This document shows positions 1 to 28,179 of a stretch of DNA of 28,179 nucleotides, one piece after another. The stretch covers positions 1 through 28,179 of the IMG/VR virus record IMGVR_UViG_2778261154_000006. The stretch is one strand, 5' to 3'. The number at the start of each line of letters is the position of its first letter. Position 1 is the stretch's first letter. The position numbers and the translations under genes are program-made. The notes beneath the pieces are model-generated. The model made no database searches. It was given only the letters and a program-made list of their open reading frames with translations, and was not told where the DNA came from. This stretch comes from a virus (Duplodnaviria > Heunggongvirae > Uroviricota > Caudoviricetes).

Positions 1-72
1 AATCGGTGGAGCTGCATGACAAGGTCATCGGGCATTATCTGAACATAAAACACTATCAGTAAGTTGGAGTCA

Positions 73-321
73 TTACCACGGTAACGCACCAAATGTTTTA
101 CCTTTTATTCGAGCCAAACCTGTAAGCGCATATAACTTATTATCGTCAAAATTCATCACATAAGGATTACCATCAAGACACTGTAATTGAACCTCATCAG
201 TATTAAATGGCCATACCCCATTGAAACTCTCACGTTCAATAGTTTTAAAAGGCATTGCGACGGCGGAAAAAGAAAACATAGATAAAAAAGTAACTAATAG
301 TTGAACCTTTTTTACTTTCAT
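73..321 (-). CDS. small secreted/periplasmic protein of unknown function (predicted N-terminal signal peptide)
   Basis: 82-aa ORF. N-terminus MKVKKVQLLVTFLSMFSFSAVA has a basic n-region, hydrophobic core and an AxA-type cleavage site. Low GC relative to the phage body. Starts 30 bp downstream of the preceding minus-strand gene. Confidence 0.45.
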   Translation of the reverse strand: MKVKKVQLLVTFLSMFSFSAVAMPFKTIERESFNGVWPFNTDEVQLQCLDGNPYVMNFDDNKLYALTGLARIKGKTFGALPW

Positions 322-350
322 ATCATTACCTCAATTTAGCTCAAGTAAGA

Positions 351-998
351 TTACAAATTAAAAAACACCCTAGAAATGGCGCCGCCTACCAAAACCCCTA
401 CGCAGATAAAGAATATTATTTCTTTTGGATAAAGTCGGAGTAATTCTGAAGCACGAAGTCGGACTTCTGGTAAGGTCGAACTCTCTGTGTGGCTTGATGC
501 CGATTGTTGCTCTAACCACGACAATGCAGACTGTAACTGAGAACGAGTAAGATCGTTTAAACGTCCTGTACCGAAATTGATATGGCAATACCGCAGAAGT
601 TTTTGTCGAAGTCCACAGTCTTCACTGTTACGTAGTAATAAACTTACAAGAGTCTTACAGGCATCATGATCTTTACATCGCTCAAGCATTGCATGCAGAA
701 AACTCTCCGCTGTTTTATATTGATTTACTGTCATATCATCAATACCAGCTACACCAATCTCCGCATGTACTTTTTGCCAAATAATAAACGCTTCAGTATT
801 GCTAGCTTCTGCAATAGCAGCAACCAAGCTATTTAGCTCCTTACGCTGAGCCTTAAGCAAAGGGCGATCATCATCATTATTCGAAGGGATTGCGATATTG
901 ACGGTATGAGAACCATCATATCGCTCTATCTGAATATTCTTTTCGTGAAAATCACGCCCAGCAACGCGATTGTTTGAACCGTTTGAGTTGACGGCCAT
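351..998 (-). CDS. tail-anchored membrane protein of unknown function; N-terminus carries the peptide motif found at the C-termini of the two adjacent HTH proteins
   Basis: 215-aa ORF. C-terminal hydrophobic segment IIFFICVGVLVGGAISRVFF. GGAGGT Shine-Dalgarno 3 nt upstream of the ATG. N-terminal residues 5-19 (NGSNNRVAGRDFHEK) match the C-terminal tails of the ORFs at 1014-1418 and 1445-1870. Confidence 0.5.
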   Translation of the reverse strand: MAVNSNGSNNRVAGRDFHEKNIQIERYDGSHTVNIAIPSNNDDDRPLLKAQRKELNSLVAAIAEASNTEAFIIWQKVHAEIGVAGIDDMTVNQYKTAESFLHAMLERCKDHDACKTLVSLLLRNSEDCGLRQKLLRYCHINFGTGRLNDLTRSQLQSALSWLEQQSASSHTESSTLPEVRLRASELLRLYPKEIIFFICVGVLVGGAISRVFFNL

Positions 999-1013
999 GT
1001 CACCTCCCTACTA

Positions 1014-1418
1014 TCACCTACCCTTAGTTTCGTTATAGTCACAACCAGCGATACGGTTATTACCGCCAGAAATATTTAACTCACGTCCTGATGGCTGAGT
1101 TTCCTTTTCACTGATCGCACCTTTTAAAGCCCCGATCACCGCGTTTTTCACATCTAACGAAGCTGCTCGAAAGCGAGTAATCAACTCCTGCTCATCATCG
1201 TTATAAGTTTCAGATGAGTGAATTCCCAACACAACATACTGAACATCAAGGCCAAAACGAGACAGCGCTGCCAAATACGCAGCATCAGGAAAACTATCTC
1301 CTTTCTCATATCTAAGCTGAGTTAGCTTTTTGACTCCGCCAATGTCGCTCATAGCAACTTGACTAAGTCCCAACCTTTCCCTTTCCTCACGCAACCGCTG
1401 ACCAATATCACTTTTCAT
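1014..1418 (-). CDS. XRE-family helix-turn-helix transcriptional regulator (phage repressor-like), paralog of 1445-1870
   Basis: N-terminal region IGQRLREERERLGLSQVAMSDIGGVKKLTQLRYEKGDSFPDAAYLAALSRFGLDVQYVVLG fits the XRE/Cro-CI HTH pattern. C-terminal tail NISGGNNRIAGCDYNETKGR is shared with the neighbours. Confidence 0.7.
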   Translation of the reverse strand: MKSDIGQRLREERERLGLSQVAMSDIGGVKKLTQLRYEKGDSFPDAAYLAALSRFGLDVQYVVLGIHSSETYNDDEQELITRFRAASLDVKNAVIGALKGAISEKETQPSGRELNISGGNNRIAGCDYNETKGR

Positions 1419-1444
1419 ACAAAAACCTTGACAGGTATCTTTCG

Positions 1445-1870
1445 CTAACCCTTCGTTTCATTATAGTCACGACCTGCAATACGATGGCCTTTACCTGATA
1501 CGTTTACCGTATTTGATGCAGAACTACCCGCAGTCAGGGCAGCAAGAGCTGCAGCCTTTACGGCAAGCGGAGCATTTCTAAAATGCTTGATAATTTCCAT
1601 CTCATCACGGTTTAGAGCACCCCCGACAGCCTCACCAGTTAGTATGTATTGGACGTTAGCCCCATTAAGCGCAAATGAGAGCAAAACATCTCCCCCAGGT
1701 ACCATAGTTCCCCGTTCGTACTTCCCCCAAGATTCTCGCGATACGCCGCAAAGAGCAGCAGCATCAGCCTGTTTGAGAGATAAACGCTTTCTCTCAGCCT
1801 TCAGTCTCGCACCACAAAGAGATGAAAAATTCACTTTTATACCTTGACTAAAGAGATCTATTGATCTCAT
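1445..1870 (-). CDS. XRE-family helix-turn-helix regulator, probable immunity repressor (CI/C-like); the true start may be the GTG at 1834
   Basis: HTH region LKAERKRLSLKQADAAALCGVSRESWGKYERGTMVPGGDVLLSFALNGANVQYILTG. It is the first gene of the leftward operon, divergent from the rightward early genes. C-terminal tail VSGKGHRIAGRDYNETKG. An in-frame GTG at 1834 has an AAGG 7-8 nt upstream. Confidence 0.7.
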   Translation of the reverse strand: MRSIDLFSQGIKVNFSSLCGARLKAERKRLSLKQADAAALCGVSRESWGKYERGTMVPGGDVLLSFALNGANVQYILTGEAVGGALNRDEMEIIKHFRNAPLAVKAAALAALTAGSSASNTVNVSGKGHRIAGRDYNETKG

Positions 1871-1873
1871 AAT
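1844..1873 (+). promoter_or_regulatory. predicted sigma70-type early rightward promoter (TTGACT-N18-CATAAT) in the repressor/early-gene switch region
   Basis: TTGACT at 1844-1849 and CATAAT at 1868-1873, just upstream of the first rightward gene at 1911. The palindrome TTAATTAA (1873-1880) overlaps the -10 region and is a possible operator. Pattern-based only. Confidence 0.35.
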
Positions 1874-1910
1874 TAATTAACAAACCATTAGATGATCACA
1901 ATATACCACT

Positions 1911-2117
1911 ATGAAACAAGTTCTTCACGATACCAGATCACGCATTCCGCGTAACACCGCCGCAGGTCCAAGACTGGCACTTCGGCTGTCCATCGAGGAG
2001 CGAGCCGTCATTGATGAAATGGCAGCTAAAGAACAACGCTCATCCTCTAACATGGCGCGCATGATCTTCCTTCGCGGCCTAGAGCTAACCCAGAAAGAAC
2101 AAAACAAATCTTCCTGA
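1911..2117 (+). CDS. small ribbon-helix-helix-like regulator (Cro/CII-position gene of the early operon)
   Basis: 68-aa ORF, first gene divergent from the repressor. Segment RLALRLSIEERAVIDEMAAKEQRSSSNMARMIFLRGL resembles the RHH (Arc/MetJ/CopG) pattern. Confidence 0.45.
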   Translation: MKQVLHDTRSRIPRNTAAGPRLALRLSIEERAVIDEMAAKEQRSSSNMARMIFLRGLELTQKEQNKSS

Positions 2118-2133
2118 TCAGGAGGCTAGTGGG

Positions 2134-2337
2134 ATGTCAGGTATAACCATCAATATCAATGTGAATGCCCCCTATGTATCCCTGCAGAAATATGCAGAGA
2201 TAACAGGTATCCCTCTTAATACATGCAAAAAGATGTTGGCTGACGGTCGAATTATTATCCGCCCCAAACGTGCCAAAATGGAAAAGCCTGAAGTAAACCT
2301 TGTGGCGATGTTAAAAGACGCTTTGGCTAACAGCTAA
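2134..2337 (+). CDS. small HTH protein, possibly Cox/Apl-like excisionase or regulator
   Basis: 67-aa ORF with GGAGG SD upstream. Segment SLQKYAEITGIPLNTCKKMLADGRI resembles the HTH of P2 Cox (recalled from memory). Confidence 0.4.
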   Translation: MSGITININVNAPYVSLQKYAEITGIPLNTCKKMLADGRIIIRPKRAKMEKPEVNLVAMLKDALANS

Positions 2338-2358
2338 AACAATGAACAGAGCATCATC

Positions 2359-2709
2359 ATGAAAAAAAACGCTAATAATCCATACTCCAAATTTCGTAAT
2401 GGCGTAGAACGCCATGTACACCACGTTGCTACCAGTGCATCACGTAGCAACATCCGCTACAGCCTGAGCGATACACACGCAACGCCGGATGGCTACCCCG
2501 TAAAACAAATCGGCGAGCACGCCTGGCTGATTGAGAAAGCTGGAATCGTAGTCCACAAATACCCACGCAATCCGTTTACCGGAAACCGCATTTTTGCTCT
2601 GAGCTGCGGCGACAATCAGTTCGGGCAGGATTTCACGTTGTACGAAGCGCTACGCACAGTTGATCGCCTTCTTTACGGAGAAAATTTTATTAAACAGGCT
2701 GAGTTATAA
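2359..2709 (+). CDS. hypothetical early protein
   Basis: 116-aa ORF, co-directional and tightly spaced in the early operon. No recognisable motif. Confidence 0.4.
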   Translation: MKKNANNPYSKFRNGVERHVHHVATSASRSNIRYSLSDTHATPDGYPVKQIGEHAWLIEKAGIVVHKYPRNPFTGNRIFALSCGDNQFGQDFTLYEALRTVDRLLYGENFIKQAEL

Positions 2710-2750
2710 CAGCGGGTTTATCACCGGTTATTTTTAACGAGGACTCCGTT

Positions 2751-2993
2751 ATGAGAAAACACACAGCAGAACAGGTAAACGAATTTCTGCAGGGATATTA
2801 CTTCGATAACGAAATTAATCCCCGCGCCAGAAAAACACACTTCGAAGTAATGAAGTGCGGAATATTCAGCGTCCGCAACACCCTGTTTTGTTCAAAAGAT
2901 ACGGGAGCCAGCGAGGACCTTAAAGAACTTAACCGGATGGCGAAACAATTAATGGATGGCATGGTTCCCGAACCCGCAATAATTACGGAGTAA
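2751..2993 (+). CDS. hypothetical early protein
   Basis: 80-aa ORF with GAGGA SD-like sequence upstream. Confidence 0.4.
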   Translation: MRKHTAEQVNEFLQGYYFDNEINPRARKTHFEVMKCGIFSVRNTLFCSKDTGASEDLKELNRMAKQLMDGMVPEPAIITE

Positions 2994-2998
2994 TCACG

Positions 2999-3184
2999 AT
3001 GAATTTCAGTTATTCATTCAGTGTACCGGAGTCGTTATTTGTTATCACACTGATTGCAGCCGCAATGTTTTTTGCCATCTGCATACTGACACTTATTGAT
3101 ACATGGCGGGAAATACGCGACAGACGTCGCCAGAAAAAAAACGGGATGCATACAACGCATTCATTCAGCACAAAGAAGACGTAG
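2999..3184 (+). CDS. small single-pass membrane protein
   Basis: 61-aa ORF with GGAG SD 9 nt upstream. Hydrophobic stretch LFVITLIAAAMFFAICILTLI followed by a basic tail RDRRRQKK. Confidence 0.4.
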   Translation: MNFSYSFSVPESLFVITLIAAAMFFAICILTLIDTWREIRDRRRQKKNGMHTTHSFSTKKT

Positions 3185-3281
3185 AGCGTAAAGCACGCCG
3201 CCGTCTTTAGTTAATTAACCGGTTTCGTTAATACACCGCTCACGCGGCGGGATTCGCACAATCTGAATAAGGGAAATAAAA

Positions 3282-3704
3282 ATGATTAATCCGACACTCA
3301 CCCTCAAAGATAAAGCCCTTGCGGGCGCAATGTTTTTACGCAACTACGCCGCAATGATGGCTGACACTGACAACCCGATTATGGTGCTGTCAGTGGAGCC
3401 TCACCTTATCGCCGCAGACGCAATTGAACAGGTGGTACAGGAAAACACCTGTCTGAGAAATCAGCTTGCCACCCTTCAGACAGCAGCTGACCCGGCAAAG
3501 GAAAGTGCTGAACACACCTGCCACACCACATTCATCAAAGGGACCCGCGTATGTCTGAAAAACAGTCCGCAGCAACGCGGAACGGTCGTTGACACCCGCA
3601 CCAGTAGCCCCGCCATTGACCGGGTTTTCGTCCGTTTCGATTCCCCCTTCGAGGAAGACCGCCGGGTAAAGACCAGAAACCTGGAAATAACCCCCGACAA
3701 ATGA
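3282..3704 (+). CDS. hypothetical early protein
   Basis: 140-aa ORF with AAGGG SD upstream. Preceded by a 97-bp intergenic region containing the palindrome GTTAATTAAC. Confidence 0.45.
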   Translation: MINPTLTLKDKALAGAMFLRNYAAMMADTDNPIMVLSVEPHLIAADAIEQVVQENTCLRNQLATLQTAADPAKESAEHTCHTTFIKGTRVCLKNSPQQRGTVVDTRTSSPAIDRVFVRFDSPFEEDRRVKTRNLEITPDK

Positions 3705-3958
3705 AGCTGATTATCCCTGCGCGACACCGCAAAAACCGGATGAAGCCAGGGGGAAAGCCGGAGCGGGCAGCAAGGGCGGCATACCGTCGCCTGCTGAAGG
3801 GGGACCGGTCACACGTGCGACGGCTGGAGCGGGTACCGCCCGCCCGCGTCATCAACGTCATGTACCGTTACCGGCTGTTAAGTCTGGACGAAGGCCGGAC
3901 ATGGGTACTGCTTAACCATAACGAATACGTGAAGAGGATAAGACGATGTTACAGATGA
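3701..3958 (+). CDS. hypothetical small basic protein
   Basis: 85-aa ORF, start overlapping the upstream stop. Arg/Lys-rich. GC-rich region, so weak support. Confidence 0.3.
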   Translation: MKLIIPARHRKNRMKPGGKPERAARAAYRRLLKGDRSHVRRLERVPPARVINVMYRYRLLSLDEGRTWVLLNHNEYVKRIRRCYR

Positions 3959-4476
3959 AATTTAAGCCCTGCTTTATTGACGCATTCCGCAACGGACGCA
4001 AGACCACATCCCTTCGCCCGACGGGGTTTGATTGCTACCAGGCGGGCCAGGAGTCAGCAGAATATTTTCATGAAGACACCCTGACCCGCAACATCGTTCT
4101 TCCCGATTACAGCGCCGGCGGTACCCTGGTTTTTGAGGAGGGAACCACATTTACCCGCGCATCAGACTTTGCCGGACTCCTGAAAAGACAGCCCTACCGA
4201 CAGTATGACAACATTCATCTGGTCACAGAAAACAAGAACGGCGAAACCGTGCCGTTCGCCGTGGCCTTCATTGCCGATATCGGTGTAATACAGGGCCGCC
4301 AGATAACCGATGAAGTGGCCGTCAGGGACGGCTTTAACCCTGAAAACCATCCCCGCGACGAACTCTTTGCATTCATGCGGGACACCTGCCACATAGAAAA
4401 CCCCAAAAACGAAACCTACTGGCGGTACACCTTCACCCACATCGTGATGTTGTCGCAGTGGAGGGCTGACGCATGA
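3946..4476 (+). CDS. hypothetical protein, possibly ASCH/PUA-like fold
   Basis: 176-aa ORF. N-terminal FIDAFRNGRKTTSLRP loosely resembles the ASCH-domain G-x-K-T-x-E/S-x-R signature. Sits upstream of the Dam methylase. Confidence 0.4.
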   Translation: MLQMKFKPCFIDAFRNGRKTTSLRPTGFDCYQAGQESAEYFHEDTLTRNIVLPDYSAGGTLVFEEGTTFTRASDFAGLLKRQPYRQYDNIHLVTENKNGETVPFAVAFIADIGVIQGRQITDEVAVRDGFNPENHPRDELFAFMRDTCHIENPKNETYWRYTFTHIVMLSQWRADA

Positions 4477-4712
4477 AACCCGCCATTATCTGCATTCTGT
4501 GCGAGAGCACTGTCACCGGCGGCCATTACCGCATCAGGGAACGCCACATCAACCCTGACCGTTCGCTGCTGGACAACATCACCGGCCCGAATGATGAACG
4601 CGTGATCTGCCTGAACGACGGCTCGCAGTTACGCGTGCGCAATATCCGGCGCGAAATCACGCTCGAACCCACCCCATTCACACGCGGGAAAAAACCGGAG
4701 AGTGACGCATGA
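4473..4712 (+). CDS. hypothetical protein
   Basis: 79-aa ORF, translationally coupled between neighbours (overlapping start and stop). Confidence 0.35.
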   Translation: MKPAIICILCESTVTGGHYRIRERHINPDRSLLDNITGPNDERVICLNDGSQLRVRNIRREITLEPTPFTRGKKPESDA

Positions 4713-5668
4713 AAGGTATTCTGAACCAGCGCTCACCGCTCAAATGGGCGGGCGGCAAATTCAGTATCATGCCGCAGCTGCGCGAATATTTACCCAAAGC
4801 CGCCTGCCTGATCGAACCCTTCGTGGGCGGCGGCTCGGTCTTCATGAACACGGATTATGACTATTACGTATTGTGTGACAGCAACCCCGCGCTGATTAAT
4901 TTCTACCAGCAACTGACGACCAACACCACGGAATTAATGGATCGTGCATGGTCACTCTTTAAGGATGGCGGCACACCGGAAGCCTACAAACGCCATCGCG
5001 GAGCATTTAACACCATCGCGCTGGCCACCGACAGATTACGCGGAGAATCCCTGGAATGGGCAGCGCTGTTTCTGTACCTGAACCGCCATTGCTTTAACGG
5101 CCTGTACCGCACCAACCAAAAAGGCGAATTCAATGTGCCATTCGGCAAACACCGCATGCCTTATTTCCCCTGCCAGGAAATGCGCCTGTTTGCTGATAAA
5201 GCCAACGAGACCCGGACCCGCTTTATTCACGCGGATTTCCGTACAGCCTTCACAATGCCGGCTGAGATCCACCGTTTTTCTTCGGTGCACGGCGATATCG
5301 CCATTTACTGCGATCCGCCCTACCTGCCACCGAACGGTAAAGAGGCGTTCACTCACTACAACGGCCGGGCATTTACCCGCAAAGACCACCGTGACCTTGC
5401 GGCGCTCATGATGAACGCCTGGCAACGTTACGGTATCCACCCGGTGGTCTCCAACAGTGACACCTCCGAAACCCGGCAGATCTATTCCTCGTTTGAGCTG
5501 CACACCCTGAGCGTTCGCCGCGCTGTGGCTGCCAGCAGCAGTGCACGCCAGCAGGCAAAAGAGGTGATTGGTGTTTATCCGCCAGCCCGTGAGGTCCGGA
5601 TCCGGGATGTCAATGCGGGCTGGCTGTCTCACATTCCCGCTCCACACCCCACCACGGAGATCATGTAA
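4709..5668 (+). CDS. dam: DNA N6-adenine methyltransferase, Dam family (GATC-type)
   Basis: LKWAGGK near the N-terminus, EPFVGGGSVF SAM-binding motif, DPPY catalytic motif (YCDPPYLPP), and FLYLNRHCFNGLYRTNQKGEFNVPFG closely resembling E. coli Dam. Confidence 0.9.
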   Translation: MKGILNQRSPLKWAGGKFSIMPQLREYLPKAACLIEPFVGGGSVFMNTDYDYYVLCDSNPALINFYQQLTTNTTELMDRAWSLFKDGGTPEAYKRHRGAFNTIALATDRLRGESLEWAALFLYLNRHCFNGLYRTNQKGEFNVPFGKHRMPYFPCQEMRLFADKANETRTRFIHADFRTAFTMPAEIHRFSSVHGDIAIYCDPPYLPPNGKEAFTHYNGRAFTRKDHRDLAALMMNAWQRYGIHPVVSNSDTSETRQIYSSFELHTLSVRRAVAASSSARQQAKEVIGVYPPAREVRIRDVNAGWLSHIPAPHPTTEIM

Positions 5669-5979
5669 TGGCCATTATCTATATCGCCGGCCCCATGACG
5701 GGGAAGCCTGATTTCAACCGCACCGCCTTCACCATGACGGCGACCCGCCTGAGGATGCAGGGTCATACCGTACTCAACCCCGCAACACTCCCTGACGGGC
5801 TGAGATACAGGGACTACATGCTTATCGGGAGCGCCATGCTGCACTGTGCCGATGTGATTTACCTGCTGGATGGCTGGGAGGACTCGCCGGGGGCAAAAGA
5901 GGAACACGCCACCGCCCTGAAACTGAATCTGATCATCTCCACACCAGAAAGCCGTAAGGAGGCCAAATCATGTTTCTGA
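5668..5979 (+). CDS. DUF4406-like protein (nucleoside 2-deoxyribosyltransferase-like fold)
   Basis: 103-aa ORF whose start overlaps the dam stop (ATG within TAATG). N-terminal IIYIAGPMTG resembles the DUF4406 family (family assignment from memory, unverified). Confidence 0.5.
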   Translation: MAIIYIAGPMTGKPDFNRTAFTMTATRLRMQGHTVLNPATLPDGLRYRDYMLIGSAMLHCADVIYLLDGWEDSPGAKEEHATALKLNLIISTPESRKEAKSCF

Positions 5980-6524
5980 AACCAATGGGGGGACCAGGTA
6001 AAGCACCGAAGCACGTCAGTGCCTGGACACAACAGGAAGACGAACTGCTTATCTCGCTTTATCAGGATCACAGCACATGGCAAATGGCTGAACGACTTCA
6101 GCGAACCCGCAGCGCAGTGATGCACCGGATTCTTTTTTTACGTAATCGCGGGTTGATTGGTCGCAAGAGAAAAGCACCGCTGAGTGCAGAAGCCATCGCC
6201 TTTCTCACCAAAAACCGTCACGCAAAAACCGCACGGGAACTGGCCCGGAAGGCGGGATGCAGCGAGTGCACCGTGAGGTACACACTGCATAAACGGGGTT
6301 ACAGCCTTAAGAAATGCGGCGAGAGCCACCATTGCACCAGATACAGCGATCGTCTGGCTGAGCTGGTTACGGAGCTACGCGACAGACGCAACATGACGTT
6401 CTGCATAATCGCGAAACACATCAACATCACGATGCAAATGCACATCAGCGATGATACGGCGTTTCACCTCTACAACCGCCGGACCGCCGCCGACGCCCTG
6501 TTGTACGAACTGCTGCCGAACTGA
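5970..6524 (+). CDS. putative DNA-binding protein with two HTH-like segments
   Basis: 184-aa ORF. Segments WTQQEDELLISLYQDHSTWQMAERLQRTRSAVMHRI and AKTARELARKAGCSECTVRYTL look HTH-like. Followed by an intrinsic terminator. Confidence 0.45.
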   Translation: MFLKPMGGPGKAPKHVSAWTQQEDELLISLYQDHSTWQMAERLQRTRSAVMHRILFLRNRGLIGRKRKAPLSAEAIAFLTKNRHAKTARELARKAGCSECTVRYTLHKRGYSLKKCGESHHCTRYSDRLAELVTELRDRRNMTFCIIAKHINITMQMHISDDTAFHLYNRRTAADALLYELLPN

Positions 6525-6644
6525 GTGATCATCATGCACACACAAAAAAACCGCTTGCCATGTCGCAATCAGTCAGGTTACATTTCCGCTGCACCTCATA
6601 AAACGGGTGCCGGGATTGAGACCCCGCTGACAAACGTAGCGCAC

Positions 6645-6665
6645 AACCGCGCCAGCGGTTTTTTT
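6645..6665 (+). terminator. rho-independent terminator (6-bp GC-rich stem, GCCA loop, 7-T run)
   Basis: AACCGC-GCCA-GCGGTT followed by TTTTTTT, about 120 bp downstream of the stop at 6524. Confidence 0.55.
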
Positions 6666-6844
6666 GTGCGTACCGTATCGTCACACCTTTTTCGCATCAG
6701 AATTATGGTGGGGCGTACAGGGCCGACTTCGGTCGGGCCGGGTTCTGCGTTTGCCGGTAGTCTCAACCCTGTACGTCTCACCACCCCGAGTTTGAGACCT
6801 CTGGATGGTGAGTTTTCAAAACTTACACACGTAGAGGCCACACC

Positions 6845-7072
6845 ATGGCAAACCGCAAACAACAGCGCGCATACGCTGCGCGTCGTCACATCCGGACTGA
6901 AATCAACCGCAGACTTTTCCGCGCCTTCCGCGTCGCGCATATCATGCACATCAATATGCTGCATGAGCGCAGTCACGCACTGTCAAACACCTATTCCGCC
7001 GCTGTTTTCAGCTATCTGGCGGATGATCTGCGCGGGCTGCGGGACCTCATTAACCAGCACTACCACCACTAA
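6845..7072 (+). CDS. hypothetical small basic protein
   Basis: 75-aa ORF with GAGG 7-8 nt upstream. Lies after the structured non-coding region. Weak support. Confidence 0.3.
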   Translation: MANRKQQRAYAARRHIRTEINRRLFRAFRVAHIMHINMLHERSHALSNTYSAAVFSYLADDLRGLRDLINQHYHH

Positions 7073-7129
7073 TCAACATCCCGCATCCATACGCGGGAGG
7101 CTTCCGCACGTCCGTTTCCGGAGGTTCTC

Positions 7130-7543
7130 ATGAAGAGCGTTAAGGGACTTTCAGATATTCAGGATTTTTTTAACTGGATGTGGGCGGTGGATCCACGCCT
7201 CGCTTCCCGTCTCAATGACCTGCACGACTATTACCGCCGCGCCTGTAAACAGGCCGCCAGCAGCGCCACCACATACGGTGAGTTTTCCTTCACCGTTGAC
7301 GACCGTTACCGCGTGGACGTCAGAGACCAGAACAACAGCCTGGAGCTGGGCCTGTTCCACATCAACGGACTCGACAGCAGTGTTATCAGCTGGTCATCGT
7401 CAGAAATGGTGCTCGTTCTGGAAATGACCACCCACAGCGTGGTCGTGAAAGGGATTAAAACGGCAGAAGACTTTATCGCTGAATACCAGCGTCTTCTTGT
7501 GCTGTACCGGGCTGTATTTCAGAAGGCAACAGCAGGGGAGTAA
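7130..7543 (+). CDS. hypothetical protein immediately upstream of the replication gene (P2 B-position)
   Basis: 137-aa ORF with GGAGG SD upstream, ending 5 bp before the A gene start. Confidence 0.45.
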   Translation: MKSVKGLSDIQDFFNWMWAVDPRLASRLNDLHDYYRRACKQAASSATTYGEFSFTVDDRYRVDVRDQNNSLELGLFHINGLDSSVISWSSSEMVLVLEMTTHSVVVKGIKTAEDFIAEYQRLLVLYRAVFQKATAGE

Positions 7544-7548
7544 GCGGA

Positions 7549-10065
7549 ATGAGCCATCACAACACACACCTGGCGTACCCGTGGAATGCCCCGCTGCCGG
7601 TTATTGATCCTGAGACGTTCGGCAGAGCGTTACCGCAGAAGCCAACCGCATTACAACGGGCAATCCGGGACTACCTCACCGAAGACATTCGCACTGAGGC
7701 CCGGCTGGATGAAGAAACCGTGGTCTTCCTGACAACCACGGACAAAGGCAAACAAATTAATTCACACCTTCACCGGGACGAAGAGCGGCAGACAAGGCTG
7801 GATAAGCTGGCACGACACAGACGCGAAAATCCGCCAACGGAGGTATCGGAAGCGATAGCCGAACTTCGCGCCCTGCCACCGTTTCTTGCCAGCGTGCTGA
7901 TCCGCGATCTGGCACGCCTGAACCGGAAACAGCAAAGCGCCCGCAGCAAAGGTGTAAAAAACAATAGCGCATACGTGGCCGATAACTTCGTTCGCCGTGG
8001 ACTGCGCGCGCGCCTGAAACGTATCGAACGGGTTAACGACCGCTTTGCAACGCCGGCATTCAAATCCAGTGTCATACGCCATCGCCTTGAAGAGCTGCTC
8101 ATGCTGCCGCAACTCAGCCGCGACAAGATCCAGCGCATCGCCACACTGACTGCGCAGTTCTTTACCGCAGAATTTGAACGCATATGTGATGAAGTTCCTG
8201 AACAGACCGGAAAGAATAATGACAGCCCGGTTATCTGGCTGCTGGCCTACCAGAAGATGGCACGCATAGCCTTAACGCTGGGCGTGATCCCGCCATACTG
8301 GCCGGAACTCGAAATCAGGCACAACCGACGCACACCGCCGGACCCTGAACTGATACCGGGTGCGGTACTGCGCATCACCTGCGCGACCTGGTGGAACAAC
8401 CAGTTACGCCACATCGCCGATCTCTGGCGGGAGGAGTTACTGCGTGCCGCCGGCAGAGTGTCACGTAAACAATCCCCTTATATCAGCCATGAATCACTAC
8501 TGGAGTTTCGCGAGAAGCGCCAGCGCACCCGTGATTTTCTCAAAAGCTGGGATATTGAAAACGAAGACGGCGAGCGCCTGAGTCTGGAGGAAGTGTACTG
8601 GGCGGGCCCGGGGAATCCACGCAACCGCCGCAATGAAATGATGGTCTGCGTCAGAGGGATGGAGATGGTAGCCGAATTGCGGGGTGACGTCGCATTCTTC
8701 ATCACGGTAACAGCCCCTTCCCGCTTTCACAGCGTGAACGAAGACGGCAGCCTGAACCCGAAATACAACGGTGCCACTGTACGCGATACCAGTGATTATC
8801 TGGTTTACGACTTCTTCGCAGCCGTAAGAAAAAAAATCAAAAAAGAGGGGCTGGGCTGGTACGGCGTGCGAACCGCTGAGCCACACCATGACGGCACGCC
8901 ACACTGGCATATGCTGGTATTCACGTCCCCTGAGAACGCAGAGCACATCATCGAAATTATGCGCGACGCAGCGATTAAATCAGATCGCCACGAACTGGGG
9001 GACGATATTTCGCCGCGCTTTGAATGCGAGAAGATAGATCCGGAAAAAGGGTCGCCGGCAAGCTATATCGCAACCTATATCGGTAAGAACCTGGACGCCA
9101 GCGCCTTCCACAACAATGATCCGAAAACCGGAAAACCTTACGTCGATAAGGAATCCGGGAAAACCATGGCGGAAACCGTGGAGAACGCCATTGCATGGGC
9201 GAGCCTTCACCGCATACGTCAGTTCCAGTTTTTCGGCATTCCGCCCCGCCAGGTGTGGCGTGAACTCCGCCGCCTTGCAAGCCAGATGGGGCGCAACCCG
9301 GCATCACCGAAGCGACTCGATCATGGCGATATTGACGCCATTATGGCCGCCGCAGACGTAGGGTGTTTTGCCACCTACATCATGAAACAGGGTGGCGTGC
9401 TTATTCCACGCAACCAGTATCTGGTCCGCACCGCATACAAAACCGCAGACGAAGCTAATGACTACGGCGAATTCCCGCAGCGCATCTACGGAATTTGCGC
9501 CCCGTCACTCGGGGAACGGTACACCATCTGCACCCATCCGGATGAGTGGAAACTGGTCAGAAAAGAATCTGACGCCGACAACAGCACGGACGAGGGTTTT
9601 GACCTTCGGGGCGGCTTCGCCGCACCTTGGACTCGTGGCAATAACTGTCCCGGTGACGAAAAAACAGCCGGAACCGGCACAGAAAACAGGCAGCGTGGGT
9701 CGCGGCTGACGCTTCCGGAAAGCGGCCTGGCGCACTGGTTGCAGACGTTAACCCGTCACGAGCGGAAACAGCTCATCAGACAGCTTAAAAATCAGCCGCC
9801 CACCACGGATACCGGACAAAATAACACCAGACCAGCATCAGACACCCCTGTCAGGGTGGAGGTTGTCGTGCCTGTCGACACCACGACCATCGCACAAATC
9901 ACCCGCGAACTCGACGCGCTGGGTGTGCAGCTGCCTGACGCAGCCATTATTTCCGTGAGTAACGGTGCCCGCGTTCGCCCGGGCGACGGGCGTATCGCGT
10001 ACTGGAGCGCCACAACCCGCCGTATCGTCATCACACAGGAGTCGTCAGCGGAGGTAAGATCATGA
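7549..10065 (+). CDS. A: rolling-circle replication initiation endonuclease, P2 gpA family (HUH nuclease)
   Basis: 838-aa ORF. HUH motif in GTPHWHMLVF, and a Y-x-x-x-Y pair in SYIATYIGKNLD as in the gpA active site. Size and position match P2 A. Confidence 0.88.
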   Translation: MSHHNTHLAYPWNAPLPVIDPETFGRALPQKPTALQRAIRDYLTEDIRTEARLDEETVVFLTTTDKGKQINSHLHRDEERQTRLDKLARHRRENPPTEVSEAIAELRALPPFLASVLIRDLARLNRKQQSARSKGVKNNSAYVADNFVRRGLRARLKRIERVNDRFATPAFKSSVIRHRLEELLMLPQLSRDKIQRIATLTAQFFTAEFERICDEVPEQTGKNNDSPVIWLLAYQKMARIALTLGVIPPYWPELEIRHNRRTPPDPELIPGAVLRITCATWWNNQLRHIADLWREELLRAAGRVSRKQSPYISHESLLEFREKRQRTRDFLKSWDIENEDGERLSLEEVYWAGPGNPRNRRNEMMVCVRGMEMVAELRGDVAFFITVTAPSRFHSVNEDGSLNPKYNGATVRDTSDYLVYDFFAAVRKKIKKEGLGWYGVRTAEPHHDGTPHWHMLVFTSPENAEHIIEIMRDAAIKSDRHELGDDISPRFECEKIDPEKGSPASYIATYIGKNLDASAFHNNDPKTGKPYVDKESGKTMAETVENAIAWASLHRIRQFQFFGIPPRQVWRELRRLASQMGRNPASPKRLDHGDIDAIMAAADVGCFATYIMKQGGVLIPRNQYLVRTAYKTADEANDYGEFPQRIYGICAPSLGERYTICTHPDEWKLVRKESDADNSTDEGFDLRGGFAAPWTRGNNCPGDEKTAGTGTENRQRGSRLTLPESGLAHWLQTLTRHERKQLIRQLKNQPPTTDTGQNNTRPASDTPVRVEVVVPVDTTTIAQITRELDALGVQLPDAAIISVSNGARVRPGDGRIAYWSATTRRIVITQESSAEVRS

Positions 10066-10493
10066 CGCGATTTCACTGCACCATGCAGCGTCAGCAGTTC
10101 GACGCCGTTATGCGCCAGCGCACGCCAGCCATGACACTGAGAGGCGTAGCCACAAGACCACAGCCCGGGGACGAACTGGAAATCACGGTGGCCAGCCCCG
10201 ATCGCACCACCACAACCACCATCACCGACATACTTAACAGGCGACCGGGCAGTGAATATCAGAGCTGGACCATTGCCGTTCGCCCACGCCGTTCGCCGGA
10301 AGAACCGGAGCCGCTCACCCCGGCCGGAAAAATCATGCAGAAGTACCACGAAGAGCAGGCCCGCAAACACAATGTCGCGCTGGCCAGAACACTGACTGCC
10401 GTCAATCGCAAGGCCGCACTGGCGCGAAGGGTCTTTTCATCGCAGCACCCTTCATTCGCCAGACCGGCACAACACAGGAGAGATCCACAATGA
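10062..10493 (+). CDS. hypothetical protein
   Basis: 143-aa ORF whose start overlaps the A stop. No confident motif. Confidence 0.4.
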   Translation: MTRFHCTMQRQQFDAVMRQRTPAMTLRGVATRPQPGDELEITVASPDRTTTTTITDILNRRPGSEYQSWTIAVRPRRSPEEPEPLTPAGKIMQKYHEEQARKHNVALARTLTAVNRKAALARRVFSSQHPSFARPAQHRRDPQ

Positions 10494-10738
10494 GAGAGCA
10501 ATTACCAGACACCGTGCCAGTACAGGAAATCAAAGAAAATATCAGGCAACAACTTCACGGATTTTATATTACTTATGATTTGTGGCTGAAAAACGGAGCA
10601 AATCCAGACGGAATATTTTCGCGAAACTGTGGTTTATGCGCCAGCCTCTGGGATTATCTCGAATTAACGGGTGCTGATAAAGAAGCCGCACTGGAGCTAT
10701 TGCACATTGATTTCAGAAATGCCGGGCGAACCGCATAG
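10490..10738 (+). CDS. hypothetical small protein in a lower-GC patch (accessory gene at the P2 tin/old-equivalent position)
   Basis: 82-aa ORF with ATGA start/stop overlap. Visibly AT-richer than flanking phage DNA. Confidence 0.4.
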   Translation: MREQLPDTVPVQEIKENIRQQLHGFYITYDLWLKNGANPDGIFSRNCGLCASLWDYLELTGADKEAALELLHIDFRNAGRTA

Positions 10739-10793
10739 CGGTGAGTCTGTCAGGGCGAGGAAGCGGAAGATCCACCGCCCCACAGAATGGCAC

Positions 10794-11069
10794 TTACGCG
10801 CCATCACTGAGCAGAATATCCAGTGCCATTTGCCTTTCGTCTGGTTTAAGGCGCTGGAGCAATGCTTTAACGACACCATCAGTTTGCAGGTCACTGGGTG
10901 AAATCACGCGAAGATCGGAAAGATTGAGCGAAAAACGCATATTACAGTCAGAATTAGTGCAGGTGCAATAAACTACCGCCAGCGTTTTTGCGTCATCCTG
11001 CCATGCAGTTTTGCGTATAGCCGCCCGGCAGTGACACGCCGGACATTCAATTTTCATCACACCCGCCAT
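10794..11069 (-). CDS. Ogr/Delta-family zinc-finger late-gene transcriptional activator (putative)
   Basis: 91-aa ORF. ECPACHC...YCTCTNSDCNMRF gives a C-x2-C...C-x4-C arrangement with spacing like P2 Ogr (CPLCQH...CQNVNCSATF, recalled from memory). Confidence 0.55.
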   Translation of the reverse strand: MAGVMKIECPACHCRAAIRKTAWQDDAKTLAVVYCTCTNSDCNMRFSLNLSDLRVISPSDLQTDGVVKALLQRLKPDERQMALDILLSDGA

Positions 11070-11119
11070 ACCCCCCCCACAATCTGACCGGTTGCAGGGG
11101 TAATATAGTCTTTTTCGGG

Positions 11120-12175
11120 TTATTTTTCATCAGCCAGCGCAGACACCACATTTTCCACATCTTCCAGCGTAAAATTAAGGTGTAACGACGGGGGGATTTC
11201 GGGATCGCTGTTCACAGCCTGCATGAATTTACGGCAGACAGGTGTCACTTCATCCCGTCCATAGGTTGTCCTTGCCTTATCGGGATCGCCAAGTCCGCTC
11301 GCATTTTGCGGGATAATACCGGCAAGACCAGCCGGAAAGCGGTGCGCCGTAAGAACATCCTGAGCGCTGATATTCTTCACATTTGAAAACTCATCTTTTT
11401 GCTGAATATCCCCAACCGGAATAATTTTAATCCCGTCCGGTTGCCCTTTTGGGATACTGATAAACATGTTACGGAAATTCCCAAGCCCGTTACCGCTCTC
11501 TATTTTTTTACGTATAGCTTCTTCAGCCTCAACAGACATATTCGGGTCGGACGCGTACATGATGAACCCCATATGCGCACCGTTGTGATAGTAGCGACGT
11601 CTGAAAATGGTCGCCTCACTGTTCAGTAACGCTGAATGAATACCACCGATATAATCAGGCAGTCCATAAATCTGCTGTCGCGGATCATGCATACGTAAAA
11701 ACACAACATCAGACGGCGAATAGACCAGCGGCTCGCCCTCCTGTAACACGATAAAATCAAGTTGCTTGCTGCGACGCAGATACAAAGACGGTAATGGTGC
11801 CAGCGCCACCACCCGTCCCCACCCGTTACGGACCTTCAGAATGGCCACATCACCAAACAGCAGGTAGTCAAAGACAGCCATTTCCATCTGATCGGTCGTC
11901 AGTCCACCCCCCTGGTAGCTGGCACACACCATATTTTTGCGTGCATACAGTACGCCGCCATGCTGGGCGTTAAGGTTCGGCAACTGCGCGAGCGCAAGTC
12001 TGTCTATTGGTAGTGTCCAGTAGTTGTAGCTACCGTTATACCAGACGTTGATGTATTCCGTGCCGGTAGTCAGTATCGGTTCCGGCTCCCCAAAAGTGAT
12101 AATATTGCCGCGTCCGGGAGTAAAATTTTCTGTCTGTGCCCGTTTACGCAGGCGTGCGCTTTTACGTTTACTCAT
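11120..12175 (-). CDS. Q: portal protein, P2 gpQ family
   Basis: Leftward gene directly downstream of the terminase with ATGA overlap at 12172-12175. About 351 aa from this start, close to P2 Q. The track ORF extends to 12196, but the ATG at 12175 is translationally coupled to the P stop. Confidence 0.8.
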   Translation of the reverse strand: MSKRKSARLRKRAQTENFTPGRGNIITFGEPEPILTTGTEYINVWYNGSYNYWTLPIDRLALAQLPNLNAQHGGVLYARKNMVCASYQGGGLTTDQMEMAVFDYLLFGDVAILKVRNGWGRVVALAPLPSLYLRRSKQLDFIVLQEGEPLVYSPSDVVFLRMHDPRQQIYGLPDYIGGIHSALLNSEATIFRRRYYHNGAHMGFIMYASDPNMSVEAEEAIRKKIESGNGLGNFRNMFISIPKGQPDGIKIIPVGDIQQKDEFSNVKNISAQDVLTAHRFPAGLAGIIPQNASGLGDPDKARTTYGRDEVTPVCRKFMQAVNSDPEIPPSLHLNFTLEDVENVVSALADEK

Positions 12176-13995
12176 GCAGCCTTCCCGAATGCCCACACCG
12201 AGGGGCGGTCATATTCATAGTCGAGCGGTTCATTACAGACCGCGTGCGATATGGCAAAAAATACGTCCGCGTGACCGGTCGTTTCGCTGCGTTCGGCGGC
12301 GAACGTCATTGCGTTCTGACTGGCAGTCATTACACGGCGGATGGCCATAAATGCCAGCGGGATATCGGCACGTTCTTTTGTCACCTCATCAACCGCATCT
12401 TTCACCCACTGGATACGTCGCCGCTCAATGAGGTCAATCATCTTAAGCACCAGTTTATTTTTATTATCAACACTGTAGTTAATCCCCATCACCTCACGCG
12501 GTGCGGAGCGTACCAGTTGATCATAAACACCCCGGCCAATACCCGTGATATCCACCCCGATATGCGTAAACCGGTAGCGTTTCATTAATTCTTCAATCTG
12601 CTTAACCTGCCAGGTGAAGTTAAGCCCCACCCACTGGTAGACAGCCAGCACGCGAAATTTTTCTTCAGGCTCAACAGGCGGGGCCACAATAACAAATGTT
12701 GAGTTATCACCCGTTCGTGACGGATCAAAACCACCCCACACCTCACGATTACCAAAAGGCCGTAATGCGGAGGGGTCGAAGTCCTGCCAGATGCCGAACT
12801 CAACCTCACATTTTTCAAGGTCTGAGAATTTAAATACTGTGTCGCGGGAGTCAGTGAACTCACACATGTACAGCATGGCAAACGCCGTGGCGCTGTAGCG
12901 GTTACGCAGCTTCTCAATGTTAACTCTGGCACTGAGTCCCTTAGCGCACGCATCCTCCATTGTGATGACATAGCGCCAGATCCCGTCAGGGCAGACCTGT
13001 CCACCTTTACGCAATTCCTTGCTGGTCGGGAACTCCGCCGCCTTACGTTTCGGATCGTCGCCCTTCCATTCATCCCCTGTCCACAGCCTGTAAGCCTGGT
13101 GCGTTTTAGCGCTGGGGGTTGAAAAATAGGTAATACGGAATTCGTCATGCGTCGCCATCGCTGACGCCACTTCATGCAGGCGGGCAAATTTCGGTATCCA
13201 GAAGACCTCATCCCCGTACAGGTCGCCACTGTAGGACTGCGCCGTATTGGGATTGGTCGCCAGAAAACGCAGTATCGCACCATTGCTGAGGCGAATCGGG
13301 TTGCCTTTAAGCTCGACACCAAAGAATTGCTGCGCAATACTGAGAATATAGAAACGGAAAACTTCCGCCTGGGGTTTACTGGCGGAAAAGAATATCTGAT
13401 TCTTGCCCGTGAGAACGGCCTTTTCAAACCCTTCCCATGCAAAATAGTAGGTAAATCCTTCCTGTCGCCCTTTCAGAATGAAGCGGAACAGTTCGTCGCC
13501 GTGCTCACGCACATATTGCTGATATTCAAACAGATGACCATTCGCTTTTTCATCAAATATTTCTTTTGTCAGTCCGCCGACATCATTTTTACGTAGTCGC
13601 TTCCTTTTTTTACCACCTTCGTCATTCCCTTCTTCACTGCTACCCTGTCGGCCATCATTGACCACCACGCCGGTATTGACCATCGCCCGGATCTCTTCCA
13701 TCCGTTCAGCATGTTTGTTCTTCTGCGCCATCAGCCTGACGTGCTGGGATATCAGGAAGCGCAGCTCTTCAAGCTCAAGCTCGCTTTTACCATCCTTGCA
13801 GGTCAGTCGTTCCACTCGCCGGGCGACAGCCACTTCCACCGACTCGGCTGGTAACATTTCATTCCATTGCCCCCGGACAGCCCAGTTATAAACGGTACGC
13901 ACAGGAAGCCCCAGCGTGGCCGCTATCTCTTTTGGTGTACTGAATTTCAGATACAGGGCGCGGGCAGCGTCCCTGACTTCTTCGGTATATTTCAT
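12172..13995 (-). CDS. P: terminase large (ATPase) subunit, P2 gpP family
   Basis: Long leftward ORF divergent from the capsid operon. N-terminal HTH-like segment after MKYTEE. About 607 aa from the ATG at 13995. The track ORF extends to 14190; the start is uncertain. Confidence 0.8.
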   Translation of the reverse strand: MKYTEEVRDAARALYLKFSTPKEIAATLGLPVRTVYNWAVRGQWNEMLPAESVEVAVARRVERLTCKDGKSELELEELRFLISQHVRLMAQKNKHAERMEEIRAMVNTGVVVNDGRQGSSEEGNDEGGKKRKRLRKNDVGGLTKEIFDEKANGHLFEYQQYVREHGDELFRFILKGRQEGFTYYFAWEGFEKAVLTGKNQIFFSASKPQAEVFRFYILSIAQQFFGVELKGNPIRLSNGAILRFLATNPNTAQSYSGDLYGDEVFWIPKFARLHEVASAMATHDEFRITYFSTPSAKTHQAYRLWTGDEWKGDDPKRKAAEFPTSKELRKGGQVCPDGIWRYVITMEDACAKGLSARVNIEKLRNRYSATAFAMLYMCEFTDSRDTVFKFSDLEKCEVEFGIWQDFDPSALRPFGNREVWGGFDPSRTGDNSTFVIVAPPVEPEEKFRVLAVYQWVGLNFTWQVKQIEELMKRYRFTHIGVDITGIGRGVYDQLVRSAPREVMGINYSVDNKNKLVLKMIDLIERRRIQWVKDAVDEVTKERADIPLAFMAIRRVMTASQNAMTFAAERSETTGHADVFFAISHAVCNEPLDYEYDRPSVWAFGKAA

Positions 13996-14152
13996 TCGCC
14001 CATCATAAAGAGCAATAACACTCTGAAATATCGTTAAATTTTGGCATTTTTCGCACATAAAATCATATACGAAAAGCCCGGATTCAGAACGAATGAAACC
14101 CGCGAAAACAGCCGCAATAATACCGCCAGATACATCAAAAAGCGGTAATGAA

Positions 14153-15265
14153 ATGGCAAAGCAGAAATACACCACTGACTGGATATGCATAGCAACCGAA
14201 GGCTACGCCATCGACGGTCGCCCCATTACCCGCGAAATGATCCAGCAGGCCGCTGACAACTACAGCACCGCCAGATACACAGCGATGATCTGGCCTAATC
14301 ACCCCGTATACAGTCTTCAGGAGCGAGAATTTACCCCCAATCTGGGGCTTGTTTCCGAGCTGGCGGCTAAAGAAGACGCCGGAAGACTGCGCCTTATGGC
14401 GAAGCTGGAGCCTAACCAGGCGCTGGTTAACCTTAACGATCGCGGCCAGAAGCTCTTTACCTCGTGCGAGTTCTGGGAGAACTATGCCAACACCGGGCAA
14501 ACCTATCTGTACGGGCTGGCAGCAACCGACAGTCCGGCAAGTCTGGGAACCCAGCGCATGGAAATCAAATCAGTGGAAAACAACACACAGGGCTCACGTC
14601 CGCAGTATGCCGCCGCTGGAAATATTGAAATGTTCAGTCTTGGGCGTCTGACGCTGGTCGCTGACACCCCAACAAACCATCATGAGGATAAATCCATGAC
14701 TAAAGAACAGGCGAACCAGTTGCTAGCCCAGATTGTCACTCTGACGGCAAAAATTGACGCGCAGGCGAACACGCAACCACAGGCACAGCAACCCGCACCG
14801 GCGCAGCCCACGGCATCCGCAACAGCAGACACACAGCCAGTAACCGGGGATTTCAGCGCTCACGCTAATCACGTTGCGGAGCTGAGTGAAAAGCTTTCCG
14901 TTGCCACTGACACACTGGCCATCAACCCGAAAGACGACACGGCACGCCAGAACTACACCACCGCCGTGACGGAGCTACAGACCGCACTTAACACCTTTAC
15001 GGTGCAGCCACAGGATGCTGAAACCGCAAAACTCCAGGCACGTATCGCCGCCCGTAATGGCGGACAACAGCCAGCGCCAGCCGCAGCGCAGAATTTCAGT
15101 ACCCGGAAGACGGAAAAAGATGATGAGGCCGACGCCGCCACACTGACAACGCTTACCAGTGCAATCGAAAATCTGAGCCAGCGTTTTTCGGTCATTGAAA
15201 GCCAGCGCACACCGACGCCGGGCGCAGCCCCCGGCGGACAACCCGCACAGTTTGAGCCGCTGTAA
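14153..15265 (+). CDS. O: capsid scaffolding protein, P2 gpO family
   Basis: Segment FWENYANTGQTYLYGLAATDSPASLGTQ matches the conserved gpO core (recalled P2 gpO: NFANTGKCYLVGLAVTDDPASLGTE). Ala/Gln-rich coiled-coil C-terminus. Start placed at MAKQK (14153); the track start is 14093. Confidence 0.8.
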   Translation: MAKQKYTTDWICIATEGYAIDGRPITREMIQQAADNYSTARYTAMIWPNHPVYSLQEREFTPNLGLVSELAAKEDAGRLRLMAKLEPNQALVNLNDRGQKLFTSCEFWENYANTGQTYLYGLAATDSPASLGTQRMEIKSVENNTQGSRPQYAAAGNIEMFSLGRLTLVADTPTNHHEDKSMTKEQANQLLAQIVTLTAKIDAQANTQPQAQQPAPAQPTASATADTQPVTGDFSAHANHVAELSEKLSVATDTLAINPKDDTARQNYTTAVTELQTALNTFTVQPQDAETAKLQARIAARNGGQQPAPAAAQNFSTRKTEKDDEADAATLTTLTSAIENLSQRFSVIESQRTPTPGAAPGGQPAQFEPL

Positions 15266-15312
15266 GCGGTCGTTGAGAAAAACAGACAAAAGGACCAACC
15301 GGAGAAAAACCA

Positions 15313-16362
15313 ATGGCCGCACAGATGTTATCACCACAGGCGCAAAAGTTTTTGCGTAATTACGCCATTTCGATGGCAAAAGCCAATGGCGTATTTACAG
15401 CACAACAGTTTTTTACCATCAGCCCACCACGTGAAACCCTGCTACGCGATGCCCTGATTGAGAATGCCGACCCGTTCATGGGCAAGATCACCGTCATGCT
15501 GGTCGAACAGCTTGTCGGCCAGGTAGTCAGTACCGGAATTCCGGGGCTGTATACCGGGCGCAAGAAAGACGGACGCTTCAATAAAGCGCTGGGGAGTGAA
15601 GGCAACGAGTACAAGCTTTACGAAGTGGATTCCGGTTCATTCCTGGACTACACCACCCTGACCAACTGGGCAAACGCAGGCACCGAAAACGAGTTCTATA
15701 ACCGTCTTCAGGCGTTCTTTTACAAGTCAGTCACCAACGACCTGTTACGCGTGGCACTGAACGGTACGCATGCCGCAGATGAAACCAATCCTGATACCTG
15801 CCCGAACGGGGAAGATATTCACCCGGGATGGCATCAGATTGTTAAAGCGCGCACACCAAAACAGATCATTACTGACAAGGTCGTATTGAACCGTACAGGA
15901 ACCGGGGCTGATTTTACGTCTGTTGATGCTATTGCCGCCGATGTAATTAATACCTGCATTCCACCCGAATTCCGTCAACACCCGGATCTGGTTGTACTGG
16001 TATCACAGAACATTATCGCAGCAGATACGGTCAGTATGCTGAACCGCATCGACCGCCCGACAGAAAAAGTCGCCGCCCAGCTTATCAACCGTGAGATCGC
16101 CGGACGCAAGTCATTCAGTCCGCCATTTATGCCGGATAACCGCCTGGTTGTCACCACGCTCTGGAATCTGCATATGTACTTCCAGCGCGGAACACAGCAA
16201 CGCCGTGCTGAATGGATTGATGACCGCAAACGCTTCGAAAACAACTGGCTGCGTATGCAGGGTTGCGCCGTGGAATATGACGCACTCTACGGTTCATTTG
16301 ACAACATTGAACTGGCGGGACTGCCATCACCTGAACATGCGAAACCAAACCAGGTAGCATAA
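15313..16362 (+). CDS. N: major capsid protein, P2 gpN family
   Basis: 349-aa ORF after the scaffold gene. Segment NTCIPPEFRQHPDLVVLVS resembles P2 gpN (NLIEPWYQEDPDLVVIVG, recalled from memory). Gene order O-N-M-L. Confidence 0.85.
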   Translation: MAAQMLSPQAQKFLRNYAISMAKANGVFTAQQFFTISPPRETLLRDALIENADPFMGKITVMLVEQLVGQVVSTGIPGLYTGRKKDGRFNKALGSEGNEYKLYEVDSGSFLDYTTLTNWANAGTENEFYNRLQAFFYKSVTNDLLRVALNGTHAADETNPDTCPNGEDIHPGWHQIVKARTPKQIITDKVVLNRTGTGADFTSVDAIAADVINTCIPPEFRQHPDLVVLVSQNIIAADTVSMLNRIDRPTEKVAAQLINREIAGRKSFSPPFMPDNRLVVTTLWNLHMYFQRGTQQRRAEWIDDRKRFENNWLRMQGCAVEYDALYGSFDNIELAGLPSPEHAKPNQVA

Positions 16363-16373
16363 CGGTCTGACGT

Positions 16374-17075
16374 ATGCAGACTCCGGCGCAAAAGTTCAGA
16401 GCCAGACTGGCCGCGCAGCAGGCGATGGAACGCCACGAGGCACTGACCGTACGCGACAGTCTTCATCTGCAACTGGCGCAACTGGAAATCGACTGCAGGG
16501 CTGTGAGCAGTTGCGCCACCAACGCCGATCGTGTGGCATTCAAGCGTGAATCCCTGCTGCCGCGCTGGATGCCGACGATTGAGGCGTGGCTGCAAAGCGG
16601 CGAGGAGTACAAATACATCCCGTTTACCTGGTGCATCGTCTGGCTGTTTGATACCGGCGAAATGGACAAAGCCCTGGAATGGGCCGATATCGCCATCGGG
16701 CAGAATCAACCCATGCCACCACGCTTTGACCGTGATTTGCCAACGTTCGTTGCCGATGAGGTCATGCAGTGGGCACAGATTCAGTTTGATAAAGGCCTTT
16801 CCGTCGAGCCCTATTTCAGCCGCGTGATGAGCCATATCGAAAAAGACTGGACACTGCACGAAGAGATAGTTGCCAGATGGTACAAATTCGCCGGTCTTAA
16901 CCTGTTACGGGACAGCGATGGCAAACCGACAACCCCGGCCGCCATTTACGACGTGGCGAAACTACGTAGCGCCGATGAGTGGATGGCCCGTGCGCACAGC
17001 ACCACCCCCAAAGCAGGTGTTCGCGCCATACGAAACAAAATAGCCGCCCGTCTGCGCGCATTACGGGCGGTATAA
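16374..17075 (+). CDS. M: terminase small/endonuclease subunit, P2 gpM family
   Basis: 233-aa ORF. Segment ESLLPRWMPTIEAWL...WLFDTGEMDKALEWADIAI parallels P2 gpM (RELLPFWLPWV...WRLDTGDIAGALEIARYAL, recalled from memory). Confidence 0.78.
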   Translation: MQTPAQKFRARLAAQQAMERHEALTVRDSLHLQLAQLEIDCRAVSSCATNADRVAFKRESLLPRWMPTIEAWLQSGEEYKYIPFTWCIVWLFDTGEMDKALEWADIAIGQNQPMPPRFDRDLPTFVADEVMQWAQIQFDKGLSVEPYFSRVMSHIEKDWTLHEEIVARWYKFAGLNLLRDSDGKPTTPAAIYDVAKLRSADEWMARAHSTTPKAGVRAIRNKIAARLRALRAV

Positions 17076-17179
17076 CGAAAGCCCCACGGCTTCAGGCGGG
17101 CACGGTGAGGATGACACGCACAAGCGTCAGTCATGCCGCAGAACCGTTCGCCCGACCTGACCTACACAGAGAATCAGTC

Positions 17180-17650
17180 ATGAACCTGAAACCAGGCTAC
17201 AGCACAGACCAGAACACAGACACTGCTACAGGCATGCTTAAAAATGATGGCTTCTGGCCGGATCTGGTCATGGCTGATTTTCGCAGAAGCCGAACTATCC
17301 CACTGGATATCCCTGCATCACTGGCAGAACAGGCGTTATTGTCTGCCGTCTTTGAGGTGAACACCGCACTGACCGGTGTGAAATCCCGCTACGTAGTGCA
17401 GGGAATAGCGCAGGCGGCGGACGTGGAAGGCCCGCAACTTAACGGCGAAAGCGCCCTTTGCGCACAGTACAAAAAAGCGGTCTTTGCCCGCGCCAAAGCC
17501 GATCTTCTCGGTGAGTTTACGGCGGTGAACACCCGCCACGCCGACAGCAATATCGACAGTAATGACACCCGCGAAACCCTGCTTGCTGAAGCGGCCTTTG
17601 TGCTGCGTGCTATCCAGGGCGCAGGCCGTGTGGGAGTGTACATCTTATGA
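17180..17650 (+). CDS. L: head completion/stabilisation protein, P2 gpL family
   Basis: About 157 aa from the ATG at 17180 (MNLKPGY...). C-terminal RAIQGAGRVGVYIL parallels the P2 gpL C-terminus. The longer track ORF (16979) would overlap M by about 100 bp. Confidence 0.72.
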   Translation: MNLKPGYSTDQNTDTATGMLKNDGFWPDLVMADFRRSRTIPLDIPASLAEQALLSAVFEVNTALTGVKSRYVVQGIAQAADVEGPQLNGESALCAQYKKAVFARAKADLLGEFTAVNTRHADSNIDSNDTRETLLAEAAFVLRAIQGAGRVGVYIL

Positions 17651-18126
17651 GCCAGTTCGACAGCCTTTATGCATATCTGCGGCAGGTGTTTGACATTTCC
17701 GTGTTTGACAATACCGGCTTTGATTCGTGGATGAGTGATATTCGTCTTTTGCCCGCAGAGAAAGACATGGGGCTTGGACAGATAAGAATGGGTATTCGCC
17801 AGTACAACGCCGTGTTCGACTGGCAGCGCTGGCCATGGCGTCAGGTTGACCCTGATTTGCTGTTATGCGCCCTGCTTGTCTGGCGGGACGAACAGGCTAA
17901 TGACTACTACAGCCAGCTTGAGCTTGATGCGCCGGATGTCAACATCGAACCCACGGACGACAACATTGCAGAAGTGACTGTCAGTATGCCGCTCGCTGAC
18001 CCCATCATTCTGATCCCGGACGAGGCCGGTTTTATCATGATGGGCGGCATCCGTTACCGGCTGGATAAGCCAGAGATCTGGGTGGCAGAAAATATCACTG
18101 TATCCACCATCAGGGCAGGGAAATAA
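17647..18126 (+). CDS. putative virion/head-tail joining protein
   Basis: 159-aa ORF with ATGA overlap to L. Position between the head and tail genes. No confident motif. Confidence 0.4.
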   Translation: MSQFDSLYAYLRQVFDISVFDNTGFDSWMSDIRLLPAEKDMGLGQIRMGIRQYNAVFDWQRWPWRQVDPDLLLCALLVWRDEQANDYYSQLELDAPDVNIEPTDDNIAEVTVSMPLADPIILIPDEAGFIMMGGIRYRLDKPEIWVAENITVSTIRAGK

Positions 18127-18129
18127 ACA

Positions 18130-18858
18130 ATGGACATCTCCCTGCACGGCGAACTTAACCGGACACAGCTTAAGCAGCTGCAGACAATGCTGGCCAACGG
18201 TGAGCTCCCCCCGGCAAAACAACAGCGTCTGCTGCAGCGTATCGCAAAACGCGGCGTTATTCCGGCCGCAAAGCGCCATGTTCGCGAACAAAAGAATGTT
18301 GATGGCAGCAGTTTTGCAGAACGCCGCTATGGCAACAGACCGCTGCTGAAGGGGCTCCCTAAATTTCTGAAAGTGCACGACATGCCATCAGCGAAATCGG
18401 TGCGTATATACGCAGCAGGCAGGAGCTATCGCCAGCCCCACAACCACAGGGAAATCAGCGTGGGTGCAGTGGGATATATCCAGAGCCATGGCGTTACGTT
18501 CACAGTGAACGCATCGCAGCTGAAAACCGACGCGATGGAAAAAGCCAGCAAGGAACCCTGCTCCCGCCGTCAGGCGATAAAGCTGCGCAAGCTGGGCTAT
18601 ACGGTGAGCGGCAAAAAAAGGGGGACGCGCCGCAAACCATCAACGGCAGATATCCGGACGTCGCTCACGAAAGGGCAGGCAGGCGTGATTATCCGCAGCA
18701 TGGAAGGCATACCATCCAAAAGCTGCTGGACGATAACCATCCCACCCCGTCAGTTCCTTGGTGTCAGTAACGAGGAATTTGCACGGATACTGTCCCGCCA
18801 GTTGCAGGGCATCAATTATGGCTGGCAGACAAAGCCGCAGGACATTAAGAGGAAATAA
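18130..18858 (+). CDS. putative virion morphogenesis / tail completion protein
   Basis: 242-aa ORF in the structural operon, very basic C-terminal half. Assignment by position only. Confidence 0.35.
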   Translation: MDISLHGELNRTQLKQLQTMLANGELPPAKQQRLLQRIAKRGVIPAAKRHVREQKNVDGSSFAERRYGNRPLLKGLPKFLKVHDMPSAKSVRIYAAGRSYRQPHNHREISVGAVGYIQSHGVTFTVNASQLKTDAMEKASKEPCSRRQAIKLRKLGYTVSGKKRGTRRKPSTADIRTSLTKGQAGVIIRSMEGIPSKSCWTITIPPRQFLGVSNEEFARILSRQLQGINYGWQTKPQDIKRK

Positions 18859-18861
18859 CCC

Positions 18862-19986
18862 ATGACGTTTCCACAGGTCACAATTAATCAGCTCAACACC
18901 CACAGCGGAAGCAAGCGTGGGATCGCCTGCACCCTGCTGATGGTGGGCGAGCATACAAAAGCCATTCTCCCGACACCGGTTACAGCACAAACCGATCTTG
19001 ACTCGCTGTTAGGAACAAAGGATTCATTGTTACGCAGTAACGTGCAGGCGTTTCTGGATAATGCCGGACAAAATGCCATGATCTGGCTGGCAACCGTGCA
19101 GACACCCCAGCCTTCTGGTCAGACCCGAACGTGGGCTGATGTGGTTATGGATGCACAGGCCACCCTCTCGGTGGAAGGCGTTGTCGTTGTTCGCGCTAAC
19201 GCCTCAGGTAACGATATCGACAAAGCGCAGCAACTGCGCAGCGAACTCAATAACACCTTCCAGCGCTGGACATGGTTTATCCTGGCTGTTCGCGGCTGCG
19301 GAACAGGCGAGAAGTGGTCAGAATACGTCACCGTCATGACCGGACTACAGAAAGGCATTGCCGCTTACGCGGTGCAGCTTACCCCGATGCTGTTCGGCAA
19401 TGAACCGGGGATACTGGCCGGTCGCCTTTGCAATCCATCAGTGACGATTGCTGATTCCCCCGCCCGTGTTGCAACCGGCGCACTGGTCAATATGGGCCGC
19501 AACGATAAACCGCAGGACAGCGACAAGCGCGAACTGGACATTGCCACCATCAGGGCCCTGAACAGGGCGCGTTTCAGCGTACCAACGTGGTATCCCGACT
19601 ACGAAGGTTACTACTGGGCCGACGGCGTCACGCTCGATGTGGACGGTGGCGATTATCAGGCTATCGAATATCTGCGCGTTGCCGATGAAATGGCCCGTCA
19701 GGTGCGTTTGCTGGCTATCCCAAAAATCGCCAATCGCTCACTGAACTCCACCCCGGCAAGTGTGGCCGCGCACCAACAGCTTTTCGCGAAGCCCATGCGC
19801 GACGGCGCAAAGAGCCTGAAAATCAACGGCACGGTATTCCCTGGCCTTTGCATGTCACCGCACGACGGCGACGTAAAAATCTCATGGCCGGAAAAAGACA
19901 AAGTGCAGATTGCGATCGTGGTTCGCCCGTATAACTGCCCGAAAGAAATCACCATCAGCATCATGCTGGACGAAAGCGGAGAGTAA
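18862..19986 (+). CDS. putative tail sheath protein
   Basis: 374-aa ORF directly upstream of a 153-aa ORF, a sheath/tube-like size pairing. Not recognisably similar to P2 FI from memory, so the assignment is positional. Confidence 0.45.
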   Translation: MTFPQVTINQLNTHSGSKRGIACTLLMVGEHTKAILPTPVTAQTDLDSLLGTKDSLLRSNVQAFLDNAGQNAMIWLATVQTPQPSGQTRTWADVVMDAQATLSVEGVVVVRANASGNDIDKAQQLRSELNNTFQRWTWFILAVRGCGTGEKWSEYVTVMTGLQKGIAAYAVQLTPMLFGNEPGILAGRLCNPSVTIADSPARVATGALVNMGRNDKPQDSDKRELDIATIRALNRARFSVPTWYPDYEGYYWADGVTLDVDGGDYQAIEYLRVADEMARQVRLLAIPKIANRSLNSTPASVAAHQQLFAKPMRDGAKSLKINGTVFPGLCMSPHDGDVKISWPEKDKVQIAIVVRPYNCPKEITISIMLDESGE

Positions 19987-19989
19987 CCC

Positions 19990-20451
19990 ATGAACACCGA
20001 ACGCATCAGTGGTATGAGCTTTGACACGTCATTTAATGGCCGCATCGTTCACGTAAAAACCGCCACCCTTGATATTACCGACAACACCAAAGCCATTCAG
20101 GAGCGCGGTGTACCTGATGGCTGGGTACGCGGCGACGTGGAAGCCGGCGGTGAAATTGAACTGGATACCGTTAACTTCCAGCTTCTTGGTGAAGCCGCGC
20201 GTGAAGCAGGGAGCTGGCGCGACATCGAAGAAGCCGACTTTCTCTTCTTTGCCCGTGCAGCAAAGACAGAACTCAGGGTGGAAGCCTTTGGTTGCAAACT
20301 GCTGATCAGTAACCTGCTGAATATCGACAGCAAGGGCGGTGACAACATAAGCCATAAAATCAAATTTATGGTGACTTCGCCGGAGTTCGTCAAAATTGAC
20401 GGTGTTCCGGTTCTCAGCGCCACCGATGTTCGGGACATCATGAACCAATAG
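19990..20451 (+). CDS. putative tail tube protein
   Basis: 153-aa ORF following the putative sheath gene. Positional assignment. Confidence 0.45.
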   Translation: MNTERISGMSFDTSFNGRIVHVKTATLDITDNTKAIQERGVPDGWVRGDVEAGGEIELDTVNFQLLGEAAREAGSWRDIEEADFLFFARAAKTELRVEAFGCKLLISNLLNIDSKGGDNISHKIKFMVTSPEFVKIDGVPVLSATDVRDIMNQ

Positions 20452-20459
20452 GAAAGACA

Positions 20460-20798
20460 ATGCAAAGCACCCCCCACAACTGGAGCGACTGGCTGGCGAT
20501 AATCAAAGACTGGTTACGTGGTGATATCCCTCTTGACAGTCTGCTGATGACTGCCGTCATTGCAGCACTCAGAGTGTTTTACACAGGCCGCAGCTGGCGT
20601 CGTCTTTTGCTTGAGGTGCCGTTGTGTTGCCTGCTGGCCGTGGCGGCATTCACCCTCATTAAGCCGGTCCCCGTCGCATGGCTGACCGAAGACTGGCGCG
20701 TCGGTATCGGTGCCGCAATTGGCCTTATTGGTGTTGAACATATCCGGGCACTGGGTGTGTTCATCACAAAGAAATTTGCAGGGAAAAGTGACGAATGA
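20460..20798 (+). CDS. holin (putative, multi-pass membrane protein)
   Basis: 112-aa ORF with hydrophobic segments (LLMTAVIAALRVF, LCCLLAVAAFTLI, IGAAIGLIGV) and a charged C-terminus. Overlaps the lysozyme gene start. Confidence 0.6.
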   Translation: MQSTPHNWSDWLAIIKDWLRGDIPLDSLLMTAVIAALRVFYTGRSWRRLLLEVPLCCLLAVAAFTLIKPVPVAWLTEDWRVGIGAAIGLIGVEHIRALGVFITKKFAGKSDE

Positions 20799-21238
20799 AA
20801 ATTTCAGACAACGGGCTGGCCGCACTTAAACGCGAAGAAAACTGCAAACTGACCGCTTACCCCGATCCGCGCGGCGTATGGACCATTGGTACAGGTCACA
20901 CAGGAAAGGTTGATGGTGTCGCAGTTCACAAAGGCATGACCATCACCCAGGACACCGCCGACAGACTGCTACGCGACGATCTGTCATGGGTGGAGCACTG
21001 CATCGCTGAACGGGTAACAGTTCCGCTGAACCAGAGTCAGTATGACGCGTTGTGTAGCCTGATTTTCAATATCGGCGCTGACGCTTTTATCGGTTCCACC
21101 GTTCGCCGTCAGTTAAACGCCGGCAACTACACCGCCGCCGCTGATGCTTTCCTGAAATGGAGCCGCGCAGGCAGTAACCCGACAATTCTGGCCCCGCGTC
21201 GCGGACGTGAGCGGGCAATGTTTCTGGGACAGAGGTAA
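20795..21238 (+). CDS. phage lysozyme / endolysin (GH24, lambda R / P21 R-like)
   Basis: GVWTIGTGHTGK matches the GH24 endolysin core (compare P21 R GVWTVCHGHTGK, recalled from memory). N-terminal E-x8-T context. Flanked by holin and spanin genes. Confidence 0.85.
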   Translation: MKISDNGLAALKREENCKLTAYPDPRGVWTIGTGHTGKVDGVAVHKGMTITQDTADRLLRDDLSWVEHCIAERVTVPLNQSQYDALCSLIFNIGADAFIGSTVRRQLNAGNYTAAADAFLKWSRAGSNPTILAPRRGRERAMFLGQR

Positions 21239-21244
21239 GGCCAC

Positions 21245-21709
21245 ATGAAACGCGCAACACTCGCCTTTATCGTCTTCATGGTCGTCGCCGTGGCCGTGCT
21301 CGGCTTCACAGCTGACTACTGGCACAACCGCTTCACCAGGGCAGAAAAAGCCCGCCAGAAAGCCGTAAATCTTGCCGACACCCGACAGCAGACCATTGAC
21401 GACATGACACTGCGTCAGCGCCAGAACGCCGCGCTTGATGCGAAATACACAAAGGAGCTCGCCAATGCAAAAGCTGAATCCGAAAAGTTACGCGCCGATC
21501 TTGCTTCTGGCCGTCGCCGGTTGCAGCTCCACGCCGTCTGTATGCCCGCCGCCACGCGTGATACCACCGCCACCGGCTCAACTGATGCAACCGCCGCCCG
21601 ACTTACTCCGGACGCTGAACGGGATTATCAGCATCTCAGAGCCGAAGCGAAAGCCGTCGTTGCACAAGTGAACGGCCTGCAACAGTACATTACTGAACAA
21701 TGTCATTAA
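21245..21709 (+). CDS. Rz: i-spanin (Rz-like)
   Basis: N-terminal transmembrane segment LAFIVFMVVAVAVLGF, then a charged coiled-coil-like periplasmic domain. Contains an embedded out-of-frame lipoprotein ORF. Confidence 0.8.
   Translation: MKRATLAFIVFMVVAVAVLGFTADYWHNRFTRAEKARQKAVNLADTRQQTIDDMTLRQRQNAALDAKYTKELANAKAESEKLRADLASGRRRLQLHAVCMPAATRDTTATGSTDATAARLTPDAERDYQHLRAEAKAVVAQVNGLQQYITEQCH
21465..21671 (+). CDS. Rz1: o-spanin (Rz1-like outer-membrane lipoprotein), embedded in the +1 frame of Rz
   Basis: AAGGAG SD 8 nt upstream of the ATG at 21465. Signal peptide plus lipobox LAVAGC. Proline-rich mature peptide (PPPRVIPPPPAQLMQPPP). Confidence 0.75.
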   Translation: MQKLNPKSYAPILLLAVAGCSSTPSVCPPPRVIPPPPAQLMQPPPDLLRTLNGIISISEPKRKPSLHK

Positions 21710-21712
21710 AAA

Positions 21713-22012
21713 ATGGCACCACTCACCGGGGAAAATAGCATGAAAGACGAAAATACCACCATCATCACCCTGACCGTCGCAGGCGAGGACATTCGCTTCG
21801 CCCCGACCGAAGCTGTCTACAACAAGTTCGTGAATGAAATAACGATGGATAACAAGGTGGCGCCAGCCAAAAACTACCTGATGCGCTGTGTACACCCGGA
21901 AGACAAAGAGAAACTGGAGAAGCTCATTCACCGCCCGGGAGCAGCCCTTCAGATGGCAGCAAAACTCAATGAAGATTTTGCCGTCAATCTGGATATCACC
22001 GTAAAAAAATAA
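21713..22012 (+). CDS. tail assembly chaperone (zero-frame product; G/E-equivalent)
   Basis: 99-aa ORF immediately upstream of the tape-measure gene. Ends in ...GTA AAA AAA TAA, i.e. a slippery A7 run directly before the stop. Confidence 0.6.
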   Translation: MAPLTGENSMKDENTTIITLTVAGEDIRFAPTEAVYNKFVNEITMDNKVAPAKNYLMRCVHPEDKEKLEKLIHRPGAALQMAAKLNEDFAVNLDITVKK

Positions 22013-22200
22013 AGGCGGCACTGTCCGGCATTGAGCGCAACGGCTACGCGCAATATCTGGTATTACGCCGCCACTGGCTACCGGATGGCGAGGACACACC
22101 GGAAGACATTGCCGCTGCGGTCTGGCTGGACAACCGTTATTTCGAAAACATGAGTATTGCCGTCAATAACGGCATTGCGAGAGCATTTAAAGGTGGGTAA
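21713..22200 (+). CDS. tail assembly chaperone, predicted -1 programmed-frameshift fusion product (GT/E+E'-equivalent), slip at the A7 run 22003-22009
   Basis: After a -1 shift on A AAA AAA, the frame is open for about 62 more codons (KKIKAALSGIERNGYAQYLVLRRHWLPDGEDTPEDIAAAVWLDNRYFENMSIAVNNGIARAFKGG). It stops at TAA 22198-22200, overlapping the tape-measure ATG at 22200. No ATG-initiated ORF covers this 188-bp stretch. Confidence 0.5.
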
Positions 22201-24281
22201 TGGCTGCTGAACTTGATTTTACGCTAAGTCTGGTTGATAAGCTGACGAGACCCTTAAAACAGGCGCAATCGGCTGTGACCGGATTTGCTGACAAGGCAAC
22301 AGCCGACTTTAAACGTCTCGGTTTTGGTGTGGCCGGGTTATGGGGGGCTGCTCAGGGAATAAAAGGACTGGTCAACCCCGCCCGCGACATGGAAGCCGCG
22401 CTGGCCGAAGTCAGCTCGCTGGATGTGGCAAATAAAACACTCGATCAGCTGCGTAAAACTTCACAGACGTTTGCCATTAACTACGGCGAAAGCGCCAGCA
22501 ATTTCGTCCGCAGCGCCTACGATATCCAGTCCGCCATCGCAGGACTTCAGGGTGACGAACTGCCAAAATTTACTGAAGCATCCGCCATTCTCGCCAAAGC
22601 CACCAAATCAGACACGGCCACCATTACTAACTATATGGGCACCATGTACGGTGTTTTTAAAAATACCGCAGAGAAGATGGGGCGCACGCAGTGGGTTGAA
22701 CAAATTGCCGGGCAGACCGCAACCGCCGTTCAGGTGTTCAAAACTACCGGTAATGAAATGTCTGCTGCCTTTACTGCGCTGGGTGCCAACGCGCAGGCAA
22801 TGAAGGTATCTGCCGCTGAACAGTTCGCCGTACTGGGACAGCTCCAGTCCACCATGTCAGGCAGCGAGGCGGGAACCAAATATAAATCATTCCTGGCGGG
22901 GATTGGGAATGCGCAAAAAGTGCTGGGGCTGAACTTTACCAACCGGGACGGCAGTGCCAGAAGCATTACCGGTATCATCGACCTGATTAAAGGAAAGTTT
23001 GGCGATCTGTCAAAAGTGGCAGATGCAGACCTGCTGAAAAAAGCCTTTGGCAGCGATGAAGCGGTGTCCATGATTAAACTACTGACCGGAGATGTTGACG
23101 GGCTGAAACGGAACATCAATACATTAGGTAACATCAAAGGCATGGATAAAGCCATCGAAATGGCGAAAAAGATGGTTGACCCGTGGGATCAGGTTAATTC
23201 TTTACTGGAGCAGGTTCGCGTCAGCATTGGTCTGCGGCTCGATCCCGTCTTTGCCCCGTTCCTGCAAAAAATCATCACCGGCGGGAAAGCCTTCATGAAA
23301 TGGCTGGATACGTTCCCCAATATTGCCCGCTGGCTGGGATATATCACTGCAATGACCCTCGCCTTTGCCGCAGCAGGGGCGCTTGCCAGTATCACGATGG
23401 GGGCCTTCGGCTTTATCATGACCGGGCTCAGCGGAATTGCTGGCGTGCTGAAAGGCGCATGGAAAGGACTAATCTTCACCCTGGATTTATTACGCCCCTC
23501 CCTGCTTTCAACCCGTCTTGGCCTGATGGGGCTATGGATTCAGGAAAAAGCCGTCTGGGTGTGGTCAAAGCTGGTCGCTCTTTGGGCAGGGATCTGTAAA
23601 GCAGCGATCGTAGCCTGGAACGTAGTGTTACGTGCGGGCGCGGTTGCAATGCGCCTGTGGGGCGTGGCGACGGCATTCGCAGGCGGTGCGCTTCAACTCC
23701 TGATAAGTCCCATAACCCTGATTATTCTCGCCATTGCCGCACTTGCCGTAGGGATCTGTCTGGCTATCAAATACTGGGACAGTATTAAAGCCGCCATCAT
23801 GGACACGGAAGCTTTCAGTGCCCTGCTAAAAGTCATTAACGCTGTGGTGGGCTGGTTTGATGATGCATGGAACAGCATTAAAGCCGGATGGGACAATCTG
23901 ACGAACTGGTTTAAAAATTTCTCGCTGGCCGACACATTCGGCAATATCACAGCTGGAATTGGCAAGCTCTTTGACGGCATATGGGATTCCATTAAGAGCG
24001 CCTTTACCGGGACATGGAACTGGATAGCAGAGAAGCTCAACAAAATCCCCGGTGTCAATATCAGCACCGCACAACAGACCGTCGCACCGACACCCGCCCC
24101 GGAGCTTATCACTGGCAACCGTAGCGCCGCCATCCAGGGCGGGCCGGTAAGTCACCAGATAAGCAACAACCGGGGCGACAAAGTCACCAATAACAACGTT
24201 AAGCAGGATATCACACTGCACGTTGACACCCTGGCGACACCGGGACAACTGGCGGAATACAGCGAACTGGCAGCGGGGTGA
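22200..24281 (+). CDS. tail tape measure protein
   Basis: 693-aa ORF directly after the chaperone/frameshift pair. Ala/Gly-rich with a central hydrophobic block (ITAMTLAFAAAGALASITMGAFGFIMTGLSGIAG...) and repeated W/G-containing segments. Confidence 0.85.
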   Translation: MAAELDFTLSLVDKLTRPLKQAQSAVTGFADKATADFKRLGFGVAGLWGAAQGIKGLVNPARDMEAALAEVSSLDVANKTLDQLRKTSQTFAINYGESASNFVRSAYDIQSAIAGLQGDELPKFTEASAILAKATKSDTATITNYMGTMYGVFKNTAEKMGRTQWVEQIAGQTATAVQVFKTTGNEMSAAFTALGANAQAMKVSAAEQFAVLGQLQSTMSGSEAGTKYKSFLAGIGNAQKVLGLNFTNRDGSARSITGIIDLIKGKFGDLSKVADADLLKKAFGSDEAVSMIKLLTGDVDGLKRNINTLGNIKGMDKAIEMAKKMVDPWDQVNSLLEQVRVSIGLRLDPVFAPFLQKIITGGKAFMKWLDTFPNIARWLGYITAMTLAFAAAGALASITMGAFGFIMTGLSGIAGVLKGAWKGLIFTLDLLRPSLLSTRLGLMGLWIQEKAVWVWSKLVALWAGICKAAIVAWNVVLRAGAVAMRLWGVATAFAGGALQLLISPITLIILAIAALAVGICLAIKYWDSIKAAIMDTEAFSALLKVINAVVGWFDDAWNSIKAGWDNLTNWFKNFSLADTFGNITAGIGKLFDGIWDSIKSAFTGTWNWIAEKLNKIPGVNISTAQQTVAPTPAPELITGNRSAAIQGGPVSHQISNNRGDKVTNNNVKQDITLHVDTLATPGQLAEYSELAAG

Positions 24282-24284
24282 CAA

Positions 24285-24623
24285 ATGAGTACGAAATCAC
24301 TTTATATCGACCTGCTCATTACTGACGGCGATCTTACGTTCAACTCCGCCAGTGAGCCGGTCTTGTGTGACAACCGCCAGAGTATTGCTCAGGACATGAT
24401 TCACGCCCTGATTGAAAGTGGTCTGCCCTGTCGTCTGATTGCGGAGAACAGCCCCACACTCAGGGCCGACCTGTTCACGCAAATGGTGATACTCCTGGAG
24501 GAGGATGAACGCCTCATTCCCGGCTCCGTATTTATTGACGAAGAGCAACGCGGCCAGCTCCTTGTTACCGCCGATACCTACGATTTTGGTCAGTTAAGCC
24601 AGGGGATGCGCTATGCAGAATAA
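24285..24623 (+). CDS. putative tail/baseplate protein
   Basis: 112-aa ORF between the tape-measure and baseplate J-like genes. Positional assignment. Confidence 0.4.
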   Translation: MSTKSLYIDLLITDGDLTFNSASEPVLCDNRQSIAQDMIHALIESGLPCRLIAENSPTLRADLFTQMVILLEEDERLIPGSVFIDEEQRGQLLVTADTYDFGQLSQGMRYAE

Positions 24624-25791
24624 TATCGACTTCAAAAACATACTGCGCGAAAGCGGAATGCCGGTTGATGAACAGACCGTACGTGACACCCTGCAACAGG
24701 TGGCAGATGATGAAAAACTCATCACCAATACGTCGCGCATGTCGCCATTCTGGCGGCTGATTCAGTTGCTGGTTATCACGCCGTATGTGTGGATTGTTGA
24801 CACACTGGCTGACAATGTACTGCATAATCTGTTTCTGATGACTGCCAGAGGGCCGTTCGTTGACCTGTTCGCTGCCGCCCTCAAGCTTACCCGCAAGGAA
24901 GCCACGCGTGCGATCGGTAAAATCATTTTTACCAAAAACAACCAGAATGACAGTGTGACCGTACCGGCTGGCACACTGATTCAGACGGAGCGTATTAACG
25001 GTGTGATTTATTCCATGGCGACCCGCGAGCAGGTAATTATCCCCGCAGGCACGCAAAGCACCCTTATTGATGTGATCGCCACCGACAGCGGTACGGCATT
25101 CAATCTGGCACCAGGCTATTACCAGATACTCCCCAAAGCGATTAACGGAATTGCGTCTGTACGTAACGGTGATAACTGGCTGACCATACCGGGCGCAAAC
25201 CGCGAAAGTGACGACGAACTGAAAGATCGTTGCCGTAACCAGTTTAACCTTGCCGGCAGTTATCACACTGACGCAGTTTACCGCAGCCTGATAGCTGCAC
25301 AGGCCGGACTGACCATCGATCGCATCTTCTTTTTACATGACGCCCCGCGAGGACCTGGTACAACTAATGCCTACCTGCTGCTGGATACCGGGGTTATTTC
25401 GCAACCCTGGGTTGACAGCGTGAATGATTACATCATGGCACAGGGACATCACGGCCACGGCGATGATATGCGTTGTTTTGCCATGCCGGAAACCCGCCAC
25501 GATCTGGCGGTTACGGTGTATGTTGAAAACCTTTCCAATATCAGCAAAAACGATATCGACGCCCTGAAATCAGGCACTGAAAACCTGATTCGTTGTGCAT
25601 TCCGTGAAAACAGTAACTACGACGTAACCCGCACATGGCCATACAGTCGCTTTTCATTCTCGCAACTGGGACGCGAACTGCATGACACCTTTCCTCTGGT
25701 GGGATCCGTGACGTTTTCCCTTGAGGATATCATCAGCGATCTGAACGTACCCCGCCTGAACACACTGACAGTTGAGGTGAAGAATGCCTGA
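24613..25791 (+). CDS. baseplate protein, J/gp47-like (putative)
   Basis: 392-aa ORF upstream of a gpI-like gene and the tail fibre. Size and position fit the baseplate J family. Confidence 0.5.
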   Translation: MQNNIDFKNILRESGMPVDEQTVRDTLQQVADDEKLITNTSRMSPFWRLIQLLVITPYVWIVDTLADNVLHNLFLMTARGPFVDLFAAALKLTRKEATRAIGKIIFTKNNQNDSVTVPAGTLIQTERINGVIYSMATREQVIIPAGTQSTLIDVIATDSGTAFNLAPGYYQILPKAINGIASVRNGDNWLTIPGANRESDDELKDRCRNQFNLAGSYHTDAVYRSLIAAQAGLTIDRIFFLHDAPRGPGTTNAYLLLDTGVISQPWVDSVNDYIMAQGHHGHGDDMRCFAMPETRHDLAVTVYVENLSNISKNDIDALKSGTENLIRCAFRENSNYDVTRTWPYSRFSFSQLGRELHDTFPLVGSVTFSLEDIISDLNVPRLNTLTVEVKNA

Positions 25792-26356
25792 TAAATCACC
25801 GGACATTAAGTTGCCGTCATGGCTGAATCGCGGCGATGTGCTCCGCCTGAAAAACACCTTTATCCGTTTCTGGGGAAAGGTGCACGACTGGGTAACATGG
25901 CCACTGAGCCAGACCGACCCACTGACATGTGCGGAATCCATTCTGAACCTGACAGCCTGGCAATATGATATAGCCCGTTTTGACGGCGAACCGCTCACGC
26001 TGTACAGAAAGCGTGTCAAATATGCCTTTATCAACGCACAGGACGCGGGCAGCGTGGCGGGATTCAGGGCAATTTTTGAACGACTGGGGATCGGTTATGT
26101 GGAGATTCAGGAGCGCCAGCCAGGCACAGACTGGGATGTTGTTCTTTTGCGCCTGACAGACAACCAGATCTCAGAAAATACAACATTACTCAATCAGATA
26201 ATTCGCCAGTACGGTCGCACCTGCCGCCGTTACCATCTTCAGATAATCACATCCACGGATTGTGTTATCGGACACGGATACTGGCATGGCAGCTATCACT
26301 ATTTTTATGCACCGGAGATGAAAAATGACCCAGAGCGCTATCACTTCAGCATTTGA
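25784..26356 (+). CDS. tail (baseplate) protein, P2 gpI-like
   Basis: Segment ILNLTAWQYDIARFDGEPLTLYRKRVKYAFINAQDAGSVAGFRAIFERLG parallels P2 gpI (LLPWLAWAFSVDRWDEKWPEATKRAVIRDAYFIHCHKGTIGAIRRVVEPLG, recalled from memory). Immediately upstream of the fibre gene. Confidence 0.55.
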   Translation: MPDKSPDIKLPSWLNRGDVLRLKNTFIRFWGKVHDWVTWPLSQTDPLTCAESILNLTAWQYDIARFDGEPLTLYRKRVKYAFINAQDAGSVAGFRAIFERLGIGYVEIQERQPGTDWDVVLLRLTDNQISENTTLLNQIIRQYGRTCRRYHLQIITSTDCVIGHGYWHGSYHYFYAPEMKNDPERYHFSI

Positions 26357-28163
26357 GCGCCTGAAAGCGCAGGAAGCCGCAGGCGGCAACCGTATCATCA
26401 TTGATCAGTTTGTATTTGCAAATATCCCGGATCTGAACATTGCCGACACGCCGTCTGAAAACGAACCATTGCCCCCCGATGCACAGATAGTTCACCGCCA
26501 GAACGTTGATCGCAACGGAATGGTAAATGAGAACACCGTCGCCTACTCCGTTACCCTGCCGGAGTCCACGGGTGATTTTACTTTTAACTGGCTGGGTCTG
26601 GTAAGCAGCACCACAAATACACTTTGTATGGTGGTATATCTTCACCCTCAGAAAAAAATAAAAACCGCAGACGGCAAACAGGGTAATACCCTGATTTATT
26701 CTGAAATTATGGAATACGCCGGAGCCAGCGCCGCAACCGGCATCACCACGCCAGTAAGCACCTGGCAGATTGATTTTACGGCACGGCTTCACGGCATGGA
26801 CGAGGCCACCCGCAAAGCGGCGCTGGATATCTACGGGCCTGGCCTGTTCTTTAATAACGCCTTTAAACTCACCGCTCAGGCTACCGGGCAGGCGACCTTC
26901 GCGCCGGGTATTGCCTATCTGCGCGGATTACGTGTGGAGCTGGATGAACAAGGCACACTGACATACGCCACCGGAATTTCACAAACTGTTTATGTTGACG
27001 CGGCATTAACCGGTACCCTGACCGGGGAAAATAAAGCCATATTCAGCCTGACGAGTCAGAAAACAGCCGACTATACCGACAGTTCAGGATTTGCCCATTA
27101 TGTCGAACCCATCGCCACAATATCAGACAGTGGCGAGATCACCGATATACGAAAAACCCGCAAACCATTAAATGACCGCCTTGATGGCGAATACCTGACC
27201 CGTAACGGGAACCTGAAAGAAATTGCTGACAAAGGTGAACAGGCCCAGTCTGATGCCAGAAAGCATATGGGCCTCGGCGACAGCGCCACCCTTAATGTTG
27301 GCACCGCGCAGGACACTGTAGCCGCAGGTGACGACATCCGCATCACAGGAGCGCTGCAAAAAAATCAGAACGGAGCAGATATTCCCGATAAACCGCTGTT
27401 TATCCAGAACGTTGGTTTACAGGAAACGGTAAACAAGGCTGATAACGCTGTCCAAAAGACAGGCGATACCTTGTCCGGTGGACTTACTTTTGAAAACGAC
27501 TCAACCCTTGCCTGGATTCGAAATACTGACTGGGCAAAGATTGGTTTTAAAAATAATGCCGACAGCGATACTGATTCATACATGTGGTTTGAAACAGGTG
27601 ACAACGGCAATGAGTATTTCAAATGGAGACACCGCCTCGCTGGCGGCCGGGTTAAAGACCTGATGAATCTCAAATGGGATACACTAAATATTCTGGTTAA
27701 TGCCGTCATTAATGGTTGTCTTGGAATTGGTACGACGAATGCGTTAGGTGGAAGTTCAATCGTTTTAGGAGATAACGATACCGGGTTTAAACAAAATGGC
27801 GATGGTCTGCTTGATGTTTATGCGAATGGACAGCGTGTATTTCGTTTCCAGAATGGCAGTATCCAGAGTAATAAAGCTGTAAACGTTACAGGACGGGTAA
27901 CACCGTCAGACTACGGAAACTTTGATGCCCGTTACCAGCAGCGAAATGGTGGCGTGCAGGATGTGCGGTATGGTTATGAAATGTATTACAACCCTGGCAG
28001 CAACACCGTTTCATGGACGTTTCGCTCACCTTCGGGACACGGGCTGTCAGGGATATCGATATCGGATACCGGCCGTAACTCAGCGGATAACGTCAACGGT
28101 GTGTATTACCGACCGCTGCAAAAACTGATTAATGGCACCTGGTATAACGTAGCGAGTATTTAA
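26325..28163 (+). CDS. H: tail fibre protein with P2 gpH-like C-terminal half
   Basis: 612-aa ORF. Residues about 365-612 (LQETVNKADNAVQKTGDTLSGGLTFENDSTLAWIRNTDWAKIGFKNNADSDTDSYMWFETGDNGNEYFKWR ... YRPLQKLINGTWYNVASI) closely match the C-terminal region of P2 gpH as recalled. The N-terminal about 360 aa is different. Confidence 0.85.
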   Translation: MTQSAITSAFERLKAQEAAGGNRIIIDQFVFANIPDLNIADTPSENEPLPPDAQIVHRQNVDRNGMVNENTVAYSVTLPESTGDFTFNWLGLVSSTTNTLCMVVYLHPQKKIKTADGKQGNTLIYSEIMEYAGASAATGITTPVSTWQIDFTARLHGMDEATRKAALDIYGPGLFFNNAFKLTAQATGQATFAPGIAYLRGLRVELDEQGTLTYATGISQTVYVDAALTGTLTGENKAIFSLTSQKTADYTDSSGFAHYVEPIATISDSGEITDIRKTRKPLNDRLDGEYLTRNGNLKEIADKGEQAQSDARKHMGLGDSATLNVGTAQDTVAAGDDIRITGALQKNQNGADIPDKPLFIQNVGLQETVNKADNAVQKTGDTLSGGLTFENDSTLAWIRNTDWAKIGFKNNADSDTDSYMWFETGDNGNEYFKWRHRLAGGRVKDLMNLKWDTLNILVNAVINGCLGIGTTNALGGSSIVLGDNDTGFKQNGDGLLDVYANGQRVFRFQNGSIQSNKAVNVTGRVTPSDYGNFDARYQQRNGGVQDVRYGYEMYYNPGSNTVSWTFRSPSGHGLSGISISDTGRNSADNVNGVYYRPLQKLINGTWYNVASI

Positions 28164-28179
28164 CAATGTTGCATTTAAA

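What the first reader, a model, noticed from the sequence alone, without database searches (positions are those of the whole stretch)
73..1870. Repressor-linked low-GC operon of two paralogous HTH regulators, a tail-anchored membrane protein and a secreted protein: candidate superinfection-exclusion or defence moron
Four co-directional minus-strand genes form one apparent operon starting at the immunity switch: HTH (1445-1870), HTH (1014-1418), a 215-aa protein with a single C-terminal transmembrane anchor (351-998), and an 82-aa signal-peptide protein (73-321). The segment is visibly AT-richer than the phage body. No integrase sits where P2-like phages normally carry int next to the repressor. 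The architecture parallels known repressor-linked exclusion operons such as lambda cI-rexA-rexB and P22 sieB, but I recognise neither downstream protein as a known family.
Basis: partly seen in the sequence, partly recalled or inferred. Interest (0 to 1): 0.75.

Follow-up and report, generated by a model that had tools for sequence, protein, structure and literature searches.

The report
Phage repressor with membrane-anchored tail mimic
This is the lysogeny-control end of a P2-like E. coli prophage, cut by an IS1 element, in which the immunity repressor is always followed by a membrane-anchored Flk-like protein that copies the repressor's own tail, a pairing that seems undescribed and probably links the phage's on/off switch to the cell membrane.

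Summary
The four minus-strand ORFs are real, but they are not one cargo operon. Window 1-77 is an IS1 end. It truncates a 115-aa DUF2511/YebY-like secreted protein to the 82-aa ORF and hides the integrase, which follows this gene in intact relatives. The two HTH genes are repressor alleles of two immunity types, stacked by recombination. Block 1443-1860 is VL40-type, and the breakpoint splits an O26-type palindrome.

The 215-aa protein is a tail-anchored homologue of the host flagellar regulator Flk (Pfam Flk_N). In about 90 P2-like loci, and in seven further lineages of Mu-like prophages, it directly follows an XRE repressor. Only the slot between it and int varies: DUF2511, BRCT/WYL proteins, others, or nothing.

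The repressor's C-terminal tail and the partner's N-terminus share a roughly 17-aa motif (NRxAGRD[YF]xE). The motif co-varies between lineages and is kept at the protein level. AlphaFold2 gives it low confidence in both monomers.

My best reading is a mimicry-type partner, as in SinI/SinR or AimX/AimC, that couples the repressor to the inner membrane. This is inferred, not shown. Only the DUF2511 gene is a moron, and here it is broken. No known defence family matched.

The parts
1..77 (.). Terminal fragment of IS1 (inverted-repeat end). The window begins inside the element.
   Evidence: 96-100% identity to IS1 ends in many phage and E. coli records. The same IS1 junction occurs in E. coli OkiPb01684, followed there by the rest of the DUF2511 gene and by int.
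73..321 (-). IS1-truncated DUF2511/YebY-family gene for a secreted protein. It gives 82 aa: 81 native residues, then one junction codon and a stop codon from IS1. The intact gene is 115 aa. It is cargo in a variable slot.
   Evidence: sequence; the intact 115-aa gene is annotated DUF2511; the same gene split by IS1. PF10709 at E 0.008, below the cut-off; the full-length relative matches YebY 7N0J at E 0.003, including the C-terminal Cys that is lost here; the slot is variable.
351..998 (-). Flk_N-family tail-anchored protein, 215 aa. It is the constant partner of the repressor.
   Evidence: phrog_5825 at E 1e-102. NCBIfam Flk at E 1.7e-15, below the equivalog cut-off. BLASTP against E. coli K-12 Flk gives 28% identity over 131 aa, E 2e-10. 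PF27202 Flk_N is recorded on all close homologues. In the AF2 model the helical core at 45-170 has pLDDT about 90.
942..992 (-). N-terminal motif VNSNGSNNRVAGRDFHE (residues 3-19), a copy of the repressor tail.
   Evidence: pLDDT is below 50 in the monomer model.
357..428 (-). C-terminal transmembrane anchor, residues 191-214.
   Evidence: Hydrophobic C-terminus conserved in the family. AF2 helix at 191-214. Host Flk is an experimentally established tail-anchored protein (PMC6794478).
1014..1418 (-). HTH2, an O26-type XRE-family repressor allele of 134 aa. It is now distal to the switch.
   Evidence: HTH profiles; phrog_8 at E 1e-13. It is 98.8% identical in DNA to the single repressor of the O26:H11 prophage. 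AF2: HTH at 1-65, helices at 74-106, disordered tail.
1029..1079 (-). HTH2 C-terminal tail motif LNISGGNNRIAGCDYNE. The Cys (codon 1041-1043) replaces an Arg found in every other intact motif of this class.
   Evidence: This exact protein is found on 111 E. coli contigs.
1443..1860 (-). 418-bp block absent from O26-type relatives. It carries the leader and coding sequence of HTH1.
   Evidence: BLASTN break at 1442/1861 against L001 and L003. Window 1439-2667 matches the VL40-type prophage at 91.9%.
1445..1870 (-). HTH1, a VL40-type XRE repressor allele next to the switch. The longest ORF is 141 aa. The probable start is GTG 1834, giving 129 aa.
   Evidence: HTH_31 at 35 bits and HTH_3 at 25.7 bits, both above their cut-offs. 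In VL40 it is the only repressor. The 129-aa form is in NCBI.
1457..1507 (-). HTH1 C-terminal tail motif VNVSGKGHRIAGRDYNE.
1844..1873 (+). Promoter-like site for the rightward early operon (TTGACT, 18 nt, CATAAT). A type-specific palindrome, GAGATC-N4-GATCTC (1853-1868), lies in its spacer and is a candidate operator.
   Evidence: The homologous position in the O26-type phage has TTGACA, GGTATC-N6-GATACC, CAAAAT. In the window that palindrome is cut by the 1442/1443 breakpoint. The operator function is inferred.
1911..2117 (+). Arc-like ribbon-helix-helix protein, first gene of the divergent early operon.
   Evidence: phrog_3431 at E 8e-28.
2134..2337 (+). Cox-like excisionase/repressor.
   Evidence: phrog_575 at E 1e-27.

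Best explanation
The segment is the lysogeny arm of a P2-like (Peduoviridae, Xuanwuvirus-like) E. coli prophage of the kind that integrates next to yecA. A leftward operon starts at the immunity switch and normally reads repressor, Flk_N partner, one variable cargo gene, integrase.

Three events shaped this copy:
1. An IS1 landed in the cargo gene, a DUF2511/YebY-like periplasmic protein. This leaves an 82-aa stump and separates int from the operon.
2. Recombination between two heteroimmune relatives stacked a VL40-type repressor (HTH1, with its own promoter/operator region) in front of the O26-type repressor (HTH2). The breakpoint destroyed the palindrome in the O26-type early promoter. HTH1 is therefore the repressor that holds this prophage. 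HTH2 is an extra allele that can only act in trans, extending immunity against O26-type phages.
3. HTH2's tail then acquired an Arg-to-Cys change at a position otherwise conserved in this motif class.

The 215-aa protein is not cargo. It is a cytoplasm-facing, tail-anchored Flk_N protein that belongs to the repressor module. Its first roughly 20 residues copy the disordered C-terminal tail of the repressor. I propose that the two proteins bind each other, or compete for one site, through this shared motif. The partner would then hold a fraction of the repressor at the inner membrane or change its oligomeric state. This is the logic by which SinI antagonises SinR and AimX antagonises AimC.

What is shown: the gene order, the homologies, the IS1 cut, the recombination, the motif sharing and its co-variation. 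What is inferred: the binding itself, its direction (antagonist, stabiliser or sensor), and the operator assignment.
For: Anatomy:
- IS1 end.
- Intact relatives with int, DUF2511, membrane protein, HTH, switch.
- An identical IS1 junction with int beyond it.
- The mosaic breakpoints.
- A type-specific palindrome in the spacer of the promoter-like site, with half of the O26-type palindrome deleted.

Flk_N identity.

Constant pairing:
- In all 80 or so loci where the upstream gene could be read, an HTH with the tail motif sits immediately upstream of the Flk_N gene. The slot before int holds DUF2511, BRCT, or other fillings, or nothing.
- The same pair sits at the c-repressor position of Mu-like prophages in seven further lineages.
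- A tail-less HTH homologue has no Flk_N neighbour.

Motif co-variation:
- Mean cognate score is 42.2 against 23.9 for non-cognate pairs.
- Only 7 of 40,320 permutations reach the cognate assignment.
- An unusual 'QAD/NAD' variant occurs in both partners of L106.
- Identical residues mostly use different codons, so selection is on the protein rather than recent gene conversion.

Structure:
- Both motifs have pLDDT below 50 in monomer models, as expected for segments that fold on binding.

Precedent for mimicry antirepressors: 10.1101/2025.11.23.689978.
Against: No physical interaction was tested. A complex prediction could not be run. Co-variation rests on eight related lineages, and old local duplication followed by parallel drift could contribute. 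A constitutive antagonist co-transcribed with its repressor is not obviously useful unless some signal controls it, and no signal is identified. The six-base palindromes are short: ten inverted repeats of this size occur in 521 nt. The promoter scan found fewer sites than shuffles give. The tail has not been shown to be an oligomerisation element.
Confidence: 0.5

Rival explanations
1. Repressor-linked exclusion or abortive-infection module, essentially the first reader's idea. The Flk_N membrane protein, alone or with the slot gene, blocks superinfecting phages at the inner membrane. Alternatively it acts as a membrane effector that the repressor tail keeps silent and that is released when the repressor is lost. 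That would resemble a toxin-antitoxin pair or lambda RexAB.
For: It sits in the lysogenic operon next to the repressor, the classic place for such genes. It has a tail anchor. The HTH has a disordered tail, like many XRE antitoxins. The neighbouring slot carries BRCT/WYL proteins with weak similarity to the candidate defence protein PDC-S48. The segment has low GC.
Against: There was no PADLOC hit for the 215-aa or 82-aa proteins. The Flk_N gene is constant rather than variable, unlike typical defence cargo. Almost all of the protein faces the cytoplasm, unlike known injection blockers. In antitoxin systems the tail binds the toxin's body, not a copy of itself.
Confidence: 0.2
2. Degron decoy. 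The shared motif is recognised by a host protease or adaptor such as FtsH, ClpXP or Lon. The membrane protein competes with the repressor for it and so sets repressor half-life. This would resemble lambda CIII protecting CII from FtsH, or the tail-controlled ClpXP turnover of Mu repressor. Both comparisons come from my own knowledge, not from a tool result.
For: The same short disordered motif occurs at a C-terminus and at an N-terminus. It co-varies. The partner is membrane-located, where FtsH acts. The module occurs in Mu-like phages.
Against: A host factor conserved across Enterobacterales, Gilliamella and Pseudomonas would be expected to hold the motif constant. In fact the motif diverges by lineage while staying matched within each pair. 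That pattern fits a partner-partner contact better.
Confidence: 0.12
3. Flk mimic. The phage protein acts on the flagellar type III export gate as host Flk does, holding it in early-substrate mode. It would change motility or flagellin display of the lysogen, or resistance to flagellum-dependent phages.
For: Homology to residues 20-146 of Flk and the same tail-anchored topology. Flk inhibits the late-secretion switch and was tested for interaction with the cytoplasmic domain of FlhA (PMC13344023).
Against: The score is far below the Flk equivalog cut-off, 57 against 353 bits. The protein is common in prophages of Klebsiella and Raoultella, genera classically described as non-motile and without flagella (established knowledge). 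It is strictly tied to a repressor, and it carries an N-terminal motif that Flk lacks.
Confidence: 0.08

Closest known systems
SinI/SinR of Bacillus subtilis and AimX/AimC of arbitrium phages (mimicry antirepressors)
   Same: An XRE-type HTH repressor is paired with a neighbouring gene whose product carries a copy of a C-terminal element of the repressor. In the known cases that copy forms a heterocomplex and blocks repressor oligomerisation (10.1101/2025.11.23.689978).
   Different: Here the shared element is a roughly 17-aa disordered tail motif, not a helical oligomerisation domain. The partner is a 190-230-aa tail-anchored membrane protein with an Flk_N domain, not a small soluble protein. 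It is co-transcribed downstream of the repressor. No sequence homology to SinI or AimX was found, and the interaction is untested.
Host Flk (RflH, 'Fluke'), flagellar secretion-switch inhibitor
   Same: Homologous Flk_N helical region (28% identity over 131 aa). [quoted passage not shown]
   Different: It is 215 aa against 331, with one Flk_N unit instead of repeated units. It is prophage-borne and repressor-linked. It has an N-terminal repressor-tail motif absent from Flk. It occurs in genera without flagella. It scores far below the Flk equivalog cut-off.
Amyloid signalling pairs (BASS motifs; E. coli Bab/Agp)
   Same: A short motif is shared by the C-terminus of one protein and the N-terminus of the protein encoded by the adjacent gene. 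One partner is membrane-directed, and the setting is a prophage (10.1101/2024.11.07.622273; 10.1101/2020.01.06.895854).
   Different: There is no NLR, TPR-PIN or Bell/Babybell domain. The C-terminal motif sits on a DNA-binding repressor and the N-terminal one on the membrane protein. The motif is shorter and rich in Arg and Asp. Amyloid formation is untested.
Repressor-linked lysogenic-conversion genes (lambda rexAB, P22 sieB, lactococcal sie2009 between repressor and int)
   Same: Genes carried in or beside the lysogenic operon between repressor and integrase. This is the position of the variable slot that holds DUF2511 here. The comparison is from my own knowledge.
   Different: No homology to any of them: PADLOC gave no hit. 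The slot gene is broken in this window. The Flk_N gene behaves as a core gene, not as cargo.
YebY (PDB 7N0J), the DUF2511 periplasmic protein of the yobA-yebZ-yebY operon
   Same: The full-length 115-aa phage protein aligns with YebY over the whole domain, including both Cys residues. It has a signal peptide.
   Different: It is prophage cargo rather than part of a chromosomal copper-linked operon. The similarity is weak (E 0.003). The window copy lacks the last 34 residues.

Membership tests
Flk_N domain family (Pfam PF27202) | Match to the Flk_N profile | tested here: met
   PF27202 is precomputed on all close homologues, including the 99%-identical P0001, and is named Flk_N on the partners in distant loci. 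The model is absent from the local Pfam copy, so the window protein itself was not scored. NCBIfam Flk matched residues 39-165 at E 1.7e-15.
Flk (NCBIfam NF007987 equivalog) | Score above the equivalog cut-off, about 330 aa with repeated units, and the chromosomal pdxB-flk locus | tested here: not met
   57.2 bits against a cut-off of 353. 215 aa against 331. The gene is in a prophage, not at pdxB-flk-yfcJ.
Flk (function) | Inhibits the flagellar late-substrate secretion switch | not testable with these tools
   Needs FlgM-secretion and motility assays (PMC13344023).
Tail-anchored inner-membrane proteins | A single hydrophobic segment at the extreme C-terminus and no signal peptide | tested here: met
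   Residues 191-214 are hydrophobic and helical in the model. Membrane insertion itself was not tested.
XRE-family phage immunity repressors | HTH_3/HTH_31 domain | tested here: met
   HTH1 scores 35.1 and 25.7 bits, above the cut-offs. HTH2 is below the Pfam cut-offs (23.2 and 19 bits) but matches phrog_8 at E 1e-13, matches the P22 C2 repressor in PDB at E 0.01, and shows five HTH helices in the AF2 model.
XRE-family phage immunity repressors | [quoted passage not shown] | tested here: inconclusive
   The position is met in P2-like and Mu-like loci. Operator binding is untested. Type-specific palindromes in the promoter spacer are only suggestive.
186 CI-type repressors of P2-like phages | Match to the Phage_CI_repr type profile | tested here: not met
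   No such Pfam family appeared among hits at E up to 1.
DUF2511 / YebY family | Profile match over the whole domain with both conserved Cys residues | tested here: not met
   The window ORF scores 17 bits against a cut-off of 21 and lacks the C-terminal 34 residues, including the second Cys. The intact relative is a member.
Known anti-phage defence or exclusion systems (PADLOC set, including Rex-like) | Sequence match to a component of a described system | tested here: not met
   No hit at E up to 1 for the 215-aa and 82-aa proteins. The HTH domains gave only generic hits.
Mimicry antirepressor pairs (SinI/SinR type) | The partner carries a copy of a repressor segment | tested here: met
   10 of 17 residues are identical between the O26-type HTH2 tail (Arg at the position that is Cys in the window) and the Flk_N N-terminus. 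The window's own HTH2 tail shares 9 of 17, as does HTH1's. The match holds in all eight lineages.
Mimicry antirepressor pairs (SinI/SinR type) | The heterocomplex blocks repressor oligomerisation and DNA binding | not testable with these tools
This needs two-hybrid, SEC-MALS or EMSA experiments.
Amyloid signalling motif pairs (BASS) | Motif shared by the C-terminus and N-terminus of adjacent gene products | tested here: met
Amyloid signalling motif pairs (BASS) | Association with an NLR-like sensor and a Bell/HeLo-type executioner; fibril formation | tested here: not met
   The domains present are HTH and Flk_N. Fibril formation is not testable here.
IS1 | Terminal sequence identity | tested here: met
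   77 nt at 96-100% identity to annotated IS1 copies.

The most novel reading that the evidence does not exclude
The shared tail motif is a self-complementary, possibly templating (amyloid-like or beta-zipper) signalling element. Through it, an immunity repressor and a tail-anchored membrane protein would report on each other's state. Loss or titration of the repressor would switch on a membrane effector, or a membrane event would capture the repressor and trigger induction. This would be a new, membrane-coupled layer of the lysis-lysogeny switch, shared by P2-like and Mu-like prophages of Proteobacteria.
Probability: 0.1. Interest if true: 0.85.

Novelty: new variant of a known kind. Interest (0 to 1): 0.6.

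Why it matters
P2-like phages of this group have no known induction route. How their repressors are controlled is open. The same is true of many Mu-like prophages. A conserved membrane-anchored protein that copies the repressor's tail gives a concrete, testable handle on that control. It would also extend the 'antagonist mimics its repressor' principle to a membrane tether.

The finding gives a first functional context for the Flk_N fold outside flagella. That may help explain why flk is kept in non-motile enterobacteria.

In practical terms, the 'membrane protein' next to these repressors should not be scored as defence cargo. The true cargo slot lies between it and int. Stacked repressor alleles can widen a lysogen's immunity.

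Tried and rejected
- **Complex prediction.** No multimer tool is available.
- **Motif search in other architectures.** A 51-aa artificial two-motif query returned only 11 fragments of the same family. Whether the motif occurs on other effector types therefore remains unknown.
- **Junction search.** An exact search for the HTH1/HTH2 junction 34-mer found nothing in IMG/VR or in JGI metagenomes. The exact-protein look-up then showed the arrangement in roughly 90-110 E. coli assemblies.
- **Defence families.** PADLOC gave no hit for the two downstream proteins.
- **PDB sequence search.** A search with the Flk_N profile gave only noise.
- **Viral structure search.** BFVD Foldseek gave only weak hits (E above 0.001) to ORF6C, RecT-C and Bro-C type proteins.
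- **Weak Pfam hits.** The hits of the 215-aa protein to zf-P11 and ELYS are below threshold and were ignored.
- **Terminator.** The one terminator-like site, inside the 3' end of the Flk_N gene, is no more than shuffles give.
- **Failed look-up.** P0373, a second tail-less HTH control, was not on record. The statement 'no tail, no Flk_N' therefore rests on one lineage.
- **Gene conversion.** Rejected as the source of motif identity because identical residues mostly use different codons.
- **Literature.** Searches for PF27202, Flk-like proteins, or Flk in prophages found nothing relevant.
Full report
**What is in the sequence**

The four minus-strand ORFs exist as described: 73-321 (82 aa), 351-998 (215 aa), 1014-1418 (134 aa, HTH2) and 1445-1870 (141 aa, HTH1). 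On the other strand the switch is followed by an Arc-like gene (1911-2117), a Cox-like gene (2134-2337) and a DUF4761 gene. The rest of the window encodes GpA replication protein, an Ogr-like zinc finger, portal, terminase and tail fibre, so the element is P2-like. GC rises from 0.38 at the left end to 0.47 at 2000, stays near 0.46 to 3500, and is 0.54-0.60 beyond. The AT-rich zone is therefore real but covers the early genes too.

**The left edge is an insertion sequence**

Window 1-77 is 96-100% identical to IS1 ends. The closest relatives are prophages integrated next to yecA in E. coli O26:H11 11368 and many other strains, and Escherichia phage 520873 (Peduoviridae, Xuanwuvirus). Their order is int, DUF2511 protein (115 aa), membrane protein (216 aa), HTH (134 aa), switch. 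The 82-aa ORF is this DUF2511 gene cut after residue 81. The last codon spans the junction and the stop codon is IS1 sequence. Strain OkiPb01684 has the identical junction, with IS1, the remaining 111 nt of the gene and int just beyond.

The full-length protein aligns with the solved periplasmic protein YebY over its whole length, including a C-terminal Cys that the window copy has lost. So the statement 'no integrase' is an artefact, and the secreted protein is most likely non-functional here.

**The two HTH genes**

HTH1 and HTH2 are 39% identical. Relative to the O26-type prophage, window 1443-1860 is a clean 418-bp insertion holding HTH1. Window 78-1442 is 98.8% O26-type, and window 1439-2667 is 91.9% identical to the prophage of strain VL40, where the HTH1 type is the only repressor. 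The window is thus a recombinant of two immunity types.

A promoter-like site for the rightward early operon (TTGACT, 18 nt, CATAAT, 1844-1873) carries the palindrome GAGATC-N4-GATCTC in its spacer. VL40 has the same palindrome. The O26 type has TTGACA, GGTATC-N6-GATACC at the same place (sequences). The recombination breakpoint at 1442/1443 cuts the O26-type palindrome in half.

I infer three things from this. These palindromes are the type-specific operators. HTH1 holds this prophage. HTH2 can act only in trans, giving a second immunity. These palindromes are short, so this remains an inference.

HTH1 probably starts at GTG 1834, because the palindrome and promoter lie in the first 12 codons of the long ORF. 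The 129-aa form is annotated in NCBI. The arrangement is not a singleton. The exact HTH1, HTH2 and 215-aa proteins occur on 93, 111 and 110 E. coli contigs, with consecutive accession numbers. A Salmonella prophage stacks three HTH alleles in the same way.

**The 215-aa protein**

It falls in phrog_5825, a family of unknown function. All its homologues carry Pfam PF27202, named Flk_N. The NCBIfam model of the flagellar regulator Flk matches residues 39-165 at E 1.7e-15. That is 57 bits, far below the equivalog cut-off of 353. BLASTP against E. coli K-12 Flk gives 28% identity over 131 residues.

A profile search of 1.84 billion representatives found only 135 clusters. These split into short phage-type proteins and long Flk-type proteins.

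**A constant pair and a variable slot**

I collected 87 loci encoding relatives of the 215-aa protein, plus annotated E. coli examples. In every locus where the upstream gene could be read, an HTH gene of 127-147 aa ends a few bases before the Flk_N gene.

Downstream, before int, the content varies. It can be DUF2511, a BRCT protein of about 292 aa, a 244-aa protein, proteins of about 300 and 392 aa with BRCT and WYL domains, a 194-aa secreted protein, sets of small proteins, or nothing. The 215-aa and 82-aa proteins therefore do not travel as a pair. The first belongs to the repressor module. The second is one of at least eight alternative cargoes.

**The shared motif**

The window holds three copies:
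- HTH1 ends in VNVSGKGHRIAGRDYNETKG.
- HTH2 ends in LNISGGNNRIAGCDYNETKGR.
- The 215-aa protein starts MAVNSNGSNNRVAGRDFHE.

The motif is conserved in the tails of the HTH family and at the N-termini of the Flk_N family. Distant members of both families carry variant forms.

Look-ups of such HTH proteins showed the same two-gene unit at the c-repressor position of Mu-like transposable prophages, divergent from small regulator, DUF3102 and transposase genes. These came from Brenneria, Gilliamella, Pseudomonas aeruginosa and metagenomes. In each, the tail and the partner's N-terminus carry the same variant:

| Repressor tail | Partner N-terminus |
|---|---|
| GQFAGNKIVN | GQFSSRDIIN |
| GGVAARDIIN | GGVAGRDIVN |
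| QIAGGNIY | QIAGRDIY |
| QQFNGPVGTVTSGDVVN | QQFHDRVHQVAAGDIKN |
| GDVGQVVNAD | GPVGQAIQAD |

Over eight lineages the mean cognate score is 42.2 against 23.9 for non-cognate pairs. Only 7 of 40,320 permutations reach the cognate total. Identical residues mostly use different codons, for example 2 of 9 and 4 of 12 the same. The match is therefore kept by selection on the proteins, not by recent gene conversion.

An HTH homologue without the tail has no Flk_N neighbour, though this is one lineage only. The HTH2 model has the tail (107-134) at pLDDT below 50.

In both stacked arrays the HTH next to the Flk_N gene has a damaged tail. In the window it is the Arg-to-Cys change, at a position that is Arg in every other intact motif of this class I read. 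In Salmonella L104 the motif core is lost.

**Most likely mechanism**

A motif that is disordered in both monomers, sits at the end of one protein and the start of the next, and changes in step in both is best explained in one of two ways. Either the two segments contact each other, or they compete for one site. The nearest known logic is the antagonist that copies part of its repressor, SinI with SinR and AimX with AimC.

I therefore propose that the Flk_N protein binds the repressor through the shared motif and holds part of it at the inner membrane, or alters its oligomeric state. It would be a regulatory accessory of the switch. I put this at about 0.4-0.5. The anatomy (IS1 cut, recombinant repressors, constant pair, variable slot) I put near 0.9.

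**Rivals**

- An exclusion or abortive-infection role fits the position but has no specific support. There was no PADLOC hit, the gene is constant, and the protein faces the cytoplasm.
- A degron-decoy role fits a short disordered motif. It does not fit well with a motif that diverges by lineage yet stays matched within each pair.
- A true Flk-like action on the flagellar export gate is unlikely. The protein is common in prophages of Klebsiella and Raoultella, which are classically non-flagellate. It also carries a motif that Flk lacks.
- The geometry also recalls amyloid signalling pairs such as Bab/Agp. I keep that as the most novel reading not excluded.

**Novelty**

I found no paper on phage Flk-like proteins or on this pairing. 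The domain itself is already in Pfam. I class the finding as a new variant of a known kind: mimicry control of a repressor, here with a membrane-anchored partner.

Noticed in passing
window 1041-1043 (codon 126 of HTH2): HTH2 has Cys where every other intact NRxAGRD-type motif I read has Arg (IAGCDY against IAGRDY). This exact protein is on 111 E. coli contigs, so the change is fixed in a lineage. In Salmonella locus L104 the HTH nearest the Flk_N gene has also lost its motif core. The tail of a displaced repressor may be released from selection, or selected against.
   Followed up: partly
L104:767-4982 (Salmonella enterica contig ABCTBU010000011.1): Three tandem HTH repressor alleles (141, 124 and 121 aa) precede a 227-aa Flk_N protein, a 440-aa BRCT-containing protein and int. 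Stacking of immunity repressors in front of the Flk_N gene is recurrent.
   Followed up: partly
L059:4627-5511, L093:4692-6847, L104:2871-4193 and others: The slot between the Flk_N gene and int often holds BRCT or BRCT+WYL proteins with weak similarity to the candidate defence protein PDC-S48. They could be defence genes or DNA-damage sensors tied to the switch.
   Followed up: partly
L096:3911-4723, L108:2929-3600: In two Mu-like lineages the partner keeps the N-terminal tail copy. Its transmembrane segment is followed by an extra C-terminal part with a conserved 'AGQPYS(V/L)G(A/S)V' stretch, so it is not strictly tail-anchored. The motif persists while the body changes.
   Followed up: no
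proteins P0161, P0218, P0237-P0251: Some members of the Flk_N superfamily carry the N-terminal motif, once in two copies, but end in a basic soluble C-terminus with no hydrophobic anchor. Their gene context was not examined.
   Followed up: no
window 1-77 and beyond the left edge: The same IS1 insertion in the DUF2511 gene is shared by a single-repressor prophage (OkiPb01684) and by this double-repressor one. It separates int from the lysogenic operon, so the prophage may be impaired in excision.
   Followed up: partly
window 4709-5668: This prophage carries a D12-class adenine methyltransferase where the O26:H11 relative carries ParM-like partition genes. The early region is mosaic as well.
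   Followed up: no
window 10490-11120 and 27500-28000: There are two further dips in GC, to 0.47 and 0.44. The first lies between the replication genes and the Ogr-like and portal genes and holds an 82-aa ORF. The second lies in the tail-fibre gene's 3' part. Either could be a further exchange or cargo point.
   Followed up: no
L002 (Escherichia phage 520873, NC_049344.1) 2459-3065: In the only deposited phage genome with this module, the Flk_N gene is matched in three pieces and is not annotated, and int is split in two. The record looks like a decayed prophage rather than a viable phage.
   Followed up: no

Follow-up and report, generated by a model that had tools for sequence, protein, structure and literature searches.

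A terminal peptide tag shared by the repressors of a P2-like prophage and a membrane-anchored partner protein, with a possible role in the lysis-lysogeny switch

The window (the whole stretch of DNA that was analysed, 28,179 nucleotides long) derives from a P2-like prophage. Three consecutive genes on its reverse strand, with the open reading frames given in an earlier note on this DNA, encode two HTH proteins and a protein with a transmembrane anchor, referred to below as the partner. The features of this locus are as follows, with the short peptide shared by all three proteins called the tag:

1443-1886, no strand assigned: extra segment with the whole 141-aa repressor gene; 27 nt are present instead in the O26 and 520873 prophages (blastn junction mapping)
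1445-1870, (-): XRE-family HTH repressor, 141 aa; first gene of the leftward (lysogeny) operon
1637-1828, (-): HTH domain of the 141-aa repressor, residues 15-78
1526-1609, (-): helical hairpin of the 141-aa repressor, residues 88-115
Residues 116-141, (-): flexible tail of the 141-aa repressor
1454-1507, (-): tag copy 1, C-terminal, residues 122-139 of 141, VNVSGKGHRIAGRDYNET, 2 residues from the end
1014-1418, (-): second XRE-family HTH repressor, 134 aa (open reading frame and HTH profile scores)
1026-1079, (-): tag copy 2, C-terminal, residues 114-131 of 134, LNISGGNNRIAGCDYNET, 3 residues from the end
999-1016, (-): repressor/partner gene junction, TGA TAG TAG GGA GGT GAC, then ATG
351-998, (-): tagged partner protein, 215 aa (open reading frame; Flk_N on homologues; AF2 model)
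939-992, (-): tag copy 3, N-terminal, residues 3-20 of 215, VNSNGSNNRVAGRDFHEK
885-938, (-): conserved extension of the partner, residues 21-38
486-866, (-): helical Flk_N domain of the partner, residues 45-171 (PF27202 on homologues)
357-428, (-): C-terminal transmembrane anchor of the partner, residues 191-214 (hydrophobic AF2 helix at the extreme C-terminus)

The 141-aa protein passed the Pfam cut-offs for HTH_31 (35.1 bits, cut-off 27) and HTH_3 (25.7 bits, cut-off 23) and matched PHROG repressor families. Because it lies opposite Arc-like (phrog_3431) and Cox-like (phrog_575) genes, which occupy positions 1911-2337 of the other strand and diverge from the repressors, it is probably the immunity repressor; its homologue in phage KS10 is annotated as “phage repressor”. 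The 134-aa protein scored just under the Pfam cut-offs (HTH_31, 23.2 bits; HTH_3, 19 bits; HTH_19, 22.6 bits) and, going by these profiles, is of the same HTH fold family. Its gene is 98.8% identical at the DNA level to one in an E. coli O26 prophage, where it adjoins the switch region, and the two proteins differ at 3 positions (S3N, S69P, and C126R, window to O26). A repressor of this type is the sole one in both the E. coli O26 prophage and phage 520873. The O26-type gene was found in 508 of the 5,426 complete E. coli genomes, among them Shiga-toxin-producing O26 and O103 lineages, while the two-repressor arrangement occurred in none of the 5,426. The junctions of the extra segment map to nt 1439-1442, 3-6 nt past the stop codon of the 141-aa gene, and to nt 1887, in the shared promoter region.

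The Flk_N domain (PF27202) was precomputed on nearly all of the 120 listed homologues of the partner, including its 99%-identical cluster. Like Flk of E. coli and Salmonella, a C-tail-anchored flagellar regulator, the partner combines a helical Flk_N domain with a C-terminal membrane anchor. An orthologous relationship was rejected, as the NCBIfam equivalog model for Flk (NF007987) scored only 57.2 bits (cut-off, 353) and aligned to residues 39-165. A further difference from Flk is that some tagged partners lack Flk_N, and we know of no chromosomal Flk that has such an N-terminal tag or a tagged repressor partner. No PADLOC defence family was assigned to the partner, and a PDB sequence search with the Flk_N profile returned nothing. 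The Flk_N bundle weakly resembles the C-terminal bundles of ORF6C and Red-beta, which belong to phage regulatory proteins. The 134-aa repressor and partner genes share a reading frame, with three stop codons and a Shine-Dalgarno sequence between them. A read-through fusion of the two was considered and dismissed on account of these stops; motif starts in other phages are spaced 73, 91, and 79 nt apart, not always a multiple of 3, and such a fusion is therefore no conserved feature.

At both repressor C-termini, the tag follows an 18-residue consensus, V/L-N-V/I-S-G-x2-N/H-R-I-A-G-R/C-D-Y-N-E. The pairwise amino-acid identities among the three window copies are 12/18, 9/18, and 9/18. The best ungapped BLOSUM62 scores between copies were 64 and 53 (z = 11.8 and 9.5), compared with 11 +/- 4.5 and a maximum of 30 in 1000 shuffles. 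The earlier observation of a motif shared between both HTH C-termini and the N-terminus of the membrane protein was thereby borne out, far above chance. No fourth copy was found in any frame of the 28-kb window. The tag of the 134-aa repressor carries a cysteine in place of an otherwise near-invariant arginine (R126C); all of the ~45 related copies have the arginine. The C-terminal tag of the 141-aa protein is kept in homologous repressors, and the N-terminal tag is near-invariant in 26 partner homologues that are 58-97% identical overall.

Short repeats of this kind could in principle arise at the DNA level, with the peptide having no role, as a recombination joint, a repeated regulatory site, or a recent local duplication. 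A family of 45-nt direct repeats does exist here (80% DNA identity between the two tails and 60% between tail and N-terminus), and the DNA-binding domains of the repressors are mosaic, while their C-terminal part and the partner gene are conserved. However, DNA identity over the 54-nt tag core is merely 65%, 63%, and 54% for the three window copies, lower than the 70-75% first reported, and third codon positions are the least conserved. In the 36 and 46 distinct DNA versions compared, every synonymous codon is used for each of the core residues. Neither junction of the extra repressor gene falls within the motif, which, together with the codon usage, removes the basis for the proposal that the motif is a joint for module swapping. 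Matching tags also persist where the genes are convergent and kilobases apart, no Rfam family scored above noise, and a promoter and terminator scan showed no excess of sites. We consider a DNA-level origin highly improbable, and as a sufficient explanation it is already refuted by the sequence evidence of junctions, convergent pairs, and codon use. At the protein level, the tag is the best-conserved segment of the Flk_N partners, of the partners with a zinc ribbon and transmembrane segments (28-40% identical elsewhere), and of repressors with different DNA-binding domains. Judged by these comparisons, the tag is selected at the protein level.

Further support for a role of the peptide comes from its position. 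A 25-position profile of the tag was searched against 1.84 billion proteins, and all 42 single-stretch matches were located at residues 1-25 or at most 4 residues from the C-terminus. The only exceptions to terminal placement were three repetitive proteins. The strongest match, P0164, was a eukaryotic Ig-domain repeat (ANNIAGRDFHEIKLNV) and was rejected as a chance similarity. No tagged cellular protein was found by this search, which recovered solely repressors and partners. A search of a large protein database with the 57 C-terminal repressor residues alone gave 10 candidates, with 4 matches.

The two carriers were also found together almost without exception. Among 169 loci with gamma-type tags, 168 paired a repressor, tagged at most 8 residues from its C-terminus, with an N-terminally tagged protein. 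Both were encoded on one strand in 157 loci, mostly 68-91 nt apart; of the remaining 12, ten had a slightly variant partner tag that the pattern had missed, and one had a repressor tail ending further from the C-terminus. Tagged loci span temperate phages of several families. The partner gene shares an operon with the repressors in the window, is usually adjacent elsewhere, is separated from the repressor by another gene in Erwinia, and is convergent with it in Ralstonia P2-like phages. Since the repressor and partner genes lie side by side on the same strand in the window and in the majority of loci, they are probably co-transcribed. Constitutive sequestration of the repressor would need additional regulatory input.

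Around the tag, the proteins themselves vary. The linker preceding the repressor tag ranges from 0 to about 40 residues, and the partners include proteins with Flk_N and a transmembrane segment, with a zinc ribbon and two transmembrane segments, or with a transmembrane segment only, as well as soluble Flk_N-like proteins. As partner domains are interchangeable, the tag, rather than a folded pocket of the partner, is the common element. Membrane tethering is thus not a universal feature, as transmembrane segments are missing from the partners of Ralstonia P2-like phages and of KS10. A zinc-ribbon partner from Pseudomonas gave no tblastn match among GenBank phages, and there is therefore no named phage with exactly this type.

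The tags change in concert within a locus. A core of V-A-G-R-D with fixed charged residues is shared by P2-like and Mu-like phages of Enterobacterales, Pseudomonas, and one Ralstonia phage. In this last phage, the Mu-like YO107_2, a single tail (GDIFGRDL) is paired with two partners (GDVAGRDI and GQVAGRDI). Ralstonia P2-like phages pair GGSNNVQIG with GNGNVQIG, and Burkholderia KS10 pairs VASGSGITQVG with SASGFGIIQVAG, while a 56% relative of KS10 has ATG in both of its paired tags. Cognate-class tags scored 24-56 against each other, versus -2 to 27 across classes, with the top of this overlap lying between two beta-proteobacterial classes. The observed sum of cognate scores was reached by 6 of 5040 permutations, a co-variation that rests on four or five independent lineages. 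A search of IMG/VR with the back-translated DNA pattern of the Ralstonia tag mostly yielded chance matches out of context, the real ones belonging to the already known Ralstonia family alone. The longer Ralstonia loci in IMG/VR revealed distant convergent repressors, and in Ralstonia pickettii-type phages the tags match even though the genes are convergent and 3-5.7 kb apart.

The comparison of homologues found the motif conserved and, apart from the three repetitive proteins, terminal. Conservation, terminal position, pairing, and concerted change all support a short functional motif over a local duplication artefact. Being conserved, terminal, paired, and co-varying, the tag therefore presents neither of the two pictures that the earlier note had named as speaking against a function: homologues that manage without it, or a duplication confined to this one genome.

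The question that follows is what the tag binds. The earlier idea of a protease or recognition tag would have both tags recognised by a third party (for instance, a protease, adaptor, or chaperone of the host), and the partner would determine the half-life of the repressor in the role of a decoy, a competitor, or an adaptor localised to the membrane. The tags are exposed, flexible, and strictly terminal, as is typical of degrons, which speaks for this idea, and their charged AGRD core is fixed across very different phages and hosts. There are precedents as well: degradation of the phage Mu repressor by ClpXP is under the control of its C-terminal tail, and in lambda, CIII shields CII from FtsH by competing as a substrate. 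However, phages of a single host species, R. solanacearum, contain two motif classes that are each matched within their own phage, which argues against a single host receptor and weakens the idea. Carriers are essentially never found singly, the tag is absent from the cellular proteins among the 1.84 billion searched, and to our knowledge it fits no known ClpX recognition motif. Taken together, recognition by a third party appears unlikely. A fixed VAGRD core would nonetheless also be expected from a shared third-party receptor, a counterpoint to reading the tags as binding each other.

Structure predictions bear on a second alternative. In the AF2 monomer of the 141-aa repressor, the HTH domain was predicted with a pLDDT above 90 and the tail with one of about 50. 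Both tag copies were of low confidence in the monomers (pLDDT 40-52), with the N-terminus of the partner below 50. Each copy is thus predicted to be unstructured in the isolated monomer, as would be expected of a segment that folds solely on binding. Such a segment might dock onto a folded domain rather than onto another tag: the tail would bind the repressor's own hairpin, in cis or between dimers, to build oligomers, and the tag of the partner would act as a competitive mimic, that is, as an anti-repressor. In nearly all carriers, those of Ralstonia included, the linker and tag come after a hairpin of the form (D/E)E..L...(Y/F)R.......LLA.L, and the repressor architecture is rather constant while partner domains vary; the weak likeness of the Flk_N bundle to those of ORF6C and Red-beta would fit as well. 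However, AF2 left the tail undocked from the hairpin, the KS10 repressor has no visible hairpin pattern (by eye, unaligned), and the near-terminal placement of the tag would be left unexplained. We consider docking on the hairpin quite unlikely.

The best-supported reading, on the strength of co-occurrence and co-variation, is that the membrane protein uses its mimic of the repressor tail to bind or titrate the repressor. The repressor would carry its tag on a flexible C-terminal tether and the partner at a free cytoplasmic N-terminus, and since only like tags occur together, the two copies would pair with each other, presumably by beta-strand association. The tail-anchored Flk_N protein could then keep part of the repressor pool, 141-aa and 134-aa proteins alike, at the inner membrane, which would alter the amount of repressor free for the operators. 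The partner would thus be a built-in modulator of lysis and lysogeny, either an anti-repressor that titrates the repressor or a sensor that releases or captures it when its own state changes. That a portable terminal interaction tag physically couples the immunity repressor to its partner and so tunes the lysis-lysogeny switch is a proposal that we regard as evenly poised.

Pairing between like terminal tags has parallels in amyloid signalling. Like the motifs of BASS, Bab/Agp, HET-S/NWD2, and RHIM, of ~20-25 aa, the tag is found at the C-terminus of one protein and at the N-terminus of the product of a neighbouring gene; it agrees between the two members of a pair and differs from lineage to lineage, is borne by prophages, and occurs in one-to-many arrangements (two tails and one partner here, one tail and two partners in YO107_2). 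Over 14 representatives, the tags contain 16.3% G, 12.7% V, 10.7% N, 10% S, 9.1% I, and 6.3% Q, and are depleted in K (1.6%), L (1.6%), and P (0.4%). This bias toward G, N, Q, V, and I is shared with amyloid signalling pairs; for BASS, Dyrka et al. (bioRxiv 10.1101/2020.01.06.895854) describe an enrichment in Q, N, G, V, and I together with a depletion of K, P, and L. One such pair, the BASS11 pair Bab/Agp, is encoded in an E. coli prophage (Ibarlosa et al., bioRxiv 10.1101/2024.11.07.622273). Repressors, HTH, and Flk are not mentioned in either study. In layout and composition, the tags therefore resemble the motif pairs of BASS and RHIM, although this is a likeness by analogy.

The tags could accordingly be imagined to form a cross-beta, RHIM- or BASS-type heteropolymer, in which clustering of one carrier templates the other, so that the response would be switch-like rather than 1:1. 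The gene-pair logic would be that of fungal and bacterial amyloid signalling, and the tag length of about 18-25 aa would suit it. Beta-proteobacterial tags contain a phi-Q-phi-G element, with V-Q-I-G or I-I-Q-V-A-G lying close to the G-phi-Q-phi-G core of RHIM, PP, and BASS3. However, N-V-Q-I-G and G-I-I-Q-V-A-G of Ralstonia and Burkholderia only come near that core, and the window tags have no Q core. A Pfam hmmscan of 8 tag peptides gave no match at E<=10, RHIM, PP, and HET-s included. Unlike those of amyloid pairs, the window tag is strongly charged (R, R, D, E), and an in-register parallel sheet would place identical charges on top of one another. The carriers also differ, being a repressor and a small protein with Flk_N or a zinc ribbon and a transmembrane segment rather than an NLR/STAND or TPR sensor and a pore-forming cell-death effector. 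We judge such a heteropolymer improbable. It is similarly doubtful, and argued from analogy, that clustered tags of membrane partners nucleate cross-beta capture of repressor tags, by which a membrane signal would become an all-or-none, SOS-independent loss or stabilisation of repression.

Holding a regulator at the membrane is known from other systems. Zinc-binding anti-sigma factors sequester ECF sigma factors, and Mlc is held by PtsG; as in these cases, a cytoplasm-facing N-terminal part of a membrane protein would keep a DNA-binding regulator off the DNA. The Pseudomonas-type partners, with their tag, zinc ribbon, and transmembrane segment, are topologically like small anti-sigma factors. 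Those systems rely on contacts between folded domains, whereas here an identical short tag is present on both proteins, and no sequence relation was found. A parallel in gene order is the cI-rexA-rexB transcript of lambda, in which the membrane protein RexB is co-transcribed with the repressor and RexA and RexB are reported to influence the transition from lysogenic to lytic growth. In both cases, the lysogenic transcript carries the gene for a membrane protein immediately after that of the repressor, with possible roles in the switch and in exclusion. There is no homology, however, and no shared terminal tag in lambda, while the link proposed here would be direct and encoded in the sequence itself.

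Every temperate phage has its immunity repressor as the central switch, the known ways of inactivating it being self-cleavage stimulated by RecA, soluble anti-repressors, and proteolysis. Literature searches for Flk with prophage repressors, for P2-like repressors with membrane proteins, and for the tag strings found nothing relevant, and our comparisons point to a previously undescribed physical link between repressor and partner through a shared tag. If real, this link to a mostly membrane-bound partner would add a further layer of control to the lysogeny switch, one whose tag pairing both P2-like and Mu-like phages have conserved, in hosts from Enterobacterales, Pseudomonas, Ralstonia, and Burkholderia. 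Should the tags associate in cross-beta form, they would be the first bacterial amyloid-type signalling module outside cell-death immunity, and amyloid-like templating would extend such signalling to the lysis-lysogeny decision. The rule that like tags occur together also offers an easy bioinformatic way to identify the repressor partners of further phages.

A P2-like prophage (Peduoviridae) makes up the window; among phage records it is closest to Escherichia phage 520873 of the genus Xuanwuvirus. Replication, terminase, capsid and tail genes occupy the region from approximately 4 kb to 28 kb, while the left end carries the following genes:

1445-1870, leftward: XRE-type HTH protein, 141 aa
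1014-1418, leftward: second XRE-type HTH protein, 134 aa
351-998, leftward: 215-aa protein
73-321, leftward: YebY/DUF2511 gene, truncated by the end of an IS1 (1-77)
from 1911, rightward: Arc-like and Cox-like genes

As the Arc-like and Cox-like genes are divergent from the HTH genes, the latter are in the position of the immunity repressor. Overlapping the 5' end of the 141-aa repressor gene is a promoter-like site (1844-1873, plus strand; TTGACT-18-CATAAT, 10/12, a consensus match only) that is directed rightward to the Arc-like and Cox-like genes; this would be consistent with early and lysogenic promoters that face each other, as they do in P2. The IS1 end shares 97-100% identity with IS1 copies; it adjoins the YebY/DUF2511 gene, which belongs to the lysogeny operon, and cuts it short. 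Intact relatives have the integrase gene next, and this gene is absent from the window; in E. coli strain OkiPb01684 the equivalent YebY/DUF2511 gene contains an IS1.

The earlier note had described a motif recurring at three protein ends, and this was borne out: an 18-residue tag, terminal in each case, is found at residues 122-139 of the 141-aa repressor, 114-131 of the 134-aa repressor and near the N-terminus of the 215-aa protein, its partner. Pairwise amino-acid identities among the three are 12/18, 9/18 and 9/18, ungapped scores exceed those of shuffled controls by 9.5 and 11.8 standard deviations, and no further copy was detected in any frame of the window. The underlying DNA is 54-65% identical, lower than the 70-75% first estimated, and is most variable at third codon positions. 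The 215-aa partner is organized as follows:

residues 3-20: tag
residues 21-38: conserved, unstructured stretch
residues 45-171: helical Flk_N domain (pLDDT 80-90)
residues 191-214: C-terminal transmembrane helix

The partner was rejected as an Flk orthologue (57 bits against a cut-off of 353). AF2, run with a 90-sequence alignment for the partner and 22 sequences for the 141-aa repressor, predicted confident folded domains in both proteins and gave low pLDDT values (40-52) for both tags. The repressor linker, from helical hairpin to tag, ranges from 0 to about 40 residues. Together, low predicted confidence and a variable linker are the signature of a tethered short linear motif that would fold only upon association.

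The tag pair is conserved and not a local accident. The N-terminal tag hardly varies among 26 Flk_N homologues, which come from many genera of enterobacteria and have overall identities of 58-97%. Repressors encoded upstream end in the tag in every case, across differing HTH domains, in prophages of Klebsiella, Erwinia and Serratia and in 80 IMG/VR contigs; this includes Erwinia, in which the two genes are separated by a YebY gene. A 25-position tag profile retrieved 45 hits from 1.84 billion representative proteins; 3 of these were repetitive proteins (the two inspected both look eukaryotic). In all 42 single-stretch hits the tag was terminal, at residues 1-25 or at most 4 residues from the C-terminus, which answers whether homologues keep it conserved and terminal; the suspicion of a duplication artefact confined to this genome was not upheld, as the pair occurs in many phages. 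C-terminal carriers were all HTH-type and repressor-like, with several kinds of N-terminal domain, some being mere fragments. N-terminal carriers were Flk_N/TM proteins and members of another family, unrelated to these and roughly 115 aa long, which is built from the tag, a zinc ribbon (CxxC...CxxC) and two TM segments; its tag is invariant, and identity elsewhere is 28-40%.

Scanning IMG/VR and one genome per species with the back-translated tag core located the zinc-ribbon partners in Pseudomonas Mu-like (Ner-encoding) phages and also turned up TM-only and other small partners, each immediately following a tagged repressor. Among 169 loci, ascertained via the partner or via the tag itself, 157 carry both on one strand, mostly 68-91 nt apart. 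Of the remaining 12, 10 have a slightly variant partner tag, one has a tail end farther from the C-terminus, and one (Lysobacterales) has no partner within reach.

The two copies also vary together, as compared in four or five independent lineages:

Repressor tails and partner N-termini
Ralstonia P2-like: ...VINGGSNNVQIGSV... and ...SITDGNGNVQIGKV...
Burkholderia KS10 (Mu-like): ...MVASGSGITQVGS... and ...MSASGFGIIQVAGD...
56% relative of KS10: MVATGTGIVQVGG and MLATGSGIIQVAGD
Ralstonia YO107_2 (Mu-like): ...PTGDIFGRDLV... and, in two partners, ...GPVGDVAGRDII... and ...GPVGQVAGRDII...

Cognate-class tags score 24-56 and cross-class tags -2 to 27, and the observed total was reached in only 6 of 5040 permutations. 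In Ralstonia P2-like phages the repressor and partner genes are convergent, and in the Ralstonia pickettii type they lie 3-5.7 kb apart; as matching is kept, pairing is independent of adjacency. The eight-codon core was compared in 36 and 46 distinct DNA versions: the residues are fixed although all synonymous R, V, A and G codons are used, so selection acts on the peptide. A purely DNA-level explanation is excluded by this codon use, by the convergent, distant genes, and by the junctions of the segment carrying the 141-aa gene (1439-1442 and 1887), both outside the motif.

In the Ralstonia pickettii-type phages, the interval between the convergent genes holds variable cargo (L103 and L106, about 3140-4700; also L187, L194, L203, L225, L238 and L253) and is possibly a place where accessory or defence genes accumulate; one item encodes a 514-aa protein whose start resembles AAA/OLD-type ATPases by eye (MRIQHLRLRNFRSI...GANNAGKSS). 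In Ralstonia P2-like phages (L011 2855-3271 and L012 2952-3305, both minus strand), an untagged zinc-ribbon and TM protein directly downstream of the repressor recalls the tagged Pseudomonas partners. YO107_2 (L254 3441-4705) encodes one tagged repressor followed by two different tag-initiated membrane proteins, one Flk_N-like (285 aa) and one small TM protein, the converse of the stoichiometry in the window.

Conservation, position, pairing and predicted disorder are what the analysis shows; the mechanism that goes beyond them is inferred. In it the repressor would associate with its partner tag to tag, likely tethering or titrating the repressor, in the window at the membrane. This is the most economical reading, with roughly even chances, because the tag is the sole element common to all N-terminal carriers, like tags always travel together, and R. 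solanacearum phages use two tag classes, each internally matched. Three alternatives are less likely: both tags could bind a common third-party receptor, such as a protease; the tag could dock on the helical hairpin of the repressor itself, and the partner would then compete by mimicry; or the tags could form a cross-beta assembly.

Fungal and bacterial amyloid signalling motifs, among them those of the E. coli Bab/Agp system, which is prophage-borne, were discovered through exactly this layout of the pair. The tags have the compositional bias reported for such motifs, and those of beta-proteobacteria are near the G-phi-Q-phi-G core of RHIM, PP and BASS3. However, the tags here are carried by a repressor and by a small membrane protein rather than by a sensor and a death effector, RHIM, PP and HET-s profiles did not match the tags, and the strong charge of the window's tag counts against membership. 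The tag was therefore not assigned to BASS, and is rated a variant of that kind of system; amyloid behaviour of the tags is a possible, if improbable, property. Full-text searches found the tag strings in no paper, nor any paper tying Flk-like or membrane proteins to P2-like repressors in such a manner.

Related prophages have a single repressor, whereas the window has two in tandem; neither the 5,426 complete E. coli genomes nor the IMG/VR relatives showed this arrangement. The entire 141-aa gene lies on a segment (1443-1886) that, flanked by the 134-aa gene and the shared switch region, substitutes for 27 nt. Between the 134-aa repressor and partner genes, which share a frame, 999-1016 holds the stops TGA TAG TAG and a GGAGGT Shine-Dalgarno sequence; the Klebsiella-type loci inspected have one stop and three codons there. 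Repressors of the two types are approximately 40% identical, while the switch region and Cox-like gene of their prophages are 92-98% identical (window 1887-2492 against L001 and L010), which bears on the location of the operators and makes true heteroimmunity of these phages questionable. The tandem repressors might confer double immunity. In the 134-aa repressor, now internal, the near-invariant tag arginine is replaced by cysteine (R126C; codon at 1041-1043), a change seen in the window only, as all of the approximately 45 related tag copies keep the arginine. It may be that the copy has become redundant and is decaying, or that R126C is a natural loss-of-function allele, in which case it would be useful for experiments.

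What the first reader, a model, noticed from the sequence alone, without database searches (positions are those of the whole stretch)
3946..5979. Early-operon DNA-modification cluster: ASCH-like gene, Dam methylase and a DUF4406-like gene
A Dam-type methylase with intact motifs I and IV is flanked upstream by a possible ASCH/PUA-like protein and overlapped at its stop by a small protein beginning IIYIAGPMTG. Together they could form an anti-restriction or DNA-modification module beyond simple GATC methylation.
Basis: inference. Interest (0 to 1): 0.45.

Follow-up and report, generated by a model that had tools for sequence, protein, structure and literature searches.

The report
Prophage Dam methylase with linked helper genes
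A rare gene cassette in a P2-like E. coli prophage joins an ordinary GATC DNA methylase to three small partner genes, two of which look like nucleotide-cleaving enzymes; one of them (DUF4406) turns out to sit next to DNA methylases of four different families in many enterobacterial phages, so the link is real, but nothing suggests a new kind of DNA modification.

Summary
Window 3946-5979 holds four translationally coupled + strand genes.

They lie in a ~3.2 kb variable region (about 2726-5980) of a P2/P88-like prophage early operon. Only 4-5 of 5,426 complete E. coli genomes carry it; its relatives are mostly in Salmonella.

- **Dam:** it keeps motifs I and IV and the EcoDam GATC-contact residues.

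In 80 enterobacterial-type phage loci, 28 of 38 nearby methylase genes (D12, PF05869, MT-A70, C5) lie within about 220 bp of DUF4406. All are on the same strand. This linkage is absent in Vibrio/gut-phage and actinophage clades, where DUF4406 is instead fused to dNTP pyrophosphohydrolases.

No base-modifying enzyme other than Dam is present. The partners' roles remain inferred.

The parts
3282..3704 (+). 140-aa protein of unknown function (phrog_20495). It is the first larger gene of the rare variable region and overlaps the next gene by 4 nt.
   Evidence: It co-occurs with the cassette in L005-L008 at 50-99% identity.
3701..3958 (+). ParE-like toxin-domain protein (85 aa). It overlaps the ASCH gene start by 13 nt. 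It is context and is not shown to be part of the methylase function.
   Evidence: Pfam PF24732 1.1e-09. RefSeq calls it a 'ParE family toxin-like protein'. It holds the same position in L086.
3946..4476 (+). ASCH-fold (PUA-like) protein of 176 aa. It has a YqfB-type G-x-K19-x-x-[S/T]22-x-R24 motif, invariant D128-G-F, and a ~55-residue poorly modelled insert (about residues 25-80).
4473..4712 (+). 79-aa protein of a very small family with an invariant INPDRSLLDNItGP core. Function is unknown. A possible ubiquitin-like (beta-grasp) C-terminal half is a lead only.
   Evidence: phrog_20193. 41 clusters, all Salmonella, E. coli, Shigella or Serratia. About 10 true clusters among 1.84 billion representatives. 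hhalign to ubiquitin gives Prob 67% and 48%. It always lies between the ASCH gene and Dam.
4709..5668 (+). Orphan D12-class DNA adenine-N6 methyltransferase (Dam family, 319 aa), predicted to target GATC.
   Evidence: Pfam 1.1e-52, TIGR00571 1.9e-70, PADLOC 'orphan methyltransferase' 4.8e-80, 2g1p 8.2e-56. EcoDam K9, N120, L122, R124, N126, N132 and P134 are identical in the alignment; Y119 becomes F and R137 becomes K.
5668..5979 (+). DUF4406 protein (103 aa), a minimal member of the nucleoside 2-deoxyribosyltransferase/DNPH1 superfamily. It is predicted to be a nucleoside-5'-monophosphate N-glycosidase.
5970..6524 (+). SANT/Myb-like HTH DNA-binding protein (184 aa). It belongs to the common phage backbone, not to the rare cassette.
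   Evidence: Homology to more than 1,000 E. coli prophages resumes at about window 5981.
6645..6668 (+). Terminator-like hairpin plus T-run. It is the first such + strand site after the cassette.
   Evidence: Consensus scan only.

Best explanation
This is a rare, horizontally exchanged accessory cassette in the early (lytic) operon of a P2/P88-like E. coli prophage. It is transcribed and translated as one unit and is built around an orphan GATC-specific Dam methylase.

**Shown**
- Gene structure and overlapping junctions.
- The family and fold of Dam, of the ASCH protein and of DUF4406.
- Conservation of the catalytic-type residues.
- The recurrent ASCH-79aa-Dam trio.
- The tight, repeated juxtaposition of DUF4406 with four methylase families in enterobacterial phages.

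**Inferred**
- *Dam:* on induction it rapidly and fully methylates replicating phage DNA, where host Dam is limiting. This protects the DNA from enzymes that cut unmethylated GATC and from host processes keyed to hemimethylated DNA.
- *DUF4406:* it is an active DNPH1/MilB-type N-glycosidase that cleaves a (probably modified or purine) deoxynucleoside 5'-monophosphate into base plus deoxyribose-5-phosphate. It would act as a nucleotide-pool 'clean-up' partner of the methylase, for example on methylated dNMPs released from methylated DNA.
- *ASCH protein:* it either binds an N-modified base (as an m6A reader) or hydrolyses one as YqfB does. It may act together with the 79-aa protein.

No new DNA base is made.
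For: - **Context:** gpA replication protein, portal, terminase and ogr, plus 99% identity to annotated E. coli prophages.
- **Boundaries:** the rare region is bounded at about 2725 and 5981 and is present in 4-5 of 5,426 genomes.
- **Operon structure:** junctions overlap by 1-13 nt, with no strong internal + strand terminator.
- **Dam:**
- **ASCH fold and motif:**
- **Trio:** conserved across 45-99% identity.
- **DUF4406 fold and active site:**
- **Fusions:** DUF4406 is fused to MazG/PRA-PH-type and dATP/dGTP diphosphohydrolases, which points to free nucleotides as substrate.
- **Methylase linkage:** 21 upstream neighbours are N6A methylases (9 PF05869, two of them fused to a C5 domain; 8 D12; 4 MT-A70) and 7 downstream neighbours are C5 methylases.
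- **Position:** 28 of 38 methylase ORFs within 5 kb lie within about 220 bp, all on the same strand, in at least 8 architectures.
- **Redundancy control:** 10 of 16 methylase clusters at 70% identity, and 6 of 10 at 50%, are adjacent.
- **Other examples:** N15 gp57-gp58; a Brachyspira prophage lists N-6 methylase and DUF4406 consecutively.
- **Literature:** an ASCH/N6A-methylase association has already been noted (PMC4738411). Host Dam is limiting for high-copy DNA.
Against: - No activity has been measured for any protein.
- The methylase-DUF4406 linkage is not universal. Only 3 N6_N4 methylase hits were found among 142 ORFs near DUF4406 in 32 Vibrio/gut-phage loci. No annotated methylase lies nearby in the three actinophage neighbourhoods whose flanks were examined.
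- A methylated-dNMP sanitiser would need to handle both m6dAMP and m5dCMP to explain partners of both base specificities.
- DNPH1's general-acid Asp80 and the second-subunit Ser128 have no secure counterpart in the 103-aa protein.
- The alignments to DNPH1 (E = 0.073) and to YqfB (E = 0.045) are weak on their own.
- The ASCH model is only moderately confident (pLDDT 68), and its acid residue is ambiguous (D128 or E133).
- The loci sampled are the 80 best matches, and many are related.
Confidence: 0.55

Rival explanations
1. **Trigger-blocker module against methylase-sensing retrons.** Phage Dam and Dcm methylases are known triggers of type II-A retrons, whose effectors are NDT-like proteins. 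DUF4406 is itself a minimal NDT-fold protein. It, and/or the ASCH and 79-aa proteins, would be the linked 'blocker' that lets the phage keep its methylase without setting off abortive infection. It could do this by poisoning the effector dimer or by removing the effector's substrate or product.
For: - Dam from E. coli, Salmonella or P1 triggers Retron-Sen2 by methylating GATC in msDNA. racC-recE is a precedent for an adjacent blocker-trigger pair in a prophage.
- Phage Dcm triggers Retron-Ec86.
- Both retrons carry NDT-like effectors.
- DUF4406 has the NDT fold and is adjacent to both adenine and cytosine methylases, specifically in enterobacterial phages.
- The ASCH-79aa-Dam trio is concentrated in Salmonella, the home of Retron-Sen2.
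Against: - DUF4406 keeps a complete catalytic Tyr-Glu pair and phosphate site in 104-105 of 105 sequences. That fits an enzyme of general nucleotide metabolism better than a decoy.
- The family is widespread in actinophages, away from methylases and fused to dNTP pyrophosphohydrolases.
- There is no experimental link.
Confidence: 0.12
2. **No functional link.** The genes are independent 'morons' that accumulate in the same recombination-prone slot of the early operon. DUF4406 is a general nucleotide-salvage or pool-shaping enzyme, and the ASCH protein has an unrelated role.
For: - The cassette lies in a variable slot between conserved backbone genes.
- DUF4406 also occurs next to DnaB helicases (13 loci), lysis genes and nin-type accessory genes.
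- In other clades it has no methylase neighbour.
- The ASCH-79aa-Dam trio occurs without DUF4406, and Dam-DUF4406 occurs without ASCH.
Against: - Within +/-5 kb, methylases are concentrated at the position immediately next to DUF4406: 28 of 38 lie within 220 bp, and 10 of 16 after collapsing at 70% identity.
- Orientation is constant. N6A methylases are upstream and C5 methylases downstream.
- The genes overlap, and the partners come from four distinct Pfam methylase families.
Confidence: 0.2
3. **The first reader's reading.** The three or four proteins together make or process a DNA modification beyond m6A at GATC. For example, the ASCH and DUF4406 proteins would act on DNA bases as a hypermodification or base-exchange pathway.
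For: - NDT-superfamily enzymes can exchange bases, and ASCH/PUA domains recognise modified bases.
- The genes are tightly co-expressed.
Against: - None of the known hypermodification families was detected in the cassette: acyl-, glycosyl- or amino-acid-transferases, hydroxymethylases and transglycosylases.
- DUF4406 keeps the residues that in DNPH1 hold a free 5'-phosphate, and it is fused to dNTP pyrophosphohydrolases. That indicates mononucleotide substrates, not DNA.
- The closest structural match of the ASCH protein acts on free ac4C.
Confidence: 0.07

Closest known systems
E. coli Dam and phage-encoded orphan Dam methylases (e.g. P1 Dam)
   Same: D12 class, motifs I and IV, and the GATC-contact residues. 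It is an orphan with no cognate nuclease in the cassette.
   Different: It scores only 232 bits against the host-Dam equivalog model, whose cut-off is 441. It has a ~26-residue C-terminal extension and is embedded in a fixed ASCH-79aa-Dam arrangement.
DNPH1/Rcl (2'-deoxynucleoside 5'-phosphate N-hydrolase) and MilB/BlsM CMP hydrolases
   Different: It has only ~95 residues and lacks the C-terminal segment that supplies Ser128' from the partner subunit. It has no secure Asp80 equivalent. The substrate is unknown. It is phage-borne and methylase-linked.
YqfB, the ASCH-domain N4-acetylcytidine amidohydrolase of E. coli
   Different: It is 176 aa with a ~55-residue insert. His70 is not conserved. 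Tyr89 is Cys in the window copy. The acid residue is ambiguous. It is phage-encoded and methylase-linked, whereas YqfB is a housekeeping salvage enzyme.
ASCH domains fused to or in operons with N6-adenine methylases (Iyer et al., BioEssays 2016, PMC4738411)
   Same: An ASCH-fold gene sits in an operon with an N6A methylase, where it is proposed to discriminate m6A.
   Different: Here the ASCH protein carries a hydrolase-type Ser/Thr in place of the canonical Glu of the GxKxxExR motif. It is always accompanied by a 79-aa partner.
Phage N15 gp57-gp58 (DUF4406 followed by a C5 cytosine methylase)
   Same: The same DUF4406 family (56% identity) overlaps a DNA methylase gene.
   Different: The partner is a C5 methylase downstream, not a Dam upstream. 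N15 has no ASCH or 79-aa genes there.
racC-recE blocker-trigger pair and methylase-triggered type II-A retrons (Sen2, Eco1)
   Same: A prophage gene that triggers an abortive-infection system is encoded next to a small gene that neutralises it. Dam and Dcm are proven triggers, and the effectors are NDT-like.
   Different: There is no evidence here that any cassette protein blocks a retron. The resemblance is conceptual plus a shared fold class.

Membership tests
Dam family (D12-class N6-adenine DNA methyltransferase, GATC) | Scores above the curated cut-offs of PF02086 and TIGR00571 | tested here: met
   179.7 bits against a cut-off of 22, and 237.6 bits against 114.85.
Dam family (D12-class N6-adenine DNA methyltransferase, GATC) | SAM-binding motif I (FxGxG) and catalytic motif IV (DPPY) | tested here: met
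   F38-V-G-G-G42 and D202-P-P-Y205 in the alignment to 2g1p.
Dam family (D12-class N6-adenine DNA methyltransferase, GATC) | EcoDam GATC-contact residues (K9, Y119, N120, L122, R124, P134). Their roles are taken from my own knowledge of the EcoDam-DNA structure. | tested here: met
   K12, N130, L132, R134 and P144 are identical; Y119 becomes F129.
Dam family (D12-class N6-adenine DNA methylase, GATC) | Methylates GATC in vivo | not testable with these tools
   Needs SMRT or DpnI/MboI assays.
Host-type Dam equivalog (NF008152) | Score above the equivalog cut-off | tested here: not met
   232.5 bits against a cut-off of 441. It is a phage-type paralogue, not the housekeeping Dam.
ASCH / PUA-like superfamily | Pfam PF04266 above the gathering score | tested here: inconclusive
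   The window protein scores 16.1 bits against 21.2. 17 of 30 family members match at E <= 0.1, best 1.2e-5.
ASCH / PUA-like superfamily | ASCH beta-barrel fold | tested here: met
YqfB-type ASCH amidohydrolase | Essential Lys21, Thr24 (Ser tolerated) and Arg26 | tested here: met
   K19 and R24 are invariant, and position 22 is Ser or Thr in all 30 sequences. The correspondence is by motif and fold, not by a significant sequence alignment.
YqfB-type ASCH amidohydrolase | Acid Glu74, plus His70 and Tyr89 | tested here: inconclusive
   hhalign (E = 0.045) pairs Glu74 with E/D133 and Tyr89 with C148, which is Tyr in most relatives. By motif, D128 is the alternative. His70 has no counterpart.
YqfB-type ASCH amidohydrolase | Hydrolyses N4-acylcytidine | not testable with these tools
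   Enzyme assay needed.
DUF4406 (PF14359) within the nucleoside 2-deoxyribosyltransferase / DNPH1 superfamily | Pfam PF14359 above the cut-off | tested here: met
   103.5 bits against a cut-off of 22.
DUF4406 (PF14359) within the nucleoside 2-deoxyribosyltransferase / DNPH1 superfamily | NDT-type Rossmann-like fold | tested here: met
DNPH1-like nucleotide N-glycosidase | Nucleophile Glu104 and partner Tyr24 | tested here: met
   They pair with E79 and Y5 in the hhalign to the PDB-verified DNPH1 sequence. Each is conserved in 104 of 105 sequences.
DNPH1-like nucleotide N-glycosidase | 5'-phosphate site (Ser98, Gly100, Gly-rich loop) | tested here: met
   S73 104/105, G75 105/105, G8 104/105 with the GPMTG loop.
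DNPH1-like nucleotide N-glycosidase | General acid Asp80 and the second-subunit Ser128' | tested here: inconclusive
   No secure equivalent. D43 is present in only 60 of 105 sequences, and the protein ends before the Ser128 segment.
DNPH1-like nucleotide N-glycosidase | Cleaves dNMP to base plus deoxyribose-5-phosphate | not testable with these tools
   Enzyme assay needed.
Phage DNA hypermodification pathway | Presence of a base-modifying enzyme other than a methylase (transferase, hydroxymethylase, transglycosylase, Mom-like) | tested here: not met
   No such family appears in the Pfam, PHROG, NCBIfam or PADLOC scans of the proteins scanned from 3282 to 10065. The 75-aa ORF at 6845-7072 was not scanned.
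Anti-retron blocker linked to its trigger | Neutralises methylase-triggered retron toxicity | not testable with these tools
   Only circumstantial evidence.

The most novel reading that the evidence does not exclude
DUF4406, a minimal NDT-fold protein glued to phage Dam- and Dcm-type methylases in enterobacterial phages, is the phage's antidote to methylase-sensing type II-A retrons (Sen2/Eco1 type, with NDT-like effectors). The ASCH and 79-aa partners may share this role. On this reading, methylase-DUF4406 pairs are trigger-blocker modules analogous to recE-racC.
Probability: 0.12. Interest if true: 0.8.

Novelty: new variant of a known kind. Interest (0 to 1): 0.45.

Why it matters
Phage orphan methylases are usually treated as stand-alone anti-restriction genes. 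Here the methylase comes with fixed partners. One of them, the uncharacterised but widespread DUF4406 family, appeared in 630 phage records and in only three papers in the searched library, none of them about its function. It has a fully conserved DNPH1-type active site and is repeatedly coupled to four methylase families.

This gives a concrete, cheap, testable hypothesis for a domain of unknown function: an N-glycosidase acting on (methylated) dNMPs. If so, DNA methylation may carry a nucleotide-pool or immune-triggering cost that phages pay to offset. If the retron-blocker reading were right instead, it would reveal a new anti-defence class.

Tried and rejected
- **Direct sequence searches against the PDB.** The 176-aa and 103-aa proteins and their family profiles found nothing meaningful. 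Fold prediction was needed.
- **hhalign of the ASCH family to YqfB.** It gave only a 21-column, E = 0.045 match. The catalytic acid therefore stays unresolved.
- **PADLOC.** No defence-system match for any partner protein.
- **Zinc-finger idea for the 79-aa protein.** Rejected: Cys7 and Cys10 are not conserved.
- **Ubiquitin-like lead for the 79-aa protein.** The polyubiquitin E-values are inflated by repeats (5.9 bits per domain). Pairwise probability fell from 67% to 48% with a broader profile.
- **Universality of the methylase-DUF4406 link.** Rejected for Vibrio/gut-phage loci. The three actinophage neighbourhoods whose flanks were examined show no annotated methylase nearby.
- **Tad3 (Thoeris inhibitor) hits near DUF4406.** Ten candidate ORFs were scanned and none was Tad3. 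I dropped this.
- **Literature.** No paper describing DUF4406 function or a methylase link was found. The EcoDam residue paper is not in the library.
- **SAH-nucleosidase idea for DUF4406.** I considered it and ranked it below the dNMP hydrolase. The conserved Ser/Gly loop matches DNPH1's phosphate site, and the fusions are to dNTP pyrophosphohydrolases.
Full report
**What is there.** Window 3946-5979 contains four + strand genes, not three.
- A 176-aa protein at 3946-4476.
- A 319-aa methylase at 4709-5668.
- A 103-aa protein at 5668-5979.

RefSeq annotates the same four genes in a 99%-identical E. coli prophage. Every junction from 3701 to 6524 overlaps by 1-13 nt. These include ATGA overlaps at ASCH/79aa and 79aa/Dam, and a TAATG overlap at Dam/DUF4406. 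A consensus scan finds no strong + strand terminator inside the block. The first terminator-like hairpin follows at 6645-6668. The genes are therefore very likely co-transcribed and translationally coupled.

**Setting.** The window is a P2/P88-like prophage. It carries a GpA replication endonuclease at 7549-10065 (Pfam 3.8e-105). The matching RefSeq record adds ogr/Delta, portal and terminase genes on the other strand. Homology to the roughly 1,400 E. coli genomes carrying related prophages stops at about window 2725, just after a DUF4761 gene. It resumes at about 5981, just after the DUF4406 stop codon. The region in between is a variable insert present in only 4-5 of 5,426 complete E. coli genomes. 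The families of the 176-aa and 79-aa proteins are almost entirely from Salmonella, with some from E. coli, Shigella and Serratia.

**The methylase.** It is a clear D12/Dam-family enzyme.
- Pfam 1.1e-52, TIGR00571 1.9e-70, and 8.2e-56 to the E. coli Dam structure.
- Motif I is F38-x-G-x-G42 and motif IV is D202-P-P-Y205.
- In the alignment to EcoDam, K9, N120, L122, R124, N126, N132 and P134 are identical and Y119 is Phe. From my own knowledge of the EcoDam-DNA structure, these residues read GATC, so GATC specificity is the reasonable prediction.
- It falls below the host-Dam equivalog cut-off (232 against 441 bits). PADLOC calls it an orphan methyltransferase, and no nuclease partner is present.
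- GATC is only mildly under-represented in the window: 91 observed against about 125 expected.

**The 176-aa protein.** Its ASCH assignment is sub-threshold for this protein (E = 0.019). However, ASCH is the only recurrent Pfam match across the family, in 17 of 30 members with a best E-value of 1.2e-5. An AlphaFold2 model has pLDDT 68, with a poorly modelled insert at about residues 25-80. Its best matches are all ASCH-type structures:

YqfB needs Lys21, Thr24 (Ser works) and Arg26 (PMC6972931). The family has an invariant K19 and R24, and Ser or Thr at position 22 in all 30 sequences. Canonical ASCH domains have Glu at that position, which I state from my own knowledge of the GxKxxExR motif. 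The acid residue is unresolved: D128 is invariant, and a weak hhalign match pairs Glu74 with E/D133. The protein is therefore an ASCH-fold protein with a hydrolase-type motif. Whether it hydrolyses something or merely binds a modified base cannot be decided here. An operonic association of ASCH domains with N6-adenine methylases, and a proposed m6A-reader role, are already in the literature (PMC4738411).

**The ASCH-79aa-Dam trio.** Homologues of the 176-aa protein down to 45% identity always sit in the order ASCH, 79-aa, D12 Dam. This holds in the window, L005, L006, L008, L085 and L086. The three genes diverge together. DUF4406 is optional there: L085 lacks it, and L086 has an unrelated 109-aa protein in its place. 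The Salmonella versions add a C5 cytosine methylase just before gpA.

The 79-aa family is tiny, with about ten true clusters among 1.84 billion representatives. Its core INPDRSLLDNItGP is invariant within the close enterobacterial family and variable in the distant relatives. Its cysteines are not conserved, so it is not a zinc finger. A resemblance of its C-terminal half to ubiquitin gives 67% and then 48% hhalign probability. That is a lead only.

- TIR domains after those.

In DNPH1, Glu104 is the nucleophile and Tyr24 is its partner. Ser98, Gly100 and the loop hold the 5'-phosphate (PMC10483697). Across 105 unique DUF4406 sequences of 32-99% identity, these positions are conserved in 104-105 of 105. 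Asp80 and the second-subunit Ser128 have no secure counterpart.

**DUF4406: fusions.** They point to free nucleotides as the substrate. Mycobacteriophage Ejimix gp155 is DUF4406 plus a MazG/PRA-PH-type pyrophosphohydrolase. BFVD contains fusions to dATP/dGTP diphosphohydrolase domains. The most likely chemistry is N-glycosidic cleavage of a nucleoside 5'-monophosphate.

**DUF4406 and methylases.** I fetched 80 IMG/VR loci encoding close DUF4406 relatives (53-99% identity).
- The immediate upstream neighbours include 21 N6-adenine methylases: 9 PF05869 'Dam' (two of them fused to a C5 methylase domain), 8 D12 and 4 MT-A70. The immediate downstream neighbours include 7 C5 methylases.
- I mapped every ORF of these four families within +/-5 kb and found 38, all on the DUF4406 strand. 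Eighteen lie within 60 bp, ten at exactly 218 bp, and only five beyond 1 kb.
- N6A methylases lie upstream and C5 methylases downstream, in at least eight architectures. These include D12-DUF4406-C5 sandwiches and the N15 gp57-gp58 pair.
- After collapsing methylases at 70% identity, 10 of 16 clusters are adjacent. At 50% identity, 6 of 10 are.
- A Brachyspira prophage description also lists an N-6 methylase and DUF4406 consecutively.

The link is clade-specific. In 32 non-redundant Vibrio/gut-phage loci, only 3 of 142 nearby ORFs are methylases. In the three actinophage neighbourhoods whose flanks I examined, the gene sits among replication genes; three further actinophage records were read only for the fusion proteins. 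I found no paper describing this association or any DUF4406 function.

**Interpretation.** The evidence does not support a modification beyond m6A. No other base-modifying enzyme is present, and the partners look like small hydrolases of free nucleosides or nucleotides.

My best reading (confidence 0.55) is an orphan-Dam cassette with accessory enzymes.
- Dam ensures fast, complete GATC methylation of replicating phage DNA. Host Dam is limiting for high-copy DNA.
- DUF4406 removes a (possibly methylated) dNMP from the pool, by analogy with DNPH1's sanitising of hmdUMP.
- The ASCH protein reads or hydrolyses an N-modified base.

These functional steps are inferences.

**The most novel reading the evidence does not exclude.** Phage Dam triggers Salmonella Retron-Sen2 by methylating its msDNA, and phage Dcm triggers Retron-Ec86. 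Both retrons use NDT-like effectors, and the Rac prophage encodes a blocker (racC) next to its trigger (recE). An NDT-fold protein fixed next to Dam- and Dcm-type methylases, specifically in enterobacterial phages, could be such a blocker.

**Verdict.** This is a new variant of a known kind, a phage orphan methylase module. It is of moderate interest, chiefly because it attaches a testable function and a robust genomic association to DUF4406.

Noticed in passing
window 3282-3958: A 140-aa protein and an 85-aa ParE-like toxin-domain protein overlap by 4 nt directly upstream of the ASCH gene. They may be a toxin-antitoxin-like pair carried in the same rare insert. The ParE-like gene holds the same position in a Salmonella relative (L086).
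   Followed up: partly
window 4473-4712 (79-aa protein): The C-terminal half weakly resembles ubiquitin and doublecortin, both beta-grasp folds (hhalign Prob 48-67%). Ten of 17 relatives end in GG-x-x, but the window copy does not. No E1, E2 or peptidase partner was seen.
   Followed up: partly
window 6525-6844: A ~320-bp stretch lies between the Myb-like HTH gene and the next annotated ORF (75 aa, 6845-7072). It holds a promoter-like site (6555-6584) and a terminator-like hairpin (6645-6668). The mechanical 202-aa GTG ORF at 6525-7133 is probably spurious. The stretch from about 6483 is conserved in P88-like phages, and records annotate a 'derepression protein' under the match.
   Followed up: no
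L085 5726-7224 and L086 6037-7565 (Salmonella relatives): These prophages carry a second methylase (C5 cytosine) just before gpA. It is preceded by an HTH protein with faint precomputed hits to GcrA, an m6A-sensitive transcription factor family, as well as to Myb and sigma-70 region 4.
   Followed up: no
L012-L024 and others (IMG/VR loci): In 13 of 80 loci the gene upstream of DUF4406 is a DnaB-type replicative helicase, not a methylase. An 18-member family of 114-206-aa proteins with no Pfam match is the commonest downstream neighbour.
   Followed up: partly
one of L005-L084, downstream neighbour of DUF4406: One neighbour is DUF3850, which I recall as an ASCH/PUA-like domain. Another is a dATP/dGTP pyrophosphohydrolase (PF04447), echoing the ASCH and dNTPase themes. 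The specific loci were not identified.
   Followed up: no
L093-L132 (Vibrio-type and gut-phage loci): Three ORFs within 2.5 kb of DUF4406 match Pfam Tad3 (type I Thoeris inhibitor). This suggests DUF4406 sits in anti-defence gene neighbourhoods in that clade. I could not identify which ORFs they are.
   Followed up: partly
L088 1853-2821 (Mycobacterium phage MalagasyRose gp52) and L004 3998-4534 (Pseudomonas phage MD8 gp42): These are DUF4406 fusions to domains with no Pfam match: a 215-aa N-terminal domain and an ~85-aa C-terminal domain. They might indicate further partners or substrates.
   Followed up: no
whole window: CTAG is very rare (5 sites in 28 kb), as is typical of enterobacterial DNA (own knowledge). 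GATC is mildly under-represented (91 against about 125 expected) and evenly spread.
   Followed up: no

Follow-up and report, generated by a model that had tools for sequence, protein, structure and literature searches.

RNA modules of the IsrK–C4 kind are already known from the satellite P4 (seqA and CI RNA), from P1 and P7 (c4 of immI), from N15 (cA) and from Gifsy-1 of Salmonella (isrK and STnc1160). In N15 and phiKO2, both linear plasmid-prophages, cA, which we take to be an RNA in N15, precedes icd and the antA/B/C genes, and the N15 operon is reportedly LexA-controlled. The immI region of P1 and P7 is laid out as a1 b1 - c4 - a2 b2 - icd - ant1/2; C4 of P1 blocks ant (PMC8198154), and processing of P1/P7 C4 by RNase P is on record in work that PMC2190699 cites. 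The P4 immunity region is ordered PLE - seqA - CI RNA (seqB) - seqC - epsilon - orf151 - orf106 - alpha. Immunity in P4 is RNA-based, and the equivalence of IsrK with seqA and of C4 with the CI RNA has been stated previously (PMC3632133). In Gifsy-1, where the order is isrK - orf45 (STnc1160) - anrP, the isrK terminator is partially read through, an RNA of ~80 nt is processed from the read-through transcript, and IsrK acts in trans to activate the downstream anti-repressor; Hfq binding by isrK, trans activation and partial read-through are known only from this element (PMC4825925).

We find that a 320-bp island at 6525-6844 of the window (the whole 28,179-nt stretch of phage DNA analysed here) is very probably an IsrK–C4 RNA immunity cassette of the P4 / P1 / N15 / Gifsy-1 type. 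Its carrier is a P2-like (P88-type, Xuanwuvirus) prophage, in which the cassette lies deep within the early operon, ~4.6 kb from the repressor/Cox-type switch. The island consists of a decoy small RNA (IsrK), an antisense RNA (C4/CI) and a target site, placed in that order upstream of anti-repressor-like and replication genes; IsrK and C4 are separated by a 35-nt gap, and a leader joins C4 to a 75-aa ORF. Its features are as follows.

6555-6584, + strand: predicted sigma-70-type promoter (-35 TTGCCA 6555-6560, 18-nt spacer, -10 TACATT 6579-6584)
6591-6665, + strand: IsrK-like small RNA (Rfam RF01394, isrK; 67.3 bits, threshold 50, E 1.4e-12)
6591-6596/6605-6610, + strand: IsrK hairpin 1
6611-6614/6623-6626, + strand: IsrK hairpin 2, whose loop holds the target copy TTGAGAC (6616-6622)
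6631-6639, + strand: target copy CAAACGTAG in the IsrK linker, complement of the C4 loop box L'
6645-6665, + strand: IsrK intrinsic terminator (stem AACCGC/GCGGTT 6645-6660, T-run 6659-6665)
6701-6788, + strand: C4/CI-type antisense RNA (Rfam RF01695, C4; 81.8 bits, threshold 45, E 7e-15)
6706-6722/6767-6783, + strand: C4 closing stem, 17 bp
6723-6727/6732-6736, + strand: UUCG hairpin, an inner hairpin of C4
6737-6741/6754-6758, + strand: C4 hairpin 2, with the specificity loop L' CTGCGTTTG at 6745-6753
6760-6766, + strand: single-stranded junction box J' of C4, GTCTCAA
3' of the closing stem, + strand: C4 tail, ACCC
6792-6798, + strand: leader target of J', TTGAGAC, its exact reverse complement
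6806-6812, + strand: TGGTGAG, the complement of 6777-6783 on the 3' side of the C4 closing stem
6826-6834, + strand: leader target of L', CACACGTAG, with pairing extending to 6836, overlapping the Shine-Dalgarno sequence of the 75-aa ORF
6834-6837, + strand: Shine-Dalgarno sequence GAGG of the 75-aa ORF

The C4 match spans model positions 1-87 of 87, and the folded RNA has a minimum free energy of -46.6 kcal/mol (z = -5.0 versus shuffles). An R-CC-N motif lies 3' of the C4 stem in all relatives, and this tail is consistent with the RNase P processing reported for C4 of P1/P7. The IsrK-like RNA is equivalent to seqA of P4 and to the a1/b1 leader of P1. A promoter scan of 5800-7600 returned the site at 6555-6584 as the sole promoter-like sequence, with none between the module and gpA besides the module's own; transcription is predicted to start at ~6591. 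The same promoter arrangement (TTG at -35 and a -10 element in which T-12, A-11 and T-7 never vary, at a fixed distance from isrK position 1) recurs in 21/21 loci of a diverse comparison set. Tandem isrK and C4 on the same strand were present in 20/20 fetched loci, drawn from P88-like, lambdoid/Stx and P1-like phages, N15, phiKO2, APSE and Vibrio phages, and also in P4, with IsrK-C4 spacers of 21, 24, 25, 35, 44, 58 or 107 nt among relatives. No tRNA or tmRNA was found.

An earlier, sequence-only reading of this island had described an intrinsic terminator at 6645-6665, a hairpin GGCCGAC-TTCG-GTCGGGCC at 6721-6739, and two 7-bp inverted-repeat pairs, GTCTCAA 6760-6766 / TTGAGAC 6792-6798 (A and A') and CTCACCA 6777-6783 / TGGTGAG 6806-6812 (B and B'). 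All of these are present: the terminator is that of IsrK, the hairpin belongs to C4, and A and A' are a C4 box and its target in the leader. The interleaved A-B-A'-B' order, which had been seen as compatible with a pseudoknot, instead reflects complementarity between antisense RNA and target. Among the functions then put forward, a small RNA and an attenuator both prove right in substance: the island encodes two small RNAs, and its terminator stands on the transcription path to the replication gene. The first gene under regulation would be the 75-aa epsilon-like ORF rather than A directly, and that interpretation did not recognise the IsrK-C4 (P4 seqA/CI, P1 c4) antisense system. It also passed over the promoter at 6555-6584, the copy of box A' within IsrK (6616-6622), the antisense box at 6745-6753 with its targets at 6631-6639 and 6826-6836, and the identity of the B repeat as the 3' strand of the C4 closing stem.

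On the + strand of the 28-kb window TTGAGAC is confined to the module, with one occurrence at 6616 and one at 6792; the corresponding scan for loop-box targets elsewhere in the window, which tolerated G-U pairs, was too permissive to inform. In the leader the loop-box duplex reaches 6836, within the Shine-Dalgarno GAGG and 8 nt before the ATG at 6845. An exact reverse complement of the locus's own J' is held by the leader in 21/21 diverse loci and by IsrK in 20/21, and is nearly absent from the leaders, and essentially absent from the IsrK RNAs, of loci with other box types. The locus's own L' loop pairs with the leader over 8-12 contiguous pairs (7 in N15) and abuts or overlaps the Shine-Dalgarno sequence in nearly all 21 loci. 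A leader hairpin is also predicted in cis, in which 6832-6836 pairs with 6799-6803 and sequesters the Shine-Dalgarno sequence even without C4, so that C4 may add to the repression or, as stressed in the Gifsy-1 work, the main event may be activation by IsrK.

Folding whole RNAs as duplexes (IsrK, C4 and leader) did not set the signal apart from shuffles, the long sequences permitting large loops, and we used self-versus-non-self tests of the short boxes instead. Two collections were compared: the 21 diverse loci, whose modules were aligned with MAFFT, and 69 P88-like prophage loci comprising 32 distinct sequences on a 91% identical background. Since the MAFFT alignment leaves the leader and some IsrK linkers 1-2 columns out of register, formal box counts for leader and linker were restricted to the gapless alignment of P88-like loci. 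Across the diverse loci the intramolecular helices are strongly supported, as the sequence-only reading had proposed to check by covariation in relatives: 97.6% of cells are paired versus 82% in shuffled alignments, 31/50 pairs are double-changed, and 0/500 shuffles match this. Compensatory change affects 10/17, 4/5 and 2/5 pairs of the closing stem, UUCG hairpin and hairpin 2 of C4, respectively, with 100% of cells paired, and covariation is likewise seen in hairpin 1 and the terminator of IsrK.

The boxes co-vary in the same manner. With non-self partners, pairings equal to self were seen in 0/374 cases for IsrK and 17/374 for the leader, and the J target of IsrK has 6/7 pairs double-changed against the C4 box in the diverse set. 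Among the P88-like loci the J'-leader helix has 4/7 pairs double-changed with 100% of cells paired, the L'-leader helix 6/9 with 96%, and the IsrK target copies 4/7 (J) and 7/9 (L) against the C4 boxes with 99%; overall each box helix carries 4-7 double-changed pairs and 96-100% paired cells, versus 38-47% with a slid partner. The 69 loci combine 5 J types with 13 L types in 23 combinations, 22 of which match in all three copies. That the three copies change together indicates that both the C4-leader and the C4-IsrK pairing are under selection. The IsrK boxes of one natural variant (L068) mismatch its own C4, so that persistence does not strictly depend on IsrK matching C4.

The genes relevant to regulation by the cassette are the following.

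1014-1418 and 1445-1870, - strand: HTH proteins, the window's candidate repressors and possible partners of the epsilon-like protein
6845-7072, + strand: 75-aa ORF, epsilon-like, the first gene under the proposed C4 control
7130-7543, + strand: orf137, 137 aa, phrog_3237, placed like orf151 of P4
7549-10065, + strand: gpA replication endonuclease (Pfam Phage_GPA, 351.9 bits)

The 75-aa protein is probably homologous to the epsilon 'helper derepression' (anti-repressor) protein of P4, judging from BLASTP (29% identity over 66 aa, E 4e-7) and hhalign (92.7% probability, E 4e-7); against Pfam PF25738 (Derepression) it reaches 25.2 bits (E 1.3e-5), slightly short of the threshold (27), where P4 epsilon itself scores 170 bits. 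Its homologues are named 'derepression protein' in RefSeq, and a GTDB scan with the epsilon-like alignment returned 3 close relatives only. No NCBIfam model matched the 75-aa or the 137-aa protein, and orf137 showed no similarity to P4 orf151.

Compared with P4, where Rfam models place an isrK-like RNA at 8692-8615 and a C4-like RNA at 8507-8420, the window has the same order and strand arrangement, complements of both C4 boxes are likewise carried by the IsrK loop and linker, and epsilon is in P4 the first gene after the RNA, followed by small ORFs (orf151, orf106) and then by the replication gene (alpha). However, P4 is a satellite and the window carries a complete P2-like phage of the helper type; alpha is a primase-helicase and gpA a rolling-circle endonuclease; orf151 and orf137 are unrelated; the IsrK-C4 spacer is 107 nt in P4 versus 35 nt here; the box sequences are unlike; and the placement deep in the early operon, well away from the repressor/Cox-type switch, is a feature of the window cassette. 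As in P1/P7, antisense RNA and target share one transcript and strand, the target adjoins the Shine-Dalgarno sequence of the first small ORF, and the regulated product is of anti-repressor kind; the P1-like phages JL22 and D6 have isrK, C4 and leader with the identical junction box (GTCTCAA/TTGAGAC), but their loop box and stem sequence are unlike those of the window, and P1 differs in having icd and ant downstream, in place of the epsilon-like gene, orf137 and gpA, and in the additional repression of its operon by C1. N15 and phiKO2 also have a box-matched isrK and C4 upstream of anti-repressor genes, with other downstream genes; in contrast to N15, there is no LexA box near the module, and the exact sequence CTGT-N8-ACAG is absent throughout the window. 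Gifsy-1, whose isrK is the type member of the family, shares the complementarity of IsrK to the downstream RNA and the regulation of an anti-repressor (PMC4825925). It differs in the protein family regulated and in its need for translational coupling, the stop of orf45 and the start of anrP overlapping in AUGA (PMC4825925), whereas the window frame from the C4 AUG at 6705 continues to 7133 without such coupling.

By analogy with these systems, we propose that some of the transcripts begun at the module's promoter, or at an upstream P2-type early promoter, pass the IsrK terminator and that RNase P would excise C4 from the read-through RNA. The excised C4 would act in trans, pairing with 6792-6798 and 6826-6836 of the leader to block ribosome entry at the epsilon-like gene, and the loss of translation would lead, through the Rho-dependent polarity known from P1 and P4, to reduced expression of orf137 and gene A. 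IsrK would be in excess because most transcripts are expected to end at its terminator, and could serve as a target mimic that titrates C4 or as an upstream C4 pairing site within the nascent transcript. Whether the replication functions and the anti-repressor-like protein are expressed would in this way depend on the balance of IsrK to C4, and the hypervariable boxes may represent RNA 'immunity types'.

It is possible, though less likely than not, that termination of the P4 style is the primary step instead, C4 pairing with the nascent IsrK (seqA) and the leader (seqC) to terminate transcription before gpA, so that the main regulated function would be gpA and replication; this departs from our preferred explanation only in which step comes first. 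The gene order is that of the P4 immunity/left operon, every transcript toward gpA crosses the module, the target copies on either side of C4, in IsrK and in the leader, are conserved and co-vary with it, and the P4 mechanism, as summarised in PMC4825925 and PMC3632133, provides the precedent. Yet the loop-box target overlaps the Shine-Dalgarno sequence in nearly all relatives, which indicates a translational step, and the + strand between leader and gpA holds no terminator-like site except a weak one at 7477-7491, a count that concerns intrinsic terminators since Rho-dependent sites are unrecognisable here.

Two readings that deny the island an active RNA function are both very improbable. 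One would have it encode a protein, either from a 202-aa 'Ash family' ORF (GTG 6525 to 7133) or as an orf45-like peptide from ATG 6705. The 202-aa ORF does score 31.4 bits against Pfam PF10554 (Phage_ASH; threshold 26, residues 19-111), its frame is open in P88-like relatives, CDSs of this kind appear in RefSeq and in some phage records, and a tagged Gifsy-1 orf45 lying over the C4 region was translated (PMC4825925). But its variable columns by codon position are 19/19/17 in the RNA region, against 20/21/38 for the overlapping 75-aa gene in its own frame, so that the third-position excess of the latter is lacking; variation clusters in the compensatory RNA boxes; IsrK-C4 spacers of 21-107 nt in relatives break the frame and exclude a shared one; ATG 6705 has no preceding Shine-Dalgarno sequence; and the ORF covers the entire epsilon-like gene out of frame. 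Phage_ASH also matches the obsolete 'cI' CDS of P4 and 'cA' CDS of N15 over the C4/CI-type RNA, and its match here is artefactual, arising because a conserved RNA has been translated. We accordingly rejected the Ash family assignment although it passes the threshold, and the earlier statement that the island holds no credible ORF is upheld.

Equally little credence attaches to the island as a passive terminator or insulator with decayed RNA relics, or as a replication or packaging cis element, the latter an option that the sequence-only reading had also offered. A canonical terminator is indeed present and the island lies just upstream of the replication gene, but three-way compensatory variation among 32 P88-like sequences on a 91%-identical background demands ongoing selection for RNA-RNA pairing, and both RNAs score as full-length family members. 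No ori, cos or pac-type repeats or features were seen in the region, leaving the cis-element option without support; the P2 origin lies inside gene A.

One further complementarity, that of B (6777-6783) to B' (6806-6812), falls outside the proposed model. A complement of 7-11 bp is present in 21/21 loci and shifts in step between distant families (GCTACCGC/GCGGTAGC in P1-like phages), and in the leader hairpin TGGTGAG at 6806-6812 also supplies the inner stem with its 5' arm. The specificity of the pairing is weak, 129/374 non-self pairings equalling self, and B' is invariant in the P88-like clade although C4 position 6780 varies.

A wider reading, which we put forward tentatively and consider rather doubtful, is that helper-type phages of the P88 group maintain their own P4-style RNA immunity/epsilon cassette with shuffled boxes (at least 5 x 13 types), as an immunity layer and/or an inter-element weapon. 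If true, C4 would constitute a second, RNA-based immunity layer gating the phage's own anti-repressor and gpA-dependent replication, an incoming P4-like satellite or related phage could have its epsilon/alpha operon silenced by a box-matched C4, and other P2-like prophages could be open to derepression by the epsilon-like protein. An anti-satellite role has been proposed for the lambdoid copies (PMC3632133), and its occurrence in the very lineage that serves the satellites as helper would open that idea to direct testing. The cassette links the cI-epsilon arrangement of P4 to the lineage of its helper, and the 23 natural box combinations are a resource on the interplay of C4, mRNA target and IsrK mimic that also bears on superinfection exclusion among P2-like phages and on helper-satellite interference.

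The module also accounts for a 320-bp gap, left unannotated or misannotated, in a common family of P2-like prophages of E. coli, Salmonella and Citrobacter, where the RNAs are marked neither in RefSeq nor in the P88 record. We flag as annotation errors the 'Ash family protein' calls, the long CDSs drawn across the RNAs, and Pfam PF10554 itself.

The island at 6525-6844 is an IsrK-C4 system, a kind of locus that is already known. Scanned against Rfam, the whole window gave exactly two matches above curated thresholds, both within these 320 bp, and inspection of 6000-7400 recovered every element that the sequence-only reading had listed (terminator, UUCG-loop hairpin and two repeat pairs).

6555-6584, + strand: promoter-like sequence TTGCCA-18-TACATT, -35/-10 conserved
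6591-6665, + strand: isrK (RF01394), Rfam 67.3 bits against a threshold of 50
6645-6665, + strand: intrinsic terminator, stem AACCGC/GCGGTT at 6645-6660 and T-run at 6659-6665 (reading and terminator scan)
6701-6788, + strand: C4 antisense RNA (RF01695), Rfam 81.8 bits against a threshold of 45
6721-6739, + strand: hairpin GGCCGAC-TTCG-GTCGGGCC (reading)
6760-6766/6792-6798 and 6777-6783/6806-6812, + strand: two 7-nt inverted-repeat pairs, A/A' and B/B' (reading)

The terminator is the 3' hairpin of the isrK match and the UUCG hairpin the first inner hairpin of C4; repeat B (6777-6783) forms the 3' side of the 17-bp C4 closing stem, and repeat A (6760-6766) stays single-stranded where the second C4 hairpin joins that stem. 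The C4 fold (-46.6 kcal/mol) is far better than those of shuffled sequences (z = -5.0). A search for tRNA and tmRNA found none. Of the functions suggested earlier for the island, a small RNA and an attenuator are both borne out, in that the isrK and C4 matches and the terminator point to encoded small RNAs and gated transcription; a replication or packaging cis element is not.

We fetched 20 further loci, from P88-like, Stx and other lambdoid phages, P1-like JL22 and D6, N15, phiKO2, APSE-7 and a Vibrio P2-like phage, and in all 20 Rfam places isrK and then C4 on the same strand, 21-58 nt apart; P4 likewise carries the pair, with a spacer of 107 nt. Both RNAs are already annotated in two records. 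When a MAFFT alignment of the 21 modules was scored against the Rfam-type structure, 97.6% of cells were paired, versus 82% after shuffling and 37-44% with the partner slid, and 31 of 50 pairs were double-changed, values reached by 0 of 500 shuffles; the helices are thus supported by covariation across relatives. In 21/21 loci, isrK position 1 is preceded at constant distance by TTG at -35 and by a -10 element in which T-12, A-11 and T-7 are invariant. In the Vibrio phage (10N.286.54.F9_PE001; 1-1167, 1366-2309), a second, unrelated P2-like phage with a 186 B-like late control gene, isrK-C4 lies upstream of a YoqD/BRO-type anti-repressor and adjoins genes labelled as a PD-T4-9 defence system.

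A 202-aa ORF (6525-7133) matches Pfam Phage_ASH (PF10554) above threshold exactly across the RNA region, and an island protein of this 'Ash family' was rejected for lack of a coding signature and because the RNA locus explains the match. The sites in the window and in fetched comparison loci that bear on PF10554, by an above-threshold score or by annotations derived from it, were as follows.

Window: 6525-7133, + frame
L021: 8168-8584, - frame
L008: 413-715
L012: 1141-2292
L002: 2554-2814
L005: 1450-2067

Variable columns in the RNA region fall at the three codon positions of the 202-aa frame as 19/19/17, with no third-position excess, versus 20/21/38 for the overlapping 75-aa gene in its own frame, so the earlier statement that the island holds no credible ORF is upheld. 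The IsrK-C4 spacers of relatives rule out a common frame, no Shine-Dalgarno sequence precedes the C4 AUG at 6705, and PF10554 also matches the obsolete P4 'cI' and N15 'cA' CDSs, both over these RNAs, as well as a long lambdoid 'Rha' CDS drawn through them. For these reasons we conclude, from sequence comparison, that PF10554 represents the RNA locus in translated form; the family, the 'ash family protein' label and the long-CDS annotations seem to be artefacts that a conserved RNA has produced.

The A-B-A'-B' order of the repeats had been noted as pseudoknot-compatible; judged by complementarity, it is not an intramolecular pseudoknot, and A/A' is instead one of two C4 specificity boxes plus its target. 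This junction box, J' (6760-6766, GTCTCAA), has exact reverse complements in the leader between C4 and the 75-aa ORF (6792-6798) and in the loop of IsrK hairpin 2 (6616-6622). The other box, L' (6745-6753, CTGCGTTTG, the loop of C4 hairpin 2), was missed in the sequence-only reading; it is complementary to IsrK 6631-6639 (CAAACGTAG) and to the leader at 6826-6836, a site overlapping the Shine-Dalgarno sequence GAGG (6834-6837) of the 75-aa ORF (ATG 6845). In an alignment-free test of 21 loci, the exact 7-nt J' complement occurs in the locus's own IsrK in 20 and its own leader in all 21, and is essentially absent from loci of other box type. Non-self duplexes were energetically as good as self in 0/374 (IsrK) and 17/374 (leader) comparisons for J', and in 38/408 and 11/408, respectively, for L'.

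We collected 83 additional loci encoding the 75-aa protein; 69 loci, including the window and its close relatives, are in gapless register with the window. Among these, 5 J types and 13 L types are combined in 23 ways, and all three box copies match in 22 of these combinations. Among the 32 distinct P88-like sequences (gapless alignment, mean column identity 91%), nearly all variation lies within the boxes and is compensatory: 4/7 pairs are double-changed for C4 J'-leader (100% paired), 6/9 for L'-leader (96%), 4/7 for J'-IsrK (99%) and 7/9 for L'-IsrK (99%), whereas slid-partner controls are 38-47% paired. Because box variation is matched and compensatory, these alignments provide strong evidence that the C4-leader and C4-IsrK pairings are both under selection and that the boxes recombine as modules.

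The sole mismatched combination of the 23, L068 (IMGVR_UViG_3300029738_000139, 224-480), has IsrK boxes (TTTCCAC / CAAACGAAG) of another type than its C4 and leader boxes (TTGAGAA / CTTTGCTCT); it seems to have arisen by recombination, with the breakpoint falling between isrK and C4, and amounts to a natural 'mismatched decoy'. The junction box of the window (GTCTCAA/TTGAGAC) is identical in JL22, D6, APSE-7 and the Vibrio phage, with a different loop box, and partial cross-talk among unrelated phages via this common box is conceivable.

The B/B' pair (6777-6783/6806-6812) is real and changes in step across distant families, with weak specificity in the self versus non-self test. Its C4 side is the strand buried in the C4 stem, and in the P88-like clade the leader site 6806-6812 is invariant and the C4 side variable. 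In the predicted fold of the leader, its own Shine-Dalgarno sequence is sequestered in a hairpin (6799-6803 with 6832-6836, inner stem 6806-6815/6819-6828), and a similar fold is predicted for nearly all of the 20 relatives, where CCTCC/GGAGG-type changes match; C4 may thus not act alone but lock a closed state of the leader.

The window, a P2-like prophage, has as its nearest relatives E. coli prophage FDAARGOS_943 (98.5% identity), P88, other Xuanwuvirus/Peduoviridae and Citrobacter phage Shae_phiSM. None of their records annotates an RNA here, and some place a hypothetical CDS or 'ash family protein' pseudogene at this position. The surrounding early genes are these.

4709-5668, + strand: Dam-type adenine methylase, cargo-like
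5668-5979, + strand: DUF4406 / nucleoside 2-deoxyribosyltransferase-like protein, cargo-like
5970-6524: Myb/HTH DNA-binding protein, directly before the island
6845-7072, + strand: 75-aa ORF, first gene after the island
7130-7543, + strand: 137-aa ORF (orf137), between the 75-aa ORF and gpA
7549-10065, + strand: gpA replication endonuclease (Pfam Phage_GPA, 352 bits)

The product of the 75-aa ORF is probably homologous to the 'helper derepression' anti-repressor epsilon of P4. It scores 25.2 bits on Pfam PF25738, just under the threshold of 27 (P4 epsilon itself scores 170), BLASTP aligns 66 residues of it with epsilon at 29% identity (E 4e-7), a five-homologue profile aligns with epsilon at 92.7% probability, and RefSeq labels its homologues 'derepression protein'. 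The P4 order is isrK-like, CI RNA, epsilon, orf151, orf106, alpha, compared with isrK, C4, epsilon-like, orf137, gpA in the window; orf137 has no similarity to P4 orf151. Two adjacent HTH (RstR/DicA-like) repressor-type genes (1014-1418 and 1445-1870, - strand) face the long + strand early operon (1911 onward) and are candidate partners of the epsilon-like protein.

A scan of 5800-7600 found the promoter-like site at 6555-6584 only, and none between the module and gpA. To this lack of another promoter, the order of the parts, the selected complementarities and the overlap of one target with a Shine-Dalgarno sequence, a mechanism can be fitted by analogy. The IsrK terminator would be partly read through and an ~80-nt RNA processed from the read-through, as in Gifsy-1 (PMC4825925). 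The C4 5' end would be made by RNase P, as in P1/P7 according to work cited in PMC2190699; an R-CC-N tail follows the C4 stem in all relatives and fits such processing. C4 would repress the first downstream gene and, through polarity, the genes behind it, as in P1 (PMC8198154) and P4 (PMC4825925, PMC3632133). IsrK, having the same targets as the leader, would compete for C4, which would explain why IsrK activates the Gifsy-1 anti-repressor in trans (PMC4825925).

Barquist et al. 2013 (PMC3632133) equated IsrK with P4 seqA and C4 with P4 CI RNA, used the term 'IsrK-C4 immunity system', noted related systems in P1, P7 and N15, and suggested an anti-satellite role for lambdoid copies; an APSE study annotated both RNAs, and a 2025 review still has IsrK and c4 as separate entries. 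The kind of system has thus been described before. A literature search gave no account of it for P88-type or other P2-like phages, so that the novelty lies in the host lineage, which is of the helper type, in the epsilon-like target beside gpA and in the combinatorial diversity of the boxes documented here.

The window holds no exact CTGT-N8-ACAG and no one-mismatch site near the module; with one mismatch the motif occurs 18 times in the whole window versus 8.9 expected, a count reached by 0/100 shuffles. A cargo-like early gene at 3701-3958 encodes a ParE-family toxin-like protein, named from a near-identical E. coli locus (L001). Between the 75-aa ORF and orf137, a GC-rich hairpin (TCCCGC...GCGGGA, 7079-7098) is terminator-like on the - strand only.

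What the first reader, a model, noticed from the sequence alone, without database searches (positions are those of the whole stretch)
10062..10738. Variable-cargo position after the replication gene (P2 tin/old-equivalent) carries two small unknown genes, one in a low-GC patch
In P2-like prophages the interval between A and the cos/Q end is a known hotspot for accessory anti-phage genes (tin, old and others). Here it holds a 143-aa and an 82-aa ORF, and the second is clearly AT-richer than its surroundings, which suggests horizontal acquisition.
Basis: partly seen in the sequence, partly recalled or inferred. Interest (0 to 1): 0.4.

Follow-up and report, generated by a model that had tools for sequence, protein, structure and literature searches.

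The report
Near-empty cargo slot after replication gene
The two small genes lie at the already-described variable "cargo" site of a P2-like E. coli prophage, but one is a conserved partner of the replication gene and the other is a cut-off leftover of a gene borrowed from a lambda-like phage, so this copy of the site is nearly empty and ordinary.

Summary
Both ORFs are at the stated coordinates (10062-10493, 143 aa; 10490-10738, 82 aa). ORF2 is AT-richer: GC 43.8% against 60% for ORF1.

The interval is the published gpA-gpQ hotspot of P2-like phages. Among 20 related loci the stretch after ORF1 runs from 0.63 to 4.0 kb with unrelated gene sets.

The two ORFs are not two cargo genes.

- **ORF1** follows the replication gene A through an ATGA overlap in every relative that carries it. 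It is under purifying selection (dN/dS about 0.1-0.4). It is an orphan, very basic protein confined to this E. coli prophage clade. It holds the position that Orf91 holds in P2, but homology to Orf91 was not detectable.
- **ORF2** is a chimera. Window 10526-10726 is 96% identical to a lambdoid nin-region gene, which explains the low GC. It stops after codon 79, so it lacks two of the five helices of its ~105-aa family domain.

The stop lies at a deletion junction (10726-10728). Compared with sister prophages, that deletion removed 2.1-3.4 kb, including a RosmerTA-like HTH-M78 + PIN pair.

No known defence model hits anything in the window's slot. This is a decayed allele of a known hotspot, so interest is low. 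ORF1's function remains unknown.

The parts
7549..10065 (+). Replication initiator gene A (838 aa). It forms the left flank of the hotspot. Its 3' part (about 9595 onward) is inherited as a block with ORF1.
   Evidence: Pfam Phage_GPA 3.8e-105 and phrog_91. Annotated 'replication endonuclease' in L001. L002 and L014-type A proteins are only 59-60% identical overall, while ORF1 is 92-100% identical. The local DNA match between window and L017 starts at 9595.
9611..9648 (+). Probable origin of replication (nick region) inside gene A.
   Evidence: 32 of 38 bases are identical to the P2 segment that spans the annotated ori nick site. It lies inside the stretch 9500-9668, which is about 90% conserved in other E. 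coli prophages whose flanking DNA gives no megablast match.
10062..10493 (+). ORF1, 143 aa, pI 11.3. A clade-conserved orphan protein translationally coupled to A (ATGA overlap). It has a small N-terminal alpha/beta region and a long basic C-terminal helix (residues 87-127).
   Evidence: Full-length match to phrog_14984, 1.4e-84. No Pfam, NCBIfam or PADLOC hit. 34 homologue clusters; every one that carries a source name is E. coli. Only 3 representatives among 1.84 billion proteins. Synteny in all 28 related loci that include the end of A. dN/dS 0.08-0.41. AF2 mean pLDDT 64.8, with only the helix confident.
10490..10738 (+). ORF2, 82 aa, pI 4.9. A 3'-truncated chimeric remnant. Codons 1 to about 12 are of unidentified origin (shared only with the L002/L017-type sister prophages), codons about 13-79 come from a lambdoid nin-region gene, and the last three codons plus the stop come from the far side of a deletion.
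   Evidence: Partial matches to phrog_6418 and phrog_2510. Full-length relatives are 103-210 aa. The protein alignment diverges after G79. AF2 of the 94% identical full-length relative shows 5 core helices, of which the window copy keeps 3.
10526..10726 (+). Segment acquired from a lambdoid prophage. This is the low-GC patch.
   Evidence: 193 of 201 bases are identical to L033 6007-6207, a gene lying between replication genes and hok/rusA/Q in an E. coli lambdoid prophage. That region has GC 47%.
10726..10728 (.). Deletion junction with a 2-bp 'GC' microhomology (10726-10727).
   Evidence: Left homology with L002/L017 ends at ...GCCGGGC. Right homology resumes at GCGAACCGC..., which lies 3,368 bp (L002, with IS600) or 2,101 bp (L017, without IS) further on in the relatives.
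10739..10793 (.). 55-bp spacer between the convergent ORF2 and ogr-like genes (GC 64%). It is part of the conserved right flank of the slot.
   Evidence: Identical in L002 downstream of its PIN gene. No terminator-like or Rfam feature found.
10794..11069 (-). Ogr/Delta-like zinc-finger gene (91 aa). It lies on the right flank of the slot, next to the portal gene.
   Evidence: Pfam Ogr_Delta 5.4e-05 (below the gathering score) and phrog_603 3.6e-24. Annotated as such in RefSeq.
11120..12196 (-). Portal gene (gpQ equivalent). It marks the right boundary of the gpA-gpQ hotspot.
   Evidence: Pfam Phage_portal 1e-15. RefSeq annotates 'phage portal protein'.

Best explanation
This is the known gpA-gpQ accessory-gene hotspot of a P2-like (Peduoviridae, P88-related) E. 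coli prophage, caught in a decayed and almost empty state.

ORF1 is not cargo. It is a clade-fixed gene read together with the rolling-circle initiator A by translational coupling, and it is inherited as a block with the origin and the 3' end of A. I infer, without direct evidence, that this very basic protein works with A or the origin during lytic replication, for example as a DNA- or RNA-binding or adaptor subunit. In this it would resemble P2 Orf91 in position only.

The slot proper begins at ORF1's stop codon. In an ancestor, a gene from the nin region of a lambdoid prophage was recombined in and fused in frame behind about 12 codons that do not match the lambdoid gene. In this lineage that gene then decayed in three ways:
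- a TGG-to-TAG nonsense mutation in L017-type relatives;
- an additional IS600 insertion in L002-type relatives;
- in the window, a 2.1-kb deletion from codon 80 to the conserved right flank.

The window's deletion also removed a RosmerTA-like HTH-M78 antitoxin plus PIN toxin pair. What is left of ORF2 is probably a non-functional 82-aa product.
For: Shown: the hotspot.
- Interval contents differ completely among relatives. They include RmrA-like + PIN, TumE + HVO_A0114, MarR-like, DUF7446, Ead/Ea22 and ClpX-zinc-finger genes. Lengths run from 0.63 to 4.0 kb, and the window's is the shortest of 20 loci.
- The locus is published as a hotspot.

Shown: ORF1 is fixed in this clade.
- A 4-bp overlap with A in all 28 related loci that include the end of A.
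- Matches in 67 of 5426 complete E. coli genomes, and every listed row lies under 'replication endonuclease'.
- dN/dS 0.08-0.41.
- A strong Shine-Dalgarno sequence.
- In L002, L014 and L016-18, A is about 60% identical overall while ORF1 is 92-100% identical. The shared block starts near 9595, just upstream of the P2-like nick region at 9611-9648.

Shown: ORF2 is a remnant.
- 96% DNA identity to a lambdoid gene over 10526-10726, with unrelated sequence on both sides.
- The family core is about 105 aa with nearly invariant P75, F76, H93, R98, W101 and V102, all lying beyond the window's break point.
- The AF2 model of the full-length relative has pLDDT 85.6 and helices at 2-24, 39-50, 54-67, 80-88 and 96-109. 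The window copy ends at the equivalent of residue 69.
- Three different lesions are seen in the three alleles found in P2-like context.

Shown: the deletion.
- Window 10731-11125 is 99.2% identical to L002 DNA lying 3.4 kb beyond the left break point.

Shown: no defence content here.
- PADLOC, Pfam and NCBIfam give no hits for either ORF.
Against: - ORF1's function is pure inference. No domain, fold or solved relative was found.
- Co-inheritance of ORF1 with ori and the 3' end of A could reflect adjacency alone.
- ORF1 is absent from P88, P2 and 80 gpA loci of other species. It is therefore dispensable for gpA-type replication in general and could be an old, fixed accessory gene.
- The 82-aa ORF2 keeps its Shine-Dalgarno sequence, its coupling and every residue that is invariant in the first 79 positions of the family.
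- The same 82-aa form (99% identical) is recorded on 55 contigs, including Shigella. Residual or new activity is therefore not excluded.
- The direction of the 2.1-kb difference (deletion here, rather than insertion in relatives) is inferred from the truncation of ORF2, not observed.
Confidence: 0.8

Rival explanations
1. One reading: both ORFs are horizontally acquired accessory genes, possibly anti-phage, equivalent to tin/old.
For: The locus is the right one. Sister prophages do carry a defence-like pair at this position: PADLOC RmrA 3.2e-35 plus a PIN protein. ORF2 is demonstrably foreign DNA.
Against: ORF1 is syntenic and coupled to A in every relative and is under purifying selection. 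ORF2 is truncated. Neither ORF hits PADLOC. Both sit in the early lytic operon with no promoter-like site on their strand, so they should be silent in the lysogen. P2 old/tin have their own transcript starts.
Confidence: 0.07
2. ORF1 is a highly diverged DUF3850/ASCH-type protein, a true orthologue of P2 Orf91, possibly an RNA- or nucleotide-binding PUA-like domain.
For: The two genes have the same position and the same ATGA coupling to A. P2 Orf91 matches DUF3850 at 1.1e-16 and ASCH at 1.8e-10. By eye, three short motifs line up in order (FD.V, GD.L.I, ITD), and the predicted beta-alpha-beta-beta-alpha-beta order of ORF1 would be compatible with that fold.
Confidence: 0.15
3. The 82-aa ORF2 is a functional shortened protein with a new or retained function, not a pseudogene.
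For: It has an intact start, Shine-Dalgarno sequence and coupling. All family-invariant residues up to G79 are retained. The same form is found on 55 contigs and in 2 complete genomes and 4 IMG/VR contigs.
Against: It lacks helices 4 and 5 and six nearly invariant residues. The sister alleles carry independent inactivating lesions, a nonsense codon and an IS600 insertion, which argues that this lineage does not select for the gene. Its spread can be explained by clonal inheritance with the prophage.
Confidence: 0.1
4. ORF1 is a chance open frame in GC-rich DNA and not a gene.
For: The region has 60% GC and also carries a 192-aa antisense open frame at 9792-10370.
Against: dN/dS is well below 1 in 41 of 41 computable pairs. 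The frame, start and Shine-Dalgarno sequence are conserved down to 60% identity. It matches a PHROG family over its full length.
Confidence: 0.02

Closest known systems
P2-like gpA-gpQ anti-phage hotspot (old/tin locus of P2; Rousset et al. 2022, PMC9122126)
   Same: Same chromosomal position, between the replication endonuclease gene and the portal gene. Same behaviour: unrelated gene sets in related prophages, including a defence-like TA pair in sister prophages.
   Different: This allele carries no recognisable defence gene. Its remaining ORFs are co-directional and translationally coupled with A, not read from their own promoter like old/tin. An Ogr/Delta-like gene lies between the slot and the portal gene.
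P2 Orf91 (DUF3850/ASCH domain protein immediately after A)
   Same: It is the first gene after A, with an identical ATGA overlap. In P2-like contigs only its residues 1-75 stay conserved and the tail varies, so it too marks the left edge of the hotspot.
   Different: No detectable sequence or fold similarity to ORF1. ORF1 has an additional long basic C-terminal helix.
phrog_6418 / phrog_2510 family of small helical phage proteins (lambdoid nin-region genes of 131-210 aa; ~103-108 aa proteins of Akiravirus, Phapecoctavirus and Vequintavirinae phages; P88 gp20)
   Same: ORF2 residues about 13-79 are 94% identical to the E. coli M605 lambdoid member, and 35-48% identical to members from virulent phages. 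A distant member also sits in the A-Q interval of P88.
   Different: The window copy lacks the C-terminal ~25 residues of the core (LN..PF and N..R.AWV motifs, helices 4-5) and has a foreign N-terminal extension of about 10-12 residues. The family itself has no known function and no solved structural relative.
RosmerTA (RmrA HTH-ImmA/M78 antitoxin plus variable toxin; PMC10440598)
   Same: Sister prophages (L002, L016, L017) carry an RmrA-like protein (PADLOC 3.2e-35; HTH_3 plus Peptidase_M78) followed by a PIN-domain protein in this slot.
   Different: It is absent from the window. It lies inside the 2.1-3.4 kb segment that the window lacks.

Membership tests
P2-like gpA-gpQ hotspot | Lies between the replication endonuclease (gpA) gene and the portal (gpQ) gene | tested here: met
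   A at 7549-10065 (Phage_GPA 3.8e-105). Portal at 11120-12196 (Phage_portal 1e-15). Definition taken from PMC9122126.
P2-like gpA-gpQ hotspot | Gene content varies between otherwise related prophages | tested here: met
   Across 20 loci the interval is 0.63-4.0 kb with unrelated ORF sets.
P2-like gpA-gpQ hotspot | This allele carries a recognisable or candidate anti-phage system | tested here: not met
   PADLOC gives 0 families for ORF1, ORF2 and the ogr-like protein at E up to 1. There are also no Pfam or NCBIfam domains.
P2 Tin / Old | Sequence similarity to Tin, or to the Old ATPase-TOPRIM nuclease; a gene read from its own promoter in the lysogen | tested here: not met
   No PADLOC or Pfam hit. 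The ORFs are 143 and 82 aa, against 253 aa for Tin and 586 aa for Old. No promoter-like site on the + strand in 9900-11300.
DUF3850 / ASCH (P2 Orf91) | Match to Pfam PF12961 or PF04266 | tested here: not met
   None of 27 ORF1 family members matches at E up to 10. P2 Orf91 itself matches at 1.1e-16. hhalign probability 0.1%. The shuffle test is not significant.
DUF3850 / ASCH (P2 Orf91) | PUA-like beta-barrel fold | tested here: inconclusive
DUF3850 / ASCH (P2 Orf91) | First gene after A, overlapping its stop codon | tested here: met
   ATGA overlap in both P2 and the window.
phrog_14984 (ORF1 family) | Full-length profile match | tested here: met
   1.4e-84, residues 1-143 on profile positions 1-143 of 143.
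phrog_6418 / phrog_2510 (ORF2 family) | Profile match to the family | tested here: met
   2.4e-18 and 1.1e-12, covering residues 15-80. 126 homologues were found with the family profile.
phrog_6418 / phrog_2510 (ORF2 family) | Complete ~105-aa five-helix core, including the nearly invariant P75, F76, H93, R98, W101 and V102 | tested here: not met
   The alignment ends at G79 of the window protein, which equals residue 69 of P0038. Helices 80-88 and 96-109 are missing.
RosmerTA | RmrA-type HTH-M78 antitoxin with an adjacent toxin | tested here: not met
   Present in L002 but inside the segment that the window lacks.

The most novel reading that the evidence does not exclude
ORF1 (phrog_14984) may be an undescribed partner of the rolling-circle initiator gpA. 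It is a 16-kDa protein with pI 11.3, found only in one E. coli prophage clade. It is always translated from an ATGA overlap with A and is inherited as a block with the origin and the C-terminal part of A. It could be a new origin-binding, helicase-recruiting or initiator-regulating factor. Alternatively it could be a lytic-phase counter-defence protein tied to replication.
Probability: 0.3. Interest if true: 0.35.

Novelty: already known. Interest (0 to 1): 0.12.

Why it matters
Mostly it does not matter. The hotspot is published, and this allele holds no candidate system to mine.

It gives two small, useful points.
1. It is a clean worked example of how such slots turn over. A gene was captured from a lambdoid prophage, then inactivated stepwise (nonsense codon, IS600, deletion), and a RosmerTA-like module was lost. 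That bears on the 'swap versus decay' question raised for P2/P4 hotspots (bioRxiv 10.64898/2026.02.27.708500).
2. It shows that the first gene after A should be treated as part of the replication module, not as cargo, when hotspot boundaries are drawn in this clade.

Tried and rejected
**Domain and defence searches on both ORFs**
- Pfam, NCBIfam and PADLOC found nothing.
- PDB sequence searches with both family profiles found nothing below E = 0.1.
- Per-member Pfam scanning of 27 ORF1 homologues at E up to 10 gave only scattered noise.

**Structure and fold searches**
- AF2 of ORF1 was of low confidence apart from one helix.
- AF2 of the full-length ORF2 relative was confident.
- Foldseek against BFVD returned only uncharacterised phage proteins.
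- The afdb50 library was unavailable.

**Searches for more distant ORF1 relatives**
- A profile search of 1.84 billion representatives found only 3 true relatives.
- tblastn of ORF1 against 50,697 phage records found no match.

**Test of ORF1 = P2 Orf91 (DUF3850)**
- hhalign and an HMM-versus-shuffle test were both negative.
- An attempt to build a diverse DUF3850 profile from IMG/VR returned only P2 relatives at 92% identity or higher.
- None of the 80 species-level gpA loci had a usable homologue after A.

**Other checks**
- The P2 cos 19-mer matches window 10754 with 6 mismatches. That is no better than six other places in the window, so it was rejected as evidence.
- Rfam found nothing meaningful.
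- The supplement of PMC9122126 does not list the RefSeq protein accessions.
Full report
**Observation**

The two ORFs are exactly where the finding puts them: 10062-10493 (+, 143 aa) and 10490-10738 (+, 82 aa). They follow an 838-aa gene at 7549-10065 that matches Pfam Phage_GPA at 3.8e-105.

Each gene junction is an ATGA stop/start overlap. Each start has a GGAGG or AGGAG box 9-10 nt upstream.

Downstream lie an Ogr/Delta-like zinc-finger gene (10794-11069, -), the portal gene (11120-12196, -) and the large terminase gene.

The composition claim holds.

| Region | GC | GC3 |
|---|---|---|
| ORF2 | 43.8% | 41% |
| ORF1 | 60.0% | 65% |
| Gene A | 56.8% | 64% |
| Whole window | 52.5% | - |

ORF2 sits at the 7.5th percentile of 249-bp windows. 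The contrast is sharp against upstream DNA and mild against the downstream genes (49-50%).

The window is 99.9% identical over this stretch to a prophage of E. coli FDAARGOS_943. RefSeq annotates the same two CDSs there as hypothetical proteins.

**Is this a variable cargo position?**

Yes, and it is already known. Rousset et al. defined the region between gpA and gpQ of P2-like prophages as a hotspot, with 1,650 arrangements in 18,150 E. coli loci. In P2 itself it holds old and tin (PMC9122126).

I collected relatives from complete E. coli genomes, from contigs that encode ORF1 homologues and from IMG/VR. Across 20 loci, the stretch from the end of ORF1 to the portal gene ranges from 0.63 to 4.0 kb and carries unrelated genes:
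- an HTH-M78 protein plus a PIN protein, with or without IS600;
- TumE plus HVO_A0114, with a MarR-like gene;
- DUF7446 and Ead/Ea22-like genes;
- a ClpX-type zinc-finger gene;
- several ORFs with no domain hit.

The window has the shortest interval of all 20 loci.

**ORF1 is not cargo**

In all 28 related loci that include the end of A, ORF1 starts 4 bp before A's stop codon. This holds even in loci whose portal protein is only 33-34% identical to the window's.

A blastn search finds the A-end/ORF1 junction in 67 of 5426 complete E. coli genomes. Every listed row lies under 'replication endonuclease'.

Pairwise dN/dS over 125 codons is 0.08-0.41. The frame is therefore translated and under constraint.

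The family is extremely narrow:
- 34 clusters at 59% identity or higher, and every one that carries a source name is E. coli;
- three true representatives among 1.84 billion proteins in a profile search;
- no match in 50,697 phage records;
- no match in 80 gpA loci from other species, nor in P2, nor in the P88-like phages that have the closest A proteins, at about 51% identity.

ORF1 travels with the end of A. In L002, L014 and L016-18 the A protein is only about 60% identical overall, while ORF1 is 92-100% identical. The DNA block shared with L017 begins near 9595. That is just upstream of 9611-9648, which matches the P2 sequence around the annotated ori nick at 32 of 38 bases.

From this I infer that ORF1 belongs to the replication module. 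I did not show it. This is the weakest step of the account, because adjacency alone could produce the same pattern.

**Relation of ORF1 to P2 Orf91**

P2 has a gene in the same position with the same ATGA overlap: orf91, a DUF3850/ASCH protein.

I suspected homology from three collinear motifs seen by eye. The tests did not support it:
- hhalign probability 0.1%;
- an ORF1 N-domain HMM scores Orf91 at -0.9 bits, a score reached by 375 of 2000 shuffles;
- no ORF1 family member hits DUF3850 or ASCH.

ORF1 is therefore a positional analogue of Orf91. Membership in that family is not established.

**ORF2 is a truncated chimera**

ORF2 matches phrog_6418 and phrog_2510, but only over its residues 15-80.

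Full-length relatives are longer:
- 103-108 aa in virulent phages (Akira, phiWec188, UPEC06);
- 131-210 aa in E. coli prophages.

In E. coli these longer genes sit in lambdoid prophages, between the replication genes and hok, rem, DUF968, rusA and Q. That is the nin-type region.

Window 10526-10726 is 96% identical (193 of 201 bases) to one such gene. The surrounding lambdoid region has 47% GC, which accounts for the low-GC patch.

Upstream of 10526 the sequences are unrelated. ORF2's first 10-12 codons therefore do not come from the lambdoid gene. They are shared only with the sister prophages, and the lambdoid body is fused to them in frame.

Downstream, the protein leaves the family alignment after G79. 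The family profile has nearly invariant residues beyond that point (P75, F76, H93, R98, W101, V102 in P0038 numbering).

The AF2 model of the 94% identical full-length relative is confident, with pLDDT 85.6 and pTM 0.78. It shows five core helices, and the window copy keeps three.

**The break is a deletion junction**

Window 10731-11125 is 99.2% identical to DNA of the CFSAN029787-type prophage (L002) that lies 3,368 bp beyond the point where the left-hand homology ends. In the IS-free version (L017) the gap is 2,101 bp. The two homologies overlap by a 2-bp 'GC' at 10726-10727.

The missing segment holds the 3' end of ORF2, a partition-gene remnant and a two-gene module:
- a 381-aa HTH_3 + Peptidase_M78 protein that hits PADLOC RmrA models at 3.2e-35;
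- a 172-aa PIN-domain protein.

This looks like a RosmerTA-type toxin-antitoxin/defence pair (PMC10440598).

ORF2 is damaged in the sister alleles too. L017 has TGG-to-TAG at the conserved Trp codon, with the reading frame recognisable beyond it. L002 and L016 have IS600 inserted after about codon 100. Three different lesions in the three P2-context alleles argue that the gene is not maintained in this lineage.

The 82-aa form recurs in 2 complete genomes, 4 IMG/VR contigs and a protein cluster seen on 55 contigs. That spread is consistent with clonal inheritance of the prophage.

**Expression logic**

P2 old and tin are read from their own transcript starts and act in the lysogen. Here both ORFs are co-oriented and translationally coupled with the early gene A. 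The consensus scan finds no promoter-like site on the + strand between 9900 and 11300. No Rfam family matches the region.

If that is correct, both ORFs are expressed with the lytic early operon. That does not fit a lysogenic-conversion defence role.

**Verdict**

- The position is a real and already-published cargo hotspot.
- ORF2's DNA is indeed foreign.
- ORF1 is a clade-fixed gene of the replication module.
- ORF2 is a probable pseudogene fragment.
- The slot in this window has been emptied by a deletion that removed a defence-like pair present in sister prophages.

Nothing here is a new kind of system. The one open item is the function of ORF1, an orphan basic protein tied to gpA.

Noticed in passing
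window 9500-9668 (core 9611-9648): This ~170-bp stretch inside gene A is about 90% identical in dozens of E. coli prophages whose flanking A sequence gives no megablast match. Its core matches the P2 sequence around the annotated ori nick site at 32 of 38 bases. It is probably the origin of replication, overlapping the conserved GFAAPWTRGNNCPG coding segment.
   Followed up: partly
window ~9529-9595: There is a recombination break point inside gene A. In L002, L014 and L016-18 the A protein is only 59-60% identical overall, but the last ~500 bp of A plus ORF1 (and ORF2) are 92-100% identical. The initiator gene is mosaic, and the 3' end, ori and ORF1 move as one block.
   Followed up: partly
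L002 7849-9502; also L016 and L017: Sister prophages carry a 381-aa HTH + M78 peptidase protein (PADLOC RmrA 3.2e-35) followed by a 172-aa PIN protein in this slot. This is a RosmerTA-like pair with a PIN toxin. In L002 and L016 an IS600 lies next to it.
   Followed up: partly
L007 7191-7939: Another relative carries TumE (PF20126) plus an HVO_A0114 winged-helix protein, and a MarR-like gene, in the same slot. PADLOC gives only weak hits.
   Followed up: no
L039 (phage P88) about 7544-7882, gp20: A distant member of the ORF2 family (HMM E = 6.6e-4) sits in the A-Q interval of phage P88, and another in PhiR44_2. The family therefore recurs at this position in P88-like phages as well as in lambdoid nin regions and in the early regions of virulent phages.
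   Followed up: no
L041-L099 (P2-like IMG/VR contigs): In 56 of 59 P2-like contigs only residues 1-75 of Orf91 (the DUF3850 domain) match P2, and the C-terminal tail differs. The left edge of the P2 hotspot therefore seems to lie inside the 3' end of orf91.
   Followed up: no
window 6845-7072 and 3701-3958: A 75-aa ORF corresponds to genes annotated 'derepression protein' (PF25738) in relatives and in P88. An 85-aa ORF corresponds to a 'ParE family toxin-like protein' in the early region.
   Followed up: no
window 1-700: This is the lowest-GC part of the window, at 34-40% in 249-bp windows. It is lower than ORF2 and lies at the integrase-proximal end of the prophage. It is a stronger candidate for foreign DNA than the finding's patch.
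   Followed up: no
window 10754-10772: GGCGAGGAAGCGGAAGATC shares 13 of 19 bases with the P2 cos cohesive end, including the first seven. Six other sites in the window match equally well, so this is not evidence for cos. The cos site of this prophage was not located.
   Followed up: yes

What the first reader, a model, noticed from the sequence alone, without database searches (positions are those of the whole stretch)
11067..11080. Homopolymeric G8 (C8 on the plus strand) tract immediately upstream of the Ogr-like start codon
On the minus strand the zinc-finger gene is preceded by GT-GGGGGGGG-T-ATG. The G run is both the only Shine-Dalgarno-like element and a slippage-prone homopolymer. Length changes would alter spacing to the start codon and could make expression of the putative late activator phase-variable.
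Basis: seen in the sequence. Interest (0 to 1): 0.4.

Follow-up and report, generated by a model that had tools for sequence, protein, structure and literature searches.

The report
G-rich ribosome-binding site of Ogr-like gene
The run of eight G's is the ribosome-binding site of a prophage late-gene activator gene; it arose by a single base substitution and drifts slightly in length, and nothing indicates an on/off switch, so it is largely ordinary.

Summary
On the minus strand, GT-G8-T-ATG sits at 11080-11067 and precedes a 91-aa Ogr/Delta-type zinc-finger gene of a K139-type P2-like prophage.

The G run is the gene's Shine-Dalgarno element. Every relative has a G run whose 5' edge lies at -9/-10. 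The most divergent relative has a canonical GGAGG at that position.

- **Origin of G8:** most relatives read G5-TTTT and the nearest ones G7-TT. The window's G8-T has the same total length, so it came from a T-to-G substitution in the spacer, not from slippage.
- **Slippage variants exist but are few:** G8-TT in 2 of 24 same-protein loci and G6-TTTT in one Salmonella relative. Satellite-borne copies carry G6, G7, G9 and G10. Interrupted GGGAGGGG tracts are invariant.
- **Predicted effect:** a crude SD/spacing model scores G5T4, G7TT and G8T equally. Each one-base step changes the score by about 1-1.5 kcal/mol, which is graded rather than on/off.

A phase switch is therefore unproven and unlikely.

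Beyond the finding, the G run is also the 3' arm of a conserved hairpin. It pairs with a C run just after an invariant -10-like TATATTA box. This is predicted to hide the SD and AUG in read-through late transcripts only. That model is inferred, not shown.

The parts
11071..11078 (-). G8 homopolymer (C8 on the plus strand), positions -2 to -9 relative to the ATG
   Evidence: Alleles in relatives are listed.
11074..11078 (-). Inferred Shine-Dalgarno core: the five 5'-most G's, -9 to -5, conserved in all family members
   Evidence: G5TTTT, G7TT, G8T and GGAGGGGTT all place GGGGG or GGAGG at -9..-5. Duplex with the anti-SD is -7.8 kcal/mol at aligned spacing 4.
11067..11069 (-). ATG start codon of the Ogr/Delta-like gene
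10794..11069 (-). Ogr/Delta-like zinc-finger CDS (91 aa plus stop), with C9-x2-C12...C37-x4-C42
   Evidence: Pfam PF04606, E 5e-5, 23.5 bits against a cut-off of 26.3. All 14 family members hit PF04606. PHROG 603 'transcriptional regulator', E 4e-24. RefSeq annotates it as 'ogr/Delta-like zinc finger family protein'.
11102..11130 (-). Sigma-70-like promoter candidate: -35 ATGAAA (11130-11125), 17-bp spacer, -10 TATATT (11107-11102). The -35 overlaps the last portal codons.
   Evidence: The same site is found in relatives. TATATTA is invariant in 14/14 aligned intergenic regions. A -10-like hexamer lies at -38 in four phage genera. K139 orf13 carries an annotated promoter P13.
11092..11100 (-). 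C-run arm (CCCCUGCAA), complementary to UUGUGGGGG and acting as an anti-SD
11061..11120 (-). Predicted extended hairpin from the portal stop codon to codon 3 of the Ogr-like gene. It pairs both the SD and the AUG.
   Evidence: MFE -26.6 kcal/mol, z -2.6, 2 of 200 shuffles as stable. 97.6% of cells are paired in 14 relatives, but with no compensatory changes.
11120..12175 (-). Portal gene immediately upstream, on the same strand and 50 nt away. It is the source of possible read-through transcripts.

Best explanation
The tract is the ribosome-binding site of the late-gene activator (Ogr/Delta family) of a K139-type P2-like prophage. The five 5'-most G's (-9 to -5) form the Shine-Dalgarno core, which pairs with the CCUCC of 16S rRNA. 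The remaining G's occupy what is a U-rich spacer in most relatives. The inferred series is G5-UUUU, then G7-UU, then G8-U, reached by T-to-G substitutions that keep the distance to the AUG. The three forms are predicted to be equivalent for initiation. A run of 7-8 G is intrinsically slippage-prone, so rare +1 alleles occur. This is passive microsatellite instability with a modest, graded predicted effect, not a programmed on/off switch.

The same G's also form the 3' arm of a hairpin. Its partner is a C run lying directly downstream of the gene's own -10-like box. Transcripts from that promoter would start after the C run and have a free SD. Read-through transcripts from the portal operon would have the SD and AUG paired.

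Shown here: the sequence, the conservation, the allele spectrum and the pairing potential. Inferred: SD function, promoter use, hairpin function and the size of any expression effect.
For: - **Position of the run.** Its 5' edge is fixed at -9 or -10 in 38 of the 39 P2-like-context loci (the other is degenerate L013); the satellite-borne copies range from -7 to -11. A canonical GGAGG sits there in the most divergent relative, L021/22.
- **Allele counts among loci encoding the identical protein.** G7TT 20, G8T 2 (window and L029), G8TT 2.
- **Haplotypes.** G8T lies on a haplotype shared with G7TT loci, so it is a T-to-G substitution. G8TT lies on another G7TT haplotype.
- **Crude model.** G5T4 = G7TT = G8T = -7.8 kcal/mol at spacing 4. 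A +1 step gives -8.9, -1 gives -6.3 and -2 gives -2.0.
- **Other homopolymers.** Over 2.7 kb in 19 loci the G tract is the only homopolymer of 6 or more that varies in length. The other indels are two in one assembly with broken ORFs.
- **Dependence on run length and purity.** Satellite copies with pure runs carry G7, G9, G10 and G10; across the four, 1.4 kb of flank differs at one SNP. Five copies with GGGAGGGG are identical.
- **Promoter and hairpin.**
- **Predicted SD accessibility.** Unpaired probability is 0.00-0.11 in the long transcript and 0.67-0.69 from the predicted start site, with no difference between G7TT, G8T and G8TT.
- **Gene identity and position.**. PMC8537503 states that the K139 ogr homologue lies between the portal and replication endonuclease genes.
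Against: - No expression data and no read-level data were available.
- The RBS model is crude. It ignores mRNA folding, and it scores the natural G6-T-ATG satellite allele very poorly, so it may overstate the spacing penalty.
- The length variation G6-G10 in satellites, and +1 alleles in two phage clades, is what a tuned contingency locus would also show.
- The hairpin has no compensatory base changes within the family.
- Per-sequence z-scores for the hairpin core are mostly weak, from +1.0 to -2.4.
- One related phage, ESSI2_ev239, lacks the anti-SD segment.
- The loci come from overlapping public databases, so the counts may include duplicates.
Confidence: 0.7

Rival explanations
1. One reading: a true contingency locus. 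Slipped-strand changes of the G run switch or strongly tune translation of the late activator, making prophage lytic competence phase-variable.
For: A pure G8 lies directly in the RBS. +1 alleles are seen in two phage clades. G6, G7, G9 and G10 occur in near-identical satellite copies. It is the only variable homopolymer in the locus. Both derived alleles in the window's clade lengthen the run to 8.
Against: The window's own allele arose by substitution at constant length. 20 of 24 same-protein loci share one allele. Most relatives carry a short, stable G5. The predicted effect per step is about 1-1.5 kcal/mol, roughly 2-fold. Predicted accessibility is identical for the three alleles. No -1 or -2 'off-like' alleles were seen in phage copies. 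No paper on a phase-variable ogr was found. Homopolymer indels between assemblies also occur elsewhere, for example the A6/A5 run in gpA of L029, so some variation may be technical.
Confidence: 0.12
2. The real start is the internal ATG at 11057-11055 (MKIECPAC..., as RefSeq annotates in some genomes). The G run would then be only 5'-UTR or a hairpin arm, not the SD.
For: RefSeq calls an 87-aa product from identical DNA in 4 of 6 E. coli genomes. GGCGGGTG upstream of that ATG is weakly SD-like.
Against: M5 is I or L in 3 of 13 homologue clusters, whereas M1-A2 is invariant. Codons 2 and 4 show synonymous third-position variation. Distant phage homologues start at the position of M1. The spacing of GGGTG to that ATG is only 2 nt.
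Confidence: 0.08
3. The G run matters mainly as the 3' arm of an RNA hairpin that ends or processes the late portal-terminase transcript, as an attenuator, terminator or RNase III site, rather than as a translation signal.
For: A 60-nt imperfect hairpin has z -2.6. In G5-T4 relatives the stem is followed by UUUUAU. Pairing potential is kept in 97.6% of cells. The cross-genus arm-swap test gives P of about 0.003-0.007.
Against: The terminator scan finds nothing at this site in the window or in G5T4 relatives. The U tract is lost in the window's clade (G7TT, G8T). There are no compensatory changes. Satellite copies keep the G run without any C-run partner, so the G run is conserved independently of the hairpin.
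Confidence: 0.15
4. G8-T is a sequencing or assembly artefact of the common G7-TT allele.
For: It is a rare allele (2/24). The only other carrier, L029, is almost the same prophage and has a homopolymer indel that breaks gpA.
Against: The difference is a base substitution, not an indel. Two assemblies agree on it.
Confidence: 0.05

Closest known systems
Ogr of P2, B of 186, Delta of P4, and orf13 of Vibrio phage K139 (Ogr/Delta zinc-finger late activators)
   Same: A small Cys4 zinc-finger protein with a PF04606 match. The gene lies between the portal and replication-endonuclease genes, exactly as described for K139 and Smhb1. It has a candidate promoter of its own and sits downstream of a late operon. 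From my own knowledge, P2 ogr is likewise transcribed from its own promoter and later as part of the FETUD late transcript.
   Different: Identity to characterised phages is only 34-48%. No P2-type TGT-N12-ACA site lies between the divergent terminase and scaffold genes; the six window matches lie elsewhere, no more than chance gives. A G homopolymer RBS has not been described for P2, 186 or K139. K139 uses AGGTG.
Homopolymer-mediated phase variation. From my own knowledge: poly-G/C tracts in Neisseria porA/opc promoters, Bordetella fim promoters, and Campylobacter and Haemophilus contingency genes.
   Same: A pure G/C run of 8 in an expression signal, with length polymorphism among close relatives.
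   Different: Classical cases place the tract between the -35 and -10 boxes or inside the ORF, so one base gives on/off. Here the tract is the SD itself and abuts the AUG, so register can slide and the predicted effect is graded. The host is mismatch-repair-proficient Enterobacteriaceae. No within-clone switching has been shown.
SD-sequestering leader hairpins that make translation depend on transcript context. From my own knowledge: many phage and bacterial examples of translational coupling or occlusion.
   Same: An anti-SD C run pairs with the SD, and the AUG is paired in an outer helix. Predicted accessibility differs about 6-fold or more between long and short transcripts.
   Different: Function is untested and there is no covariation within the family. 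The transcription start is only inferred from a consensus match.

Membership tests
Shine-Dalgarno / ribosome-binding site | Complementarity to the 16S rRNA 3' end (CCUCC) | tested here: met
   GGGGG pairs with the anti-SD at -7.8 kcal/mol. The homologous position is GGAGG in L021/22 and GGGAGGGG in L044-48 and phiO18P.
Shine-Dalgarno / ribosome-binding site | Suitable spacing to a genuine start codon | tested here: met
   The core at -9..-5 leaves a 4-nt spacer (aligned spacing 4). The start codon is validated by conservation.
Shine-Dalgarno / ribosome-binding site | Translation depends on the element | not testable with these tools
   Needs reporter fusions or toeprinting.
Simple-sequence contingency (phase-variable) locus | Uninterrupted repeat tract inside a promoter, RBS or ORF | tested here: met
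   G8 at -9..-2.
Simple-sequence contingency (phase-variable) locus | Tract length varies among otherwise near-identical copies | tested here: inconclusive
   2/24 carry +1 in the window's clade, 1/7 in the Salmonella clade, and satellites carry G6-G10. The window's own difference is a substitution. Technical indels are seen at other runs.
Simple-sequence contingency (phase-variable) locus | One-unit change toggles expression on/off | tested here: not met
   By prediction only: about 1.1-1.5 kcal/mol per step and equal predicted accessibility. An experiment is still needed.
Simple-sequence contingency (phase-variable) locus | Reversible high-frequency switching within a clone | not testable with these tools
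   No read data were available.
Ogr/Delta late-gene activators (PF04606) | Cys-x2-Cys ... Cys-x4-Cys zinc finger near the N-terminus | tested here: met
   C9, C12, C37 and C42 are invariant in 14 sequences.
Ogr/Delta late-gene activators (PF04606) | Profile match above the curated threshold | tested here: inconclusive
   The window protein scores 23.5 bits against a cut-off of 26.3. All 14 relatives match at E<=0.01, best 8.6e-8. There is no NCBIfam hit. PHROG 603 matches at E 4e-24.
Ogr/Delta late-gene activators (PF04606) | Encoded by a P2-like phage or its satellite | tested here: met
   Portal, terminase and gpA are neighbours. Homologues sit at the same place in Peduoviridae. Homologues also occur in integrase/primase satellites.
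Ogr/Delta late-gene activators (PF04606) | Activates late promoters | not testable with these tools
   No P2-type TGT-N12-ACA site lies at the divergent late promoter region. The binding site for this subgroup is unknown.
SD-occluding regulatory hairpin | Stable pairing of the SD and AUG beyond the shuffle expectation | tested here: met
   -26.6 kcal/mol, z -2.6. Core-only z-scores are weaker.
SD-occluding regulatory hairpin | Covariation supporting the helix | tested here: inconclusive
   0 compensatory pairs within the family. The cross-genus cognate versus non-cognate arm test gives P 0.003-0.007. ev239 lacks the arm.

The most novel reading that the evidence does not exclude
The G tract may be a hypermutable translational rheostat on the master late activator, shared by a K139-type helper prophage and its P4-like satellites. 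Slippage (G6 to G10 in satellite copies, G7/G8 in the phage) would tune how much activator each element makes and so shift the balance between helper and satellite. This would be layered on a hairpin that silences translation from read-through late transcripts.
Probability: 0.12. Interest if true: 0.55.

Novelty: new member of a known kind. Interest (0 to 1): 0.2.

Why it matters
If the tract really tuned the late activator, it would be a simple stochastic control of prophage or satellite lytic competence in Enterobacteriaceae. No such control has been described for Ogr/Delta genes. As the evidence stands, the practical points are these:

- It explains an odd-looking homopolymer as an ordinary SD plus spacer.
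- It fixes the start codon, which RefSeq annotates inconsistently.
- It flags the tract as a site where assemblies and variant callers will disagree.
- It gives a testable model for how this phage group may separate early and late translation of its activator: own promoter with a free SD, read-through with an occluded SD.

Tried and rejected
- **Chance.** A G/C run of 8 or more is expected in 45% of simulated windows. Run length alone is not evidence.
- **Wider sampling.** Two genome-contig scans and two metagenome-contig scans returned nothing. A viral-contig scan for the satellite tract returned nothing. A 'distant' search of E. coli genomes found only the same six genomes.
- **Intrinsic terminator.** None is called at this site in the window or in G5T4 relatives.
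- **Known RNA family.** There was no meaningful Rfam match.
- **P2-type Ogr sites.** TGT-N12-ACA occurs no more often than chance and is absent from the divergent late-promoter region. A TTCG-N16-CGAA dyad there is a single occurrence.
- **Covariation in the hairpin within the family.** None was found.
- **Portal-Ogr frameshift or fusion.** Rejected, because the portal stop is 41 nt upstream of the tract and the tract is intergenic.
- **G-quadruplex and transcriptional slippage.** Considered but not pursued. The tract is in a 5'-UTR and neither idea makes a prediction that these tools can test.

Full report
**Observation**

The minus strand reads ...CAGATT-GT-GGGGGGGG-T-ATG-GCG-GGT-GTG-ATG-AAA.... 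The G8 run is window 11078-11071. The ATG is 11069-11067 and opens a 91-aa ORF that ends at 10794. The coordinates and the description are therefore correct.

The run is the only G/C homopolymer of 7 or more in the 28-kb window. Even so, 45% of first-order Markov simulations of the window contain a G/C run of 8 or more. Length alone is not significant.

**Context**

The ORF lies 50 nt downstream of a portal gene on the same strand. The portal gene follows a large-terminase gene. The ORF converges on a gpA-type replication endonuclease gene.

The protein matches Pfam Ogr_Delta at E 5e-5, with 23.5 bits against a curated cut-off of 26.3. All 14 family members match that model. It also matches PHROG 603, 'transcriptional regulator', at E 4e-24. 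RefSeq names it 'ogr/Delta-like zinc finger family protein'. C9, C12, C37 and C42 are invariant.

Homologues of 34-48% identity sit at the same place in Salmonella phages SW3 and SW5, in the ESSI-2 group, in Yersinia vB_YenM_324, in Aeromonas phiO18P and in Vibrio K139 orf13. The literature states that the K139 ogr homologue lies between the portal and replication endonuclease genes (PMC8537503). This is therefore a K139-type P2-like (Peduoviridae) prophage. No close match exists among deposited phages; portal DNA identity is 66-72%. Only 6 of 5426 complete E. coli genomes carry it.

**Which start codon**

RefSeq annotates 91 aa in some genomes and 87 aa (starting at M5) in others, from identical DNA. 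M1 is the better start, for three reasons:
- M1-A2-x-V4 is invariant in 13 homologue clusters, whereas M5 is I or L in three.
- Codons 2 and 4 vary synonymously (GCG/GCT/GCA and GTG/GTA).
- Distant phage homologues begin MRV[FLM]K..CPEC, which aligns with M1.

The G run therefore does immediately precede the real start.

**The tract in relatives**

I collected 61 loci including the window. I tabulated the tract for the 53 of them from the window's own family; L013 was read, and the 7 characterised phages. Some loci may be the same genome held in two databases.

| Group | Alleles and counts |
|---|---|
| Loci encoding the identical protein (window's clade) | G7-TT 20; G8-T 2 (window and L029); G8-TT 2 (L030, L036) |
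| Salmonella P2-like relatives | G5-TTTT 12; G6-TTTT 1; G6-CTTT 1; GGAGGGG-TT 2; G5-ATT 1 (degenerate L013) |
| Satellite-borne copies | G6-T 1; G7-T 1; G9-T 1; G10-T 2; GGGAGGGG-T 5; GGG-TTTTT 3 |

The 5' edge of the run is at -9 in most loci and at -10 in the +1 variants. A canonical GGAGG occupies -9..-5 in the most divergent member. The conserved unit is thus a G5 (or GGAGG) SD core at -9..-5 followed by a 4-nt spacer. The window's clade has replaced spacer T's with G's.

Haplotype comparison over 1.7 kb shows that G8-T lies on a haplotype shared with G7-TT loci. It is therefore a T-to-G substitution at constant length. G8-TT lies on another G7-TT haplotype and is a genuine +1.

**Is the tract unusually mutable?**

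Over 2.73 kb in 19 near-identical loci there are 23 SNP columns. The G tract is the only homopolymer of 6 or more that changes length; T6, G6, A7 and C6 runs do not. The only other indels are two in CP026877, an assembly with broken terminase and portal ORFs.

In one satellite lineage, four loci differ at a single SNP over about 1.4 kb around the gene, yet carry G7, G9, G10 and G10. Five loci of a sister lineage with the interrupted tract GGGAGGGG are all the same.

The run therefore behaves as a normal microsatellite. Instability rises with length and purity.

One caution applies. L029 differs from the window over 5.3 kb only by a 1-nt indel in an A6 run (window 8839-8844) that splits gpA. 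Homopolymer differences between assemblies occur elsewhere too, and some may be technical.

**Would length changes matter?**

The run abuts the start codon, with only one T between them. Slippage therefore does not move a fixed SD. It only shifts the run's 5' edge.

I ran a crude calculation of anti-SD duplex energy plus a Salis-type spacing penalty (my own implementation, with no mRNA folding).

| Allele(s) | Score (kcal/mol) |
|---|---|
| G5T4, G7TT, G8T | -7.8 (aligned spacing 4) |
| +1 alleles | -8.9 |
| -1 alleles | -6.3 |
| -2 alleles | -2.0 |

This amounts to roughly 2-fold per step, so the effect is graded. Predicted SD accessibility is the same for G7TT, G8T and G8TT. The model is rough: it scores the natural G6-T-ATG satellite allele poorly. 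No literature on a phase-variable ogr was found.

**What else the G run does**

The 50-nt intergenic region has three strongly conserved elements besides the start codon. These are TATATTA (invariant in 14 of 14), a CC core of a C run just after it, and the G run.

TATATT, together with ATGAAA or GTGAAA 17 bp upstream, is a sigma-70-like promoter match in the window and in relatives. A -10-like hexamer sits at exactly -38 in the window's family, in both ESSI-2-group phages fetched at that point, in YenM_324 and in ev239. K139's depositors annotated a promoter for orf13.

The C run pairs with the G run, and CUAUAU pairs with GUAUGG, which includes the AUG. Together these give an extended hairpin spanning 11120-11061. 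Its MFE is -26.6 kcal/mol and its z-score is -2.6, with 2 of 200 shuffles as stable.

Pairing potential is kept in 97.6% of cells across 14 relatives. There are no compensatory changes, so there is no covariation statistic.

Across genera the arms differ but stay complementary:
- SW3: CAUCCC / GGGAUG.
- ESSI-2 group: UCCAG / CUGGA.
- YenM_324: UCCAGAAG / CUUUUGGA.

A cognate versus non-cognate arm-swap test gives P of about 0.003-0.007. Phage ev239 lacks the arm, and satellite copies keep the G run without any C run.

If transcription starts about 7 nt after the -10 box, the C run is left out of the transcript. The SD is then predicted to be 0.67-0.69 unpaired. In a read-through transcript from the portal operon it is 0.00-0.11 unpaired. 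This gives a plausible way to translate the activator from its own transcript while muting it on late read-through RNA. The model is inferred and untested. No intrinsic terminator is called at this site and no Rfam family matches.

**Verdict**

The tract is an ordinary, G-rich Shine-Dalgarno element plus spacer of an Ogr-like gene. It was lengthened to G8 by a point substitution. It shows mild, length-dependent slippage in the population. Its predicted effects on expression are modest. The phase-variation idea is not excluded but has no positive support for this prophage.

The most interesting leftovers are the G6-G10 polymorphism in satellite-borne copies and the possible SD-occluding hairpin.

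Noticed in passing
L023-L026, L044-L048, L060, L012, L027, L028 (relatives, not in the window): Homologues 81-87% identical to the window's Ogr-like protein lie outside prophages. Their neighbours are a PemK toxin pair, an integrase and a large primase (Zn_Ribbon_Prim/Toprim/DUF927). This is a P4-like satellite context, which suggests satellites specific to this K139-type helper group. Their G tract ranges from G6 to G10, and one lineage uses a GTG start.
   Followed up: partly
window 10062-10738 (+), compared with L002, L014, L016, L021, L031, L037, L039, L040 and L049: The segment between the Ogr-like gene and gpA is a variable cargo slot. The window has two unannotated ORFs (143 and 82 aa, no Pfam hit). 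Relatives carry PIN/DUF3368 plus HTH-M78, Fic, YafO toxin, HTH plus peptidase M78/U49, or a DNA methylase. This looks like a toxin/defence hotspot.
   Followed up: partly
window 11055-11069 (-); L001 versus L002: RefSeq annotates the same DNA as a 91-aa protein (WP_000929361.1) in two E. coli genomes and as an 87-aa protein (WP_000687404.1) in four. Conservation favours the 91-aa start.
   Followed up: yes
window 8839-8844 (+), inside gpA (7549-10065): L029 (GCA_900450175.1) is identical to the window over 5.3 kb except for one base missing from this A6 run. The loss splits gpA into 299- and 495-aa ORFs. It is either a real inactivating slip or an assembly error.
   Followed up: partly
L038 (CP026877.1): The terminase and portal ORFs are broken by single-base deletions in C5 and G4 runs. 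The prophage copy is either decaying or carries long-read assembly errors.
   Followed up: no
L013 (IMGVR_UViG_2675903388_000003): This copy has ATG changed to ATA at the start codon and a 1-nt deletion in codon 3. The protein match stops at residue 79. It is a degenerate copy, or one that starts at M5.
   Followed up: no
window 14050-14073 (+): A dyad TTCG-N16-CGAA (extended form TTTTCG...CGAAAA) lies midway between the divergent terminase (start about 13995, minus strand) and scaffold (start 14153, plus strand) genes. It could be an activator site, but it occurs only once in the window. No P2-type TGT-N12-ACA is present there.
   Followed up: partly
window 12172-14190 (-): The longest terminase ORF is 672 aa, but RefSeq and other callers give 605-629 aa (start near 13995). 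The longer reading would overlap the scaffold gene start.
   Followed up: no
window 2362-2369, 3134-3141, 8829-8836 (+): There are three A8 runs in the window, one of them inside gpA next to the A6 run that differs in L029. They were not examined for variation.
   Followed up: no

What the first reader, a model, noticed from the sequence alone, without database searches (positions are those of the whole stretch)
17647..28163. Mosaic virion module: P2-type packaging/head genes joined to a differently organised tail cluster with the lysis cassette embedded between tube and chaperone genes
Q, P, O, N, M and L are P2-like in order and sequence motifs. Downstream, the order is putative sheath, tube, holin, lysozyme, Rz/Rz1, chaperone (frameshift), tape measure, baseplate, fibre. 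This differs from P2, where lysis genes follow X and the sheath/tube genes lie after the fibre genes. It indicates modular recombination between phage lineages.
Basis: partly seen in the sequence, partly recalled or inferred. Interest (0 to 1): 0.45.

Follow-up and report, generated by a model that had tools for sequence, protein, structure and literature searches.

The report
Ordinary HP1-type P2-family prophage late region
The stretch is the normal virion-and-lysis gene block of an HP1-type member of the P2 phage family living as a prophage in E. coli; its gene order has been known since phage HP1 was sequenced in 1996, so it is ordinary rather than a newly formed mosaic.

Summary
Family searches confirm portal, terminase, scaffold, capsid, small terminase and head completion (11120-17650). 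They also confirm gpR-like, gpS-like, DUF2586 'sheath', tube, holin, lysozyme, Rz/Rz1, a chaperone with a -1 frameshift, tape measure, DUF2590, J-like, I-like and fibre (17647-28163).

This order is the standard one of the HP1 group of Peduoviridae. Annotated records show it gene for gene in HP1, K139, phiO18P, ESSI2_ev239 and vB_YenM_324, which belong to five ICTV genera.

The head genes are also closer to those phages (44-63% amino-acid identity) than to P2 (25-39%). There is therefore no recent head/tail junction. The deep split between P2-type and HP1-type tail modules is already published.

Three parts are mosaic:
- The lysis cassette sits in the conserved slot, but its lysozyme and Rz are closest to those of lambdoid phages.
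- The fibre C-terminus is shared with P2 H and with Mu-like fibres.
- The immunity region, outside the finding, is 96% identical to a P2-subgroup Xuanwuvirus.

The tube fold was verified. The sheath assignment could not be confirmed independently. Near-identical prophages occur in 6 of 5426 complete E. coli genomes. Interest is low.

The parts
10794..11069 (-). Ogr/Delta-like zinc-finger protein, the presumed late-gene activator
   Evidence: Pfam PF04606 at E 5.4e-5, 23.5 bits, below the gathering score of 26.3. PGAP names the 100%-identical protein 'Ogr/Delta-like zinc finger protein'. A 'transcriptional regulator' sits in the same position in ev239, YenM324, phiO18P and K139.
11120..12175 (-). 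Portal protein (gpQ-like)
   Evidence: PF04860 and phrog_68 at E 6.6e-121. 63% identical to ev239 and YenM324, 34% to P2. End coordinate follows the PGAP start in VL40.
12172..13995 (-). Large terminase (gpP-like)
   Evidence: Terminase_6N, Terminase_6C and Terminase_5. 56% identical to ev239, 39% to P2. PGAP start taken.
14153..15265 (+). Scaffold/protease (gpO-like)
   Evidence: PF05929 Phage_GPO, E 3.2e-43.
15313..16362 (+). Major capsid protein (gpN-like)
   Evidence: PF05125 Phage_cap_P2, E 9e-73. 51% identical to ev239, 25% to P2.
16374..17075 (+). Small terminase (gpM-like)
   Evidence: PF05944, E 1e-35.
17180..17650 (+). Head completion protein / adaptor (gpL-like)
   Evidence: PF05926 Phage_GPL, E 1.2e-34. 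PGAP start taken.
17647..18126 (+). Tail terminator (gpR-like)
   Evidence: PF06891, E 3.7e-13, and phrog_65.
18130..18858 (+). Tail completion protein / Neck1 (gpS-like)
   Evidence: phrog_26, E 9.2e-19. The Pfam Phage_tail_S match (E 0.0051) is below threshold.
18862..19986 (+). HP1-type tail sheath candidate (DUF2586)
   Evidence: PF10758, E 9.5e-114, and phrog_907 'tail sheath', E 5.9e-125. 50-53% identical to HP1 orf23 and to the ev239 sheath. The fold was not verified.
19990..20451 (+). Tail tube protein (HP1 Orf24 family)
20460..20798 (+). Holin (lambda S family)
   Evidence: PF05106, E 1.4e-15, and phrog_126. No homologue in ev239, YenM324, K139 or HP1.
20795..21238 (+). Endolysin, T4/P22-type lysozyme
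   Evidence: PF00959, E 1.8e-39. 66% amino-acid identity to ES18 gp19-type lysozymes.
21245..21709 (+). Rz (inner-membrane spanin)
   Evidence: PF03245, E 8.3e-33. About 67% nucleotide identity to lambdoid Rz genes.
21465..21671 (+). Rz1 (outer-membrane lipoprotein spanin), embedded in Rz in the +1 frame
   Evidence: 68 aa, lipobox LAVAGC, proline-rich, with AAGGAG 8 nt upstream of the ATG.
21713..22012 (+). Tail assembly chaperone, short form
   Evidence: PF10963 Phage_TAC_10, E 4.5e-31.
22003..22200 (+). Slippery heptamer A_AAA_AAA (22003-22009) and the -1-frame extension of the chaperone, 63 codons ending at TAA 22198-22200
   Evidence: The extension matches Pfam DUF6890 at E 6e-24. Homologous extensions follow A_AAA_AAC in HP1, ev239, YenM324, phiO18P and K139.
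22200..24281 (+). Tape measure protein
   Evidence: PF10145 and phrog_28, E 3.7e-90.
24285..24623 (+). DUF2590 small baseplate-module protein
   Evidence: PF10761, E 1.3e-38. 58-62% identical to the proteins at the same position in HP1, ev239 and YenM324.
24613..25791 (+). Baseplate J-like wedge protein
   Evidence: PF04865, E 7.1e-27, and phrog_6.
25784..26356 (+). gpI-like baseplate/tail protein
   Evidence: PF09684 Tail_P2_I and phrog_1228, E 1.6e-79.
26325..28163 (+). Tail fibre with a mosaic C-terminal part
   Evidence: PF12571 at the N-terminus. Bases 27368-27860 are 84-89% identical in nucleotide sequence to P2 H, SfMu and other fibres. Bases 27461-28179 are 99% identical to fibre genes of other E. 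coli prophages.

Best explanation
Bases 11120-28163 are the late (virion plus lysis) region of a temperate myovirus of the HP1 subgroup of Peduoviridae, integrated as a prophage in Escherichia/Shigella. Close relatives are common in Salmonella.

Inferred mode of action:
- An Ogr/Delta-type activator switches on divergent late transcription: leftward for portal and large terminase, rightward for everything else.
- The rightward block is effectively one translationally packed unit. From L to the fibre, every intergenic gap is 8 nt or less, except the 187-nt chaperone-to-tape-measure gap, which is coding in the -1 frame.
- In order, the rightward block encodes scaffold/protease, capsid, small terminase, head completion, tail terminator and completion proteins, sheath, tube, a holin-lysozyme-Rz/Rz1 lysis cassette, the chaperone pair, tape measure, baseplate (DUF2590, J, I) and fibre.
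- The chaperone pair consists of a short form and a -1 frameshifted long form made at A_AAA_AAA.
- Because the lysis genes would be co-transcribed with the tail genes, the timing of lysis would be set by holin triggering, not by separate transcription.

This order is inherited and characteristic of the HP1 subgroup. It was not created by a recent recombination in this element.

Within the conserved scaffold, two cassettes have been exchanged horizontally:
- The lysis genes. The lysozyme and Rz are closest to those of lambdoid phages, and the holin belongs to the lambda S family.
- The receptor-binding C-terminus of the fibre.

Shown here: gene identities, gene order, synteny with five genera, the similarity profile, the tube fold and the frameshift signal. 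Inferred: transcription as one operon, actual frameshifting, the sheath function and particle morphology.
For: The gene order is identical in HP1, ESSI2_ev239, vB_YenM_324, phiO18P and K139. It contrasts with P2.

Per-gene tblastn shows that head and tail genes share the same nearest relatives:
- Against ev239 and YenM324: Q 63%, P 56%, N 47-51%, sheath 51-53%, tube 48-52%, J 58-62%.
- Against P2: head genes only 25-39%, and no hit for R, S, sheath, tube, chaperone, tape measure, DUF2590 or J.

The sheath homologue occurs in 76 phage records from Vibrio, Escherichia, Pasteurella, Haemophilus, Aeromonas and other hosts.

Tube fold. Rz1 and the frameshift. Gene packing.

Lysis cassette:
- No hit in ev239, YenM324 or K139.
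- Lysozyme 66% identical to ES18 gp19.
- Rz about 67% nucleotide identity to lambdoid Rz.

Fibre mosaic.

Prophage context: the late region is 99.4-99.7% identical to prophages in six complete E. coli genomes. In VL40 it lies between yecA and a tRNA cluster, with the remaining tail genes (fibre assembly, baseplate, Vgr-like spike) downstream.

Literature:
- PMC10612066 defines HP1 and P2 subgroups by their tail proteins. It notes that lysis genes are usually a module inserted among the tail genes.
Against: No isolated phage in the 50,697-record collection matches the late region at nucleotide level, apart from the fibre. The best sheath identity there is 53%, so membership of a named genus cannot be claimed.

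The sheath identity was not confirmed independently:
- The AF2 model failed, at pLDDT 33.
- A 48-sequence DUF2586 profile finds no solved sheath.
- hhalign against a P2 FI profile gives a probability of 0.2%. The FI control profile, by contrast, finds pyocin, AFP, PVC and T4 sheaths.

No P2-type Ogr site (TGT-N12-ACA) lies in the P-O intergenic region, and the Ogr Pfam match is below threshold. The activation step is therefore inferred.

Whether the prophage is inducible is unknown. In strain VL40 the integrase is split by IS1.
Confidence: 0.9

Rival explanations
1. One reading: this element is a recent, noteworthy mosaic. A P2-type packaging/head module recombined with a tail-plus-lysis cluster from a different phage lineage, creating a junction at about 17650.
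For: Head genes carry P2-family Pfam domains. R, S, sheath, tube, chaperone, tape measure, DUF2590 and J have no tblastn hit in P2. The order differs from P2. The literature proposes that one subgroup acquired an old paralogous tail module when the P2 and HP1 clades separated (PMC10612066).
Against: The L|R junction and the whole downstream order are conserved in five genera. The head genes themselves are nearest to HP1-group phages, not to P2, and the similarity profile shows no step at 17650. Any exchange is therefore ancient and ancestral to the whole subgroup, and it is already published.
Confidence: 0.04
2. The block is a decaying, non-functional prophage remnant or a domesticated tailocin-like element, not a working virion module.
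For: In E. coli VL40 the adjacent integrase is interrupted by IS1. No isolated phage of this lineage is present in the phage collection. The window ends before the spike and baseplate genes, so completeness cannot be judged from the window alone.
Against: All 19 late ORFs are intact and tightly coupled. The frameshift signal and the embedded Rz1 are preserved. Head and packaging genes are present, which argues against a tailocin. The region is 99.4-99.7% conserved in six genomes, and the sheath is 86-91% conserved in very many Salmonella genomes. The missing downstream genes are present in VL40.
Confidence: 0.1
3. The 374-aa DUF2586 protein is not a contractile sheath but another abundant tail or virion protein, so the 'sheath, tube' reading of the order is wrong.
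For: There is no significant sequence or profile similarity to any solved sheath or to P2 FI. Pfam still calls the family a DUF. My structure model was unusable.
Against: - PHROG 907 and the RefSeq records label it tail sheath.
- It sits immediately upstream of a fold-verified tube and downstream of the terminator and completion genes, the canonical myovirus order.
- In one search, PMC2771037 classes the HP1-like phages among the Myoviridae and describes contracted sheaths for the Peduovirinae virions. No other sheath candidate appears among the tail genes of the five relatives or in this window.
- A divergent family member hits PF04984 Phage_sheath_1 weakly but over the full length of the profile (E 0.015).
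- That member aligns collinearly with FI residues 112-367 (E 0.02). This matches the HHpred mapping reported in PMC10612066.
Confidence: 0.04

Closest known systems
Haemophilus phage HP1 / HP2 (Hpunavirus, Peduoviridae), late region orf15-orf31
   Same: Gene-for-gene identical order: Q, P (leftward); O, N, M, L; orf21 (terminator); orf22; orf23 (sheath); orf24 (tube); hol; lys; Rz-like; orf26 (chaperone); orf27 (tape measure); orf28 (DUF2590); orf29 (J); orf30 (I); orf31 (fibre). The window's tube protein belongs to the Pfam family named after HP1 Orf24. The gap of about 188 nt between chaperone and tape measure is the same, with a conserved -1 extension.
   Different: Identity is only 25-58% at the amino-acid level. 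The host and G+C content differ. The holin and Rz are not homologous, and the lysozyme is only 28% identical. The fibre also differs.
Escherichia phage ESSI2_ev239 / Cronobacter phage ESSI-2 (Evevirus) and Yersinia phage vB_YenM_324 (Tresduoquattuorvirus)
   Same: These are the closest catalogued phages. The order is identical, and identity is 35-63% across head, neck, tail and baseplate genes. They are enterobacterial HP1-subgroup phages.
   Different: Too distant for the same genus: there is no megablast match outside the fibre. Their lysis cassettes are unrelated to the window's, with no tblastn hit for holin, lysozyme or Rz. ev239 has a primase-type replication gene, whereas the window has a gpA-type one.
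Enterobacteria phage P2 (Peduovirus)
   Same: Divergent Q,P / O,N,M,L capsid cluster with the same Pfam families. gpR, gpS, J, I and H-type fibre families are present, as are a -1 frameshifted chaperone upstream of the tape measure and an Ogr-type regulator.
   Different: In P2, X and the lysis genes follow L, R and S come after the lysis genes, baseplate and fibre genes precede FI/FII, and there are four late operons. The window's sheath, tube, chaperone, tape measure, DUF2590 and J have no tblastn-detectable similarity to P2, and the head genes are only 25-39% identical.
Lambdoid S-R-Rz/Rz1 lysis cassettes (P22/ES18 gp13-gp19-gp15 type)
   Same: The window's lysis cassette has a lambda-S-family holin and a soluble T4/P22-type lysozyme that is 66% identical to ES18 gp19. 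Its Rz carries an embedded Rz1 in the +1 frame and is about 67% identical in nucleotide sequence to lambdoid Rz genes.
   Different: Here the cassette is embedded between tube and chaperone genes inside a myovirus tail operon, not downstream of a Q-antiterminated late promoter.

Membership tests
HP1 subgroup of Peduoviridae ('HP1-like viruses') | P2-type capsid/packaging cluster: Q and P leftward; O, N, M and L rightward | tested here: met
   Pfam Phage_portal, Terminase_5/6N/6C, Phage_GPO, Phage_cap_P2, Phage_term_smal and Phage_GPL, in that order and orientation.
HP1 subgroup of Peduoviridae ('HP1-like viruses') | HP1-type tail proteins (sheath DUF2586, tube HP1_Orf24, DUF2590, J) that match HP1-group phages better than P2. 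This is the criterion of PMC10612066, Table 2. | tested here: met
   PF10758, PF10772 and PF10761. 46-62% identical to HP1, ev239, YenM324 and phiO18P, with no hit in P2.
HP1 subgroup of Peduoviridae ('HP1-like viruses') | Gene order L - R - S - sheath - tube - lysis cassette - chaperone - tape measure - DUF2590 - J - I - fibre | tested here: met
   Identical in HP1, ev239, YenM324, phiO18P and K139. phiO18P and K139 have one or two extra small genes in the lysis slot.
HP1 subgroup of Peduoviridae ('HP1-like viruses') | Head genes also cluster with the HP1 subgroup, following the portal-tree split in PMC10612066 | tested here: met
   Portal is 63% identical to ev239 and YenM324 and 50-52% to HP1, K139 and phiO18P, against 34% to P2. 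Capsid is 47-51% against 25%. This rests on pairwise identity only; no tree was built.
HP1 subgroup of Peduoviridae ('HP1-like viruses') | Programmed -1 frameshift in the tail chaperone gene upstream of the tape measure | tested here: inconclusive
   The signal and a conserved -1 ORF are present (A_AAA_AAA; DUF6890 extension at E 6e-24; conserved in five relatives). Frameshifting itself cannot be shown computationally.
HP1 subgroup of Peduoviridae ('HP1-like viruses') | Myovirus morphology with a contractile tail | not testable with these tools
   Needs electron microscopy of induced particles. The tube fold is verified; the sheath fold is not.
Any catalogued genus of Peduoviridae (ICTV genus level, about 70% nucleotide identity over the genome; the threshold is from my own knowledge) | Genome-wide nucleotide similarity to a member phage | tested here: not met
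   Megablast of 11000-28179 against 50,697 phage records matches only about 3% of the query, in the fibre. The early region matches a Xuanwuvirus over about 20%.
P2 subgroup (Peduovirus-type late-gene organisation) | X and the lysis genes directly after L; R and S after lysis; V-W-J-I-H-G before FI-FII-E/E'-T-U-D | tested here: not met
   P2 annotation compared with the window's order.
Contractile-tail sheath superfamily (Phage_sheath_1 / P2 FI / T4 gp18) | Detectable homology or a shared fold with known sheaths | tested here: inconclusive
   Profile searches were negative, although the FI positive control worked. Weak hints: P0390 against PF04984 at E 0.015 and against the FI profile at E 0.02. 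The AF2 model failed. HHpred homology is reported in PMC10612066.
Tail tube / Hcp fold | Tube-protein fold, as in solved tail tubes and Hcp | tested here: met

The most novel reading that the evidence does not exclude
The prophage may represent an uncatalogued genus-level lineage of HP1-subgroup Peduoviridae. It is rare in E. coli and widespread in Salmonella. Its immunity region is 96% identical to that of a P2-subgroup Xuanwuvirus that, like the VL40 copy of this prophage, lies next to yecA. If that reflects recent exchange, the two deeply divergent late (virion) modules of the family are interchangeable in nature under one immunity and early control system. This lineage would then be a natural test case for how Ogr-type late activation is kept compatible across subgroups.
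Probability: 0.45. Interest if true: 0.3.

Novelty: new member of a known kind. Interest (0 to 1): 0.1.

Why it matters
It matters little beyond correct annotation.

The practical gains are modest:
- The E. coli/Shigella/Salmonella proteins labelled 'DUF2586', 'DUF2597/phage protein', 'DUF2590' and 'DUF6890' can be read as sheath candidate, tube, baseplate-module protein and the frameshifted part of the tail chaperone.
- The element illustrates which parts of a conserved virion operon are actually exchanged: the lysis cassette, the fibre tip and the immunity region.

Tried and rejected
- **Nucleotide search of the late region against phages.** Only the fibre matched, so no close catalogued phage exists.
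- **Sequence and profile searches of sheath and tube against the PDB.** Nothing significant was found.
- **hhalign of DUF2586 profiles against P2 FI.** I tried a single FI sequence, a 9-sequence FI profile, global and greedy modes, and a 62-sequence DUF2586 alignment. Probability stayed at or below 0.4%. The tube profile against FII was likewise negative.
- **AF2 model of the sheath.** It failed at pLDDT 33, because the 120 hits listed by the search for homologous proteins were all 86-100% identical.
- **Pfam scan of 48 DUF2586 members at E up to 1.** No sheath family appeared. Only one divergent member gave a sub-threshold PF04984 hit.
- **Consensus promoter and terminator scan.** Counts were no higher than in shuffled sequence.
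- **Search for P2-type Ogr sites, TGT-N12-ACA.** None lies in the P-O intergenic region.
- **Original papers on K139 and HP1.** Neither is held in the library.
- **First local script runs.** One mixed all loci in a single file and one hung on hhalign. Both were redone.

Full report
**What is there.**
The window carries most of a P2-family prophage.

The early region (about 1-11069) holds:
- helix-turn-helix repressors;
- a Dam methylase;
- a gpA-type replication protein of 838 aa (PF05840, E 3.8e-105);
- an Ogr/Delta-like zinc-finger gene.

The late region starts with portal and large terminase on the minus strand (11120-13995). It continues rightward with scaffold, capsid, small terminase and head completion (14153-17650). 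All of these have P2-family Pfam domains and strong PHROG matches.

The finding's coordinates (17647-28163) cover, in order:
- a gpR-like tail terminator;
- a gpS-like completion protein;
- a 374-aa DUF2586 protein (phrog_907 'tail sheath', E 5.9e-125);
- a 153-aa protein of Pfam family 'Bacteriophage HP1 Orf24' (E 2e-54);
- a lambda-S-family holin;
- a PF00959 lysozyme;
- Rz;
- a Phage_TAC_10 chaperone;
- the tape measure;
- DUF2590;
- Baseplate_J;
- a gpI-like protein;
- a tail-collar fibre.

**Details checked.**
Rz1 is a 68-aa lipoprotein ORF at 21465-21671. It lies in the +1 frame inside Rz, has the lipobox LAVAGC and a proline-rich body, and has a Shine-Dalgarno sequence upstream.

The chaperone gene ends ...GTA AAA AAA TAA. 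The heptamer A_AAA_AAA at 22003-22009 is a classical -1 slippery site. The -1 frame stays open for 63 codons and stops at TAA 22198-22200, overlapping the tape-measure ATG at 22200.

That extension matches Pfam DUF6890 (E 6e-24). Homologous extensions follow A_AAA_AAC directly after the chaperone stop in HP1, ev239, YenM324, phiO18P and K139 (E 4e-14 to 2e-24). Frameshifting is thus well supported by conservation, although it has not been shown experimentally.

From L to the fibre, every intergenic gap is 8 nt or less, except this 187-nt 'gap'. The lysis genes therefore sit inside one packed tail operon.

**Tube and sheath.**
- the diffocin, pyocin and PVC tubes and many phage tubes.

The sheath could not be verified in the same way. 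The accessible homologues were all 86-100% identical, and the model failed at pLDDT 33.

A 48-sequence DUF2586 profile finds no solved sheath. It does not align with a P2 FI profile. The FI profile used as a control finds the pyocin R2 sheath at 7e-165 and T4 gp18 at about 1e-6.

Only weak bridges exist. One divergent DUF2586 member hits PF04984 Phage_sheath_1 at E 0.015 over nearly the whole profile. That member aligns collinearly with FI residues 112-367 at E 0.02. This is consistent with the HHpred mapping published for an HP1-group sheath (ACA1 86-310 = P2 101-334; PMC10612066).

The sheath assignment also rests on three other lines of evidence:
- the PHROG and RefSeq labels;
- the position next to a verified tube;
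- the lack of any other candidate among the annotated genes.

I accept it at about 95%.

**Is the order unusual?**
It is not. The sheath homologue occurs in 76 phage records. The annotated genomes of five phages show exactly the window's order, including the lysis cassette between tube and chaperone:
- HP1 (Hpunavirus);
- ESSI2_ev239 (Evevirus);
- vB_YenM_324 (Tresduoquattuorvirus);
- phiO18P (Bielevirus);
- K139 (Longwoodvirus).

The literature already describes this:
- Lavigne et al. 2009 (PMC2771037) split the P2-related phages into P2-like and HP1-like viruses. [quoted passage not shown]
- A 2023 analysis (PMC10612066) defines HP1 and P2 subgroups by their tail proteins. It proposes that one clade acquired a much older paralogous tail module. 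It also remarks that lysis genes are usually a module inserted among the tail genes.

**Is there a head/tail mosaic junction in this element?**
Per-gene tblastn says no. The identities are:

| Gene | ev239 / YenM324 | P2 |
|---|---|---|
| Portal | 63% | 34% |
| Large terminase | 56% | 39% |
| Capsid | 47-51% | 25% |
| Small terminase | 44-45% | 28% |

The same two phages remain the best matches through R, S, sheath, tube, chaperone, DUF2590, J and I (35-62%). The head genes are 'P2-type' only in the family-wide sense.

**What is mosaic.**
(a) The lysis cassette. Holin, lysozyme and Rz have no tblastn hit in ev239, YenM324 or K139. The lysozyme is 66% identical to the ES18 gp19-type lysozymes of lambdoid phages. 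Rz is about 67% identical in nucleotide sequence to lambdoid Rz genes. The slot is conserved and its content has been swapped.

(b) The fibre. Bases 27368-27860 are 84-89% identical to P2 H, SfMu and other fibres. Bases 27461-28179 are 99% identical to fibre genes of other E. coli prophages.

(c) The immunity region, outside the finding. Bases 78-2725 are 96% identical to Escherichia phage 520873. That phage is a Xuanwuvirus with P2-type gene order, and its record begins with yecA. The shared proteins are 95-100% identical, whereas the late proteins are only 25-34% identical. The sharp, recent junction is between the early and late regions, not between head and tail.

**Context.**
The late region is 99.4-99.7% identical to prophages in 6 of 5426 complete E. 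coli genomes. In strain VL40 it lies between yecA and a tRNA-Leu/Cys/Gly cluster. The fibre-assembly, baseplate and Vgr-like spike genes that the window lacks lie downstream there, and an IS1 is inserted in the integrase.

Sheath homologues of 86-91% identity are very common in Salmonella enterica. No catalogued phage matches the late region at nucleotide level beyond the fibre. The lineage is therefore an undescribed member of a known group.

**Verdict.**
The interpretation as a notable mosaic is not: this is the ordinary late region of an HP1-subgroup Peduoviridae prophage. Interest is 0.1, and the element is a new member of a known kind.

Noticed in passing
window 78-2725 (and patches to about 7038): The immunity/cox region is 96% identical in nucleotide sequence to Escherichia phage 520873, a Xuanwuvirus with P2-subgroup gene order whose record begins with yecA (the VL40 copy of this prophage also lies next to yecA). 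Proteins there are 95-100% identical, whereas the late proteins are only 25-34% identical. This indicates a recent early/late module exchange across the two Peduoviridae subgroups.
   Followed up: partly
window 27368-28179: The fibre C-terminus is mosaic. Bases 27368-27860 are 84-89% identical to P2 H, SfMu (Mu-like) and Yersinia phage fibres. Bases 27461-28179 are 99% identical to fibre and assembly genes of unrelated E. coli prophages. The otherwise 99.7%-identical VL40 copy has a fibre about 168 nt longer.
   Followed up: partly
window 22108-22200; L003 25109-25201: RefSeq/PGAP annotates a free-standing 30-aa 'DUF6890 family protein' here. It is the tail end of the -1 frameshift extension of the tail assembly chaperone, so Pfam DUF6890 is the frameshifted C-terminal part of the HP1-type chaperone.
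   Followed up: yes
window 20460-21709: The lysis cassette sits in the HP1-group slot but is not homologous to the cassettes of the nearest relatives. The lysozyme is 66% identical to ES18/P22-type gp19. Rz/Rz1 is lambdoid-like, at about 67% nucleotide identity.
   Followed up: partly
window 18862-19986: The DUF2586 family, labelled sheath in HP1-group phages, shows no profile-level similarity to solved sheaths or to P2 FI. An FI profile finds those sheaths easily. Only sub-threshold bridges exist.
   Followed up: partly
window 3701-5979: The early-region cargo includes a ParE-like toxin domain protein (3701-3958), a D12-class Dam methyltransferase (4709-5668) and DUF4406 (5668-5979). None has a counterpart in the VL40 copy of the prophage.
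   Followed up: no
window 13996-14152: The divergent P-O intergenic region has no P2-type Ogr site (TGT-N12-ACA). The Ogr/Delta match of the 91-aa protein at 10794-11069 is below Pfam's threshold. The late-activation signal of this lineage is undefined.
   Followed up: partly
L003 2950-4728 (E. coli VL40, outside the window): In VL40 the prophage integrase is split by an IS1A insertion, so at least that copy is probably unable to excise.
   Followed up: no
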